DNA of 33,859 bases from Deltaproteobacteria bacterium (GTDB lineage Bacteria > Desulfobacterota > Desulfobacteria > Desulfobacterales > B30-G6), in NCBI GenBank assembly GCA_019313725.1, contig JAFDAT010000004.1, positions 1 through 33,859 of the forward strand, in the 5' to 3' direction. Shown here piece by piece: positions 1 to 33,859 of this stretch. The position numbers and the translations under genes are program-made. Within the stretch, counting starts at the first letter, position 1, and each line of letters begins with the position of its first letter. The notes under the pieces were generated by a model that was given only the letters and a program-made list of their open reading frames with translations, was not told the DNA's origin and ran no database searches.

Positions 1-151
1 AGCCATTTTCTAATTTATATATAACGAAAATTTATTGAAATTATAATATTTATTACATTGACTTATATTAATATCCGGTTCTATATGGGCCACATTCACC
101 ATAAACCGTGCTTCAAAATGGATAATAACCAACGATAATCGGAGGATAAAA

Positions 152-1048
152 ATGGATCGCGACCCGTTGTTTAAAAGAAAAACCTCGATTTCCTACAAAA
201 CGGAAGAAAAAACCGTTATGCGAGGGTACAACCTGAGTGATTTGGCCGAAGAGGGCTATTCGTTTTACGATGCCATGTTTGTACTTTTCCAGAACCGCAT
301 CCCTACGGAAGAAGAAGAAAAAATGCTGAAATACGAGATGGGGGTTTTCCTGGAACATTCCATGTCTCCGTCGGCGGTCGGTGCCATCGGGGTAAGTGCC
401 GGCAGGCCGAACCTTCCCGTTTGCATAGCAGCGGCGGTATCGACATTCGGCGGTGTGCACGGACCCGGGGCAGCCCACGGTTACATGCTCAACAAGTATC
501 TCGAGCGGGCACAGAAAGAGGGAAAATCCGTTGATGAAATGGCCAAAACCCTGGTGGATGAGTACATGGACGCAGGGCGTCCCGTCATGGGCATGGGGCA
601 GCCCCAGCACATCGACAGTGACCCCCGGGCGGAGCCGATTCATCTCCGGCAGGAAGAACTGGAGTTGGAGGGTGTCTATCTTGAATTTCAGCGGGCCGTG
701 GAAAAGTACTTTCATACCCGGCGCAAGGCTGACGGACGTTCCTATGTGGGTGTGAACGTCGTGGGCTCCGGCAACACGGCCTTGATGGAAATCGGTTTTT
801 CACCCAATGCGGGCTGGTGCATCGGCAGTGTCGTCCGGGGATTCAGCTGTGCGGCGCATGCATTGTACAATATGAAAAAAGGCCGGGCCTGGGGGGCATC
901 CAGAAATGAACCCATGGTCCAGATGATCGACCTGTCCATGATTAAATATATCGGCCCTGAAGACAGAATCGTTCCCAAAAAGGAAGAACAGCAGGAATAC
1001 GCGAAAAAACAGAAAGAAGAGGGGGAATATAAAAAATGGGTTATCTAG
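152..1048 (+). CDS. citrate-synthase-fold / citryl-CoA-lyase (CCL)-like protein, subunit 1
   Basis: 298-aa ORF with GGAGGA 6 nt upstream of the ATG. Segments 'RGYNLSDL..SFYDAMFVLFQNRIPT', 'LEHSMSPSA', 'FGGVHGPGAAHG' and 'GMGQPQHIDSDPRA' parallel the ATP-citrate-lyase C-terminal / citryl-CoA lyase / citrate synthase core (GxGHxxxxxxDPR region). Family assigned by eye only. Confidence 0.6.
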   Translation: MDRDPLFKRKTSISYKTEEKTVMRGYNLSDLAEEGYSFYDAMFVLFQNRIPTEEEEKMLKYEMGVFLEHSMSPSAVGAIGVSAGRPNLPVCIAAAVSTFGGVHGPGAAHGYMLNKYLERAQKEGKSVDEMAKTLVDEYMDAGRPVMGMGQPQHIDSDPRAEPIHLRQEELELEGVYLEFQRAVEKYFHTRRKADGRSYVGVNVVGSGNTALMEIGFSPNAGWCIGSVVRGFSCAAHALYNMKKGRAWGASRNEPMVQMIDLSMIKYIGPEDRIVPKKEEQQEYAKKQKEEGEYKKWVI

Positions 1049-2115
1049 ACGAAAAAAAGACAGACGCCCTGAACAAGGCTAAAAAGAAACGCGGGGTCGG
1101 GAATCTGGACAGCCCCAAGAACCCCTTCGACTACTACGAGCGGGAGTATGGTACCGTTCCCCAGGATACGAAAAGAGCCCCGTTTCAATGGGTCTCCGAA
1201 GTCGCCTATAAAAATGTTCACCGCATTGTTACCCGCGGCTATGATACCACCGAACTGATGGAGGAAGGCTACGGGGTTATCGAGGTTCTTTTTGTGGATT
1301 ACCAGGCACGCATTCCCACCGTCGAGGAAGGCCAGATGCTCAATTACGTCATGATCATTGCCCTGGAGGACGGAATTTCCTCCCCGGCCGCCATATCCCG
1401 GATCGTTGCCAGATCAAAGACCTTTCTGACCCAGGCCTGCGGCGCTTCGATCATGGCTTTTGGTCATGCCTACGGTGCCTATTCGGCCTTTGGCAACATG
1501 CTTGAAAAATACCTTACATTGGCTGAAGAGCAGAACCTTTCCCTCCCGGACGCGGCAAAACTGCTTGTCGATGATTATTTGTATGACGAAGCGCTGGGGG
1601 TGTCGAATCTCATGCTCCAGGATCCAGCTGCAAAACGCATGCTTGCCCGTGCCGAAAAACTCGGTATTTCCGGAAAGTACATCGAATTCACCAAACACGT
1701 GGTCCTGGCAGCCCAGGATGCCGCAGACGGTCCGGTGGACCTGGACATGCTGGGCGCCACCGGCGCCACCATGATGGACCTCGGGTTTACCCCGGAAGCG
1801 ACCTGGGCCGTACTGGCGGTCACGCGATCCTTTGCCGCCGGTGCCCACTACATCGAAGAGGTTGAGCGGGAAGACTCCTCCCGACTGGGGCAGCAGCTGA
1901 CGCCCAAGGAAGACTATGACGGCCCCGCAGACCGGCCGGTTCCGCCCATCGCCGAAAGGGCCGCGCATGCCACCTCGGCCGTGTGCAAAAACCCGGACGA
2001 ATGGAAACGACGTTTTGAAAACATGAAAAACGTCAGGGGCAGCGGCTTTAAAATCGTCGAAGAGATTCACGATCCGAGCAAAAAATCGGGCATTAATAAG
2101 GTCGGAAAACTATAA
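1036..2115 (+). CDS. second, more divergent citrate-synthase-fold / CCL-like protein (paralog of the preceding gene)
   Basis: 359-aa ORF that overlaps the upstream gene by 13 nt, suggesting translational coupling. It has the same architecture: 'RGYDTTELMEEGYGVIEVLFVDYQARIPT', 'LEDGISSPAA', 'MAFGHAYGAYSA'. The region equivalent to GxGH..DPR reads 'GVSNLMLQDPAAK' and has no His. Confidence 0.5.
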   Translation: MGYLDEKKTDALNKAKKKRGVGNLDSPKNPFDYYEREYGTVPQDTKRAPFQWVSEVAYKNVHRIVTRGYDTTELMEEGYGVIEVLFVDYQARIPTVEEGQMLNYVMIIALEDGISSPAAISRIVARSKTFLTQACGASIMAFGHAYGAYSAFGNMLEKYLTLAEEQNLSLPDAAKLLVDDYLYDEALGVSNLMLQDPAAKRMLARAEKLGISGKYIEFTKHVVLAAQDAADGPVDLDMLGATGATMMDLGFTPEATWAVLAVTRSFAAGAHYIEEVEREDSSRLGQQLTPKEDYDGPADRPVPPIAERAAHATSAVCKNPDEWKRRFENMKNVRGSGFKIVEEIHDPSKKSGINKVGKL

Positions 2116-2390
2116 CCTAACCGAACAAACCGGTTGGAGTGACACGGAGATTTAATTTGTTGGGAAAACCCTAATATCTAAACAACCAAATACTAAACAA
2201 TTTCGAATGATCCAATACCAAATATTCAAATAGCCATGGGTTTGAAAACCAATTGTTTATCTGCATTGTCGTTTTTTGAAAAATTGAATATTTGTATTTG
2301 TTTAGAGTTTGGTGAATTAGGATTTAGAATTTGTTGCCTCCGGCCACTTGATTCCGGAAAACAAATTATACGCAGATTGGAGGAGAAACC
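2116..2390. repeat. AT-rich 275-bp intra-operon spacer with inverted and direct short repeats
   Basis: caaatattcaa (2219-2229) is the reverse complement of ttgaatatttg (2284-2294). ctaaacaa occurs at 2178-2185 and 2193-2200, and its complement ttgtttag at 2298-2305. No credible ORF. Confidence 0.5.
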
Positions 2391-3527
2391 ATGGAAATCG
2401 TTAAACCCGTCAAAAGAAACGTACTGCTGAACCCGGGGCCCGCCACCACCAGCGACGCCGTTAAATACGCCCAGGTGGTGCCGGATATCTGCCCCCGGGA
2501 ACAGGAATTCGTGGACATCATGACCCAGGTTCGCCAGGACCTCGTGAAGGTGGTCCACGGAGACCCTGAAAAATACAGTGCCGTCATTTTCACCGGCTCC
2601 GGCACGATCGTACAGGATGTCCTCGTGAATTCCCTGGTTCCCCAAGGCAAGAAGATCTGTGTCGTCAACAACGGCGCCTATGCTGCCCGGATGGTGGAGA
2701 TCGCCGGCTATTACCATATCCCCTGCGTCGATCTCAAGTTTCCCGCCACCGGTCTGCCGGACCTTGCCGTGGTCAAAGAGACGCTTGAAAAAGACAAGGA
2801 TATTGCCGTGGTGGCAGCCGTTCACCATGAAACCGGCACAGGCGTGCTCAATCCCATTAGGGAAATCGGCCGGATGGCGCACGACAACGGGGCCGTTTTC
2901 ATGGTCGATACCATATCGACCTATGGCCTGATGCCCATCGACATCGCAGCACAGAACATAGACTTTCTGATGTCTTCGGCCCAGAAGGGACTCGCGGGCA
3001 TGACCGGTGCCTCGTGGACCGTGGGTAACATCGCTGAAATAGAAAAATGCAAAGACTACCCGACACGCTCCTATTACTGCAACCTTTTCATGCAGTACGA
3101 CTTTTTCGACCGGGTGGGTGAAATGCATTTCACACCCCCCGTGCAGACGATGTATGCCCTGCAGCAGGCCGTCAAGGAGTACTTCGAGGAAGGTGAACAA
3201 CCCCGCTGGGAAAGGCTGACCAAGTGCTGGGAAGCGATTCACAAGGGGTTGGAAGAGATGGGCCTTAAAACGGTTATCGACAAGGATATTCAGGGGCGCC
3301 TGGTTGTCACCGTGCAGGCCCCCGAAGACGGCCGGTTCGATTTCTTTAAACTGCACGACCACTGTTTTGAAAAGGGATTCACCATTTATCCGGGAAAGAT
3401 GTTCGGCGTGGAAACCTTTCGGCTGTGCAACCTGGGCCTTATCACTGAAAAAGATATTCAGGATTTCTTTGTGGTTGCCCGGGAGGTTTTTCAGGAAATG
3501 GGGTATACGCTGCCGATAGCATCATAA
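2391..3527 (+). CDS. phnW: 2-aminoethylphosphonate:pyruvate aminotransferase-type class-V PLP enzyme
   Basis: 378-aa ORF with a GGAGGA RBS. Blocks match my recollection of PhnW: 'LLNPGPATTSDAVK', 'NNGAYAARMVEIAG', 'HHETGTGVLNPI', 'MPIDIAAQNIDFLMSSAQKGLAG' (PLP lysine), 'GFTIYPGK', 'FRLCNLG'. Confidence 0.8.
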   Translation: MEIVKPVKRNVLLNPGPATTSDAVKYAQVVPDICPREQEFVDIMTQVRQDLVKVVHGDPEKYSAVIFTGSGTIVQDVLVNSLVPQGKKICVVNNGAYAARMVEIAGYYHIPCVDLKFPATGLPDLAVVKETLEKDKDIAVVAAVHHETGTGVLNPIREIGRMAHDNGAVFMVDTISTYGLMPIDIAAQNIDFLMSSAQKGLAGMTGASWTVGNIAEIEKCKDYPTRSYYCNLFMQYDFFDRVGEMHFTPPVQTMYALQQAVKEYFEEGEQPRWERLTKCWEAIHKGLEEMGLKTVIDKDIQGRLVVTVQAPEDGRFDFFKLHDHCFEKGFTIYPGKMFGVETFRLCNLGLITEKDIQDFFVVAREVFQEMGYTLPIAS

Positions 3528-3612
3528 GGCATAGCGTAACACTCGCAGTAGTTTAACGTAGAACCTAAATCGTAACACATAAAACGCTTTTTTTATTACG
3601 GAGGATAAAATC

Positions 3613-5001
3613 ATGGAAGACAATGTTCAGGAAATGTACGTCCGCGCCAGAAAGGCCTTCAAGGAAATCGAATTCTGGCCCCAGGAAAAAGTCGACGAGA
3701 TGGTAGAAGCCGTGGCCTGGGAGTTTTTAAGAGAGGATGTCCGACATAAGCTCGGCTACATGGCCGTGGAAGAGTCCAATATCGGCAATGCCGAGGACAA
3801 AAAAAACAAGATCAAAAACAAGACCCTGGGGACGCTGTATGACATGCGCGATGCCAAAACCTGCGGCCTCATCGAAGAGAACAAAGCCCTCGGTGTCCGC
3901 AAATACGCCAAACCCGTCGGTGTGATCGCCAACGTGGTGCCCTGCACCAACCCGGAATCCACCATCTGCTGCCTGGCGCTGAGCACCTTGAAAACCCGGA
4001 ACGCCCAGATCGTATCGCCCCATCCTAGAACCCAGAAGACTTCCTACGAAACAGTTCAGCACGCCCGCAAGGCGCTGGAGAAGATCGGCGCCCCGGTGGA
4101 TCTGATGCAGTGCATCAAGCAAACCAGTCATGCCAAGACCGCCGAGGTCATGGCCAATTGCGACTATGCCGTCGCCACCGGTGGTGCCGCCCTGGTCAAG
4201 GTCGTCTATGGCGCCGGAAAGCCCGCCCAGACTGTCGGTGCCGGCAACGTAGTCTCCATTGTGGACGATACTGTCGATCTGGCCGCTACCGCCCATAAGA
4301 TTCGTCTGTCCAAAATTGCCAACAACTCCGCATCCTGTTCCTCCGAAAATGCCGTAGCTCTCTACGAGGGCATTTACGAGAATATGATCGAAGCGCTGAA
4401 GTCCGAAGGCGGTTACATGTGCAGCACGGAAGAGCGCGAAAAGCTGCGAAATTACATGTGGCCGGACGGGAGCCATCTGAACCGCGACATCGTGGCTCGG
4501 CCGGCAACCTTCATCGCCGAAAATGCCGGCTTGACCGTCCCCGAAGACACCCGCTTCCTGATGGTGATCGGAGAAAAAATCGGCCCTGAAGACCGCTTCT
4601 CCGGAGAAAAAATCTCCCCGGTACTCACCATCTGGAAGTGGACCGAATATGACGAAATGCTGGACCGCCTGGAAAAGATCCTCAAATTCTCCGGGGAAGG
4701 CCATTCCGCATCCCTGCACTCCGAAAACGACGACCGGCGGACGCAGCTGGCCCTGCGTGCCAATGTCGGCAGGGTTGTCTGTAACATGCCCCACGCCCAT
4801 GCCAACAGCGGGGGCTGGAACACGGGCCTGCCCACAACCGATACGCTGGGCTGCGGCAGCTGGGCCGGGAATATCTTCAGCGGCAATGTCAACTGGCTCA
4901 ATTTCATGAACATCACCATGCTGGCTATCCCCAAAGAGGAGTTCATCCCCGAGATGGAGGATCTCTGCGGTAATTATCTGAAAAAATGGGGCCAGGATTG
5001 A
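3613..5001 (+). CDS. CoA-acylating aldehyde dehydrogenase (EutE/PduP/SucD/SauS-like)
   Basis: 462-aa ORF with a GGAGGA RBS. Its length and motifs are typical of acylating ALDHs: 'PVGVIANVVPCTNPEST', 'ATGGAALVK', a catalytic-Cys segment 'NNSASCSSENAV', and a C-terminal 'GCGSWAGN'. Confidence 0.8.
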   Translation: MEDNVQEMYVRARKAFKEIEFWPQEKVDEMVEAVAWEFLREDVRHKLGYMAVEESNIGNAEDKKNKIKNKTLGTLYDMRDAKTCGLIEENKALGVRKYAKPVGVIANVVPCTNPESTICCLALSTLKTRNAQIVSPHPRTQKTSYETVQHARKALEKIGAPVDLMQCIKQTSHAKTAEVMANCDYAVATGGAALVKVVYGAGKPAQTVGAGNVVSIVDDTVDLAATAHKIRLSKIANNSASCSSENAVALYEGIYENMIEALKSEGGYMCSTEEREKLRNYMWPDGSHLNRDIVARPATFIAENAGLTVPEDTRFLMVIGEKIGPEDRFSGEKISPVLTIWKWTEYDEMLDRLEKILKFSGEGHSASLHSENDDRRTQLALRANVGRVVCNMPHAHANSGGWNTGLPTTDTLGCGSWAGNIFSGNVNWLNFMNITMLAIPKEEFIPEMEDLCGNYLKKWGQD

Positions 5002-5028
5002 TTTTCCATGCCGGCTGCATGGAAAATC
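5000..5028 (+). other. perfect 12-bp stem-loop overlapping the ALDH stop codon
   Basis: gattttccatgc (5000-5011) pairs with gcatggaaaatc (5017-5028) across a 5-nt loop. No U-tract follows. Confidence 0.6.
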
Positions 5029-5035
5029 AGCAGCA

Positions 5036-5124
5036 GGTAAGAAGATGAGAGGATGAAAACTTGAGAAAGCGCGAAGATAAGATCCGCCAACCTTCTCAAG
5101 TTCTCAACTTCTTACCCTTTTTTT
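5036..5124 (+). terminator. long compound hairpin followed by a T7 run; likely intrinsic terminator of the 152-5001 operon
   Basis: The outer stem pairs ggtaagaag (5036-5044) with cttcttacc (5108-5116). The inner perfect 10-bp stem pairs aacttgagaa (5058-5067) with ttctcaagtt (5093-5102). ttttttt follows at 5118-5124. Confidence 0.65.
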
Positions 5125-5186
5125 CTATTCAATCCGGCTGAAAGCACAAGCGCAGAAATTTAAAGGTTGTCCCGCAAGCGGCTTTG

Positions 5187-5382
5187 GCAGGGATAAATCC
5201 CTGCGCTACATGACCGTGCATGTTGTCGGTCGAAATAATATATGAATTATCAGAGTGTTGCCAATGTAGGCCAGGGCTTCAGCCCTGAAAAAATCATGTC
5301 ATACCTGCGAAGGCAAACATCCAGAACTACCTGAAAACACTGGATAGCGCTAAAGCTTCACTTCGTGCCCCGCCTTCGCGGG
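5187..5382. repeat. cluster of GC-clamped mini-palindromes (REP-like intergenic hairpins)
   Basis: Three hairpins: gcagggat-aa-atccctgc (5187-5204), cagggc-ttca-gccctg (5272-5287) and cccgc-cttc-gcggg (5369-5382). All lie in a 455-bp non-coding gap. Confidence 0.55.
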
Positions 5383-5456
5383 AATGACACTAAAGGATAT
5401 TTTAAGACTTTTTACGAAAGCATCAAAACTGACTGAAAATATAGTGGATTCAAAAA

Positions 5457-6191
5457 ATGGCCAAAACTATTTTATTTGACTTCGGCCAGACCCTGGTCAA
5501 TTCGGCCGACGGATTTCGTGCCGCCGAAAAGAAAGCAAAGCAAAACATCTACGCTGATTTTGGCGCCGGCAAGCCGCCCTGGGACCTGTTTCTAATGGAG
5601 TACCGCAAAATCAGGAAAGCCTTTCACCAGGACTCCAATTTTTCAAGACCGGCCATCTGGCAGGCCGTCTATGAAACGTTTCGGCTCAAACCGGACCCGG
5701 ACCAGCTTCAAGATTGGGAAACACGCTATTGGGAGCAGGTCAAAACCCTCACCATCCCTTTCCCGGAAACCATCCAAACGCTTGAGCAATTGGGCGGCCG
5801 ATGCCGTCTGGCGCTGATCACCAATACCCAGGGACAGGAAACTGCCGGCACCCACCGGATCGCACTATTCCCCCAACTGGAAAAATTTTTCGAGGTTGTT
5901 GTTGTTGCGGGTGAGGGCGGTATTCCGACAAAACCCGATCCGGAACCTTTCCGACAATGCCTCAAGGCCATGGGCGTCCCGGCCGAAGAGGCGGTTTATG
6001 TCGGCGACGACTGGCGCATCGACATCTGCGGCGCCCGCAACGTGGGCATCCAGCCGGTCTGGATCCAGCACCACAGCGTCAAAAGAAACTGGCCCGAGGT
6101 TGAGCCCTTCGAGCCGACCATAACACACCTCGACCAACTGCTCACGCTTCCGTTTATATTGAGTGGCGCTCAGGAACGCTCCAACCCCTGA
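5457..6191 (+). CDS. HAD-superfamily hydrolase (subfamily I cap), atypical motif I
   Basis: 244 aa. Motif I is 'LFDFGQTL', with an Asp nucleophile but Gly where phosphatases have Asp+2. Motif II is 'LITNT', motif III 'KPDPEPF' and motif IV 'VGDDWRIDICGARNVG'. Confidence 0.75.
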   Translation: MAKTILFDFGQTLVNSADGFRAAEKKAKQNIYADFGAGKPPWDLFLMEYRKIRKAFHQDSNFSRPAIWQAVYETFRLKPDPDQLQDWETRYWEQVKTLTIPFPETIQTLEQLGGRCRLALITNTQGQETAGTHRIALFPQLEKFFEVVVVAGEGGIPTKPDPEPFRQCLKAMGVPAEEAVYVGDDWRIDICGARNVGIQPVWIQHHSVKRNWPEVEPFEPTITHLDQLLTLPFILSGAQERSNP

Positions 6192-6198
6192 AATCTCA

Positions 6199-6220
6199 GC
6201 AAATTTCTTTGCACTTTTTT
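6199..6220 (+). terminator. weak intrinsic terminator after the HAD gene
   Basis: gcaaa-tttc-tttgc (6199-6212) is followed by ac and tttttt (6215-6220). The stem is short and AT-rich. Confidence 0.35.
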
Positions 6221-6276
6221 CCCCGACAGAACGCTTTCGCGTGTGTTCCAATTGTGAGCACCGCCAACGAAGGGCT

Positions 6277-6435
6277 CGCGAAAAAATAACTTCACATTTT
6301 CAGCGCCCATCCATCCCGCTCAGCAGCGTTGCAAAAACTCGAAATATGCTTGATATTCCTACATTTTCGCGCCTTGCTGAACGGCCTTGCTGAACGGGCG
6401 CCTGAACGCTGAAAATCTGCGAACTTATTTCTGCG
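6277..6435. repeat. ~160-bp imperfect palindromic element with an internal tandem 13-mer
   Basis: The left arm cgcgaaaaaataacttcacattttcagcg (6277-6305) matches the right arm cgctgaaaatctgcgaacttatttctgcg (6407-6435) as an imperfect reverse complement. ccttgctgaacgg is repeated in tandem at 6372-6384 and 6385-6397. Confidence 0.55.
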
Positions 6436-6470
6436 AAAACCCTAAGTTCGATATATTACCAAACCATTTT

Positions 6471-6512
6471 TTGATCTAAGTCAAGTTTAAAAACTTTGGG
6501 TTGTTATATACT
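6471..6512 (+). promoter_or_regulatory. CRP/FNR-type box plus -10 hexamer in class-II geometry upstream of napD
   Basis: TTGATctaaGTCAA (6471-6484) matches 9/10 of TTGAT-N4-ATCAA. Exactly 22 nt downstream lies TATACT (6507-6512). napD starts at 6592. Confidence 0.5.
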
Positions 6513-6591
6513 ACAATGTATGCTTTAGCTTGAGTCCAGTTCACGCTTTCCAAAATCAACAATTTTTTCATCTCTGACAAAGGAAGAACGT

Positions 6592-6822
6592 ATGCCGGTC
6601 TTTAGCTATTTAGCCTATCCGGAGCAGGGTGCAAAAGAGCAACTGCTCAAAGACCTGAGTGAATTGAGATATTGTGAAATTACACCCGCCCAAAATGAGG
6701 AATTGCTAATCCTCCTTACAGACACACCCGATGAAGATTCGGAAAAACAATTACAGAAAAAATTAAAAGCGTTAGATTCATTGCAGTCACTGGGCATGGC
6801 GTTCGGGCATATGGATGATTAG
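6592..6822 (+). CDS. napD: NapD-like Tat-proofreading chaperone for NapA
   Basis: 76-aa ORF with an AAGGAAG RBS, located immediately upstream of napA. Its size and beta-alpha-beta-like pattern ('VFSYLAY..', 'ELLILLTDTPDE') fit NapD. Confidence 0.65.
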   Translation: MPVFSYLAYPEQGAKEQLLKDLSELRYCEITPAQNEELLILLTDTPDEDSEKQLQKKLKALDSLQSLGMAFGHMDD

Positions 6823-6870
6823 CGCCATTTTTCCCTTGTAAGCTATCGGTTTTGAAAAAAGGAGCAGCAA

Positions 6871-9186
6871 ATGAAACTTGACAGACGATCGTTTATCAAA
6901 CTCATGGCCATGAACAGTGCCGCGACAGCCGCTGCGACGCTGTTCCCGGGCGTAAGCTTTGGCGCGTGGAGTACAACCGAGATGGCTTCGGGAGGTATTT
7001 TATGGAAGAAAACACCCTGTCGGTTTTGTGGTACGGGGTGCAGTCTTCTTGTTGGTGTTTCCGGTGACCGGGCCGTGGCAGTAAAAGGTGACCCCAACTG
7101 TACGGTCAATAAGGGACTGTGTTGTGTTAAAGGCTATCACTCCATCCAGATTCTCTACGGCAAGGATCGGATTCAGAAGGCACTGGTTCGCAAAAATGGG
7201 AAAATGGTGGAAGTCCCGGTGGCGGAGGCCCTTGATCTGGTAGCGAGAAAAATGCAGGAGACCATCCAGGTGCATGGGAAGGATGCCGTGGCCATGTATG
7301 GCTCAGGGCAATGGTCCATAACGGATGGGTATGTGGCTTCCAAATTGTTCAAGGGCTGCATCGGCACCAATAATGTTGAAGCAAATGCCCGTCTCTGTAT
7401 GGCCAGTGCCGTTACCGGGTGCATAACGACCTTCGGTCTGGACGAACCCATGGGGTGCTATGAAGATATCGAAAAGGCCGATGTCTTTGTCACCTGGGGT
7501 AATAATATGGCCGAAATGCACCCCGTTTTATTTTCCCGTATGCTGGCAACACGCAAAAATAGAACCCATGTTAAAATTATCGATTTCGCAACCCGTACCA
7601 CACGATCAAGCCTGGCGGCGGACCGATCGATCCTCTTTCGGCCCCAGACGGACCTGGCCGTTGCCAACGCCATCTGTTATGAGATCATTCGCAATGGGTG
7701 GGTGAATTGGGATTTTGTGAACAAGCACGTCTCTTTTCACAAGGGAAAAACCAACATCGGATATGGCACTGAAGATCACTTCAAATTTAAAGACAAGGCC
7801 GAGACCGTTGATTTCAATGCATTAAAATTGTTTTTAAAAGATTACACGCCGGAAAATGTTGAGAAAATATCCGGTGTACCGGCCAAGGACATAAAATATT
7901 TGGCTGCGCTTTACGGTGATCCGGATAAAAAGGTAACCTCCTTCTGGACCATGGGAATGAACCAGCACACCCGCGGCACCTGGATCAACAACCTCGTCTA
8001 CAACATCCATTTGCTCACCGGGAAAATTTCCTCTCCAGGTAACAGCCCCTTCTCCCTGACCGGTCAACCCAGCGCGTGCGGTACTGTTCGTGAAGTCGGA
8101 ACGTTGACGCATAAACTTCCCCATGGTGTCGTTATGAATCCCGACCACCGTAAAATGGCGGCCAGGATATGGGATGTACCTGTGGAAAATATTGACCCCA
8201 AGCCCACTTATCACACCGTCGAGATGTTCAGAGCTCTCGACAGGGGGGACATTCGCTTTATGTGGATTCAGGTCACCAATCCCATGGTGACCATGCCCAA
8301 TCTGCGGCGTTACCGGGACGGTGCCGAGAAAGAGGGCCGATTTGTTGTTGTTTCCGAGATATACCCCACACCCACATCCGATATCGCGGACGTAATTCTG
8401 CCCTCGGCTCTGTGGATCGAACGGGAAGGTTTTTTTGGGAATTCGGAAAGACGAACACAGCACAATGAGCAGATCGTACCCATGCCCGGGGAAACCGTGA
8501 GCAATACCTGGCAGATCATGGAGGTGGCCAGGAAAATGGGCTTCGAAAAGCAGTTCCCCTGGAGCGAAGAGACTTATATCGAAGACATATGGAACGAGTA
8601 TATCCAGTTCCACGATTCCCCAAAGCATCGCATGGCCCCCTTTAAAGTCCTCAAGGAAAGATCCGGCGTTCAGTGGCCGTATGTCAATGGCATGGAAACC
8701 AAATGGCGGTACAACGCCAAGTATGATCCAGCCTGCAAACAGAAAGATTTCGATTTCTACGGCAAAAAGGATCACCGCGCCTGGATATGGCTGCGGCCTT
8801 ATGAACCGCCCGCAGAGTCCCCGGACAGCGAATACCCCTTCTGGCTCAATACCGGTCGGGTCCTGGAGCACTGGCACACCGGATCCATGACGCGCCGGGT
8901 ACCGATCCTGCATAAAGCCATGCCGGAATCATATGTGGAAATCAATCCGGACGATGCTGCCAGGATGGGTATTACAAACGGCAGCGATGTTAAAATCAGT
9001 TCCCGAAGAGGCTCATTGGTGATGAAGGCAATGATCAACGGTCGGGGGAATCCGCCGAGAGGTATGGTCTTTGTTCCATTTTTTGATGAAAAGTATTTGA
9101 TAAACGAGGTGACCCTGGATGCTTTCTGTCCCATATCCAAACAACCAGATTACAAAAAATGCGCCGTAAAACTGGAGAGGGCCTAA
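6871..9186 (+). CDS. napA: periplasmic nitrate reductase catalytic subunit (Mo-bisMGD, Tat-exported)
   Basis: 771 aa. It has a Tat signal 'DRRSFIKLMAMNSAATAAA', an N-terminal 4Fe-4S motif 'CRFCGTGC...C' and an 'ARLCMASAVTG' segment resembling the Cys Mo-ligand region of NapA. napD and napB flank it. Confidence 0.85.
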   Translation: MKLDRRSFIKLMAMNSAATAAATLFPGVSFGAWSTTEMASGGILWKKTPCRFCGTGCSLLVGVSGDRAVAVKGDPNCTVNKGLCCVKGYHSIQILYGKDRIQKALVRKNGKMVEVPVAEALDLVARKMQETIQVHGKDAVAMYGSGQWSITDGYVASKLFKGCIGTNNVEANARLCMASAVTGCITTFGLDEPMGCYEDIEKADVFVTWGNNMAEMHPVLFSRMLATRKNRTHVKIIDFATRTTRSSLAADRSILFRPQTDLAVANAICYEIIRNGWVNWDFVNKHVSFHKGKTNIGYGTEDHFKFKDKAETVDFNALKLFLKDYTPENVEKISGVPAKDIKYLAALYGDPDKKVTSFWTMGMNQHTRGTWINNLVYNIHLLTGKISSPGNSPFSLTGQPSACGTVREVGTLTHKLPHGVVMNPDHRKMAARIWDVPVENIDPKPTYHTVEMFRALDRGDIRFMWIQVTNPMVTMPNLRRYRDGAEKEGRFVVVSEIYPTPTSDIADVILPSALWIEREGFFGNSERRTQHNEQIVPMPGETVSNTWQIMEVARKMGFEKQFPWSEETYIEDIWNEYIQFHDSPKHRMAPFKVLKERSGVQWPYVNGMETKWRYNAKYDPACKQKDFDFYGKKDHRAWIWLRPYEPPAESPDSEYPFWLNTGRVLEHWHTGSMTRRVPILHKAMPESYVEINPDDAARMGITNGSDVKISSRRGSLVMKAMINGRGNPPRGMVFVPFFDEKYLINEVTLDAFCPISKQPDYKKCAVKLERA

Positions 9187-9854
9187 TGGAAACGTCAAAT
9201 CGAAAACTGGGCAAGGTTTTTCTCGCCTTTGCTGGAATCTGTGTCCTGGCACTGCCAGCGATTGTGTTTTGGGCGCTATCATACGGGCCGGACGAGATCG
9301 AGGCCGCAACGGTGGAAACCAGTCAGACAACATTCGATGAAAATAGTGCCACAATCTTTGTGTCTCACGATGCGTTAACCCGATCGTACCTGGAAGGAAC
9401 ATCCAGTCAGCGTACCCTCGAGGAATACTACTCCAGGCGGCAATATTCCGGATCCCCTCCCTGGATACCCCACAAGGTGGAAGATGAATCCCGCGAGAGG
9501 ATTGCCTGCCTGACCTGTCACGAAAAGGGCGGGTGGACGGAGACGTTGAAAAGGCATACGCCGGTGACACCGCACCCGGAGAACACCTACTGCAGGCAAT
9601 GCCATGTCAAAATGGAAACGGAAGATCTTTTTGTCGACATCAACTGGAAGAGTATCCTGCCACCGCGCCTGGGCCGGTCCCACCTGCCGGGCGGACCACC
9701 GCCGATTCCCCATGACCTTCAAATGCGTGGCGACTGTATCGCCTGTCATGTGGGTCCGGGAGCGGTTGCGGCCATTCGGGTAGACCATCCATCCCGTGGA
9801 AATTGCCGGCAATGCCACGTTCCGGATTCATTTACGGGATTGTTTCAAAGATAA
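9186..9854 (+). CDS. napB: tandem-duplicated NapB-like tetrahaem cytochrome c with an N-terminal hydrophobic anchor or signal
   Basis: I prefer the ATG at 9186, which overlaps the napA stop as TAATG, over the ORF-track start at 9159. There are two complete NapB units: 'PPWIPH..CLTCH..TPHPE..YCRQCHV' and 'PPPIPH..CIACH..VDHP..NCRQCHVP'. That gives four CxxCH motifs. Confidence 0.7.
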   Translation: METSNRKLGKVFLAFAGICVLALPAIVFWALSYGPDEIEAATVETSQTTFDENSATIFVSHDALTRSYLEGTSSQRTLEEYYSRRQYSGSPPWIPHKVEDESRERIACLTCHEKGGWTETLKRHTPVTPHPENTYCRQCHVKMETEDLFVDINWKSILPPRLGRSHLPGGPPPIPHDLQMRGDCIACHVGPGAVAAIRVDHPSRGNCRQCHVPDSFTGLFQR

Positions 9855-9879
9855 CAAATACGCTACCATCAAGGATGTT

Positions 9880-10500
9880 ATGAAAACACCCAAACAAAAG
9901 AAATATGGCTTGGCGACCGTGCTTGGGCTGATGATCATCCTGACCGGATGGAATGCCTTCTCGGAAAAAGGCGGTGTCGTCCAGACCATTAAAAATGCAA
10001 CCTCTACCTTTGATAACGGATCTGTGGAATCAGTACCACCGGTCCCTGAAGATACCGTTCTCGCCCAGGTGAGGTACCAGGGAGGGACCTTCCGTGTCGA
10101 AACCCGCAAGGATAAGGTCAAGCGCTTCCAATGCAGCCAATGCCACAACAACCAGCCGGTGGCTATCGCCAATGCAGTGGAAACAGCCCATGGAGACATC
10201 ACTCTCAACCATGGGGACAAGGTCAAACAGCTGGCCTGTTTTACGTGTCACGACAAGGACAACCGGGATGTTCTGATTACTGAAAAAGGTACAAAAGTGG
10301 ACATGGATCACAGTTACCAGTTGTGCGGGCAGTGCCATTTCAGACAGAAAAAGGATTGGATCGGCGGCGCCCACGGGAAGCGCGTCTCCTGGTGGGCAGG
10401 CGAGCGGGTCGTAAAAAACTGTGCTTCATGCCATGATCCGCATGCACCGCGTTTTGAAAAGCGATGGCCGAAAACCTACTCACGTCCTTTCACCGAATAG
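9880..10500 (+). CDS. membrane-anchored tetrahaem c-type cytochrome
   Basis: I prefer the ATG at 9880, preceded by AAGGA at 9871-9875. It has an N-terminal TM segment 'YGLATVLGLMIILTGW' and four CxxCH motifs (CSQCH, CFTCH, CGQCH, CASCH). Confidence 0.75.
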   Translation: MKTPKQKKYGLATVLGLMIILTGWNAFSEKGGVVQTIKNATSTFDNGSVESVPPVPEDTVLAQVRYQGGTFRVETRKDKVKRFQCSQCHNNQPVAIANAVETAHGDITLNHGDKVKQLACFTCHDKDNRDVLITEKGTKVDMDHSYQLCGQCHFRQKKDWIGGAHGKRVSWWAGERVVKNCASCHDPHAPRFEKRWPKTYSRPFTE

Positions 10501-10508
10501 GAAAAAAT

Positions 10509-11483
10509 ATGGGTTTTTTGAAAAATAAAAGCGGCAGGCAACAGATCACAGACGAGCATCGACCGTGTCAGGATTCAGGCCGGCGGGAATTTCTAAAAAA
10601 AGCCGTGAAAGCCGCTGCAATTGGTGGTACCGCCGTGGTTACCGGTTGCCAGGCACCGGGGCTGCTCGGCTCTAAAGAAGAATTTGCCTTACAGTTTCAG
10701 GAGTATTTTAAAGCGCATTACCGCCTTATGACCGAAAAAGAAAGAGATACTACCATTACACGTCTGGAAAGACTGGCCAAACTTCAAAAGAACGTAGATG
10801 TCCAGATAAGCTCAAAGGAAGCAATGCCAGGCGTTCTTTTTGGCTATGGCTTCAACGTTACCCGGTGTGAAGGGTATATGGAATGCGTGTCCGCCTGTGT
10901 CAGGGAAAACAACCTGGACAGAAAAAGTAATATGCAATATATCCGCATATTCGAGATGGAGCCCGGTCAGATGACACCTGATGCGGGCCAGGGTAAGTTC
11001 TTTAATGAAGTGCCGGTGGACGGCCGTTTTTATATGGGGGCGCAATGTAACCATTGTGACAATGCACCTTGCATAAAGGCTTGTCCCACTAAAGCCACGT
11101 ATAGAGAGCCCGATGGAATTGTCGTGGTTGACTATGACTGGTGCATCGGGTGCCGGTACTGTATGGCCGCGTGTCCTTATTACGGCCGCCGGTTCAACTG
11201 GAACGAACCGGTGGTGCCGGTAAAAGAAATAACAAAAAAGCAGCATTATTTGGGCAACAGGCAGCGGCGGCGGGGGCAGATGGAAAAATGCACGTTCTGT
11301 GTGCAGAGGACCCGCGAGGGCCGGCTACCGGCCTGTGCTGAAGCGTGCCCTACCGGGGCAAGAATTTTCGGGAACCTGCTGGACCCCAAAAGCGAGATCC
11401 GGTTTGTCCTGGAAAACAAAAAAGTTTTCCGCTGGAAAGAAGAATTAGGAACAGATCCAAAATTTTGGTATTTTATTGACTAA
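10509..11483 (+). CDS. Tat-exported four-cluster FeS protein (NrfC/PsrB/HybA/QrcC-like)
   Basis: I prefer the ATG at 10509, with AGGA just upstream. The Tat motif is 'GRREFLKKA'. Cys groups are 'CEGYMECVSAC', 'CNHCDNAPCIKACP', 'CIGCRYCMAACP' and 'CTFC..CAEACP'. Confidence 0.8.
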   Translation: MGFLKNKSGRQQITDEHRPCQDSGRREFLKKAVKAAAIGGTAVVTGCQAPGLLGSKEEFALQFQEYFKAHYRLMTEKERDTTITRLERLAKLQKNVDVQISSKEAMPGVLFGYGFNVTRCEGYMECVSACVRENNLDRKSNMQYIRIFEMEPGQMTPDAGQGKFFNEVPVDGRFYMGAQCNHCDNAPCIKACPTKATYREPDGIVVVDYDWCIGCRYCMAACPYYGRRFNWNEPVVPVKEITKKQHYLGNRQRRRGQMEKCTFCVQRTREGRLPACAEACPTGARIFGNLLDPKSEIRFVLENKKVFRWKEELGTDPKFWYFID

Positions 11484-11498
11484 AAGTAAGGAAATACA

Positions 11499-12728
11499 AT
11501 GACTCAGAAATCTTCCGTAAGGCAGATGATCGGCTTTATTACTGATGTCACCAGGTGGAGTTTATCCGGCGGAATTGGTTACCAGCTGTTTTTATGTTTA
11601 CTGGTTGTCTTCATGATGCTTGGTGTATTTGCCTATCTGGTTCAATGGAAGCTGGGCCTGGCTGTAACCCATATGTCCGATATCGTCAGCTGGGGTTTTT
11701 ACATCGCCAACTTTACCTTTCTGGTGGGTGTTGCGGCCGCAGCAGTCATGTTGATCCTGCCTTCCTATATTTTCAAGGATAAGGATTTTCACCATGTCGT
11801 TATTATTGGTGAAGTCGTCGCCATCGGCGCATTGGTTATGAGCATGACGTTTGTGTTTGTGGATCTGGGCCGTCCCCTGCAGGGATGGCACATCATTCCC
11901 ATCATCGGTCTTTTTAACTGGCCATCTTCGCTGCTCACCTGGGACATACTTGTGCTTAACGTCTATCTGGTTTTGAACCTGTCGATTCCGGCATATATTT
12001 TATATTGTCATTACAACCAGGTAGAACCAGATCCCAGAAAATATCGCCCCTTTGTATTTATTTCTATATTCTGGGCATTCGGCATCCATCTGATCACGGC
12101 CTTTTTGTATGAAGGTTTGCCGGCCAGACCTTTCTGGAACAATCCCTTGATGGGGCCAAGGTTTCTGGCATCTGCTTTTGCCGCCGGGCCGGCCCTGATA
12201 ACCGTATTACTGGTTATCATTCATAACACCACGGTTTTCAAGATCCCAAAACAGACTTTTAATAAATTGAGACTGATCATCGTCATTTCAGCCATCATCA
12301 ACCTGATCATGCTCTTTTCGGAAGTGTTCAAGGAGTTTTATTTCCCCACTCACCATAGCCTGTCCGCCGAATACCTCTATTTCGGCCTGGATGGCCATAA
12401 TTCACTGGTTCCCTGGATCTGGACAGCTATCAGTATCAACATCATCGGCACACTGCTCCTGGCTTTCAACCCGGGCAAGAACAAACCCATGCTTCTGCTA
12501 CCTGCCTGCATACTGCTTTTTGTTGGCATCTGGATAGAAAAAGGGATCGGATTGATCGTCCCGGGTCTGGTACCCTCGCCCTTGGGTGAAGTGGTTTCCT
12601 ATGCGCCAAGCTGGGTGGAAATCAGTATTGCGCTTGGTATTCTGGCCCTGGGCATGTTCGTCGTGACCATGCTGCTGAAACCGGCTTTAATCATCGAACA
12701 CCGATTTAAAGCGGAAAAGCCCTCCTAA
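11499..12728 (+). CDS. NrfD/PsrC-family integral membrane quinone-interacting subunit
   Basis: 409 aa and highly hydrophobic, with about 10 predicted TM segments by eye. It sits directly after the FeS subunit, as in Psr/Nrf/Hmc/Qrc modules. AAGGA RBS. Confidence 0.75.
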   Translation: MTQKSSVRQMIGFITDVTRWSLSGGIGYQLFLCLLVVFMMLGVFAYLVQWKLGLAVTHMSDIVSWGFYIANFTFLVGVAAAAVMLILPSYIFKDKDFHHVVIIGEVVAIGALVMSMTFVFVDLGRPLQGWHIIPIIGLFNWPSSLLTWDILVLNVYLVLNLSIPAYILYCHYNQVEPDPRKYRPFVFISIFWAFGIHLITAFLYEGLPARPFWNNPLMGPRFLASAFAAGPALITVLLVIIHNTTVFKIPKQTFNKLRLIIVISAIINLIMLFSEVFKEFYFPTHHSLSAEYLYFGLDGHNSLVPWIWTAISINIIGTLLLAFNPGKNKPMLLLPACILLFVGIWIEKGIGLIVPGLVPSPLGEVVSYAPSWVEISIALGILALGMFVVTMLLKPALIIEHRFKAEKPS

Positions 12729-12864
12729 CTTCCCCCCCGGGACAAGCCTTCGAAAAGTTGAAAGTTACCCGAATGTGCATATCTTTACCCTAACGTTCTT
12801 GTAACATCACCCTATCAGATCTCAACAACACAGCCTGTGGTTCAGGTTGTCAAGGGAGTGTTAA

Positions 12865-15864
12865 ATGCCCATATTGAAAAACCTGATTTTCCTGATCATG
12901 ATGGTGACCCCCGCTTTGGGCTGGGGAACTGAACTCTTCTATGTACTTGACGTCAGCATCGACACCACCATGAAGCGCTTGAGCGGAACCGCCCATTTGT
13001 CGAGCGGGCATGCCCGGGAAGTGCGACTGGCAATCAACAACCTAAGCAACATCACCGTCGATGGAAAGCAGGTACCCGACACATCCAATGGCATGATCAC
13101 CGTGGGGGTCGGTAACGGCAGATCCACCGTTGTGCGCTACGACGCCGTCTTCGACGGATCACCGGCCGGCCAATCCATCGGCCAACCAATCGGCCAACCA
13201 ATCGGAATGATCGATGCGACTCACGTTTTTCTCATGGCCGGTTGGTTTCCGGTGCCGGAAGGGCTGGCCCGGTACACACTTTCGGTGACCCTGCCCCGGA
13301 AGTTCAAAGCCGTATCCGAGGCCGAAAACGTTTCCGTGGCCTATGCCGAAACGCAGGCCACCCATCTGTTCCAGTTCGAGCATCCCCTGGACGGTCTGCA
13401 CCTGGCGGCATCAACAAATTTTGAAGTCCGGCAGGACAAATATAACGATATTGTCATCGAATCCTATTTTTTCAAAGAAGACGCCGCCCTCGCCGACACT
13501 TACATCGCGCATACCAAAAAATATCTGGAACTTTACGAGTCCATCCTGACCCCCTACCCCTACAAACGTTTTGCCATCGTGGAAAATATCCTGCCCACCG
13601 GCTACTCCATGCCCACCTTCACCCTTTTGGGACATGCGGTGGTCAAACTGCCCTTTATCGTAAAAACATCCCTGGCCCATGAAATCCTGCACCAGTGGTT
13701 TGGCAATTATGTCTACATCGATCATGTCCACGGTAATTGGGCCGAGGGGCTGACCACCTACCTGTCCGATTACCTGCTCGAAGAAAAGCAGGGTCGCGGC
13801 AGGGCTTACCGCAAACAGGTCATGGTGGATTTCGAGGCCTATGTCAATGCCGGCAATGCCGTACCGGTGAGCCATTTTCAGTACCGCAGCAGCAAGGCAC
13901 TGAGCACTATCGGCTATGGCAGGACCGCCATGTTTTTCCACGGGCTGAGAAAGCGTTTCGGAGATGAAACCTTTTTCAACGCCATGGTCGATTTCATCCA
14001 TGACAACCGGCTGCAGACAGCCTCATGGCACGACATTCAACAATCATTCGAAAATAATTCCGGGGACAAACTCGATGACTATTTCGACACCTGGCTCAAC
14101 CGCGCGGACATCCCCCGCCTGACTGTCGCCGAGGGCATGCTCGAAGTTCAGGATGGAATCCCCGTACTCAAATTCACCCTGCAGCAACGGGAGGAACCCT
14201 TCCCGCTCGACATTCCCATTCAGGTGCATACCGAAAGCTGCATCAAAACCCTATCGGTCCGCATGGATAGTCAAGAGCAGGCATTCACGCTTGAACTGGA
14301 CAGCCTGCCCACAAAAGTCATCCTGGACGAGAATTACGACCTGATGCGGCACCTGGTCCAGGCAGAAAAGCCACCTGTGCTGGCCGGCATCATGGGCCTG
14401 GAAAAATTGACTGTTGTCGTTGAAAAAAAACTGCAGCCCATCTATGGTCCCCTGATCAAGGCATTGGGTGTCCGGAAAATCGACATGGCTACACCGGGTG
14501 ACATCCGCTTTTCAGCACTCAAAGAAAATTCACTTGTCATCTGCGGTTACGACAATCCGGTGGCCAAGACCCTGCTTGGCGGGCCGATACCCCCGGGCAC
14601 CGGCCTGGGCCTCAAGGTCTTCAAACACCCCTACAGCGAGGATGGTCTGATATTGCTGATCCATGCCAGGGATATGCAGGAAACCCTTGCCGTTCAACGC
14701 AAACTGCGCCACTACGGCAAATACAGCGAGCTGACCTTCGATCAAGGCAGAATAATCACTAAAAAAAGAGTTGAAACGGGTAACGGCATGCGCATACTTG
14801 AATATCCGGCACCCCTTGCGCTCCGGCCCGGCCACGATCCGACCTTGGGGCAGACCATGGACGTACTCTTAAAAAGCCGTGTGATTTTCGTGGGGGAAAA
14901 ACACGACCGCTACGCCCACCACATGCACCAGCTCGAAATCATCCGGCACCTGTTTGCTTCTGGGGCGGAAGTGGCCGTGGGCATGGAGATGTTTCACCAG
15001 CCCTATCAGGTTGCCGTGGATGATTACCTGGCCGGCAGAATCGATGAACGTGAGTTTCTTAAACAATCCCGTTACTATGAAGAGTGGCGCTATGATTACG
15101 GCCTTTACAAACCCATCGTTGATTTTCTAAAAACCAACGACATCCCGCTGGTGGCCCTGAACATACCGGGGGACATCAGCAAGCAGGTCGCCAGAAAAGG
15201 GTTGGAAAGTTTGAGTGATGCTCAGAAAGCCCGGCTGCCCGCTGAACTCGATTTTTCAAACGAAGCATATCAAAATGACCTGAAGGATGTGTTTTCCCTG
15301 CACGGCGATAAGACCGGCATCAATGAATTCAACTTTTTTCTCCAGGCCCAGGTGCTGTGGGATGAAAGCATGGCCGACCGGGCCTTTCGCTTTCTCGAAA
15401 ACAATCCCGGACGTAAACTGGTCATCCTGGCCGGCAACGGGCACATCCGACACGGGTACGGTGTTCCCCAACGGCTTTTCCGGCGGTCCGGGGAGCCTTA
15501 CACCGTTATCGTTCAGGATGAAGCCCTGGAAGAAGACATTGCCGACTATGTGCTCCTAACCACCGAGATCAAAGGAAACCCCGCACCCAAACTCGGGGTC
15601 ATGGTCGAAGAAAAGGACAGTGCGCTGACCATTGCCGGCATCAGTAAAAACGGACCTGCTGAAAAAGCAGGGCTAAATCAAGGCGACATTATCCAGGCAT
15701 TTGACGGACAGACGATTGCAGCCCTGGCCGACCTGAAAATCGCCCTCTATTTCTGCCGGAAGGACCAGACCACAACCATCCGAATCCTCAGGGATGACCA
15801 GACGCTGGACAAGGACATTACCCTGTTCGAATTCAATTCCTTCAGCATGCATGGAAAAAAGTAA
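12865..15864 (+). CDS. secreted multidomain protein: M1-like gluzincin domain + ChaN/Tiki-superfamily domain + C-terminal PDZ
   Basis: 999 aa with signal peptide 'LIFLIMMVTPALGWG'. The gluzincin motif is 'HEILHQWFGN...WAEGLTTY' (HExxH plus a distal Glu). The ChaN/Tiki-like part reads 'VIFVGEKHDRYAHH..VGMEMF..LAGNGHIRHGYGVP'. The PDZ domain reads 'ISKNGPAEKAGLNQGDIIQAFDGQ'. Confidence 0.65.
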   Translation: MPILKNLIFLIMMVTPALGWGTELFYVLDVSIDTTMKRLSGTAHLSSGHAREVRLAINNLSNITVDGKQVPDTSNGMITVGVGNGRSTVVRYDAVFDGSPAGQSIGQPIGQPIGMIDATHVFLMAGWFPVPEGLARYTLSVTLPRKFKAVSEAENVSVAYAETQATHLFQFEHPLDGLHLAASTNFEVRQDKYNDIVIESYFFKEDAALADTYIAHTKKYLELYESILTPYPYKRFAIVENILPTGYSMPTFTLLGHAVVKLPFIVKTSLAHEILHQWFGNYVYIDHVHGNWAEGLTTYLSDYLLEEKQGRGRAYRKQVMVDFEAYVNAGNAVPVSHFQYRSSKALSTIGYGRTAMFFHGLRKRFGDETFFNAMVDFIHDNRLQTASWHDIQQSFENNSGDKLDDYFDTWLNRADIPRLTVAEGMLEVQDGIPVLKFTLQQREEPFPLDIPIQVHTESCIKTLSVRMDSQEQAFTLELDSLPTKVILDENYDLMRHLVQAEKPPVLAGIMGLEKLTVVVEKKLQPIYGPLIKALGVRKIDMATPGDIRFSALKENSLVICGYDNPVAKTLLGGPIPPGTGLGLKVFKHPYSEDGLILLIHARDMQETLAVQRKLRHYGKYSELTFDQGRIITKKRVETGNGMRILEYPAPLALRPGHDPTLGQTMDVLLKSRVIFVGEKHDRYAHHMHQLEIIRHLFASGAEVAVGMEMFHQPYQVAVDDYLAGRIDEREFLKQSRYYEEWRYDYGLYKPIVDFLKTNDIPLVALNIPGDISKQVARKGLESLSDAQKARLPAELDFSNEAYQNDLKDVFSLHGDKTGINEFNFFLQAQVLWDESMADRAFRFLENNPGRKLVILAGNGHIRHGYGVPQRLFRRSGEPYTVIVQDEALEEDIADYVLLTTEIKGNPAPKLGVMVEEKDSALTIAGISKNGPAEKAGLNQGDIIQAFDGQTIAALADLKIALYFCRKDQTTTIRILRDDQTLDKDITLFEFNSFSMHGKK
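13168..13203 (+). repeat. in-frame 12-bp x3 tandem repeat inside the 999-aa gene
   Basis: The three units are ggccaatccatc, ggccaaccaatc and ggccaaccaatc. They encode GQSI-GQPI-GQPI. Confidence 0.9.
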
Positions 15865-16002
15865 AGAATCCTGGCCCCGAGGACGAGGCGTTGCGTTGCC
15901 GCTGGAAAGGGCTCTATCACAGATCACATGAACCAGAGAGTTCAGAAACCGGAAGTTACCGAAAAAAGTTGAACATTGAACGTTCATCTAAAGGAACCCG
16001 TT

Positions 16003-18348
16003 ATGTGTCCAGAACATTTAAATCGTAATCTGCCGCAGTTTGCTCTAAACCAGGTCAAACGAATTGTATCTGATTTGTATTATATTGATGGCGATTACAA
16101 AGAACTGAATTGCGAACGGGATATTTCCTATCGCATTCGTACCAAGAGCGGCACAGCCTATGTTGTGAAAATCTCCAATGCTGTCGAGCCCGAAGGCGTC
16201 ATTGATTTCCAAATAAAAGCCCTGAAGCACATTGTTGAGCAAGACAGCGATTTGCAGGTGCCGCACATAATCCACACCAAGGACGATAAACCCTTTGACT
16301 GGGTTCAATCTGAAAGCGGTGACCGCCACATCATCCGCATGCTCACGTATATCGAAGGTGATGTAATGGACCGTACGCCCGCCGCCTTTAACCCCAAAAC
16401 GCGTTACAACATAGGTGCGATGGTTGGCCGGCTGACAAAGTCTCTGAGAAACTTTTATCATCCCTATGCAGGCCGTAATGTGCATCTGTGGGACATGAAT
16501 CGCTGCCTGGAACTGCGTCCGTATATTCAATATCTGCCCGACACACCCACCCGCGAACTGTGCAACACGATTCTCGATCGTGCTGAACGATTTATTTTGC
16601 CACAGTTAAAAAAAACGCGCTGGCAAGTGGTGCATCACGATGCCCACCCCGACAATGTGCTGGTGGACCCAGAAGATCCGACCCGCGCGGTCGGCATGAT
16701 TGATTTTGGCGATATGTTGTATGGTCCGGCGGTGGCCGACCTTGTGGCCGCCGGCGATTCCTTCGACGATGACAATACTGACCCACTGGACGCACTCTGC
16801 AGTACAGCCGCAGGTTTTGACAGCAGCTTTCCTTTAGAGGAAAACGAAATCGATCTCGTCTACGACATGATGCTGATTTGTTTGTTGATTAACACCGTAA
16901 TTATTGGTGCCCGCGATAGGCTGTCTGATGGCAGTGAAAAGGTGCATATAGAAAACACCGGCATAAACGCACGCATGCTCAAACGTCTCTGGGGAGTGGG
17001 GCGAGAAAAAGCCATTCGCCGTTTACGCAGGGCCTGTCGGTTTCCGGTGTATTCTGCTCGCAAAGAAGGGGACCAAGTGTTTCCCGATCGTACGAATGAA
17101 CTTTTGTCAAAGCGTGTGGATAATCTTGGTGATGTTTGGTATTTCTACGAAAAACCACTGAATTTTACCCGCAGCGAAGGACCATGGCTCTATACCGCCG
17201 ATGGCACAGCTTACCTGGATGCCTACAACAATGTGCAGCAGATGGGGCATGCCAATCCACATATCTCTTCCGCCATTGCACGTCAGGCGGCAGCAATCAA
17301 CGTTAACACCCGCTATATCTGCGATATTGTCGCAGATTACGCAGCGCACCTGACGGCTGAACTTCCCGATCATCTCAATGCGTGCTTTTTTGTGAACTCC
17401 GGCAGTGAGGCCAACGACGTGGCCATGCAGATGGCCAAGTTCGCCACTGGCAATATCGGTGCGCTGATTATGGAAGATGCATACCACGGCATAACCGAAA
17501 CCACCATGCGCCTTTCACCGGAAATCCTGGAGCCGCCTGACAATGTTGAGTGCCTACAGGTGCCGGATATGTATCGCGGCCCCTTTGCCAATGATCCTGA
17601 TGCTGCCGAAAAATATGCCGCCGATGCTGATCGCGCCATTGCCGATCTGGCCCGCCGTGGGTACAAGCCGGCTGTTTTTATGGTGGACACGGCTCTGTGC
17701 AGCAACGGTGTGCTGATGGCGCCTGACAATTATTTCAATCTGGTGGCGCAAAAAGTAAAAAGGGTCGGTGGTATGGTGGTTGCCGATGAAGTGCAGACGG
17801 GTTTGGGGCGTCTTGGTAATATGTGGGGCTTCAAAGCACGGGGTTTGGGGTACGTGGACATTGTCACTATGGGCAAACCGGTGGCCAATGGTTTTCCGGT
17901 AGGCATTGTGATCACCAGTCGTGAATTGTTGAATCGCTTTTCTAATGCAATTGACCTGTTCAGCACTTTCGGCGGCAACCCGGTTGCTTGCGCTGCAGGC
18001 ATGGCGTTGCTGGATGAAATAAAGCGACGTGATCTGGTCAATAAAAGCAATGCGTTGGGCGACTACTTCCGCCACCATTTGCACAAACTGGCCGATAGGC
18101 AATCGCTGATTGGCGATGTGCGCGGAGAGGGCATGATGATCGGCTTGGAATTTGTCACTAATCGCGAAAACAAAGCACCGGCCAGCGAACAGACATCGCG
18201 TCTGATAGAGCTGATGAAACAGGAATGTGTTTTAGTGAGCGAAGCCGGCCCGAAAAATGTATTGAAAATACGCCCTAACTTTAGCTGGGAACGTGAGCAT
18301 GTGGACTTATTTATCACCACGCTGGATCGCTGCCTGTCAAAGCTTTGA
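16003..18348 (+). CDS. fusion protein: APH/hydroxylysine-kinase-like kinase domain + class-III PLP enzyme (AGXT2L/phospho-lyase-like)
   Basis: I prefer the ATG at 16003, preceded by AAGGA at 15991-15995, over the TTG at 15976. The kinase motifs are 'HHDAHPDNVLV' and 'IDFGD'. The C-terminal half has 'DAYNNVQQMGHANPHI', 'DEVQTGLGRLG' and 'VTMGKPVANG' (PLP Lys). Confidence 0.75.
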   Translation: MCPEHLNRNLPQFALNQVKRIVSDLYYIDGDYKELNCERDISYRIRTKSGTAYVVKISNAVEPEGVIDFQIKALKHIVEQDSDLQVPHIIHTKDDKPFDWVQSESGDRHIIRMLTYIEGDVMDRTPAAFNPKTRYNIGAMVGRLTKSLRNFYHPYAGRNVHLWDMNRCLELRPYIQYLPDTPTRELCNTILDRAERFILPQLKKTRWQVVHHDAHPDNVLVDPEDPTRAVGMIDFGDMLYGPAVADLVAAGDSFDDDNTDPLDALCSTAAGFDSSFPLEENEIDLVYDMMLICLLINTVIIGARDRLSDGSEKVHIENTGINARMLKRLWGVGREKAIRRLRRACRFPVYSARKEGDQVFPDRTNELLSKRVDNLGDVWYFYEKPLNFTRSEGPWLYTADGTAYLDAYNNVQQMGHANPHISSAIARQAAAINVNTRYICDIVADYAAHLTAELPDHLNACFFVNSGSEANDVAMQMAKFATGNIGALIMEDAYHGITETTMRLSPEILEPPDNVECLQVPDMYRGPFANDPDAAEKYAADADRAIADLARRGYKPAVFMVDTALCSNGVLMAPDNYFNLVAQKVKRVGGMVVADEVQTGLGRLGNMWGFKARGLGYVDIVTMGKPVANGFPVGIVITSRELLNRFSNAIDLFSTFGGNPVACAAGMALLDEIKRRDLVNKSNALGDYFRHHLHKLADRQSLIGDVRGEGMMIGLEFVTNRENKAPASEQTSRLIELMKQECVLVSEAGPKNVLKIRPNFSWEREHVDLFITTLDRCLSKL

Positions 18349-18544
18349 TGCGTCAATGGAAGGCACAGATCACTGCGATTTTTTGTTTTCGTGTTAAGGA
18401 GACAGTATGAAACATGAAGCCGTAGATCTGCTTTTCATCATATCCTTTTACCTTTGTCGGCGGAAGCTTTTCGGTTTTAATAAAAAGGAAAATAGAGATT
18501 CCCCGGATATGTTGCCCAAAGGTTGGCCACTGCTTCATTAACCA

Positions 18545-19000
18545 TTAATATTCGATACCGTCGCGATCATAAACTGACATAATGGTAGCGATCATTGTTG
18601 CAACTAATTTTTGCCCACCTTCTGTATAGGAAAATAACTCACCTTCCGTTACGGTGATATTTTTACCGGGTTTTTTAACCTTACCAACAGCTTGGAATCG
18701 CTCTCCTTTTGCTGGAGACAATAGATTTACCTTAAATTCAATAGTGAGAACAGCGGCATTCTCCGGCATCAATGAGAAAGCTGCGTAACCACAAGCGGTA
18801 TCAAGCATAGTTGAGACGATACCGGCATGGATGAAACCATGTTGCTGAGTTAAGTTTGATTGATACGGAAACGCTAATTCTATTTCACCCGGGCGAATAG
18901 CAATGATGGATGCATTAATCGTTTTCATCATTCCCTGCCGGTTAAAACTCTCAATTACTTTCTCTTTATATCCAGCACTCGGCTTGAATTGTGAATCCAT
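18545..19000 (-). CDS. hotdog-fold thioesterase (PaaI/YbdB-like)
   Basis: 151 aa. 'QHGFIHAGIVSTMLDTACGYAA' and 'GKVKKPGKNITVTEGEL' are typical of PaaI-family thioesterases. Confidence 0.7.
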   Translation of the reverse strand: MDSQFKPSAGYKEKVIESFNRQGMMKTINASIIAIRPGEIELAFPYQSNLTQQHGFIHAGIVSTMLDTACGYAAFSLMPENAAVLTIEFKVNLLSPAKGERFQAVGKVKKPGKNITVTEGELFSYTEGGQKLVATMIATIMSVYDRDGIEY

Positions 19001-19078
19001 AGTTATATTTTCCCCTTCAATATTTTCATTAAATACGCCAACTTCCGATCGAGGATTTTCCTTGTATCCACCTTATCA

Positions 19079-20410
19079 TTAAATTTTAGGTAATACATCC
19101 TCTATAATGTTTAAAGCGATACCTACTTGTTCTTCTGTTATGACCAGCGGAGGACAAAGGCGAACTGTATTCGTACCCAATCCACCTGTAGGAATGCCAC
19201 CGCCTAAAAGTAAACCTCGATCTTCACATTCTGTAACCAATTTTATCGTACGATCCGGATCTGGCCGTCTGCTTGCTCTCGATTCAATTATTTCCATACC
19301 CAGGAAAAGACCCTTACCCCTGACGTCACCAACAATCTCGAATTTTGTTTGAAGATCCTCGAGTCCCTTTTTCAAAAGTGCGCCCATACTAATGCTTTTC
19401 GCTAAGAGGTTTTCGCGTTCAATCACTTCTATATTAGCTAAAGCTACTGCACATTGAAAGGAATCCCCCATATGAGTAGCCCCCTGATCAAAACCATTTG
19501 CTACAGCTCTTTCGGCGATATCGTCGGTGGTAATCACTGCGGCTACAGGAACACCCTGACCGAGCGCTTTTGACGTGGTCAAAATATCCGGCACTATACC
19601 ATAGTGTTCAAAGCCAAACCACTTTCCCGTTCGGCCCATTCCTGTGAGTGATTCATCAATGATAAGTAACATTTCTCTTTCGTTACAAATTTGCCGTAGG
19701 CGCCTAACCCAATCTGCAGGTGGGACAATAGTACCTCCAACTCCCTGCATAATTTCGATGAGCATCGCTGCAGGCTGGCCGGAAGTTGTCCTATCGATAA
19801 CGTCCTCGGCGTATGAAAGACATGAGAGGTTGCATGGGAGCGTCTCGTTAAAAGCACACCGGTAGCAATACGGGGCAGGAATGAAAGCAGATCCAGGCAA
19901 AAGTGGACCATAGCCAGTGCGAGCCCCCCTGCTATTGCTGGTATAAGACTGACTGCCGGCTGTTCTGCCGTGGTAACCTCTTAAAAGGGAGACCACTTCA
20001 AAACGTCCGGTATATTTTTTTGCAAGCCGCAGCGAAGCCTCGACAGATTCTGAGCCGGTGGATAGAAAGAAAGACTTTGCAAGTGGATCAGGAACAATTT
20101 CAGAAAGTTTTTTTGATAGAAGAACTCGTGGTATATTCAAAACTCTTATACTATTTTGCATAAGCAACTCTATTTGTTCCCTTATTCGCTTAAGAACCGC
20201 GGGATGACTGTGCCCGGTTGCCATTGCCATTTGGCCTGATTCGAAGTCCAAATACTTCTTCCCCTCCACGTCCCAGACCTCAACCCCTTTTCCTTTTTCC
20301 AGCACAATAGATCGGGTTTTCCTTACCTGGGCTCGATATTTTCGATCCAATTTAACCCAATAATCATTATTCATTGTTATCTCTTCTCGATTTAAATTCT
20401 TTGCTTGCAT
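19079..20410 (-). CDS. class-III (omega) aminotransferase
   Basis: 443 aa with a strong GAGGAGG RBS 8 nt upstream of the ATG. Motifs: 'ATGHSHPAV', 'STGSESVEASLRLAKK', 'IIDESLTGMGRTGKWF' and 'TTSKALG' (PLP Lys). Confidence 0.8.
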   Translation of the reverse strand: MQAKNLNREEITMNNDYWVKLDRKYRAQVRKTRSIVLEKGKGVEVWDVEGKKYLDFESGQMAMATGHSHPAVLKRIREQIELLMQNSIRVLNIPRVLLSKKLSEIVPDPLAKSFFLSTGSESVEASLRLAKKYTGRFEVVSLLRGYHGRTAGSQSYTSNSRGARTGYGPLLPGSAFIPAPYCYRCAFNETLPCNLSCLSYAEDVIDRTTSGQPAAMLIEIMQGVGGTIVPPADWVRRLRQICNEREMLLIIDESLTGMGRTGKWFGFEHYGIVPDILTTSKALGQGVPVAAVITTDDIAERAVANGFDQGATHMGDSFQCAVALANIEVIERENLLAKSISMGALLKKGLEDLQTKFEIVGDVRGKGLFLGMEIIESRASRRPDPDRTIKLVTECEDRGLLLGGGIPTGGLGTNTVRLCPPLVITEEQVGIALNIIEDVLPKI

Positions 20411-20614
20411 ATTAATTTCCTCCTCACGATCTGAAATTTTTCATATATCGCTTGTTTATCTGATAAAAACTGCCTTCCCCCAAAATTTGGATATCATATA
20501 TTTCACGAAAAAGCTAAAAGCCAGAAGGTCAAATATATTTCATGCATGGGTGCCAATACAATATTTGGCTCCTGACGCGGTTGACATGACCACGGTGTGG
20601 TATTATTTTTTCCC

Positions 20615-21034
20615 ATGAAAAACCTATATTCACCTAAAAATATCTGGCTTTGCCTATCCTTGATTCTGCTGGTGCCGGTTATCGGCATTGCTGCGGAAGC
20701 AGCCATCCAAAACATCAGCGCTGAAATGTCGGCGGATCTGATCGAAAAGTACCGGTCAAACCCTGACTTCGTTATCCTGGATATCCGCACACCGGCCGAG
20801 TTCGAGGCCGGCCACATCTCAGGTGCGCACATGCTTGATTTTTATTCCAAATCCTTTGCCAATGATTTCAGCCGCCTGGACCCCGACAAAATCTATCTCA
20901 TTTACTGCCGCAGCGGAAACCGTAGCGGGCAGCTGATGAAGGCCATCAGAGAACTGGGGTTTGAAATGATCTACAACATGGAACGCGGCCTGGTGGACTG
21001 GGTGGGCCAGGGATATGAACTGACAACATCATAG
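20615..21034 (+). CDS. exported single-domain rhodanese (sulfurtransferase)
   Basis: I prefer the ATG at 20615. It has signal peptide 'IWLCLSLILLVPVIGIAAEA' and active-site loop 'CRSGNRS'. Confidence 0.8.
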   Translation: MKNLYSPKNIWLCLSLILLVPVIGIAAEAAIQNISAEMSADLIEKYRSNPDFVILDIRTPAEFEAGHISGAHMLDFYSKSFANDFSRLDPDKIYLIYCRSGNRSGQLMKAIRELGFEMIYNMERGLVDWVGQGYELTTS

Positions 21035-21080
21035 CGCCGGCAGATAGAGAACCAGCAGATATTGTTTTTGAGGGTGCCCA

Positions 21081-23258
21081 ATGGAATTCACTGAACAATA
21101 TAAACGCATGAAAACAAAAAGGGGTTCCGCGTACACACCTCGTACCCGGCACATAGGGCCCGATGGCTGGGCTAAATACACCAACCGCCTTTTTCTCGAA
21201 TCCAGTCCCTATCTGCTCCAGCACGCTCACAATCCCGTGGACTGGCATGCCTGGGGTGATGAAGCCTTCGAAATTGCGCAAAAAAATAATCTCCCCGTAC
21301 TTCTTTCCGTGGGTTATGCCACCTGCCACTGGTGCCATGTCATGGAAGAGGAGTCGTTCGAAGATGAAGAAATTGCTGAATTTATCAACCAGAACTACAT
21401 TGCCATCAAAGTGGACCGCGAAGAACGACCGGATGTGGATGCCATTTACATGGCAGCCGTGCAGGCATTGACCGGCAGGGGCGGATGGCCCATGACGGTG
21501 TGGCTGATGCCCGACAGAAAACCTTTTTTCGGGGGGACCTACTTCCCGGCCAGGGACGGGGACCGTGGCGGCAATGTCGGGTTCCTGACCCTGTTGAAAA
21601 AAATCAGGGAAAGCTTTGACCGGCGCCGGAATCTGTTGACCCAGTCCAGCCAACAGATTACCGGCGCCATCCAACGCATCCTGAAACCCGAGGCAGGTAA
21701 TAGTTTACCGGACAATGACATCCTTCACAAAGCCATGGGCACCTACAGGGATCGCTTCGATCCCGTTGACGGCGGGCTTAAAGGGGGGCCCAAATTCCCC
21801 AGCACGCTGCCATCGAGGCTGATTTTCCGATTTGATCGACGGAACCCGGGTTCAGGTGTATTGGACATGGCCCGCCTGACCCTCGATAAAATGGCGGGGG
21901 GAGGAATATACGACCACGTGGGAGGCGGGTTTCACCGCTATTCCACGGACACCGGATGGCTCGTACCCCACTTCGAAAAAATGCTTTACGACAACGCGCT
22001 ACTGGTCCTGGACTACCTTGAGGGCTATCAGGTGTTCAAGGACGAGCAATATCGGCGCATTGCCGAAGAAACCCTTAATTATGTTCAGCAGGACATGACC
22101 TCCCCGGAAGGTGCTTTTTACGCTGCAACCGATGCCGACAGCCTGACCCCGGAAGGAGATAGGGAGGAGGGCTACTTTTTCACATGGACCCCGTCAGAAC
22201 TCGAATCGGCACTGGGCCAGGATCTTTTTAATATTGTCCGCAGCTATTATGCCGTGGGTGCTGCCTCAAAGTTTGAGGGACGCCATATTCTGAACAGGCA
22301 GGCGCCGGCAACGGACATCGCCAGACAGCTGAATATCAGTGAATCGGAACTGTCAGCTGCCATCGAAAAATCAATATCGATCTTGAAGGCCGGCCGGGAA
22401 CAGCGCCCTCTCCCCATAAGGGATGAAAAAATTCTGACCGCCTGGAACGGCCTGATGATCTCCGCCTTTGCCAGGGCCGGATTCATCCTGGATGACGCCG
22501 CCTATACCCAGTCTGCAATCCAGGCGGCCGACTTCCTGTTGAAGCACATGATGGTCGACGGCCGGCTCTACCGAAGCTACAAAGAGGGAAAAGCACGCCA
22601 CAAAGCCTACCTCGACGACTACGCCTTCTTGACTGCATCCCTGCTGGACATCTACGAGACCACCCATGACATCCAATGGTTCACAAAGGCGCTCGAACTT
22701 GAAAACGTCCTGGCAAAACATTACGAAGACCCGAAGGAAGGCGGTTTTTTCATGACCGGCGATGACCATGAAGCGCTGATTGCCAGGGAGAAACCCAACT
22801 TTGACGGGGCACTTCCCTCGGGCAATGCCGTGGCCATCATGAACCTGCTGCGCATCGGAGCATTCACCGCCGACAACACTTACGGTGAACGGGCCGAAAA
22901 AGCGCTTACATCGCTTTCCGACGTCCTGGCTTCAAACCCCTCGGCGCTTGCCTCGCTGCTGATGGCACTTGATTTCCACCTGGATGAACCCCGGGAAATC
23001 ATCATCGTCACACCGCATGGAGAAATGCAGGCAGCCGAGCCTTTCCTGTCAATATTGCGGGCACATTTTCTGCCCAACCGGGTCATCGCCGTGGTAACGG
23101 ATGGTGACGGCCGTGAAACGGCCGCGTCTGTCATGCCGATTGTTCGCAACCGTCCACCCCTGGACGGAAAGGCCACCGCATATGTGTGCGCAGGCAACAC
23201 CTGCAGGCTGCCCGCTACAGATCCGGTGGAATTCGCTCGACAACTAGGTTTACCCTAA
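21081..23258 (+). CDS. DUF255 thioredoxin-like domain protein with (alpha/alpha)6-type C-terminal region (YyaL/SSP411-like)
   Basis: 725 aa. It has '[16 protein letters not shown]' and 'GGWP' motifs followed by a long helical repeat region. Confidence 0.7.
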
Positions 23259-23292
23259 TGTTGCAGTGACACATCTCTTCCGCTTTCTCTGC

Positions 23293-23322
23293 TTGACAAA
23301 GACTGTTTTACTCGTGTAAAAT
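23293..23322 (+). promoter_or_regulatory. near-consensus sigma70-type promoter
   Basis: TTGACA (23293-23298), an 18-nt spacer, then TAAAAT (23317-23322). It lies about 230 nt upstream of the kinase start codon. Confidence 0.5.
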
Positions 23323-23550
23323 GTTGAGAAATGCGACAGATTAGGGGTGCGGCGCGCTTGTTCTCCTGTGGTTATTAATATAACGTTTCACTTGTCCTCA
23401 AGTGAAGTTTTACTACTCCTCGTCCACCAGCAAAAAAGTTCATACCCGCCTCTATTGCACTTAAAACCACCACAACCGCCTTCCCAGGGATAGGGCTCTT
23501 TAATATTGGAATAAGCATGGCAACGGCGGATCCACCCACAAGGAGCATTC

Positions 23551-25110
23551 ATGGATATCGATGAAAAACTGGATCACTGCCTCGTATTGAATGTTGGCGT
23601 TATCGCCAGGGGAACACGATGCCTGTCCATCATGCGGACACTGCATGCCATAAAACCTGTTCACGTTCGTTTCAAACTCGTTGGTGTCGCTCCGGTTTCT
23701 AAATCCATAGCCTGTTATAAATATGCCGGCGAAATGGATATTGACATTATTGATAATTATCTGGACATGCTCTCACTGGATTATCTCGACTTCATCCTGG
23801 AACTGACTGGTGAGGAACAGATACTGTCAAATCTCGTTAAGTATAAATCCCCGGCCATCGGCATCCTGGACCGTCAGGCCTCGATGCTTTTACTTGATAT
23901 CGCGACACGTTCTGAACAAGCCGCCCACAAGGAAACAGATATCAGTCTGGCCAGCTCATTCGCCTCGGCCCTCCTGGAGGCATCTCCGGATGGTGTCTTG
24001 GTTCTCGACCGTGATTTCAACATAATCAGATGCAATGACTCTCCGTTGATATCCGGTAGCCGGGACCACAAACATTTACTCGGAAAATGCTGTTTCGAAG
24101 TCATTCACGGAGCCCAAAAGCTATGCAGCTGCGATGAGCGGATGTGCCCGGCCCAGGAAACCCTGCGTACCGGACGTCCCACACGCGTGGTCCATGAAAG
24201 CAGCGCCCTGAATGCCGAACCAATGGTATCCCAGGTAACGGCCTACCCCATATTCAACCATATGAAAGAAATTGTTCAGCTGGTTGTCACCATAAGGGAC
24301 ATCACCAAAGCGCTTACAGAAAGAGTTGAACAACGCACCCGGGCCATAAAGGATGATCTGGAACGGTTTGTCCAAGAAGATCGACTGGCATCCATTGGCC
24401 GTCTGGTCGCTTCGGTCTGTCATGAAATCAACAACCCCATTGCCAGCATTGTCACTTTCAACAAACTGATTCTCTCCTATCTACAGGAGGATAGATTGCC
24501 GCCAGAGGGGTTGTCAGGTTTTAAACGCTACCTGGAACTTTCCGTTCGCGAAGCTCTGCGGTGCGGAGGCATAGTTACCAATCTGCTGACCTTCGCGCGA
24601 CAGAACAGTGTTGAAGCCAAAGAGATCGACCTCAAGGAGATCGTTCATACGATTCTTCAACTGATCCACCATCAACTGGAAGCCACGCACGTGGACCTGG
24701 AAGTGAATCTACCAGCAGTACCGTTTACGGCATGGGGGGATAAAGCCCAGATACAGCAATGTCTAATGAATTTGATATTCAACGCCATCGAATCAATGCC
24801 TGATGGTGGGAAACTTACCATCGAAGGCACGCTGGATGAAGAAATAGATACGGTACGAATAACTGTTGCCGACGAAGGACAGGGAATCAAACCCGAAGAC
24901 CTGCCCCGAATTTTCGAACCGTTCTACACAACTAAAGTTGAAGGCAAAGGTGTCGGACTCGGGCTCTCCATGACCTACGGAATCATACGTGAACACAAGG
25001 GGACACTGGAGGTTAACAGTCAGGTTGGTGAAGGTACCGTATTCAAAATTAAACTGCCCAGCCACCCGACCGAGGTCAAAAGTGCAGGGACCCTATCTTC
25101 AACTGCCTGA
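23551..25110 (+). CDS. cytoplasmic PAS-domain sensor histidine kinase
   Basis: 519 aa with an AAGGAG RBS and no TM segments. It has a PAS-like region with a Cys cluster, H-box 'CHEINNPIASI', N box 'NLIFNAIESM', and G boxes 'DEGQGI' and 'GKGVGLGLS'. Confidence 0.85.
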   Translation: MDIDEKLDHCLVLNVGVIARGTRCLSIMRTLHAIKPVHVRFKLVGVAPVSKSIACYKYAGEMDIDIIDNYLDMLSLDYLDFILELTGEEQILSNLVKYKSPAIGILDRQASMLLLDIATRSEQAAHKETDISLASSFASALLEASPDGVLVLDRDFNIIRCNDSPLISGSRDHKHLLGKCCFEVIHGAQKLCSCDERMCPAQETLRTGRPTRVVHESSALNAEPMVSQVTAYPIFNHMKEIVQLVVTIRDITKALTERVEQRTRAIKDDLERFVQEDRLASIGRLVASVCHEINNPIASIVTFNKLILSYLQEDRLPPEGLSGFKRYLELSVREALRCGGIVTNLLTFARQNSVEAKEIDLKEIVHTILQLIHHQLEATHVDLEVNLPAVPFTAWGDKAQIQQCLMNLIFNAIESMPDGGKLTIEGTLDEEIDTVRITVADEGQGIKPEDLPRIFEPFYTTKVEGKGVGLGLSMTYGIIREHKGTLEVNSQVGEGTVFKIKLPSHPTEVKSAGTLSSTA

Positions 25111-25165
25111 GTGCTCAAGGTGATGGATACTCAGTAAATAAATAGAAAACATAAGGAGTAATTCA

Positions 25166-26518
25166 ATGAGTCTTGCAACCCAAATAATGGTTGTGGATGA
25201 TGAGGAGACTATTTGTGAAGCCCTGGAGGCATGGTTCATCAAAGACGGATACAGAGTTGAAAAGGCTGGATCGGGTCTGGAAGCCCTGGAACGTATGGCC
25301 AAGAAGCATTTCGACGTGTACTTCGTGGATATAAAAATGCCTGGGATGGATGGGCTGGAGCTCCTGGGAAGGCTGAAGGAAAAGCAACCGGATGCAAATG
25401 TGATCATGATCACGGCTCACGGTTCCATCCAGTCCGCTGTCGAGGCCATGAAATTGGGTGCCTGTGATTATCTCTGCAAACCTTTCGATCCTGATCAGCT
25501 TTCCCTCCTCATGGAACGCGTAATGGCCAGCAAAGCACTGCGTGACGAAAACGAAACCCTGAGGGAACAGTTGATGGAAAAGCGTGAGACTTTGTGGGAA
25601 GGTTTTGTAGCTCAATCCGATGCCATGCATCATGTTTTTTCAATCATAGAGGATGTGGCACCCACCGGCACACCTGTTCTGATAACCGGAGAAACCGGTG
25701 TGGGCAAAGAGCTTATTGCCGAAGCCCTTCACATGCAGAGTCGACAGTCGGATGGACCGTTTATCGCCATAAACTGTGGTGCCATGTCGGAAACGCTTTT
25801 GGAAAGCGAGCTTTTCGGGCATGAAAGAGGCGCCTTCACCGGCGCCGTCAAAGCCAGGCGTGGCAGACTCGAAATGGCCAACAACGGTACGCTGTTTCTG
25901 GATGAAATTGGTGAAATTTCCTCTAAAATGCAGGTAAGTTTACTACGGGTTCTGGAGGAAAAACACCTTCAGCGCCTGGGTGGCAATCAATCCATTTCCA
26001 CCCACTTCCGATTGCTTAGTGCCACGCATCGGAATCTGTCGCAACTCATCAGGGAAAATCGGTTTCGGGAAGACTTCTTCTACCGGATCAATGTCATCAC
26101 CCTGCCGGTTCCTCCCCTTCGGGAACGCCTGGAGGATGTACCGGCGCTGGCCGATCATTTTCTTGATCTGTATGTCCAGGAAACGGGCAAACGCCTGGAA
26201 GGATTTACACAGCGTGCCCTGGGTATGTTGATGGCCTATTCGTGGCCGGGAAACGTTCGTGAGTTGCGAAATGTCATCGAAAGAGCGGTCGTGCTTGCCC
26301 GCGGAAGAATGATCGGCGCGGAAGAGTTGACCTTTCTCGATACTTCCAGTAAAGATTGCCGACTGGGAACCCTGACGCTGCATGAGGTCGAAATCAGTCA
26401 TGTACGCTCGGTCCTTGACACCTGTAACTGGAATATCAGCCGGGCAGCCAAACAGCTGGACATCGACCGAAGCACCCTCAACAGAAAGATAAAACGGTTT
26501 CACCTGGTCCGGTCTTAA
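25166..26518 (+). CDS. NtrC-family sigma54-dependent response regulator (REC + AAA+ + Fis-type HTH)
   Basis: 450 aa. It has a receiver domain ('VVDDEE..', 'DIKMPGMDG'), Walker A 'GETGVGKE', an exact 'GAFTGA' sigma54-contact loop, and a C-terminal HTH 'NISRAAKQLDIDRSTLNRKIKR'. Confidence 0.9.
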   Translation: MSLATQIMVVDDEETICEALEAWFIKDGYRVEKAGSGLEALERMAKKHFDVYFVDIKMPGMDGLELLGRLKEKQPDANVIMITAHGSIQSAVEAMKLGACDYLCKPFDPDQLSLLMERVMASKALRDENETLREQLMEKRETLWEGFVAQSDAMHHVFSIIEDVAPTGTPVLITGETGVGKELIAEALHMQSRQSDGPFIAINCGAMSETLLESELFGHERGAFTGAVKARRGRLEMANNGTLFLDEIGEISSKMQVSLLRVLEEKHLQRLGGNQSISTHFRLLSATHRNLSQLIRENRFREDFFYRINVITLPVPPLRERLEDVPALADHFLDLYVQETGKRLEGFTQRALGMLMAYSWPGNVRELRNVIERAVVLARGRMIGAEELTFLDTSSKDCRLGTLTLHEVEISHVRSVLDTCNWNISRAAKQLDIDRSTLNRKIKRFHLVRS

Positions 26519-26553
26519 CCCGAACATTTCCATTTAAACCGGGAAAGATTATA

Positions 26554-27117
26554 TTGCAAACCCACCAATCAGAACCGCCGGTTCGACCCCTTCTGGACCT
26601 GATTATTTTTGATCAGGTGGATGAAATGGCGGTATCCGTCATTGCCGCTAATCTGCAGGCTGTTGCAGGCCTCAACACAGGCATTCTACCCCCCATCGAA
26701 TCACCCGACTATGCTTATGTGCCTGTTCGAAATCAATTCGACGCTACCAGAATTATCAAGCAGCTCGCTTTCTTCCGTGACGGAGCTCCATTTAAACTGG
26801 GCATCATCGCCCACGATATATGTTCGCCTATCCTCTCTTTCGTCTACGGTGAGTCCCAGTTAGGGGGAAAAGCGGCTCTCGTTTCACTCAACCGTCTTTT
26901 CGACAACAATCCGGAGACCTTTTATCAAAGGGCCGCTAAAATAAGCCTTCACGAAGCTGGACATCTGCTCGGCCTGGGGCATTGCTGGGAAAGCTTCTGC
27001 ATCATGCACTTCTCTTCGAATCTCGAAGCCCTGGATTCGCTCCCCATCAGTTTTTGTACGGCCTGCGAGTATGAGATTAAAAGACACCTGCGAACAGTAG
27101 TTGCTGATGAAAAATAA
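26554..27117 (+). CDS. archaemetzincin-like zinc metalloprotease (M54-like)
   Basis: 187 aa from a TTG start; the start is uncertain. 'HEAGHLLGLGHC' (HExxHxxGxxH) is followed by Cys residues 'CWESFC...FCTAC', typical of the second Cys4 zinc site. Confidence 0.65.
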   Translation: MQTHQSEPPVRPLLDLIIFDQVDEMAVSVIAANLQAVAGLNTGILPPIESPDYAYVPVRNQFDATRIIKQLAFFRDGAPFKLGIIAHDICSPILSFVYGESQLGGKAALVSLNRLFDNNPETFYQRAAKISLHEAGHLLGLGHCWESFCIMHFSSNLEALDSLPISFCTACEYEIKRHLRTVVADEK

Positions 27118-27120
27118 CCC

Positions 27121-28032
27121 CTACCCCAAGAACTCCTCGATCAATCGATCCCAAACGATGCCCGGCACCGAACCATAAATATCTCTGACTGCCTCACCAC
27201 CGGTGGCGGCCATGCGGTATCCGGTCTCTTCACTGAGCAGCGTATTGAGTCGCGTGGCTTCATCATCCATCCAGGCCAGGCTCTCGGTACCGAAGAAAAG
27301 GTTTTTCAAGCTTCGACGCAGGTTGGCCGGCTGAACCACCATGAACCAGCCGTCATAGTAAGGAGAATCGTTGGCGGTGGATGCATTTTGCTTGAGTTTG
27401 TGATTAACGGCGACGACGTGACCATCCACCGGGCTTAATGTCAATGCTTCATTGCCTTCGCGCTTCAGTACAGCCAGGTGTTTTCCCTGGCCCGCTTTGG
27501 CTCCCAGACGGGGGAGCTGAATCTCATCCTGCGGCCCTAACAGCCGGAGTGCAAAATCATCGAGCCCTACCCGCACACGGCCGCCATATTCCACCCTGGC
27601 CCACGTATGCCCGTAATGGAAATAGTGGTCCCTGGGAACCGTGAAGCCGGAGACCTGTTCGCAGACGGGTGGTTTGAAACCGGGCATATAGCCTGTGTCT
27701 TCTATCATCTGATCATATGGGCACTTGATACAGTTGTAATTGTGGGCGCACAGTTTGTAATCCACACGCCCGCTCAACATGTGCCGGCACTTTAGCTGGC
27801 TACCCAGCATCCGCAACCTCGCTGTCCGGTGAGCGCTCGATCTGTCTACATGCCAGGCCTCCTTAGCTTCGAAATTCGCCTGCACCTTGCGGTCCAGCGA
27901 ACATCCCAGGCAGTCGAAAGCATTGATACACTTGATCGGTTTGGTAACACCGGCGCGGCTCCAAACGCATTGATCCTCGGCCTTACCATATACGACTGGC
28001 CGGCCTGATTTTTTTACCGTCTGGTTTCTCAT
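27121..28032 (-). CDS. Cys-rich protein with a C-terminal glycine-cleavage-H-like (lipoyl-fold) domain lacking the lipoyl lysine
   Basis: 303 aa with an AAGGAG RBS. The N-terminus carries two copies of C-x12-C-x5-C-x2-C. The GcvH-like part reads 'YFHYGHTWARVEYGGRVRVGLDDFA...SPVDGHVVAVN...DPYYDGWF'. By eye alignment, the position of the lipoyl-Lys is Gly/Asn. Confidence 0.65.
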   Translation of the reverse strand: MRNQTVKKSGRPVVYGKAEDQCVWSRAGVTKPIKCINAFDCLGCSLDRKVQANFEAKEAWHVDRSSAHRTARLRMLGSQLKCRHMLSGRVDYKLCAHNYNCIKCPYDQMIEDTGYMPGFKPPVCEQVSGFTVPRDHYFHYGHTWARVEYGGRVRVGLDDFALRLLGPQDEIQLPRLGAKAGQGKHLAVLKREGNEALTLSPVDGHVVAVNHKLKQNASTANDSPYYDGWFMVVQPANLRRSLKNLFFGTESLAWMDDEATRLNTLLSEETGYRMAATGGEAVRDIYGSVPGIVWDRLIEEFLG

Positions 28033-28099
28033 GGCAAATCTCCTTGGCTATTGATTTCTGGGGAAAAGTAATTCTGCACCTGACCTGCACAATAGACAA

Positions 28100-28115
28100 T
28101 GCATATTTGAGGCCA
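28100..28115 (-). promoter_or_regulatory. candidate sigma54 (-24/-12) promoter for the GcvH-like gene
   Basis: The minus strand reads TGGCCT-CAAAT-ATGCA. GG and GC have the canonical spacing of TGGCAC-N5-TTGCA. The element lies about 68-83 nt upstream of the ATG at 28032. Confidence 0.45.
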
Positions 28116-28351
28116 CTTGGATTCGCCAATGGCAATTATTTGTTATATATTTGAATATATTTGTTATTATTTATGGATAGGCTGTATTAAGGTGGGTAAG
28201 GTAGAATTCTATAATTTGTCGCACAATGCGCCACTATTATCTACCAATTCAGTATATCGTGATATATCAAACAATTGACATGTTGCTGCAAACTGCTCCA
28301 TCTCGCTGCATTTTGCGACACATCCGCAGGAATTCGATTTTAAAGATCGGG

Positions 28352-29398
28352 CTATAATGCCAGCATACGCTCCAAGGCAACGCCGGCCTCTTTTTTGATC
28401 GATTCCGATACATGGATGACATTTTTTTTCCCGATGTGGCGCAGGGATAGAAGCAGGTTCTGGGGATTGATTTTGTACATATTAGGGCAGAGGGAGTCGT
28501 GCAGGGTCAGGATATTCTTGTCGGGATTCTCTGCACCCAATCTCTTGACCAAGTTTATTTCGGTCCCGATAATGATGGTTGCTCCGGGAGAGGCTTTTCT
28601 GACATATTTTACAATAAAATCGGTGGAACCTGCGGCATCGGCCATCTGGACCACTTCCCGCAGACATTCCGGATGCACCACTATTTTAGCGTCAGGGTAC
28701 CGTTCTCTCATCGCCTCGATGTGGGCGACCTGAAAGCGGGTGTGGACCAGACAGTAACCATCCCAGAGCAAAATCCTGGCCCTTTTGAGACTTTCTGCAC
28801 TGACGCCGCCCAAAGGCTTGGACGGATCCCAGACAATCATATCTTCCGGGCTGAAACCCATCTGATGACCCGTGTTCCTGCCCAGGTGCTGATCCGGAAA
28901 GAAGAACACCTTTTCACGACGTTCAAGCCCCCAGGCAAACGCGGCCGGGGCATTCGAGGACGTACAGACCAATCCACCATGCCGGCCGCAGAACGCCTTG
29001 ATAGATGCGTCGGCATTCATATAGACAATCGGTGTGATTACATTTTCCCCGAGAACCTTGGTTGCTTCCTGCCAGGACCGTTCCACGACATAGCTGTCGG
29101 CCATGTCGGCCATCCAGCACCCCGCCTCCTTGTCCGGCAGTTGGACGGTCTGATGCGGCCCGGATAATATTTCAGCGCTTTCGGCCATGAAGTGAACACC
29201 GCAAAACACGATGTGACGGGCCTTTGCATCCGCTGCCGCCCTCTGTGACAGACCGAACGAATCACCACGGTAGTCGCCCAGCGCCACGATTTCTCTTCTC
29301 TGGTAATGGTGGGTAAGGATGAGCAGTTTTTCGCCCAGTTGCGATTTGATTCGTTGTATCTCAGCGATTTCCCGGCTGTAATCTGCTTGCTTTTTCAT
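28352..29398 (-). CDS. nadA: quinolinate synthase
   Basis: 348 aa. 'ILTHHYQRREIV..GDSFGLS', 'VFCGVHFMAESA' and 'VHPEC' are blocks typical of NadA. Confidence 0.85.
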   Translation of the reverse strand: MKKQADYSREIAEIQRIKSQLGEKLLILTHHYQRREIVALGDYRGDSFGLSQRAAADAKARHIVFCGVHFMAESAEILSGPHQTVQLPDKEAGCWMADMADSYVVERSWQEATKVLGENVITPIVYMNADASIKAFCGRHGGLVCTSSNAPAAFAWGLERREKVFFFPDQHLGRNTGHQMGFSPEDMIVWDPSKPLGGVSAESLKRARILLWDGYCLVHTRFQVAHIEAMRERYPDAKIVVHPECLREVVQMADAAGSTDFIVKYVRKASPGATIIIGTEINLVKRLGAENPDKNILTLHDSLCPNMYKINPQNLLLSLRHIGKKNVIHVSESIKKEAGVALERMLAL

Positions 29399-29512
29399 TT
29401 TTCAAGACCTCTCGCAGGCTGCCCACAACGGATTCGGAAGTTTTTTTGCCATGTTGTTTACCCTAGGATTTACCCTAGGGTTTAGCCTTCTGGCTAACGG
29501 GTCAGACCGGAC

Positions 29513-29839
29513 CTAAACGACAAGGGCGGCCATATCACTGCCGAACACACCGATGCGATCACCGGAATTCAGCGGCACGTCCAGGTTCCAGTCCAGTGGG
29601 TTGCGGAAAGCGGGTTGGTATCCCAACCAACGCGCCATATTGCTGCGGGCCGCGAACAGTCTGGCATTCAAAAAAATGCTGTGGGCATCATCCTCGACGA
29701 CCCCGGCCCTTTTCAGCACGGTCGTCATGGTCTCGGCGGAATCAGGTTCTATGAACAGCACCCCATTCTCCCGGATTGTTTCTATCTCCGATATTTTGCG
29801 CAGTTTTCCATACAAATGTATCTCGATCAACTGGATCAC
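29513..29839 (-). CDS. small hypothetical protein, possibly a MoaD/ThiS-like beta-grasp without a C-terminal GG
   Basis: 108-aa ORF. The GTG at 29839 overlaps the GGAGG, so the TTG at 29830, 8 nt after GGAGG, is a more plausible start. The N-terminal 'IEIHLYGKLRK' and C-terminal 'LNSGDRIGVF' loosely resemble the ubiquitin-like sulfur-carrier fold, but the protein ends in 'ALVV'. Confidence 0.4.
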   Translation of the reverse strand: MIQLIEIHLYGKLRKISEIETIRENGVLFIEPDSAETMTTVLKRAGVVEDDAHSIFLNARLFAARSNMARWLGYQPAFRNPLDWNLDVPLNSGDRIGVFGSDMAALVV

Positions 29840-29862
29840 CTCCGGATGTTTTTTTCCAGATC

Positions 29863-29904
29863 AGGTTACCTTGGCATTCGAGCCTTTGCATTGACCTAAG
29901 TCAA
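29863..29904 (-). promoter_or_regulatory. second CRP/FNR-type box plus -10 in class-II geometry
   Basis: The perfect palindrome TTGACctaaGTCAA sits at 29891-29904. On the minus strand it is followed after exactly 22 nt by TAACCT (29868-29863). This is upstream of the small ORF and nadA. Confidence 0.45.
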
Positions 29905-30001
29905 TCAGGCATATTTTGATGATGGATTGCGAGCAACCCATTGGCGGAAGTATAATATTGTGCCAATTCATTGGAAACAGAGCAGCGTTGGGACCATCCG
30001 C

Positions 30002-30949
30002 TCAGCTGACCACCCACACGGCTCGATTATCGAGCGATTCGATGATCCTGTCGCTGAAACGCCCCCTGAAACGTGTCTCCAAAAAGCCGACAGCCTCCCG
30101 GTGCCCCACGACGATGGTTCCGAATTCACCGTGCAGAGCAATGTCGATGACCTTTTGAATAATATTGCCTCTGGCAAAAGTAATTTCCCGGCTGATGCGC
30201 TCCGCATTGACACCGGCATCCACCAGCCGCTGGGTAGCTTCCTGCATATAAGGTCTGAACCTGTTTTCGTGATAGACTCTCCAGCCTTCTCCATCTGCGT
30301 CGATATCCTGAGACCGGCCATGGGCTCCAAAAAGGGGCTTTGGGGAAAGGCAATGACAGAGCATCACTTCCGGGTTGCCGATACCGGTCAGGGCGGCAAT
30401 GCTGCTCACGCCGCGCATAGACTCGATGGACTCGTCCAGCGCTATCAGAATTTTCCCGGGAACGGGCTCGCCGTCCACGATCACCGTTGGAATATGCTTG
30501 ACTTTATAGGCCAGTTTTCTGGCCATACTACCGACCACCAGATCCTTCAAACGGCTGGCACCGGTACTGCCGATGACAATGGCGCTGTAATCCTGGTAGG
30601 TCTCCTGGATGATATCTTTGAGAACGTCGGTTCTTTTGGCCCGGGTCGTAACCCTGACGTCATCCCGGCCAAACCCGCAATTCTCCAGAATCTTAAATGC
30701 TTTTTCCTTAAATTCGCCTATGACCAGCTGATTGGTGGCCAGCCAGCCCATGACTTTGCGTTTCTTGGAGCGGTAGAGAGGATTACCGTCCATGTCCCAG
30801 AACACTTCGGGAAATCCTGTCCCCACATAAAACAGCACAATTTTGGCCTGCTCGGCTGTCACCATCGCACCGGCATAACGAACTGCTTCCAGCGCCTGGT
30901 CTGATCCGTCCACCGCCAAAAGTATTTTACGTTTGACCTTGCTCTTCAC
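30002..30949 (-). CDS. tandem universal stress protein (two UspA domains)
   Basis: 315 aa with a GTG start after AGGAGG. The two domains begin 'KILLAVDGSDQALEAVRYA' and 'KILIALDESIESMRG', and each has a 'GS/GH...' ATP-loop-like segment ('VIGSTGAS', 'VVGHRE'). Confidence 0.8.
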   Translation of the reverse strand: MKSKVKRKILLAVDGSDQALEAVRYAGAMVTAEQAKIVLFYVGTGFPEVFWDMDGNPLYRSKKRKVMGWLATNQLVIGEFKEKAFKILENCGFGRDDVRVTTRAKRTDVLKDIIQETYQDYSAIVIGSTGASRLKDLVVGSMARKLAYKVKHIPTVIVDGEPVPGKILIALDESIESMRGVSSIAALTGIGNPEVMLCHCLSPKPLFGAHGRSQDIDADGEGWRVYHENRFRPYMQEATQRLVDAGVNAERISREITFARGNIIQKVIDIALHGEFGTIVVGHREAVGFLETRFRGRFSDRIIESLDNRAVWVVS

Positions 30950-31012
30950 GAGGCCTCCTAAATAAGATCTCTTCTACCGTTTACTTGAAGACTGGGCAAT
31001 CCAAATTTATGG

Positions 31013-31038
31013 CTTTTCTCCAAAGAGTTGGAGAAAAG
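31013..31038. other. perfect 11-bp stem-loop between rnfB and usp
   Basis: cttttctccaa (31013-31023) pairs with ttggagaaaag (31028-31038) across an agag loop. Neither strand has a clear U-tract, so terminator function is uncertain. Confidence 0.4.
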
Positions 31039-31174
31039 GGTTCAAGGATTCGAGGGGCCAAGGATTCAAGTGTTTGTATGTCGGATCTAAAATGCTATCG
31101 GCTTCCCTTTGATTATGGATAAGCAGGCGCATTCTTAATAATAACTACGACAACGAATCGAGATGTGAACCTTA

Positions 31175-32086
31175 TTAACCCCGCCACTCCATATCATCCA
31201 CGGTCGTTTTGAAATCCGGTTCCACAAGCTCAGGAAGTTCCTGATCCTTGACTTTTTCAAGATCATCCGCCGTCGGTTTGCCCACGAACACGAGCCGCTG
31301 GCGTTTACACTTTTTACAGGCCTCCAACACATCCAGTCCACACGTTGGGGTATATGCGTCGTAATCGATGGTGGACAAATTGTTTTCAAGCGTAAACAGG
31401 CCGGATGTCCGGGCACAAGCACCGCACCCGATACAACCCACATTACAGACGGCGATGACATCCTTGCCTTTATCCTTGTTGGAGCATGTCACCGCCAGCA
31501 TCTGATCGGACTTGAACGGCGTGATCGTGATAATGTTGCGGGGACAGGCCTTGGCACATGCTCCACAGCCCACACATTTTTCGTAATCCACGGTTGCCAG
31601 GCCATCGATAACCTTAAGCGCATCGAACTGGCATACCCGGACACAATCTCCGAACCCCAGACACCCATAGGTGCATCCCTGGACATCCGTCACCAGGTTG
31701 GCGGCGGCACAACGCATCTCTCCGCGATACTCGCTACGGCCCAGCCTGTCTTCATAACGGGCCCCGCAGTGAACGATGGGGCGATAGGGCAGCAATGCGC
31801 CCACCTCCACCCCCATGATGCCCGCCACGGCCTGGGCACAGTTCGGCCCTCCCACCGTGCACAGGCTCACGTCCTCGTGTTCCAGGGCAACGGCTTCCGC
31901 ATATTCGCCGCAGCCCACGTATCCGCACCCGCCGCAGTTGGCTCCGGGCAGCTCGTCGATGATAGCCAGCGCACGCGTGTCCACATCGACATGAAATTTT
32001 TTATTGGCCCACCCTAAAATGGACGTCAGCACAACTGCCATGCCCAGCAGGGTTCCGGCCGACAGGCCGATGGTCACCCAGGTCAT
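31175..32086 (-). CDS. rnfB: Rnf complex subunit B (polyferredoxin-type)
   Basis: 303 aa. It has an N-terminal TM helix, 'LPGANCGGCGYVGCGEYA', and several CxxCxxCxxxCP ferredoxin motifs. Confidence 0.85.
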   Translation of the reverse strand: MTWVTIGLSAGTLLGMAVVLTSILGWANKKFHVDVDTRALAIIDELPGANCGGCGYVGCGEYAEAVALEHEDVSLCTVGGPNCAQAVAGIMGVEVGALLPYRPIVHCGARYEDRLGRSEYRGEMRCAAANLVTDVQGCTYGCLGFGDCVRVCQFDALKVIDGLATVDYEKCVGCGACAKACPRNIITITPFKSDQMLAVTCSNKDKGKDVIAVCNVGCIGCGACARTSGLFTLENNLSTIDYDAYTPTCGLDVLEACKKCKRQRLVFVGKPTADDLEKVKDQELPELVEPDFKTTVDDMEWRG

Positions 32087-32454
32087 CGCGCCTCCACCAC
32101 CGGATGGGTTCGTCCATCTGAATATTGCCCGTTACGCATATGTCTCATAATTAAAAACTGCCTTTTAGAGATAAAGGCCGGTCTCTACACGACCTCTGGC
32201 TTTTTGATTTTTTTAACGACGCACCACAGGCGAACACACAGATTCGCCCCTACATGCGTTCGGCCTAGCCGCCTCTGACCACCGTCCACAGACTACGCTC
32301 GCACCTTCCTTCTGGGGTTCAGTCTTCTGGCAATCTGGCCTCCGTCCACCGGCCCCTGTAATTCTCCTTACTGTCTACTCCTTACTCCCTACTTTCCGGG
32401 CTGACCTGGCCTCTGATCTCTGACACTCTGTCCTCTGTAGCTCCGTCTTCTGTC
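32087..32454. repeat. 368-bp non-coding, repeat-rich spacer inside the rnf operon
   Basis: It contains a GC-clamped hairpin, ggcgaa-cacacaga-ttcgcc (32229-32248). It also has low-complexity direct repeats (ctccttact.. and tctg/tcctctg runs, about 32365-32450). No credible ORF. Confidence 0.6.
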
Positions 32455-33159
32455 CTACGGCGCGCCGGTCACCGCCACCCGTATACCGCTGTCCACCCCG
32501 GTGAAACCCATGAATGCCATGGCCAGTATCCCCCCCACGATGAGGGTGATGGCCGTCCCCTTAAAGGCCTGAGGAACGTCGCACAGATCAAGCTCCTCGC
32601 GTATTCCCGCCATGATCACGATGGCAATGGTGAAGCCGACGCCCCCGAATATTCCCAGGGCCAGCGCCCTCCCCAGGTCCCACGCCTCCTCCGGACTTTC
32701 CACACCAACGATGTTGGTCATCACGGTCAGGCAGGCGAACAGAATAGCGCAGTTGGTAGTAATCAGCGGCAGGAAAACACCAAAGGTTTTGTACAGCGGC
32801 GGATAAAACCGGCGCACATACATTTCCACAAACTGCACCGATGAGGCGATGGAGAATATGTAGACAATATAGGTGAGGATGGTCAGGTCGATGGCAGCCG
32901 CCTTGTCTGCCGGCATAAAGAACCCCGCAACCCAGGCGGAGAGAGGCGCCCCCGGCATCAGAATGAGTGTGGTGATCGTCCAGCTCAAAAACACTGCCAC
33001 GGTCATCACGAACGTGACCGCACTCCCCATCCCCACGGCCATGCCGACCTGTCTGGATACGCCGATAAACGGACAGATACCCACAAAATAGTAAAGTACG
33101 AAATTGTTTATCAGGGCTGCGCTGAGGGAAATCAGCATGATGTCGAACAGATAATCCAT
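32455..33159 (-). CDS. rnfA: Rnf complex subunit A
   Basis: 234 aa. '[19 protein letters not shown]', '[12 protein letters not shown]' and 'AMAFMGFTG' match RnfA. Compared with my recollection of the 193-aa E. coli RnfA, it carries two insertions. Confidence 0.85.
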
Positions 33160-33162
33160 GGC

Positions 33163-33789
33163 CTATCCCCTCCCCCCGGTCTTTTTCGAACGAACCGTAT
33201 CGACCCAGTTCACCAGGGCCATCAGCAGGCCGAAGGTCAAAAAGGCCCCGGGCGGCAGCACCATGATTACCCAGGCCGGCCAGACATCCGGCAGTACCTG
33301 ATAACCGGCCAGCATACCGGTTCCCAAAATTTCGCGTACCGCTGCGATGCTGGCCAGGGCCAGACCAAACCCGATGGATTGGCCCAGGGCATCTGCCGCA
33401 GCCGCGGTAACGGGCTGGCGTGATGCACACACTTCACAGCGGCATATGATGATACAGTTGACAATGATCAGCGGAATGTAGGGTCCCAGGGTTTTGCTCA
33501 TCTGGTACATGTAGGCCGCCAGTACCCGATCCACAATGGTGACGAATGTGGCAATGGTCAGGGTGAAGACGACAATGCGCAGGTGCGGTTTCAGCAGGTT
33601 GCGGATGAGACTGATGATGACATTGGCGCACAAAAGGACCGCCCCTACCGCCAGGGCCATGGTCAATGCCGGTTTCAGGCCATTGGTCACCGCCAGTGTC
33701 GGGCAGAGGCCCAGGAACTGGCGATATACCGGATTTTCAGGTAATATGCCCTGCACGAATCGTTCAAGAGGTGTTGGGAGGTTTGCCAT
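33163..33789 (-). CDS. rnfE: Rnf complex subunit E
   Basis: 208 aa. 'NPVYRQFLGLCPTLAVT' and 'IPLIIVNCIIICR' match RnfE. Confidence 0.85.
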   Translation of the reverse strand: MANLPTPLERFVQGILPENPVYRQFLGLCPTLAVTNGLKPALTMALAVGAVLLCANVIISLIRNLLKPHLRIVVFTLTIATFVTIVDRVLAAYMYQMSKTLGPYIPLIIVNCIIICRCEVCASRQPVTAAAADALGQSIGFGLALASIAAVREILGTGMLAGYQVLPDVWPAWVIMVLPPGAFLTFGLLMALVNWVDTVRSKKTGGRG

Positions 33790-33859
33790 TAAAACGACCT
33801 TTCAATTTTCATGCCCGGATGCACACGACGAAGCATGAAACATAGGCAGTTATTGAAGC
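33789..33859 (-). CDS. 3' end of an upstream gene translationally coupled to rnfE (rnfG expected by synteny)
   Basis: An open frame runs into the window edge and stops in a TAATG overlap with the rnfE start. It is too short to recognise by sequence. The identity is inferred only from the usual rnfCDGEAB order. Confidence 0.3.
   Translation of the reverse strand, partial: FNNCLCFMLRRVHPGMKIERSF

Follow-up and report, generated by a model that had tools for sequence, protein, structure and literature searches.

We identified a gene cluster encoding two proteins of citrate-synthase fold, the aminotransferase PhnW and a CoA-acylating aldehyde dehydrogenase (ALDH). On balance, this operon of a sulfate-reducer-type bacterium probably encodes an undescribed, CoA-thioester-dependent C-P cleavage of 2-aminoethylphosphonate that runs from phosphonoacetaldehyde through phosphonoacetyl-CoA to acetyl-CoA and phosphate. 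What the analysis demonstrates is gene content, family membership, synteny and residue changes; the chemistry is inferred, without biochemical or expression data.

Organization of the operon

The window, the whole stretch of DNA analysed (33,859 nucleotides), contains the following features:

1-151, + strand: AT-rich 5' region preceding CCL1; promoter-like hexamers at 112-139, GGAGGA ribosome-binding site at 141-146
152-1048, + strand: CCL-like-1 (CCL1), 298 aa, citrate-synthase/citryl-CoA lyase (CCL) fold, proposed catalytic subunit of the pair
1036-2115, + strand: CCL-like-2 (CCL2), 359 aa, CCL1 paralogue with lost catalytic positions, proposed non-catalytic or partner subunit
2391-3527, + strand: PhnW, 2-aminoethylphosphonate:pyruvate aminotransferase, 378 aa, invariant SSAQK199 PLP-lysine motif, TIGR03301
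3613-5001, + strand: CoA-acylating ALDH, 462 aa, invariant ASC242SSEN, proposed phosphonoacetaldehyde dehydrogenase (CoA-acylating)
5000-5126, + strand: terminator-like element 3' of ALDH, two stable hairpins with a U-run after the second
5457-6191, + strand: HAD-IA hydrolase, 244 aa, PH0459/haloacid-dehalogenase-like, conserved accessory gene

The four-gene operon of the original prediction was recovered with every open reading frame in place on the + strand, in the order CCL1, CCL2, PhnW, ALDH, followed by a strong terminator-like hairpin; CCL1 and CCL2 overlap by 13 nt. The operon had also been called terminator-bounded, which holds downstream, where the hairpin pair (5000-5116; -48 kcal/mol, z = -5.9) is followed by CCCUUUUUUUC. 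The window begins only 151 nt 5' of CCL1, too close for the upstream boundary to be judged, and anything further upstream is cut off by the edge. The HAD hydrolase gene sits past the terminator-like hairpin. No phosphonate transporter was present in the 33 kb of the window.

Identity of the CCL-like pair

HMM searches placed both CCL-like proteins among citrate synthase (CS) and CCL relatives. CCL1 scored 58 bits against Pfam Citrate_synt (cut-off 27) and matched the NCBIfam citryl-CoA lyase subfamilies at E 5e-33, yet far under their cut-offs. CCL2 reached only 19 bits in Pfam, below the cut-off of 27, and matched the NCBIfam CCL subfamilies at E 1e-24 and PDB 6HXP at E 6e-10. Scores stayed well short of every curated cut-off for CCL and CS. 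The AlphaFold model of CCL1 (pLDDT 94) showed the fold shared by Hydrogenobacter citryl-CoA lyase (Ccl, 6HXP; TM 0.70/0.80), the CCL module of ACLY and citrate synthase.

CCL1 retains H69, H103, R159, R229 and H236, equivalent to CS His238, His274, Arg329, Arg401 and the helix His, and so keeps the enolate-stabilising histidine of His274 type and the anion-binding arginines of Arg329 and Arg401 type; as in CCL and citrate synthase, the acetyl-CoA enolate is predicted to be the leaving group. In contrast, CS His320 is replaced by Gln150 and CS Asp375 by Val204 in CCL1, positions occupied by His in 71/81 and by Asp in 55/81 of the family representatives. In CCL2 all three CS catalytic positions are replaced (Tyr146, Val189, Leu239), and Ala198 takes the place of Arg329; Arg264 and His271 are kept, and its N- and C-terminal extensions are conserved. 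The ACLY D1026A and D541A structures identify the Asp equivalent to CS Asp375 as the base used by genuine CCLs in catalysis. Because these catalytic residues are lost, the pair is not an ordinary CCL, and a true citryl-CoA lyase identity, which would have refuted the original prediction, was rejected for both CCL1 and CCL2. The proposed analogy with citryl-CoA cleavage survives only in part, as the Asp and His performing that cleavage are absent.

The CCL1 family has its own invariants: HGPGAAH (103-109), GQPQH (149-153) and the extra insertion ASRNEPMVQMIDLS (249-262). Its invariant histidines H109, H153 and H164 are absent from typical CCLs. Unlike CCL, a homo-oligomer, CCL1 and CCL2 form a pair of divergent paralogues (~32% identical), translationally coupled through their overlap, and they sit among genes of phosphonate catabolism instead of those of the reductive TCA cycle.

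PhnW and the acylating ALDH

The aminotransferase scored 415 bits against the PhnW-AepZ model TIGR03301 (cut-off 361), in agreement with its assignment as PhnW. The ALDH scored highest against SauS, an acylating sulfoacetaldehyde dehydrogenase (482 bits against a cut-off of 600), and next against AdhE and EutE types, which fits the EutE/SauS-type enzyme first proposed; its nearest types are SauS, the AdhE N-terminal domain and acylating succinate-semialdehyde dehydrogenase. The substrate of SauS is the sulfonate isostere of phosphonoacetaldehyde. Both SauS (Cupriavidus necator SauSTU; the Bilophila sulfoacetate pathway) and the ALDH as proposed link an X-acetaldehyde with an X-acetyl-CoA; the ALDH differs in its sub-threshold score, its phosphonate rather than sulfonate context and the oxidative direction proposed for it.

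Conservation of the gene cluster

A CCL1 relative is encoded in no fewer than 226 species genomes. The analysis covered 80 loci, with counts restricted to those whose sequence extends far enough to judge. CCL2 came next after CCL1 in 71/71 loci, and the pair was the most conserved and most constant part of the module (55% invariant positions). The expected association with an acylating ALDH and PhnW was confirmed: the ALDH was present in 52/53 loci and a close PhnW in 43/53. One locus (L057) carried the CCL pair with no ALDH within 10 kb. All 32 loci with long flanks carried phosphonate marker genes; 30 had a phosphonoacetaldehyde-forming enzyme and the remaining two an HpnZ/PbfG-type alcohol dehydrogenase (ADH). 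The accompanying phosphonate genes were PhnW, PbfA, a PbfG/HpnZ-type 2-hydroxyethylphosphonate (HEP) dehydrogenase, the PhnS2T2 transporter and phn_DUF6, and several neighbours exceeded curated cut-offs (PhnS2, 441 > 393; PhnT2, 468 > 458; PbfA, 715 > 525; HpnZ, 358 > 328). Pit-like and DUF47/PhoU-like genes were also found. For a Zn-ADH of the PbfG type, oxidation of HEP to phosphonoacetaldehyde has recently been demonstrated (PMC13576164). PhnX, PhnY and PhnA were not seen among the recurrent neighbour clusters or the annotated open reading frames of the window, although no dedicated search was made. The CCL pair essentially never occurs without an acyl-CoA-forming enzyme, nor does it occur without genes for the synthesis or import of phosphonoacetaldehyde precursors. 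The CCL-PhnW-ALDH arrangement is far beyond chance, since dozens of genomes, drawn from several phyla, share this gene order.

A sister lineage, 55-62% identical, retains every CCL1 signature motif and has an aldehyde:ferredoxin oxidoreductase (AOR) plus CoA-transferase in place of the ALDH. Its CCL pair is accompanied by CoA-transferase A/B, AOR and ferredoxin, sometimes also by PhnW, a PbfG-like ADH or an acylating ALDH of the same type, and is adjoined by phosphate transporters (DUF47+Pit or NaPi-PhoU). Because AOR and CoA-transferase replace the acylating ALDH, we infer that the CCL pair acts on the acyl-CoA of a phosphonate C2 unit; the swap makes sense only if the pair uses a phosphonate-bearing C2 acyl-CoA.

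Proposed pathway

Every computational test that could be run favoured the pathway reading of the original prediction: phosphonate genes, acyl-CoA-forming enzymes and phosphate transporters, the last in line with phosphate release, accompany the CCL pair, the pair is not an ordinary CCL, and the nearest ALDH family is SauS. The chemistry remains an inference. PhnW would transaminate 2-aminoethylphosphonate with pyruvate to phosphonoacetaldehyde, which in relatives may also arise from hydroxy-AEP or 2-hydroxyethylphosphonate through PbfA or a PbfG/HpnZ-type alcohol dehydrogenase. By inference, the ALDH (Cys242) would convert phosphonoacetaldehyde to phosphonoacetyl-CoA, a product that the sister lineage would form with AOR plus CoA-transferase. 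The CCL1/CCL2 heteromer is then predicted to split the C-P bond, giving acetyl-CoA and phosphate. The leaving group would be the thioester enolate, stabilised by CCL1 His103, with the phosphonate held by His69, Arg159 and Arg229, the counterparts of the oxaloacetate-binding Arg and His residues of citrate synthase.

This route would share with PhnW-PhnX and PhnW-PhnY-PhnA the entry enzyme PhnW, the central intermediate phosphonoacetaldehyde, the feeders PbfA and PbfG/HpnZ ADH, a PhnS2T2-type transporter, LysR regulators and a common logic, in which a beta-carbonyl takes up the electrons when the C-P bond is cleaved heterolytically. It would differ in oxidising the aldehyde with a CoA-acylating ALDH, whereas that of PhnW-PhnY-PhnA is non-acylating; in a C-P cleaver of citrate-synthase fold, where PhnX is a HAD enzyme, PhnA alkaline-phosphatase-type and PalA PEP-mutase-type; and in yielding acetyl-CoA rather than acetaldehyde or acetate. 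The suggestion that the route is attractive for conserving the thioester carries little weight, as the yield would be equal with PhnX and an acylating acetaldehyde dehydrogenase. A literature search found no paper on phosphonoacetyl-CoA catabolism; most subscription journals were outside its scope, and prior publication is possible. No residue that would protonate the enolate carbon was identified in CCL1, Asp375 being Val, nor was a nucleophile or water activator for phosphorus. It also counts against the proposal that CCL1, CCL2 and HAD are all conserved for a formally single step, and their division of labour is unresolved. Locus L057, with no ALDH nearby, weighs against it too, as do the position of the window's HAD past the hairpin and the lack of a phosphonate transporter there.

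The HAD hydrolase and alternative explanations

The original prediction overlooked the conserved HAD hydrolase, which lies 3' of the ALDH in 38 of the 48 related loci long enough to judge and which, of all module members, varies most in both sequence (17% invariant positions) and occurrence. Its motif I is D8-F-G-Q-T-L, with Gly at the usual Asp+2 general-acid position (38/41), and its cap has invariant Y49, R50, R53 and R64 and no invariant Lys. The closest natural solved structure is PH0459 (1X42, E 1e-12), among the L-2-haloacid-dehalogenase-like HADs; both have a DFxGTL-type motif I without the Asp+2 general acid, and PH0459 likewise has no known function, while the Arg-rich cap and the phosphonate-operon link are those of the window's HAD. 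A Janus/Ocnus gene (PHPT1 phosphohistidine phosphatase family) follows HAD in 14 loci.

The lack of Asp+2 in the HAD would suit substrates whose leaving group departs readily, for example acyl phosphates, enol phosphates or phosphoramidates. It is possible, if unlikely, that the CCL pair uses the same substrate with other chemistry, passing the phosphoryl group on to a histidine of the enzyme or another acceptor, or isomerising the C-phosphonate to an O-enol phosphate, with final hydrolysis by HAD or the PHPT1-like phosphatase. The retention of HAD, the PHPT1-family gene and the invariant CCL1 histidines missing from typical CCLs are all compatible with this. However, HAD and the PHPT1-like gene are absent from the sister-lineage clusters, which keep the CCL pair and phosphate transporters, and the pair alone therefore appears sufficient.

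PhnX, likewise a HAD enzyme, has a residue at Asp+2 that is not acidic, and the PhnX-like protein c18 of the present data has the motif DLSGTT. HAD might be a non-orthologous phosphonoacetaldehyde hydrolase releasing acetaldehyde and phosphate, with the ALDH, which also resembles acetaldehyde dehydrogenases, serving only to make acetyl-CoA and the CCL pair in an unrelated acetyl-CoA role. An earlier proposal for anaerobic MAGs (PMC9324843) places an acylating acetaldehyde dehydrogenase after PhnW-PhnX. We consider this disguised canonical route decidedly unlikely: HAD matched no phosphonatase model in profile searches, lacks an invariant cap lysine for a Schiff base, and is the weakly conserved member missing from the sister lineage, whereas conservation and constancy are highest in the CCL pair. 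A synthase role for the pair is implausible, because neither protein has the Asp that deprotonation of acetyl-CoA requires.

A sulfonate pathway, in which a PhnW-like enzyme deaminates taurine, SauS makes sulfoacetyl-CoA and the CCL pair releases acetyl-CoA and sulfite for respiration by a sulfite- or sulfate-reducer, is very improbable. The top-ranking SauS model, the hosts, mostly sulfate reducers, and the fact that sulfoacetyl-CoA is a known metabolite (PMC10413351) speak for it, but the ALDH misses the SauS cut-off, the aminotransferase clears the PhnW-AepZ equivalog cut-off, the neighbours (PhnS2T2, PbfA, HpnZ/PbfG) are phosphonate-specific, and the adjoining transporters carry phosphate, not sulfite. 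A biosynthetic direction, with the ALDH reducing the acyl-CoA to phosphonoacetaldehyde and a PhnW/AepZ-type enzyme making AEP for cell-surface phosphonates, is scarcely tenable: TIGR03301 spans catabolic PhnW and biosynthetic AepZ and SauS-type enzymes run reductively in known pathways (PMC10413351), but no PEP mutase or phosphonopyruvate decarboxylase was seen among recurrent neighbours (80 loci) or window annotations, without a dedicated search, and the genes nearby encode uptake systems, catabolic PbfA, LysR regulators and phosphate transporters.

The cluster is best explained as a CoA-thioester-dependent branch of 'hydrolytic' phosphonate catabolism. In this branch, HAD, and the PHPT1-type protein where present, would probably remove a phosphorylated intermediate or by-product, a role that is inferred; in relatives, phosphate would leave via Pit/DUF47 or NaPi-PhoU. 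Acetyl-CoA would provide carbon and energy for the anaerobes that use the cluster, mainly Desulfobacterales but also Planctomycetota and others.

Organisation of the gene cluster

Five co-directional ORFs lie within 152-6191 of the window. Their coordinates and assignments are as follows:

152-1048, + strand: CCL-like-1 (CCL1), a citryl-CoA-lyase (CCL)-like protein of 298 aa; Pfam Citrate_synt 58 bits, cut-off 27
1036-2115, + strand: CCL-like-2 (CCL2), 359 aa; NCBIfam CCL subfamilies E 1e-24, 6HXP E 6e-10
2391-3527, + strand: PhnW; passes the TIGR03301 PhnW-AepZ equivalog model
3613-5001, + strand: CoA-acylating aldehyde dehydrogenase (ALDH); top model SauS
5457-6191, + strand: HAD-IA hydrolase (HAD); PH0459/haloacid-dehalogenase-like group

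The CCL1 and CCL2 ORFs overlap by 13 nt. The original prediction had described CCL1-CCL2-PhnW-ALDH as one operon, which was confirmed by the ORFs, the HMM matches and a terminator-like element that begins directly 3' of the ALDH and consists of a pair of hairpins with a U-run (-48 kcal/mol, z = -5.9). These four genes stood, but the HAD at 5457-6191 had been left out and has to be added to the system. Genes upstream of CCL1 could not be judged, as only 151 nt of the window lie 5' of it. The spacers between CCL2 and PhnW (2116-2390, 276 nt) and between ALDH and HAD (5002-5456, 456 nt, including the double hairpin) are unusually long in the window; spacer lengths vary among relatives and are much shorter there, down to 4-40 nt. 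An Rfam scan of the whole window returned 0 matches, so that neither spacer contains a known RNA element.

The remaining scanned ORFs of the window (a Nap-type molybdoenzyme module, a two-component system, NadA and others) showed no link to the operon. They include the following:

6871-12728, + strand: a NapA-type molybdopterin enzyme (972 bits, Tat-type signal), two multihaem c-type cytochrome ORFs, a DsrO-like FeS protein and a DsrP/NrfD-like membrane protein; for a Desulfobacterales-like genome this is an unusual Nap-like module, in which the quinol-interacting pair is of the NrfCD/DsrOP type
12865-15864, + strand: a 999-aa multidomain protein with M1 peptidase, ChaN/Tiki haem-binding and PDZ domains
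15976-20410: a 790-aa protein in which a long N-terminal extension precedes a class-III aminotransferase of the PRK06148 type at the C-terminus, adjoined by a hotdog thioesterase (18545-19000, - strand) and a second class-III aminotransferase (19079-20410, - strand)

The second aminotransferase clusters with PbfA, a phosphonoacetaldehyde-forming enzyme, but scored 287 against a cut-off of 525 and was not counted in the system.

Family membership and active-site residues of CCL1 and CCL2

CCL1 has the PF00285 citrate-synthase (CS) C-terminal fold, as judged by its Pfam score (58 bits, cut-off 27) and a structure match to 6HXP, the Hydrogenobacter CCL. CCL2, a paralogue with about 32% identity to CCL1, remained below the Pfam cut-off (19 bits), yet its matches to NCBIfam CCL subfamilies (E 1e-24) and to 6HXP (E 6e-10) place it in the same superfamily. 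CCL1 matched the NCBIfam CCL subfamilies at E 5e-33 with scores far under their cut-offs. The HMM searches suggested with the original prediction thus put both proteins in the CS/CCL superfamily, and no curated NCBIfam CCL or CS cut-off was reached (best scores 114.5 vs 212 for CCL1 and 87 vs 245 for CCL2). A predicted model of CCL1 (pLDDT 94), computed from an 87-sequence diverse alignment, best matched 6HXP (TM 0.70/0.80) and the CCL modules of ACLY; the model built from a shallow alignment of only 20 close sequences (80% identity or more) had a pLDDT of 43 and could not be used.

Residues were placed by HMM alignments to 6HXP, the ACLY CCL modules and citrate synthases, together with the family alignment. 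The roles of the CS residues are established knowledge.

Residues of CCL1 and CCL2 at active-site positions of citrate synthase (pig CS numbering)
His274 (enolate-stabilising): CCL1 His103; CCL2 Tyr146
His238 (oxaloacetate-binding): CCL1 His69; CCL2 Asp112
Arg329 (oxaloacetate-binding): CCL1 Arg159; CCL2 Ala198
Arg401 (oxaloacetate-binding): CCL1 Arg229; CCL2 Arg264
His320 (catalytic): CCL1 Gln150 (GMGQPQH); CCL2 Val189
Asp375 (catalytic base; D1026 in human ACLY): CCL1 Val204 (NVVG); CCL2 Leu239

The catalytic triad His274/His320/Asp375 is not met by CCL1 (His103/Gln150/Val204) or CCL2 (Tyr146/Val189/Leu239). The positions lost in CCL1 are occupied by His in 71 of 81 and by Asp in 55 of 81 other family representatives, and the PDB entries ACLY D1026A and D541A reflect the role of the Asp in genuine CCL modules. 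Invariant features of CCL1 that are absent from canonical CCLs are HGPGAAH (103-109), His153, His164 and a 14-residue insertion at 249-262 (ASRNEPMVQMIDLS) with Asp260. The signature by which CCL1 can be recognised reads HGPGAAH...GQPQH...NV[VI]G...MVQxxDLS.

These residue patterns indicate that neither CCL1 nor CCL2 is a citryl-CoA lyase. The earlier analogy with citryl-CoA cleavage therefore needs correcting, since key catalytic residues are missing; what survives of it is the enolate-stabilising His and the anion-binding Arg residues kept in CCL1. The picture inferred for CCL1 is that of a catalytic subunit predicted to be still able to bind a CoA-thioester and an anionic group and to stabilise the acetyl-CoA enolate, but unable to perform the proton transfers of aldol-type citryl-CoA cleavage, with CCL2 as a degenerate paralogue paired with it via translational coupling.

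CCL2 also carries an N-terminal extension of ~50 aa (1036-1185) and a C-terminal extension of ~60 aa (1936-2115, ending EEIxDPSKKSGIxKVGKL), both kept across orthologues and absent from canonical CCLs; they may function as a lid, or as an arm for interaction with CCL1 or the ALDH. Apparent CCL1-CCL2 fusions (ORFs of 430-690 aa in some GC-rich loci) were rejected as an artefact of longest-ORF calling, the CCL2 frame being open upstream; none was a natural fusion.

PhnW and the acylating ALDH

The PhnW of the window met the equivalog models TIGR03301 (414.9 > 360.8) and NF010006 (299.6 > 296) and did not meet the narrower TIGR02326 (290.9 < 400.8). It has the class-V aminotransferase fold (Pfam Aminotran_5, 96.7 bits), and its PLP-lysine motif SSAQK199 is invariant in 53 orthologues. 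The ALDH has the Pfam Aldedh fold with ASC242SSEN invariant in 60 orthologues, and its best PDB matches were all CoA-acylating enzymes (AdhE, acylating succinate-semialdehyde dehydrogenase and acetylating acetaldehyde dehydrogenase; E about 1e-74 to 1e-78). The closest curated model was the acylating sulfoacetaldehyde dehydrogenase SauS (NF047625), ahead of AdhE (371) and EutE-type (306) models, but its score of 482.1 did not reach the equivalog cut-off of 600. Known 2-aminoethylphosphonate (AEP) clusters of the PhnWX or PhnWYA type are defined by PhnX, or by PhnY and PhnA, beside PhnW. The window locus does not meet this criterion, with no PhnX, PhnY or PhnA among the scanned window ORFs (29927-30904/30002-30949, 32455-33159 and 33163-33789 not included).

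Conservation of the module across genomes

CCL1 had 518 detectable homologues, the best 120 of which were all at least 80% identical, and when one genome per species was scanned, relatives turned up in 226 species. Most of the 80 best loci belonged to Desulfobacterales and other Thermodesulfobacteriota, with further hosts among Planctomycetota (Pirellulales, Sedimentisphaerales, Thermoguttaceae), Latescibacterota, Anaerolineales, Spirochaetales, SAR324 and Hyphomicrobiales MAGs. Synteny was counted by tblastn with the window proteins, using only loci that extended far enough. CCL2 followed CCL1 in 71/71 loci, and the ALDH was present in 52/53, a close PhnW orthologue in 43/53 and the HAD in 38/48, so that the co-occurrence of the pair with phnW and an acylating ALDH, posed as a question by the original prediction, is a recurrent one. 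Invariant positions across orthologues made up 55% of CCL1, 49% of PhnW, 37% of CCL2, 36% of ALDH and 17% of HAD; by this measure, constraint within the module is strongest on the CCL pair and weakest on the HAD.

Only one locus with the CCL pair (L057, Deltaproteobacteria MAG Meg22_1012_Bin_121) had neither ALDH nor HAD within 10 kb. Its opposite strand carries an HpnZ-type alcohol dehydrogenase (ADH), phn_DUF6, DUF47 with Pit, a distant PhnW, LysR and PbfA.

Phosphonate and phosphate genes around the module

Recurrent neighbours in the 80 loci were clustered and then scanned against family models. They comprised a putative AEP ABC transporter (PhnS2 441 > 393, PhnT2 468 > 458, with fused permeases), the 'phosphonate utilisation associated' DMT protein phn_DUF6, PbfA (715 > 525), an HpnZ-type Zn alcohol dehydrogenase (358 > 328), LysR regulators and a Pit-like permease with a DUF47/PhoU-like partner. 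Neither PhnA nor PhnY formed a recurrent cluster in these 80 loci, and a PhnX-like HAD occurred in only 6.

Among 32 loci with long flanks on both sides, PhnW or PbfA was found in 30 and the HpnZ-type ADH in the other two. In Planctomycetota the close PhnW is missing between CCL2 and ALDH, and a distant PhnW (about 35% identity) and PbfA lie just upstream. In four loci CCL1-CCL2-ALDH is followed by the HpnZ-type ADH; in three of these the HAD lies between the ALDH and the ADH, and two of the four (L049, L058) also carry an MFS transporter. PbfG, a Zn-dependent, threonine-dehydrogenase-like ADH, has been shown to oxidise 2-hydroxyethylphosphonate to phosphonoacetaldehyde (PMC13576164), and the HpnZ-type gene is very probably of this kind. 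Three phosphonoacetaldehyde-making enzymes are thus attached interchangeably to a constant CCL1-CCL2-ALDH core, which points to phosphonoacetaldehyde as the entry metabolite. The phosphate transporters and the LysR-type (substrate-responsive) regulators nearby suggest that phosphonates serve as a carbon and energy source, with surplus phosphate excreted.

One or two genes for MtmB-like methyltransferases (PF05369, 292 bits) lie between PbfA and CCL1 in three Planctomycetota loci (L065, 7154-8527 and neighbours; L075; L076), and several Desulfobacterales loci have an 810-aa DAO+GcvT oxidoreductase in their place. Both proteins are candidates for the demethylation of N-methylated AEP, which the MtmB-like type could perform without oxygen.

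A sister lineage with a different proposed route to the thioester

Exhaustive searching of 1.8 billion cluster representatives showed the CCL1 family to be small and isolated, with only 28 representatives reaching E 1e-30 and fragments numerous among them. The closest that is full-length (P0121, 59% identical) represents a sister lineage of CCL1 relatives 55-62% identical to that of the window, in which all CCL1 signature motifs are kept. The P0121 contigs encode LysR, CCL1-like and CCL2-like proteins, CoA-transferase A and B, an HpnZ/PbfG-like ADH (299 bits), a ferredoxin, an aldehyde:ferredoxin oxidoreductase (AOR) and an Na/Pi-cotransporter-PhoU protein, and contain no acylating ALDH and no HAD. 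A metagenome scan added five sister-lineage loci and one partial contig with a CCL2-like gene only. In the five loci the CCL pair is variously accompanied by CoA-transferase A/B, one or two AOR genes, a PbfG-like ADH, a PhnW 58-59% identical and an ALDH 61% identical to those of the window; one has DUF47 and a Pit permease directly after.

Oxidation to the acid by AOR and activation by CoA-transferase give the same product as the CoA-acylating ALDH, making the CCL pair the common downstream element. Inferred from gene content, the sister lineage shows that the pair acts on an acyl-CoA, and no other candidate for C-P cleavage remains in these clusters. A thioesterase role (yielding phosphonoacetate) was rejected because it would create a futile cycle beside the CoA-transferase, by which the sister clusters make the thioester from the acid. 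The AOR/CoA-transferase variant had not been foreseen and extends the system.

More distant CCL-like proteins without the catalytic Asp, paired or single (L083 4210-9116, L084 3401-6496), neighbour CoA-transferase subunits, acyl-CoA dehydrogenase or ALDH, and TAXI/NMT1-type binding proteins. They may be members of a broader set of acyl-CoA lyases, as yet uncharacterised, that act on other substrates.

Proposed pathway and role of the HAD

In the proposed pathway, PhnW, PbfA or PbfG would produce phosphonoacetaldehyde, the ALDH (Cys242) would convert it to phosphonoacetyl-CoA, and CCL1/CCL2 would cleave the C-P bond, the leaving group being the thioester enolate, to yield acetyl-CoA and phosphate. 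Comparative genomics supports this thioester-dependent phosphonate route, the central idea of the original prediction; family memberships, synteny and residue patterns were observed, and all reaction steps, including the activity of PhnW on AEP, are inferred. That the module is a phosphonate pathway consuming phosphonoacetaldehyde is highly likely, and the specific passage through phosphonoacetyl-CoA with CCL-type C-P cleavage is reasonably probable. The proposed cleavage shares its chemical logic with that by PhnX, which uses an enamine sink, and by PhnA and PalA, which use a carbonyl or enolate sink, but the CCL fold differs and the substrate is a thioester. We lean, by a modest degree of belief, towards the CCL1/CCL2 heteromer as a new class of C-P-cleaving enzyme (a phosphonoacetyl-CoA phosphonohydrolase or phosphoryl-transferase of CS fold) that defines a CoA-dependent, phosphate-excreting pathway.

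The closest natural solved structure to the HAD is 1X42 (PH0459/haloacid-dehalogenase-like group). Across 41 orthologues the nucleophile Asp8 and the GD residues of motif IV are invariant, as are Tyr49, Arg50, Arg53 and Arg64 of the cap. Motif I reads D8-F-G-Q-T-L, with Gly at the Asp+2 position in 38/41 and Asp in 3/41, and does not meet the DxDx(T/V) motif with the Asp+2 general acid of HAD phosphatases. These features are compatible with hydrolysis of a phosphorylated species having a good leaving group. Directly 3' of the HAD, 14 loci carry a Janus/Ocnus gene of the PHPT1 phosphohistidine-phosphatase family (cluster c9; e.g. L011 15796-16338), which hints at a phosphohistidine or other labile phospho-intermediate. 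Both observations would suit a scheme in which the CCL pair performs phosphoryl transfer or isomerisation on phosphonoacetyl-CoA and the HAD or the PHPT1-like protein the final hydrolysis; the sister lineage, however, lacks both genes, which makes the scheme unlikely, and for this reason both are treated as accessory.

It is quite improbable that the HAD is a PhnX analogue, with the ALDH acting on acetaldehyde and the CCL pair unrelated. No invariant lysine for a Schiff base was present in the cap among the 41 orthologues (best K25, 36/41), and the phosphonatase models TIGR01422 and TIGR03351 were absent from the best 25 of 31 NCBIfam families listed for the HAD; together these argue against a PhnX-like Schiff-base mechanism. 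A separate protein (cluster c18, 6 related loci) matches both models. The HAD is also the least conserved member and absent from the sister clusters, and it was dropped as the leading idea; the catalytic Asp missing in the CCLs likewise speaks against this reading. A taurine/sulfoacetaldehyde pathway has very little left in its favour given the phosphonate-specific neighbours and phosphate transporters. AEP biosynthesis can hardly be entertained, as neither ppm nor ppd is among the recurrent neighbours and those that appear are catabolic.

Novelty and biological significance

Neither a citrate-synthase-like protein nor a CoA thioester or an acylating ALDH is mentioned in reviews and recent primary papers on the breakdown of phosphonates (PMC10574752, PMC10590968, PMC12366243, PMC13576164), and studies of anaerobic MAGs presuppose PhnW-PhnX together with acetaldehyde dehydrogenase (PMC9324843). 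The pathway was not found described in open-access papers and bioRxiv; most subscription journals were outside this scope, and a prior description is possible. Searches of the open-access literature for phosphonates with citryl-CoA, CoA-transferase, anaerobes or sulfate reducers gave no relevant result, and 'phosphonoacetyl-CoA' appeared there only as a hypothetical biosynthetic product. The kind of system, PhnW-initiated and carbonyl-activated C-P hydrolysis, is known; the C-P-cleaving enzyme would, if confirmed, be categorically new.

To our knowledge, few enzyme solutions for C-P cleavage exist, namely PhnX, PhnA, PalA, C-P lyase and oxidative PhnY*/PhnZ-type systems. A CS-fold enzyme acting on a CoA thioester would, if true, add another, together with a new reaction type for the citrate synthase superfamily, and phosphonoacetyl-CoA would be a new central metabolite. 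Current annotation pipelines label these CCL-like genes 'citrate synthase' or 'hypothetical', and gene surveys of phosphonate cycling consequently miss this capacity. Phosphonates form a sizeable part of marine and sediment organic phosphorus, and the proposed route appears in at least 226 species genomes, mainly sulfate-reducing Desulfobacterales and Planctomycetota from anoxic sediments. If the proposal is correct, strict sediment anaerobes use AEP, hydroxy-AEP and 2-hydroxyethylphosphonate for carbon and energy and not for phosphorus alone, and the route would couple phosphonate mineralisation to energy conservation and phosphate release, independent of phosphate starvation.

Follow-up and report, generated by a model that had tools for sequence, protein, structure and literature searches.

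The analysed window, a 33,859-nt stretch of DNA from a deltaproteobacterial genome (GCA_019313725.1 JAFDAT010000004.1:1-33859), contained six open reading frames on the + strand in the order napD, napA, cytX, cytY, a gene for an FeS protein and a gene for an NrfD-type membrane protein (Table 1), spaced in gene order by 48 nt, a 1-nt overlap, 25, 8 and 15 nt. The source of this operon is a cold-seep sulfate reducer. The sequence-only reading had placed three genes with gaps of 8–25 nt downstream of napD-napA-napB, which agreed with the frames and the last three spacings. There was no convincing internal terminator in the cluster, where terminator-like sites were no commoner than in shuffled sequence. 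A CRP/FNR-family box, TTGATctaaGTCAA, was located at 6471-6484 and followed 22 nt further on by a TATACT -10-like hexamer; together they form a putative promoter approximately 80 nt upstream of napD. Of the 53 related loci, 40 had a box of the TTGAC-N4-GTCAA type no more than 400 nt before napD, against 0 of 159 control windows inside napA, and the conserved box preceded only napD and no other gene of the operon. Transcription is probably driven from this CRP/FNR-type promoter, the regulator being assigned to the family from the sequence of the box.

Table 1. Features of the nap-type operon in the window, with the evidence used for each assignment.
Feature	Position	Strand	Evidence
CRP/FNR-family box and -10-like hexamer, probable operon promoter	6471..6512	+	Sequence and upstream-box comparison; regulator identity putative
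napD, predicted NapA maturation/Tat-proofreading chaperone, 76 aa	6592..6822	+	Pfam NapD and synteny
napA, predicted periplasmic nitrate reductase (molybdopterin-containing catalytic subunit), 771 aa with Tat signal	6871..9186	+	NCBIfam NF010055, Pfam
cytX ("napB" of the sequence-only reading), anchored tetrahaem cytochrome, tandem NapB units, 222 aa	9186..9854	+	CXXCH, Pfam NapB, PDB
cytY, tetrahaem cytochrome c, N-terminal hydrophobic anchor or signal, 206 aa	9880..10500	+	CXXCH, Pfam
FeS protein, predicted Tat-exported four-cluster ferredoxin, DsrO paralogue, NrfC/PsrB type, 324 aa	10509..11483	+	DsrO NF045797 score
NrfD-family integral membrane subunit, DsrP paralogue, 409 aa, ~10 TM helices	11499..12728	+	Pfam NrfD, DsrP NF045798

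The napD product scored below the cut-off of the Pfam NapD model (24.2 bits, E = 3.8e-5, cut-off 28), and the related loci had a napD homologue with 51–76% identity in the same position. NapA was the only terminal reductase encoded in the operon and the only gene product of the whole genome scoring as NapA. It exceeded the cut-off of the NCBIfam equivalog NF010055 (971.6 bits, cut-off 904), was slightly below that of TIGR01706 (928, cut-off 930.55) and included the Pfam domains Molybdopterin, Molydop_binding and Molybdop_Fe4S4, with the Tat motif DRRSFI and a 4Fe-4S cysteine motif at the N-terminus. The model was matched in two stretches, the 771-aa protein being about 60 residues below the 830-position model, while identity across the family was 76–86%. 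The score against QrcB was low (81, cut-off 440), in line with an active-type NapA. Judged by equivalog score, Tat signal and [4Fe-4S] motif, the molybdoenzyme is predicted to be the periplasmic nitrate reductase NapA.

The third gene had been read as napB, but its product differs from an ordinary NapB. CytX had one N-terminal TM helix and four CXXCH motifs (found in 60/60 relatives) laid out as two tandem NapB units; alignment of its two halves to each other scored 90.5, where shuffled sequence averaged 24.8 (z = 14). The first unit exceeded the Pfam NapB cut-off (28.5 bits, cut-off 25.1) and the protein matched the NapB structure 3ml1_B at E = 0.004, including the PPxIPH motif, while the match to the NrfH model was partial (22.7 bits, cut-off 134). 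The cytX family included 2983 members, several of them named NapB by JGI. The Met at 9186 (Met10 of the longer frame) was invariant in the relatives and the start overlapped the napA stop as TAATG, preceded by the ribosome-binding site GGAGAGGG; an alternative start at 9159 would give 231 aa. On these motifs and alignments, cytX is a derived form of NapB with two units, four haems and a TM anchor, and not the canonical soluble dihaem NapB.

The downstream genes had been described as those of an anchored tetrahaem cytochrome, a Tat-exported FeS protein and an NrfD-family protein with about ten TM helices, and the CXXCH and RR motifs, the Pfam NrfD match and the hydrophobic segments were all in agreement with this. 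CytY, for which a 206-aa gene call is also on record (P0121), matched Pfam Cytochrome_C7 and Paired_CXXCH, and its four CXXCH motifs were present in all 60 relatives. It shared homology (29–39% identity, E = 1e-22 to 1e-25) with the cytochrome encoded in the "mid" cytY-FeS-NrfD modules, while BLASTP at E ≤ 0.01 gave no match either to DsrJ of the same genome or to the NrfH-like protein of the relative locus L038. CytY is proposed as the cytochrome subunit of a quinol-oxidising module. The FeS protein carried the Tat motif GRREFL, an alternative start at 10464 being possible. Its Cys62 lay within a VTGC lipobox in 58/60 sequences, and the protein may be a lipid-anchored lipoprotein. Fifteen cluster cysteines were invariant in 60/60 sequences and the second cysteine of group I was replaced by Tyr in 30 and by Phe in the other 30, leaving a cluster site with three Cys ligands. 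The cofactors of the protein are probably three [4Fe-4S] clusters and one [3Fe-4S] cluster.

The membrane subunit, which had approximately 10–11 hydrophobic segments and lacked haem and FeS motifs, was well above the cut-off of Pfam NrfD (PF03916; 117.6 bits, cut-off 25.8). Its module had been likened to Qrc and alternative complex III, a relation which the sequence scores did not bear out: the membrane subunit reached 387.8 bits against DsrP NF045798 (cut-off 350) vs 51 against QrcD (cut-off 570) and 19.8 against the NrfD equivalog (cut-off 347.6), and the FeS protein reached 187.5 bits against DsrO NF045797, just under the cut-off of 200, vs 138 against QrcC (cut-off 400) and 127.6 against NrfC (cut-off 377.6). 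Identity with DsrO of the same genome was 40% for the FeS protein, and with the canonical DsrP on contig C74 it was 41% for the membrane subunit, whose best match among solved structures was ActC (6btm_C, E = 9e-9). Because canonical dsrMKJO and dsrP were present elsewhere in the genome (contigs C463 and C74), the FeS and membrane subunits of the operon are considered as DsrO/DsrP paralogues. The conserved polar residues of the membrane subunit, including D122, S144, D149, H197, R221, E275, H286 and K348, tracked the residues that PMC8076601 lists for the quinone site and channel of DsrP1, with a mapping onto the published numbering by constant offset alone; K348 is a Lys at the gate position, where most NrfD families carry Arg. 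The protein is proposed as the menaquinol-binding subunit. In the phylogeny, whose outcome the sequence-only reading had left to a tree, all 27 nap-linked NrfD sequences formed a single clade (27/27, SH-aLRT support 100) apart from the canonical DsrP of dsrMKJOP loci.

A survey of nap loci, also envisaged before, recovered the identical napD-napA-cytX-cytY-FeS-NrfD order in 59 fetched loci from other genomes of Desulfobacterales and Desulfobulbales, including the isolates Desulfogranum mediterraneum, Desulfopila aestuarii and Desulforhopalus sp. The lone apparent exception, L019, is due to N's at a scaffold gap. Such an arrangement goes far beyond what chance would give. Its occurrence within the source's own order was patchy: the operon was found in 19 of the 251 genomes sampled there and in 0/5 other genomes of the source's own family.

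Neither a NapC nor a NapGH gene was present in the window, and the search of the whole MAG (82% complete) gave no match to PF03264 (NapC/NrfH) at E ≤ 0.001 and no NapH or NapG above cut-off, the best scores being 102 bits for NapH (cut-off 213) and 81 for NapG (cut-off 179). These sub-cut-off matches, two weak NapH-like ones among them, were on other contigs in unrelated contexts. With a MAG completeness of 82%, a NapC or NapGH gene may lie on unassembled DNA. NapH did not reach the cut-off in any of five other operon-carrying genomes, and the PF03264 genes of these genomes, which were mostly situated beside NrfA or octahaem genes (one was a lone pentahaem with a partial match), were in no case inside a nap operon of the six-gene type; in 3/5 the operon NapA was the sole NapA. 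Other operon-carrying genomes encode NrfH proteins, which might in principle cross-feed. The sequence-only view of a Nap locus without NapC or NapGH was thus upheld within this scope, as was the assignment of the three downstream genes to nap, given the gene order in 59 loci, the NrfD clade, the lack of a terminator-like gap and of NapC/NapGH, and the box upstream of napD only.

The cytochromes, the FeS protein and the NrfD-type protein probably replace the textbook NapC/NapGH as the link to membrane quinol. What was observed directly, namely gene content, cofactor motifs, homologies, conserved synteny and phylogeny, makes it likely that this is a single operon for a periplasmic nitrate reductase connected to quinone by a DsrOP-like module. 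In such a system menaquinol would be oxidised at the NrfD/DsrP-like membrane subunit and the electrons would pass to the Tat-exported FeS protein, then to the anchored tetrahaem cytY, further to the anchored tandem-NapB tetrahaem cytX and finally to the [4Fe-4S] cluster and Mo-bisMGD cofactor of NapA, which would reduce nitrate to nitrite after maturation by NapD. The proteins may form one chain or complex, conceivably with proton translocation. Electron flow in Qrc is opposite, and direction through an NrfD-type module is not readable from sequence; the direction given here is a proposed one.

No paper describing this six-gene nap layout was found in the literature, and it is not among the only four nap operon types given in the reviews consulted, a 2026 one (PMC13223375) included, i.e., napEDABC, napDAGHB, napAGHBFLD and the napCMADGH of Desulfovibrio desulfuricans. 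Common to the operon and classical Nap are a Tat-exported NapA, a NapD chaperone, a NapB-type c-cytochrome as direct donor and a quinol-fed periplasmic conversion of nitrate to nitrite; however, the operon lacks a NapC/NirT protein, NapG and NapH, its tandem four-haem NapB is membrane-anchored and its membrane link would consist of the tetrahaem cytochrome, the FeS protein and the NrfD-type subunit. The logic is that of E. coli NrfABCD, whose periplasmic reductase receives electrons through a multihaem shuttle, an FeS protein with four clusters that is exported by Tat, and NrfD, a quinol-binding membrane subunit without cofactors. In the operon, however, a molybdoenzyme is the terminal enzyme, both the FeS and the membrane subunit scored far under the NrfC/NrfD cut-offs, and two N-terminally anchored tetrahaems stand in place of one soluble pentahaem. 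By sequence, the nearest relatives of the FeS and membrane subunits are those in DsrJOP of DsrMKJOP, with DsrP-type residues kept, the gate Lys included; the differences are a Nap partner and no DsrM/DsrK, a tetrahaem cytY vs the trihaem DsrJ, 15 cluster cysteines vs about 12, and a separate clade.

Qrc and alternative complex III have in common with the module a cytochrome c, a four-cluster FeS protein (one [3Fe-4S]), a 10-TM NrfD-type subunit and a quinone site on the periplasmic side, while the sequence relation to Qrc is weak (QrcD and QrcC scores above) and no molybdopterin-like subunit appears to be fused or docked to the FeS protein. The earlier idea that NapA stands in for the inactive molybdopterin-like subunit in these complexes does not fit: NapA is separate and of the active type by its sequence, it retains a NapB-type partner of its own, and between it and the FeS protein are two anchored cytochromes with eight haems in total, which brings the layout closer to NrfA-NrfB-NrfCD than to a molybdopterin subunit docked on FeS. 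A "DsrOhPh-tetrahaem" locus of cable bacteria, some Desulfobulbales, Gamma- and Betaproteobacteria has been proposed to move electrons between quinone and periplasm (BMC Genomics 2026, PMC13047784). It also combines DsrO/DsrP homologues with a tetrahaem cytochrome away from dsrMKJ in a clade near but outside canonical DsrP, but its order is TMH1-dsrOh-dsrPh-tetrahaem and PMC13047784 gives no Nap link; the comparison made here is with the published description of that locus.

The six genes could alternatively represent two functional units on one transcript, with NapA-cytX fed from the periplasmic cytochrome c pool (c3-type cytochromes reduced by hydrogenase or formate dehydrogenase) or by an unlinked NrfH/NapC-like protein, and with cytY-FeS-NrfD working separately, either reducing quinone in the manner of Qrc or oxidising quinol for a different periplasmic reductase, for instance an octahaem enzyme acting on nitrite/hydroxylamine. 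Homologous triads elsewhere do adjoin HAO-like octahaem cytochromes and not NapA, the genome itself encodes several octahaem cytochromes, and an NrfD-type complex is reportedly able to reduce quinone in Qrc, which counts for such a division. Also in its favour, the region immediately 5' of napD at L038 contains genes for an NrfH-like protein and an octahaem; that octahaem, however, has its own NrfH-type quinol dehydrogenase, and the source genome has a separate tetrahaem-FeS-NrfD-octahaem cluster on contig C517. In the 59 loci an octahaem gene was absent from the operon and the triad strictly adjoined cytX, while the nap-linked NrfD and FeS proteins formed their own clade with their own three-Cys group I signature, suggesting co-adaptation with Nap. 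A two-unit operon is, on balance, unlikely.

Even less probable is that the molybdoenzyme reduces another oxyanion (chlorate, selenate or perchlorate) within a different respiratory system: substrate range is not readable from sequence, and the two-stretch match and short length of the protein leave some room for this, but the score is over the curated NapA cut-off, napD and a NapB-type cytochrome flank the gene, and identity across the family is high. That the FeS and membrane genes are merely a second DsrOP of sulfur metabolism, adjoining nap by chance, is the least credible of all. The membrane subunit did pass the DsrP equivalog cut-off, with the FeS protein just below that of DsrO, one relative is publicly named DsrP (P0030) and the membrane subunit would receive this same name under the NCBI model; yet no dsrM, dsrK or dsrJ was nearby, canonical dsrMKJOP was encoded elsewhere in the same genome and also in same-phylum genomes with the homologous "mid" triad (G150, G244 and G272), and the nap-linked and canonical sets fell into distinct clades. 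The 15 cluster cysteines of the nap-linked FeS protein vs about 12 in most canonical DsrO examined, the failure of cytY to match DsrJ and the strict synteny with nap speak against it as well.

The preferred reading is that of a probable linked nitrate-reducing system from menaquinol to NapA. Desulfopila aestuarii is a nitrate-reducing isolate (PMC8497536) carrying the six-gene operon; as it also has a second napADGH cluster, its nitrate phenotype is not assignable to the six-gene operon. In one family (L117-L119) an octahaem-cytY-FeS-NrfD set and the genes for a NapM-like tetrahaem, NapA, NapD, NapG and NapH make up one gene string. These strings resemble the 11-gene nap cluster of Thermosulfurimonas dismutans and Dissulfuribacter thermophilus, which is near a four-gene locus that encodes an NrfD-family protein, an FeS protein and two cytochromes, one multihaem and one TM, and that was proposed to serve nitrite or sulfur reduction (PMC5276818). 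The 11-gene cluster has NapGH, in contrast to the six-gene operon, which has neither NapGH nor an octahaem and bears a tandem NapB between NapA and the module. With the triad flanking octahaems elsewhere and, in one family, occurring in a nap string, cytY-FeS-NrfD appears to be a portable module for electron input into periplasmic reductases.

The cluster consists of six open reading frames running in the same direction on the + strand between positions 6592 and 12728 (see the table below). All six genes of the sequence-only reading were recovered in the order it had given, with one correction: the product of its "napB", designated here cytX, is a tetrahaem protein with four CXXCH motifs and not a dihaem one. 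The napA product had three Pfam molybdopterin-oxidoreductase domains and the Tat motif DRRSFI, and the methionine encoded at 9186, the start of cytX, was invariant among relatives. A consensus scan for terminator-like sites within the cluster gave no excess over shuffled sequence. The NrfD-family gene is separated by a gap of 136 nt from the next gene (12865–15864), encoding a 999-aa fusion of M1-peptidase-like, ChaN/Tiki haem-binding-like and PDZ domains; since the sole other locus in which this gene adjoined nap was L018, from the closest relative, it is probably not a member of the operon.

Genes of the nap cluster and properties of their products
Feature	Position	Strand	Remarks
napD	6592–6822	+	76 aa; Pfam NapD 24.2 bits, under the cut-off of 28
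napA	6871–9186	+	771 aa; NCBIfam NapA equivalog 971.6 bits (cut-off 904)
cytX	9186–9854 (start likely ATG at 9186)	+	TAATG overlap with the napA stop; RBS GGAGAGGG before the start
cytY	9880–10500	+	206 aa; recorded gene call of exactly the same length
FeS protein	10509–11483 (start probably 10509)	+	start 8 bases past the cytY stop
NrfD-family protein	11499–12728	+	409 aa; start 15 bases past the FeS stop

The CytX protein has a single N-terminal transmembrane helix and is built of two similar halves. The first half scored 28.5 with the Pfam NapB model (cut-off 25.1) and aligned to the solved NapB structure 3ml1_B including the PPxIPH motif, and the same pattern (PPPIPH ... CxxCH ... HP ... 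CRQCH) returned in the second half; aligned against each other, the halves scored 90.5 as compared to 24.8 ± 4.6 for shuffled sequences. CytX being such a tandem protein with four CXXCH motifs, there are two tetrahaem cytochromes with anchors at this locus. The CytX family comprised 2983 proteins at E ≤ 1e-10, all of about 222–240 aa and several of them named NapB by JGI, and four CXXCH motifs in CytX and four in CytY were invariably present in 60 operons. CytY itself gave weak matches to the Pfam c7 and paired-CXXCH models; neither a solved relative nor a BLASTP match to DsrJ was found for it, and the Atlas clusters resembling it were most frequent in Bacteroidota. Its AlphaFold2 model, obtained from a 31-row alignment, had a mean pLDDT of 43, a quality insufficient for searching by fold.

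The membrane subunit, a member of the Pfam NrfD family, reached 387.8 bits on the DsrP model (cut-off 350), 51 on QrcD and 20 on NrfD, and the FeS protein scored 187.5 bits with DsrO (cut-off 200), 138 with QrcC and 128 with NrfC. The same genome has the canonical genes as well: dsrMKJO at one contig end (C463), and on contig C74 dsrP, which encodes a protein with 488 bits on the DsrP model and only 41% identity to the nap-linked subunit. For these reasons the FeS and NrfD genes of the window are, as judged from sequence, paralogues of DsrOP and do not belong to the Dsr complex.

Relatives of the membrane subunit, sought in one genome per species, were found at 417 loci. The best 80 of these originated almost exclusively from sulfate reducers of marine sediments, seeps and symbioses, organisms usually not counted among nitrate respirers, and a tblastn map of the same 80 showed the order napD-napA-cytX-cytY-FeS-NrfD in essentially all loci with sufficient flank. 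NapA, CytX, CytY, FeS and NrfD proteins were encoded together in 59 fetched loci. The operon-bearing loci belonged to MAGs of Desulfobacterales and Desulfobulbales, and the operon was also present in Desulfogranum mediterraneum DSM 13871, Desulfopila aestuarii DSM 18488, Desulforhopalus sp. IMCC35007, an Olavius symbiont and foraminifera-associated MAGs. Its distribution within the window's own order was patchy, with 19 positive genomes among the 251 sampled (15 genera out of 140) and no occurrence in five further genomes from the window's own family. One locus apparently devoid of NapA (L019) was rejected as such because of a run of N's, a scaffold gap, inside cytY: the 'complete chromosome' MAG CP070768 has 100 N's at L019:8560–8660 within this gene and unrelated sequence upstream of the gap, so that napDA-cytX were probably lost through misassembly at this join.

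Matches to the membrane subunit in a 400-genome sample of the phylum fell into three tiers, with nap-linked orthologues at 68% identity and above, canonical DsrP within dsrMKJOP at about 41–46%, and a 'mid' tier at 43–49% belonging to homologous triads that combine FeS and NrfD proteins with a CytY homologue (29–39% identity to CytY) and lie outside nap operons of the window type. In a maximum-likelihood tree of 80 sequences, all 27 nap-linked proteins formed one clade (SH-aLRT 100), divided into a Desulfobulbales and a Desulfobacterales branch and placed apart from canonical DsrP; the deeper clade order is unreliable, since the tree search was a quick one and several of the unnamed representatives had long branches. 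A lineage of their own was therefore recovered for the nap-linked subunits, and the Qrc/Nrf affinity expected from sequence alone was not, DsrP being the best model. One very long branch was formed by a second DsrP-like protein (L137:6070–7665, contig C11 of genome G064), encoded in an extended 531-aa frame with no dsrMKJO nearby and sharing 63% identity with canonical DsrP where the two matched; the branch length may be an effect of the extra sequence in the extracted frame.

The 'mid' triads adjoined a gene for an HAO-like octahaem cytochrome, located downstream in loci L110 and L112 and upstream in L117–L119. The latter three loci, from one family of the phylum, f65 (L117:187–10269, L118:1721–12191, L119:5080–14547), shared one string of genes for an HAO-like octahaem, a CytY-like tetrahaem, FeS and NrfD proteins, followed by a NapM-like tetrahaem and by a divergent NapA of about 800 aa (40% identity, 662 bits), after which came napD and the napG-like and napH-like genes; in two of the three a gene for 263–283 aa was present after NrfD. 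In this family a NapGH-bearing nap system thus directly follows the same type of triad.

Polar residues common to the nap-linked, 'mid' and Dsr membrane subunits included Y68, E105, D122, S144, D149, H197, R210, R221, E275, H286 and K348. With a constant offset of 16–21 in numbering, these run parallel to the quinone-site and channel residues published for D. vulgaris DsrP1, an unusual Lys among them (PMC8076601). The FeS protein retained 15 cluster cysteines in all 60 sequences, the position of the second Cys of group I being occupied by Tyr in 30 and by Phe in the other 30, while the 'mid' FeS proteins had a complete CxxCxxCxxxC group I and canonical DsrO mostly about 12 Cys. The three-Cys site suggests a [3Fe-4S] cluster, a type known from QrcC, ActB and NarH. 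Residues 39–62 of the long ORF comprise the Tat signal (GRREFL) and, after it, a conserved lipobox-like VTGC, whose Cys was present in 58 of 60 relatives, suggesting a Tat-exported lipoprotein; such a form would be unusual for NrfC/DsrO-type subunits, and a lipobox was absent from most of the 'mid' FeS and canonical DsrO proteins examined.

In the textbook Nap system, electrons are delivered from quinol via NapC or NapGH. The absence of both links in the sequence-only reading was upheld at genome level, with no match to PF03264 (the NapC/NirT/NrfH family) and no NapG or NapH above cut-off in the MAG itself (82% complete). Two weak NapH-like hits, on contigs C279 and C261, were dismissed as generic Fer4_5 membrane FeS proteins, having MetW/hemerythrin-domain and DUF362/nitroreductase genes as neighbours. 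NapH above cut-off was found in none of five other operon-bearing genomes, and their PF03264 proteins were mostly of the NrfH type, adjoining nrfA or an octahaem gene; one (L101) was a solitary pentahaem protein that matched in part, and in Desulforhopalus (L099) the NrfH-like/octahaem pair was located beside a second, napADGH-type cluster. The window-type NapA was the sole one in three of these five genomes, two had a second napADGH-type cluster, and NarG was present in two; the window's own genome has a single NapA. Nitrate reduction by Desulfopila aestuarii was rejected as physiological proof for the operon, a napADGH cluster being also present there. In the MAG bin85 (CP070652), napD is immediately preceded by genes for an NrfH-like tetrahaem and an HAO-like octahaem of 459 aa (L038:2572–4631); together with nap, this pair would make a compact nitrate-plus-nitrite reduction island, resembling the NapAB-octahaem arrangement reported for cable bacteria.

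No NrfA family match was found in the window's own genome, which encodes several octahaems, including an Otr-family protein on contig C479 and an HAO-like one (529 aa) in a cluster with a tetrahaem (177 aa), an FeS and an NrfD-family protein (C517:297–4624, locus L140). In a genome without NrfA or NrfH family matches, this cluster may encode a quinol-linked nitrite/hydroxylamine (or sulfite) reductase, which could take nitrite from Nap.

The proposal that Nap is wired to a Qrc/Nrf-like quinol dehydrogenase stood in part: the wiring is likely on sequence grounds, and the nearest relatives of the module are DsrOP rather than Qrc/ACIII. The accompanying analogy, in which NapA takes the place of the inactive molybdopterin subunit of Qrc/ACIII, does not hold. 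In the best-supported reading, electrons would pass from menaquinol through the NrfD/DsrP-like subunit, the FeS protein, CytY and CytX to NapA, with CytY-FeS-NrfD acting as the quinol-oxidising module and CytX as a lengthened, anchored NapB bridging to NapA. This reading is based on the conserved synteny, the dedicated clade, an operon without any other terminal reductase and the independent pairing of homologous triads with other periplasmic reductases. Proposed analogues of the triad are NrfB-NrfC-NrfD, DsrJ-DsrO-DsrP and ActA-ActB-ActC.

A palindrome, TTGATctaaGTCAA, at 6471–6484 precedes napD by about 80 nt and is itself followed, 22 nt further on, by a TATACT hexamer. The 400 nt preceding napD contained a box of the TTGAC-N4-GTCAA type in 40 of 53 related loci, as compared to none of 159 control windows; this recurrence points to a putative regulator of the CRP/FNR family, plausibly HcpR- or FNR-like, and is consistent with a single regulated unit starting at napD. 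An imperfect palindromic element (6277–6435), located after the HAD hydrolase gene and before the nap promoter box, carries two tandem copies of the 13-mer ccttgctgaacgg. A possible further CRP/FNR-type box, TTGACctaaGTCAA, is placed at 29891–29904, 23 kb downstream of the nap box; if it is a second copy, another gene of the window may belong to the same regulon. Three cold-seep metatranscriptomes from the same study contained next to none of the sampled words.

Nap systems dependent on NapC or NapGH are regarded as non-electrogenic, and quinol oxidation with periplasmic proton release would be electroneutral. The potential drop from menaquinol to nitrate is large, roughly 0.5 V, and Qrc is reportedly electrogenic. 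Proton conduction has been proposed for the NrfD-type subunit family (PMC8076601). The passage of this large drop through a subunit of a candidate proton-moving family raises the question of whether periplasmic nitrate reduction conserves energy here.

A 2026 review of Nap distinguishes four operon structures, the window type not among them (PMC13223375), and the NrfD-family review does not mention Nap (PMC8076601). Woehle et al. (2022) reported NapA in Desulfobacteraceae MAGs, one of which, Glo_11, is our locus L068, with NapB lacking and the downstream genes not analysed (PMC9231491). A 2026 paper on cable bacteria left a 'dsrOhPh-tetrahaem' locus, of a clade near DsrP, without assigned function (PMC13047784), and for a cytochrome/NrfD/FeS locus close to a nap cluster Slobodkina et al. 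(2017) proposed a role in nitrite or sulfur reduction (PMC5276818). No Nap system linked to a quinol dehydrogenase of the NrfCD type was found in full-text literature searches; the operon type is widespread, yet undescribed in the literature searched. Annotation pipelines label its genes 'DsrP', 'polysulfide reductase NrfD', 'NapB' or 'hypothetical', and because of such labels surveys arrive at 'NapA without NapB or NapC', as in foraminifera-associated Desulfobacteraceae (PMC9231491).

A third input module, of the DsrOP/NrfCD type, would revise the textbook picture of Nap, and the nap-linked triad suggests a function for the DsrOP-homologue/tetrahaem loci left unassigned in the work on cable bacteria. 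That the DsrP-like subunit makes Nap energy-conserving, that the operon represents a third class of quinol dehydrogenase and that the triad is a general module is, taken jointly, a tentative reading which we consider rather unlikely to hold in full. If true, coupling would be achieved either through proton translocation or through vectorial release of protons along conserved half-channels, Nap would have a third, widespread class of quinol dehydrogenase, sulfate reducers of sediments would gain energy directly from nitrate, and CytY-FeS-NrfD would be an exchangeable coupling module for periplasmic reductases, NapA and HAO-type octahaems alike.
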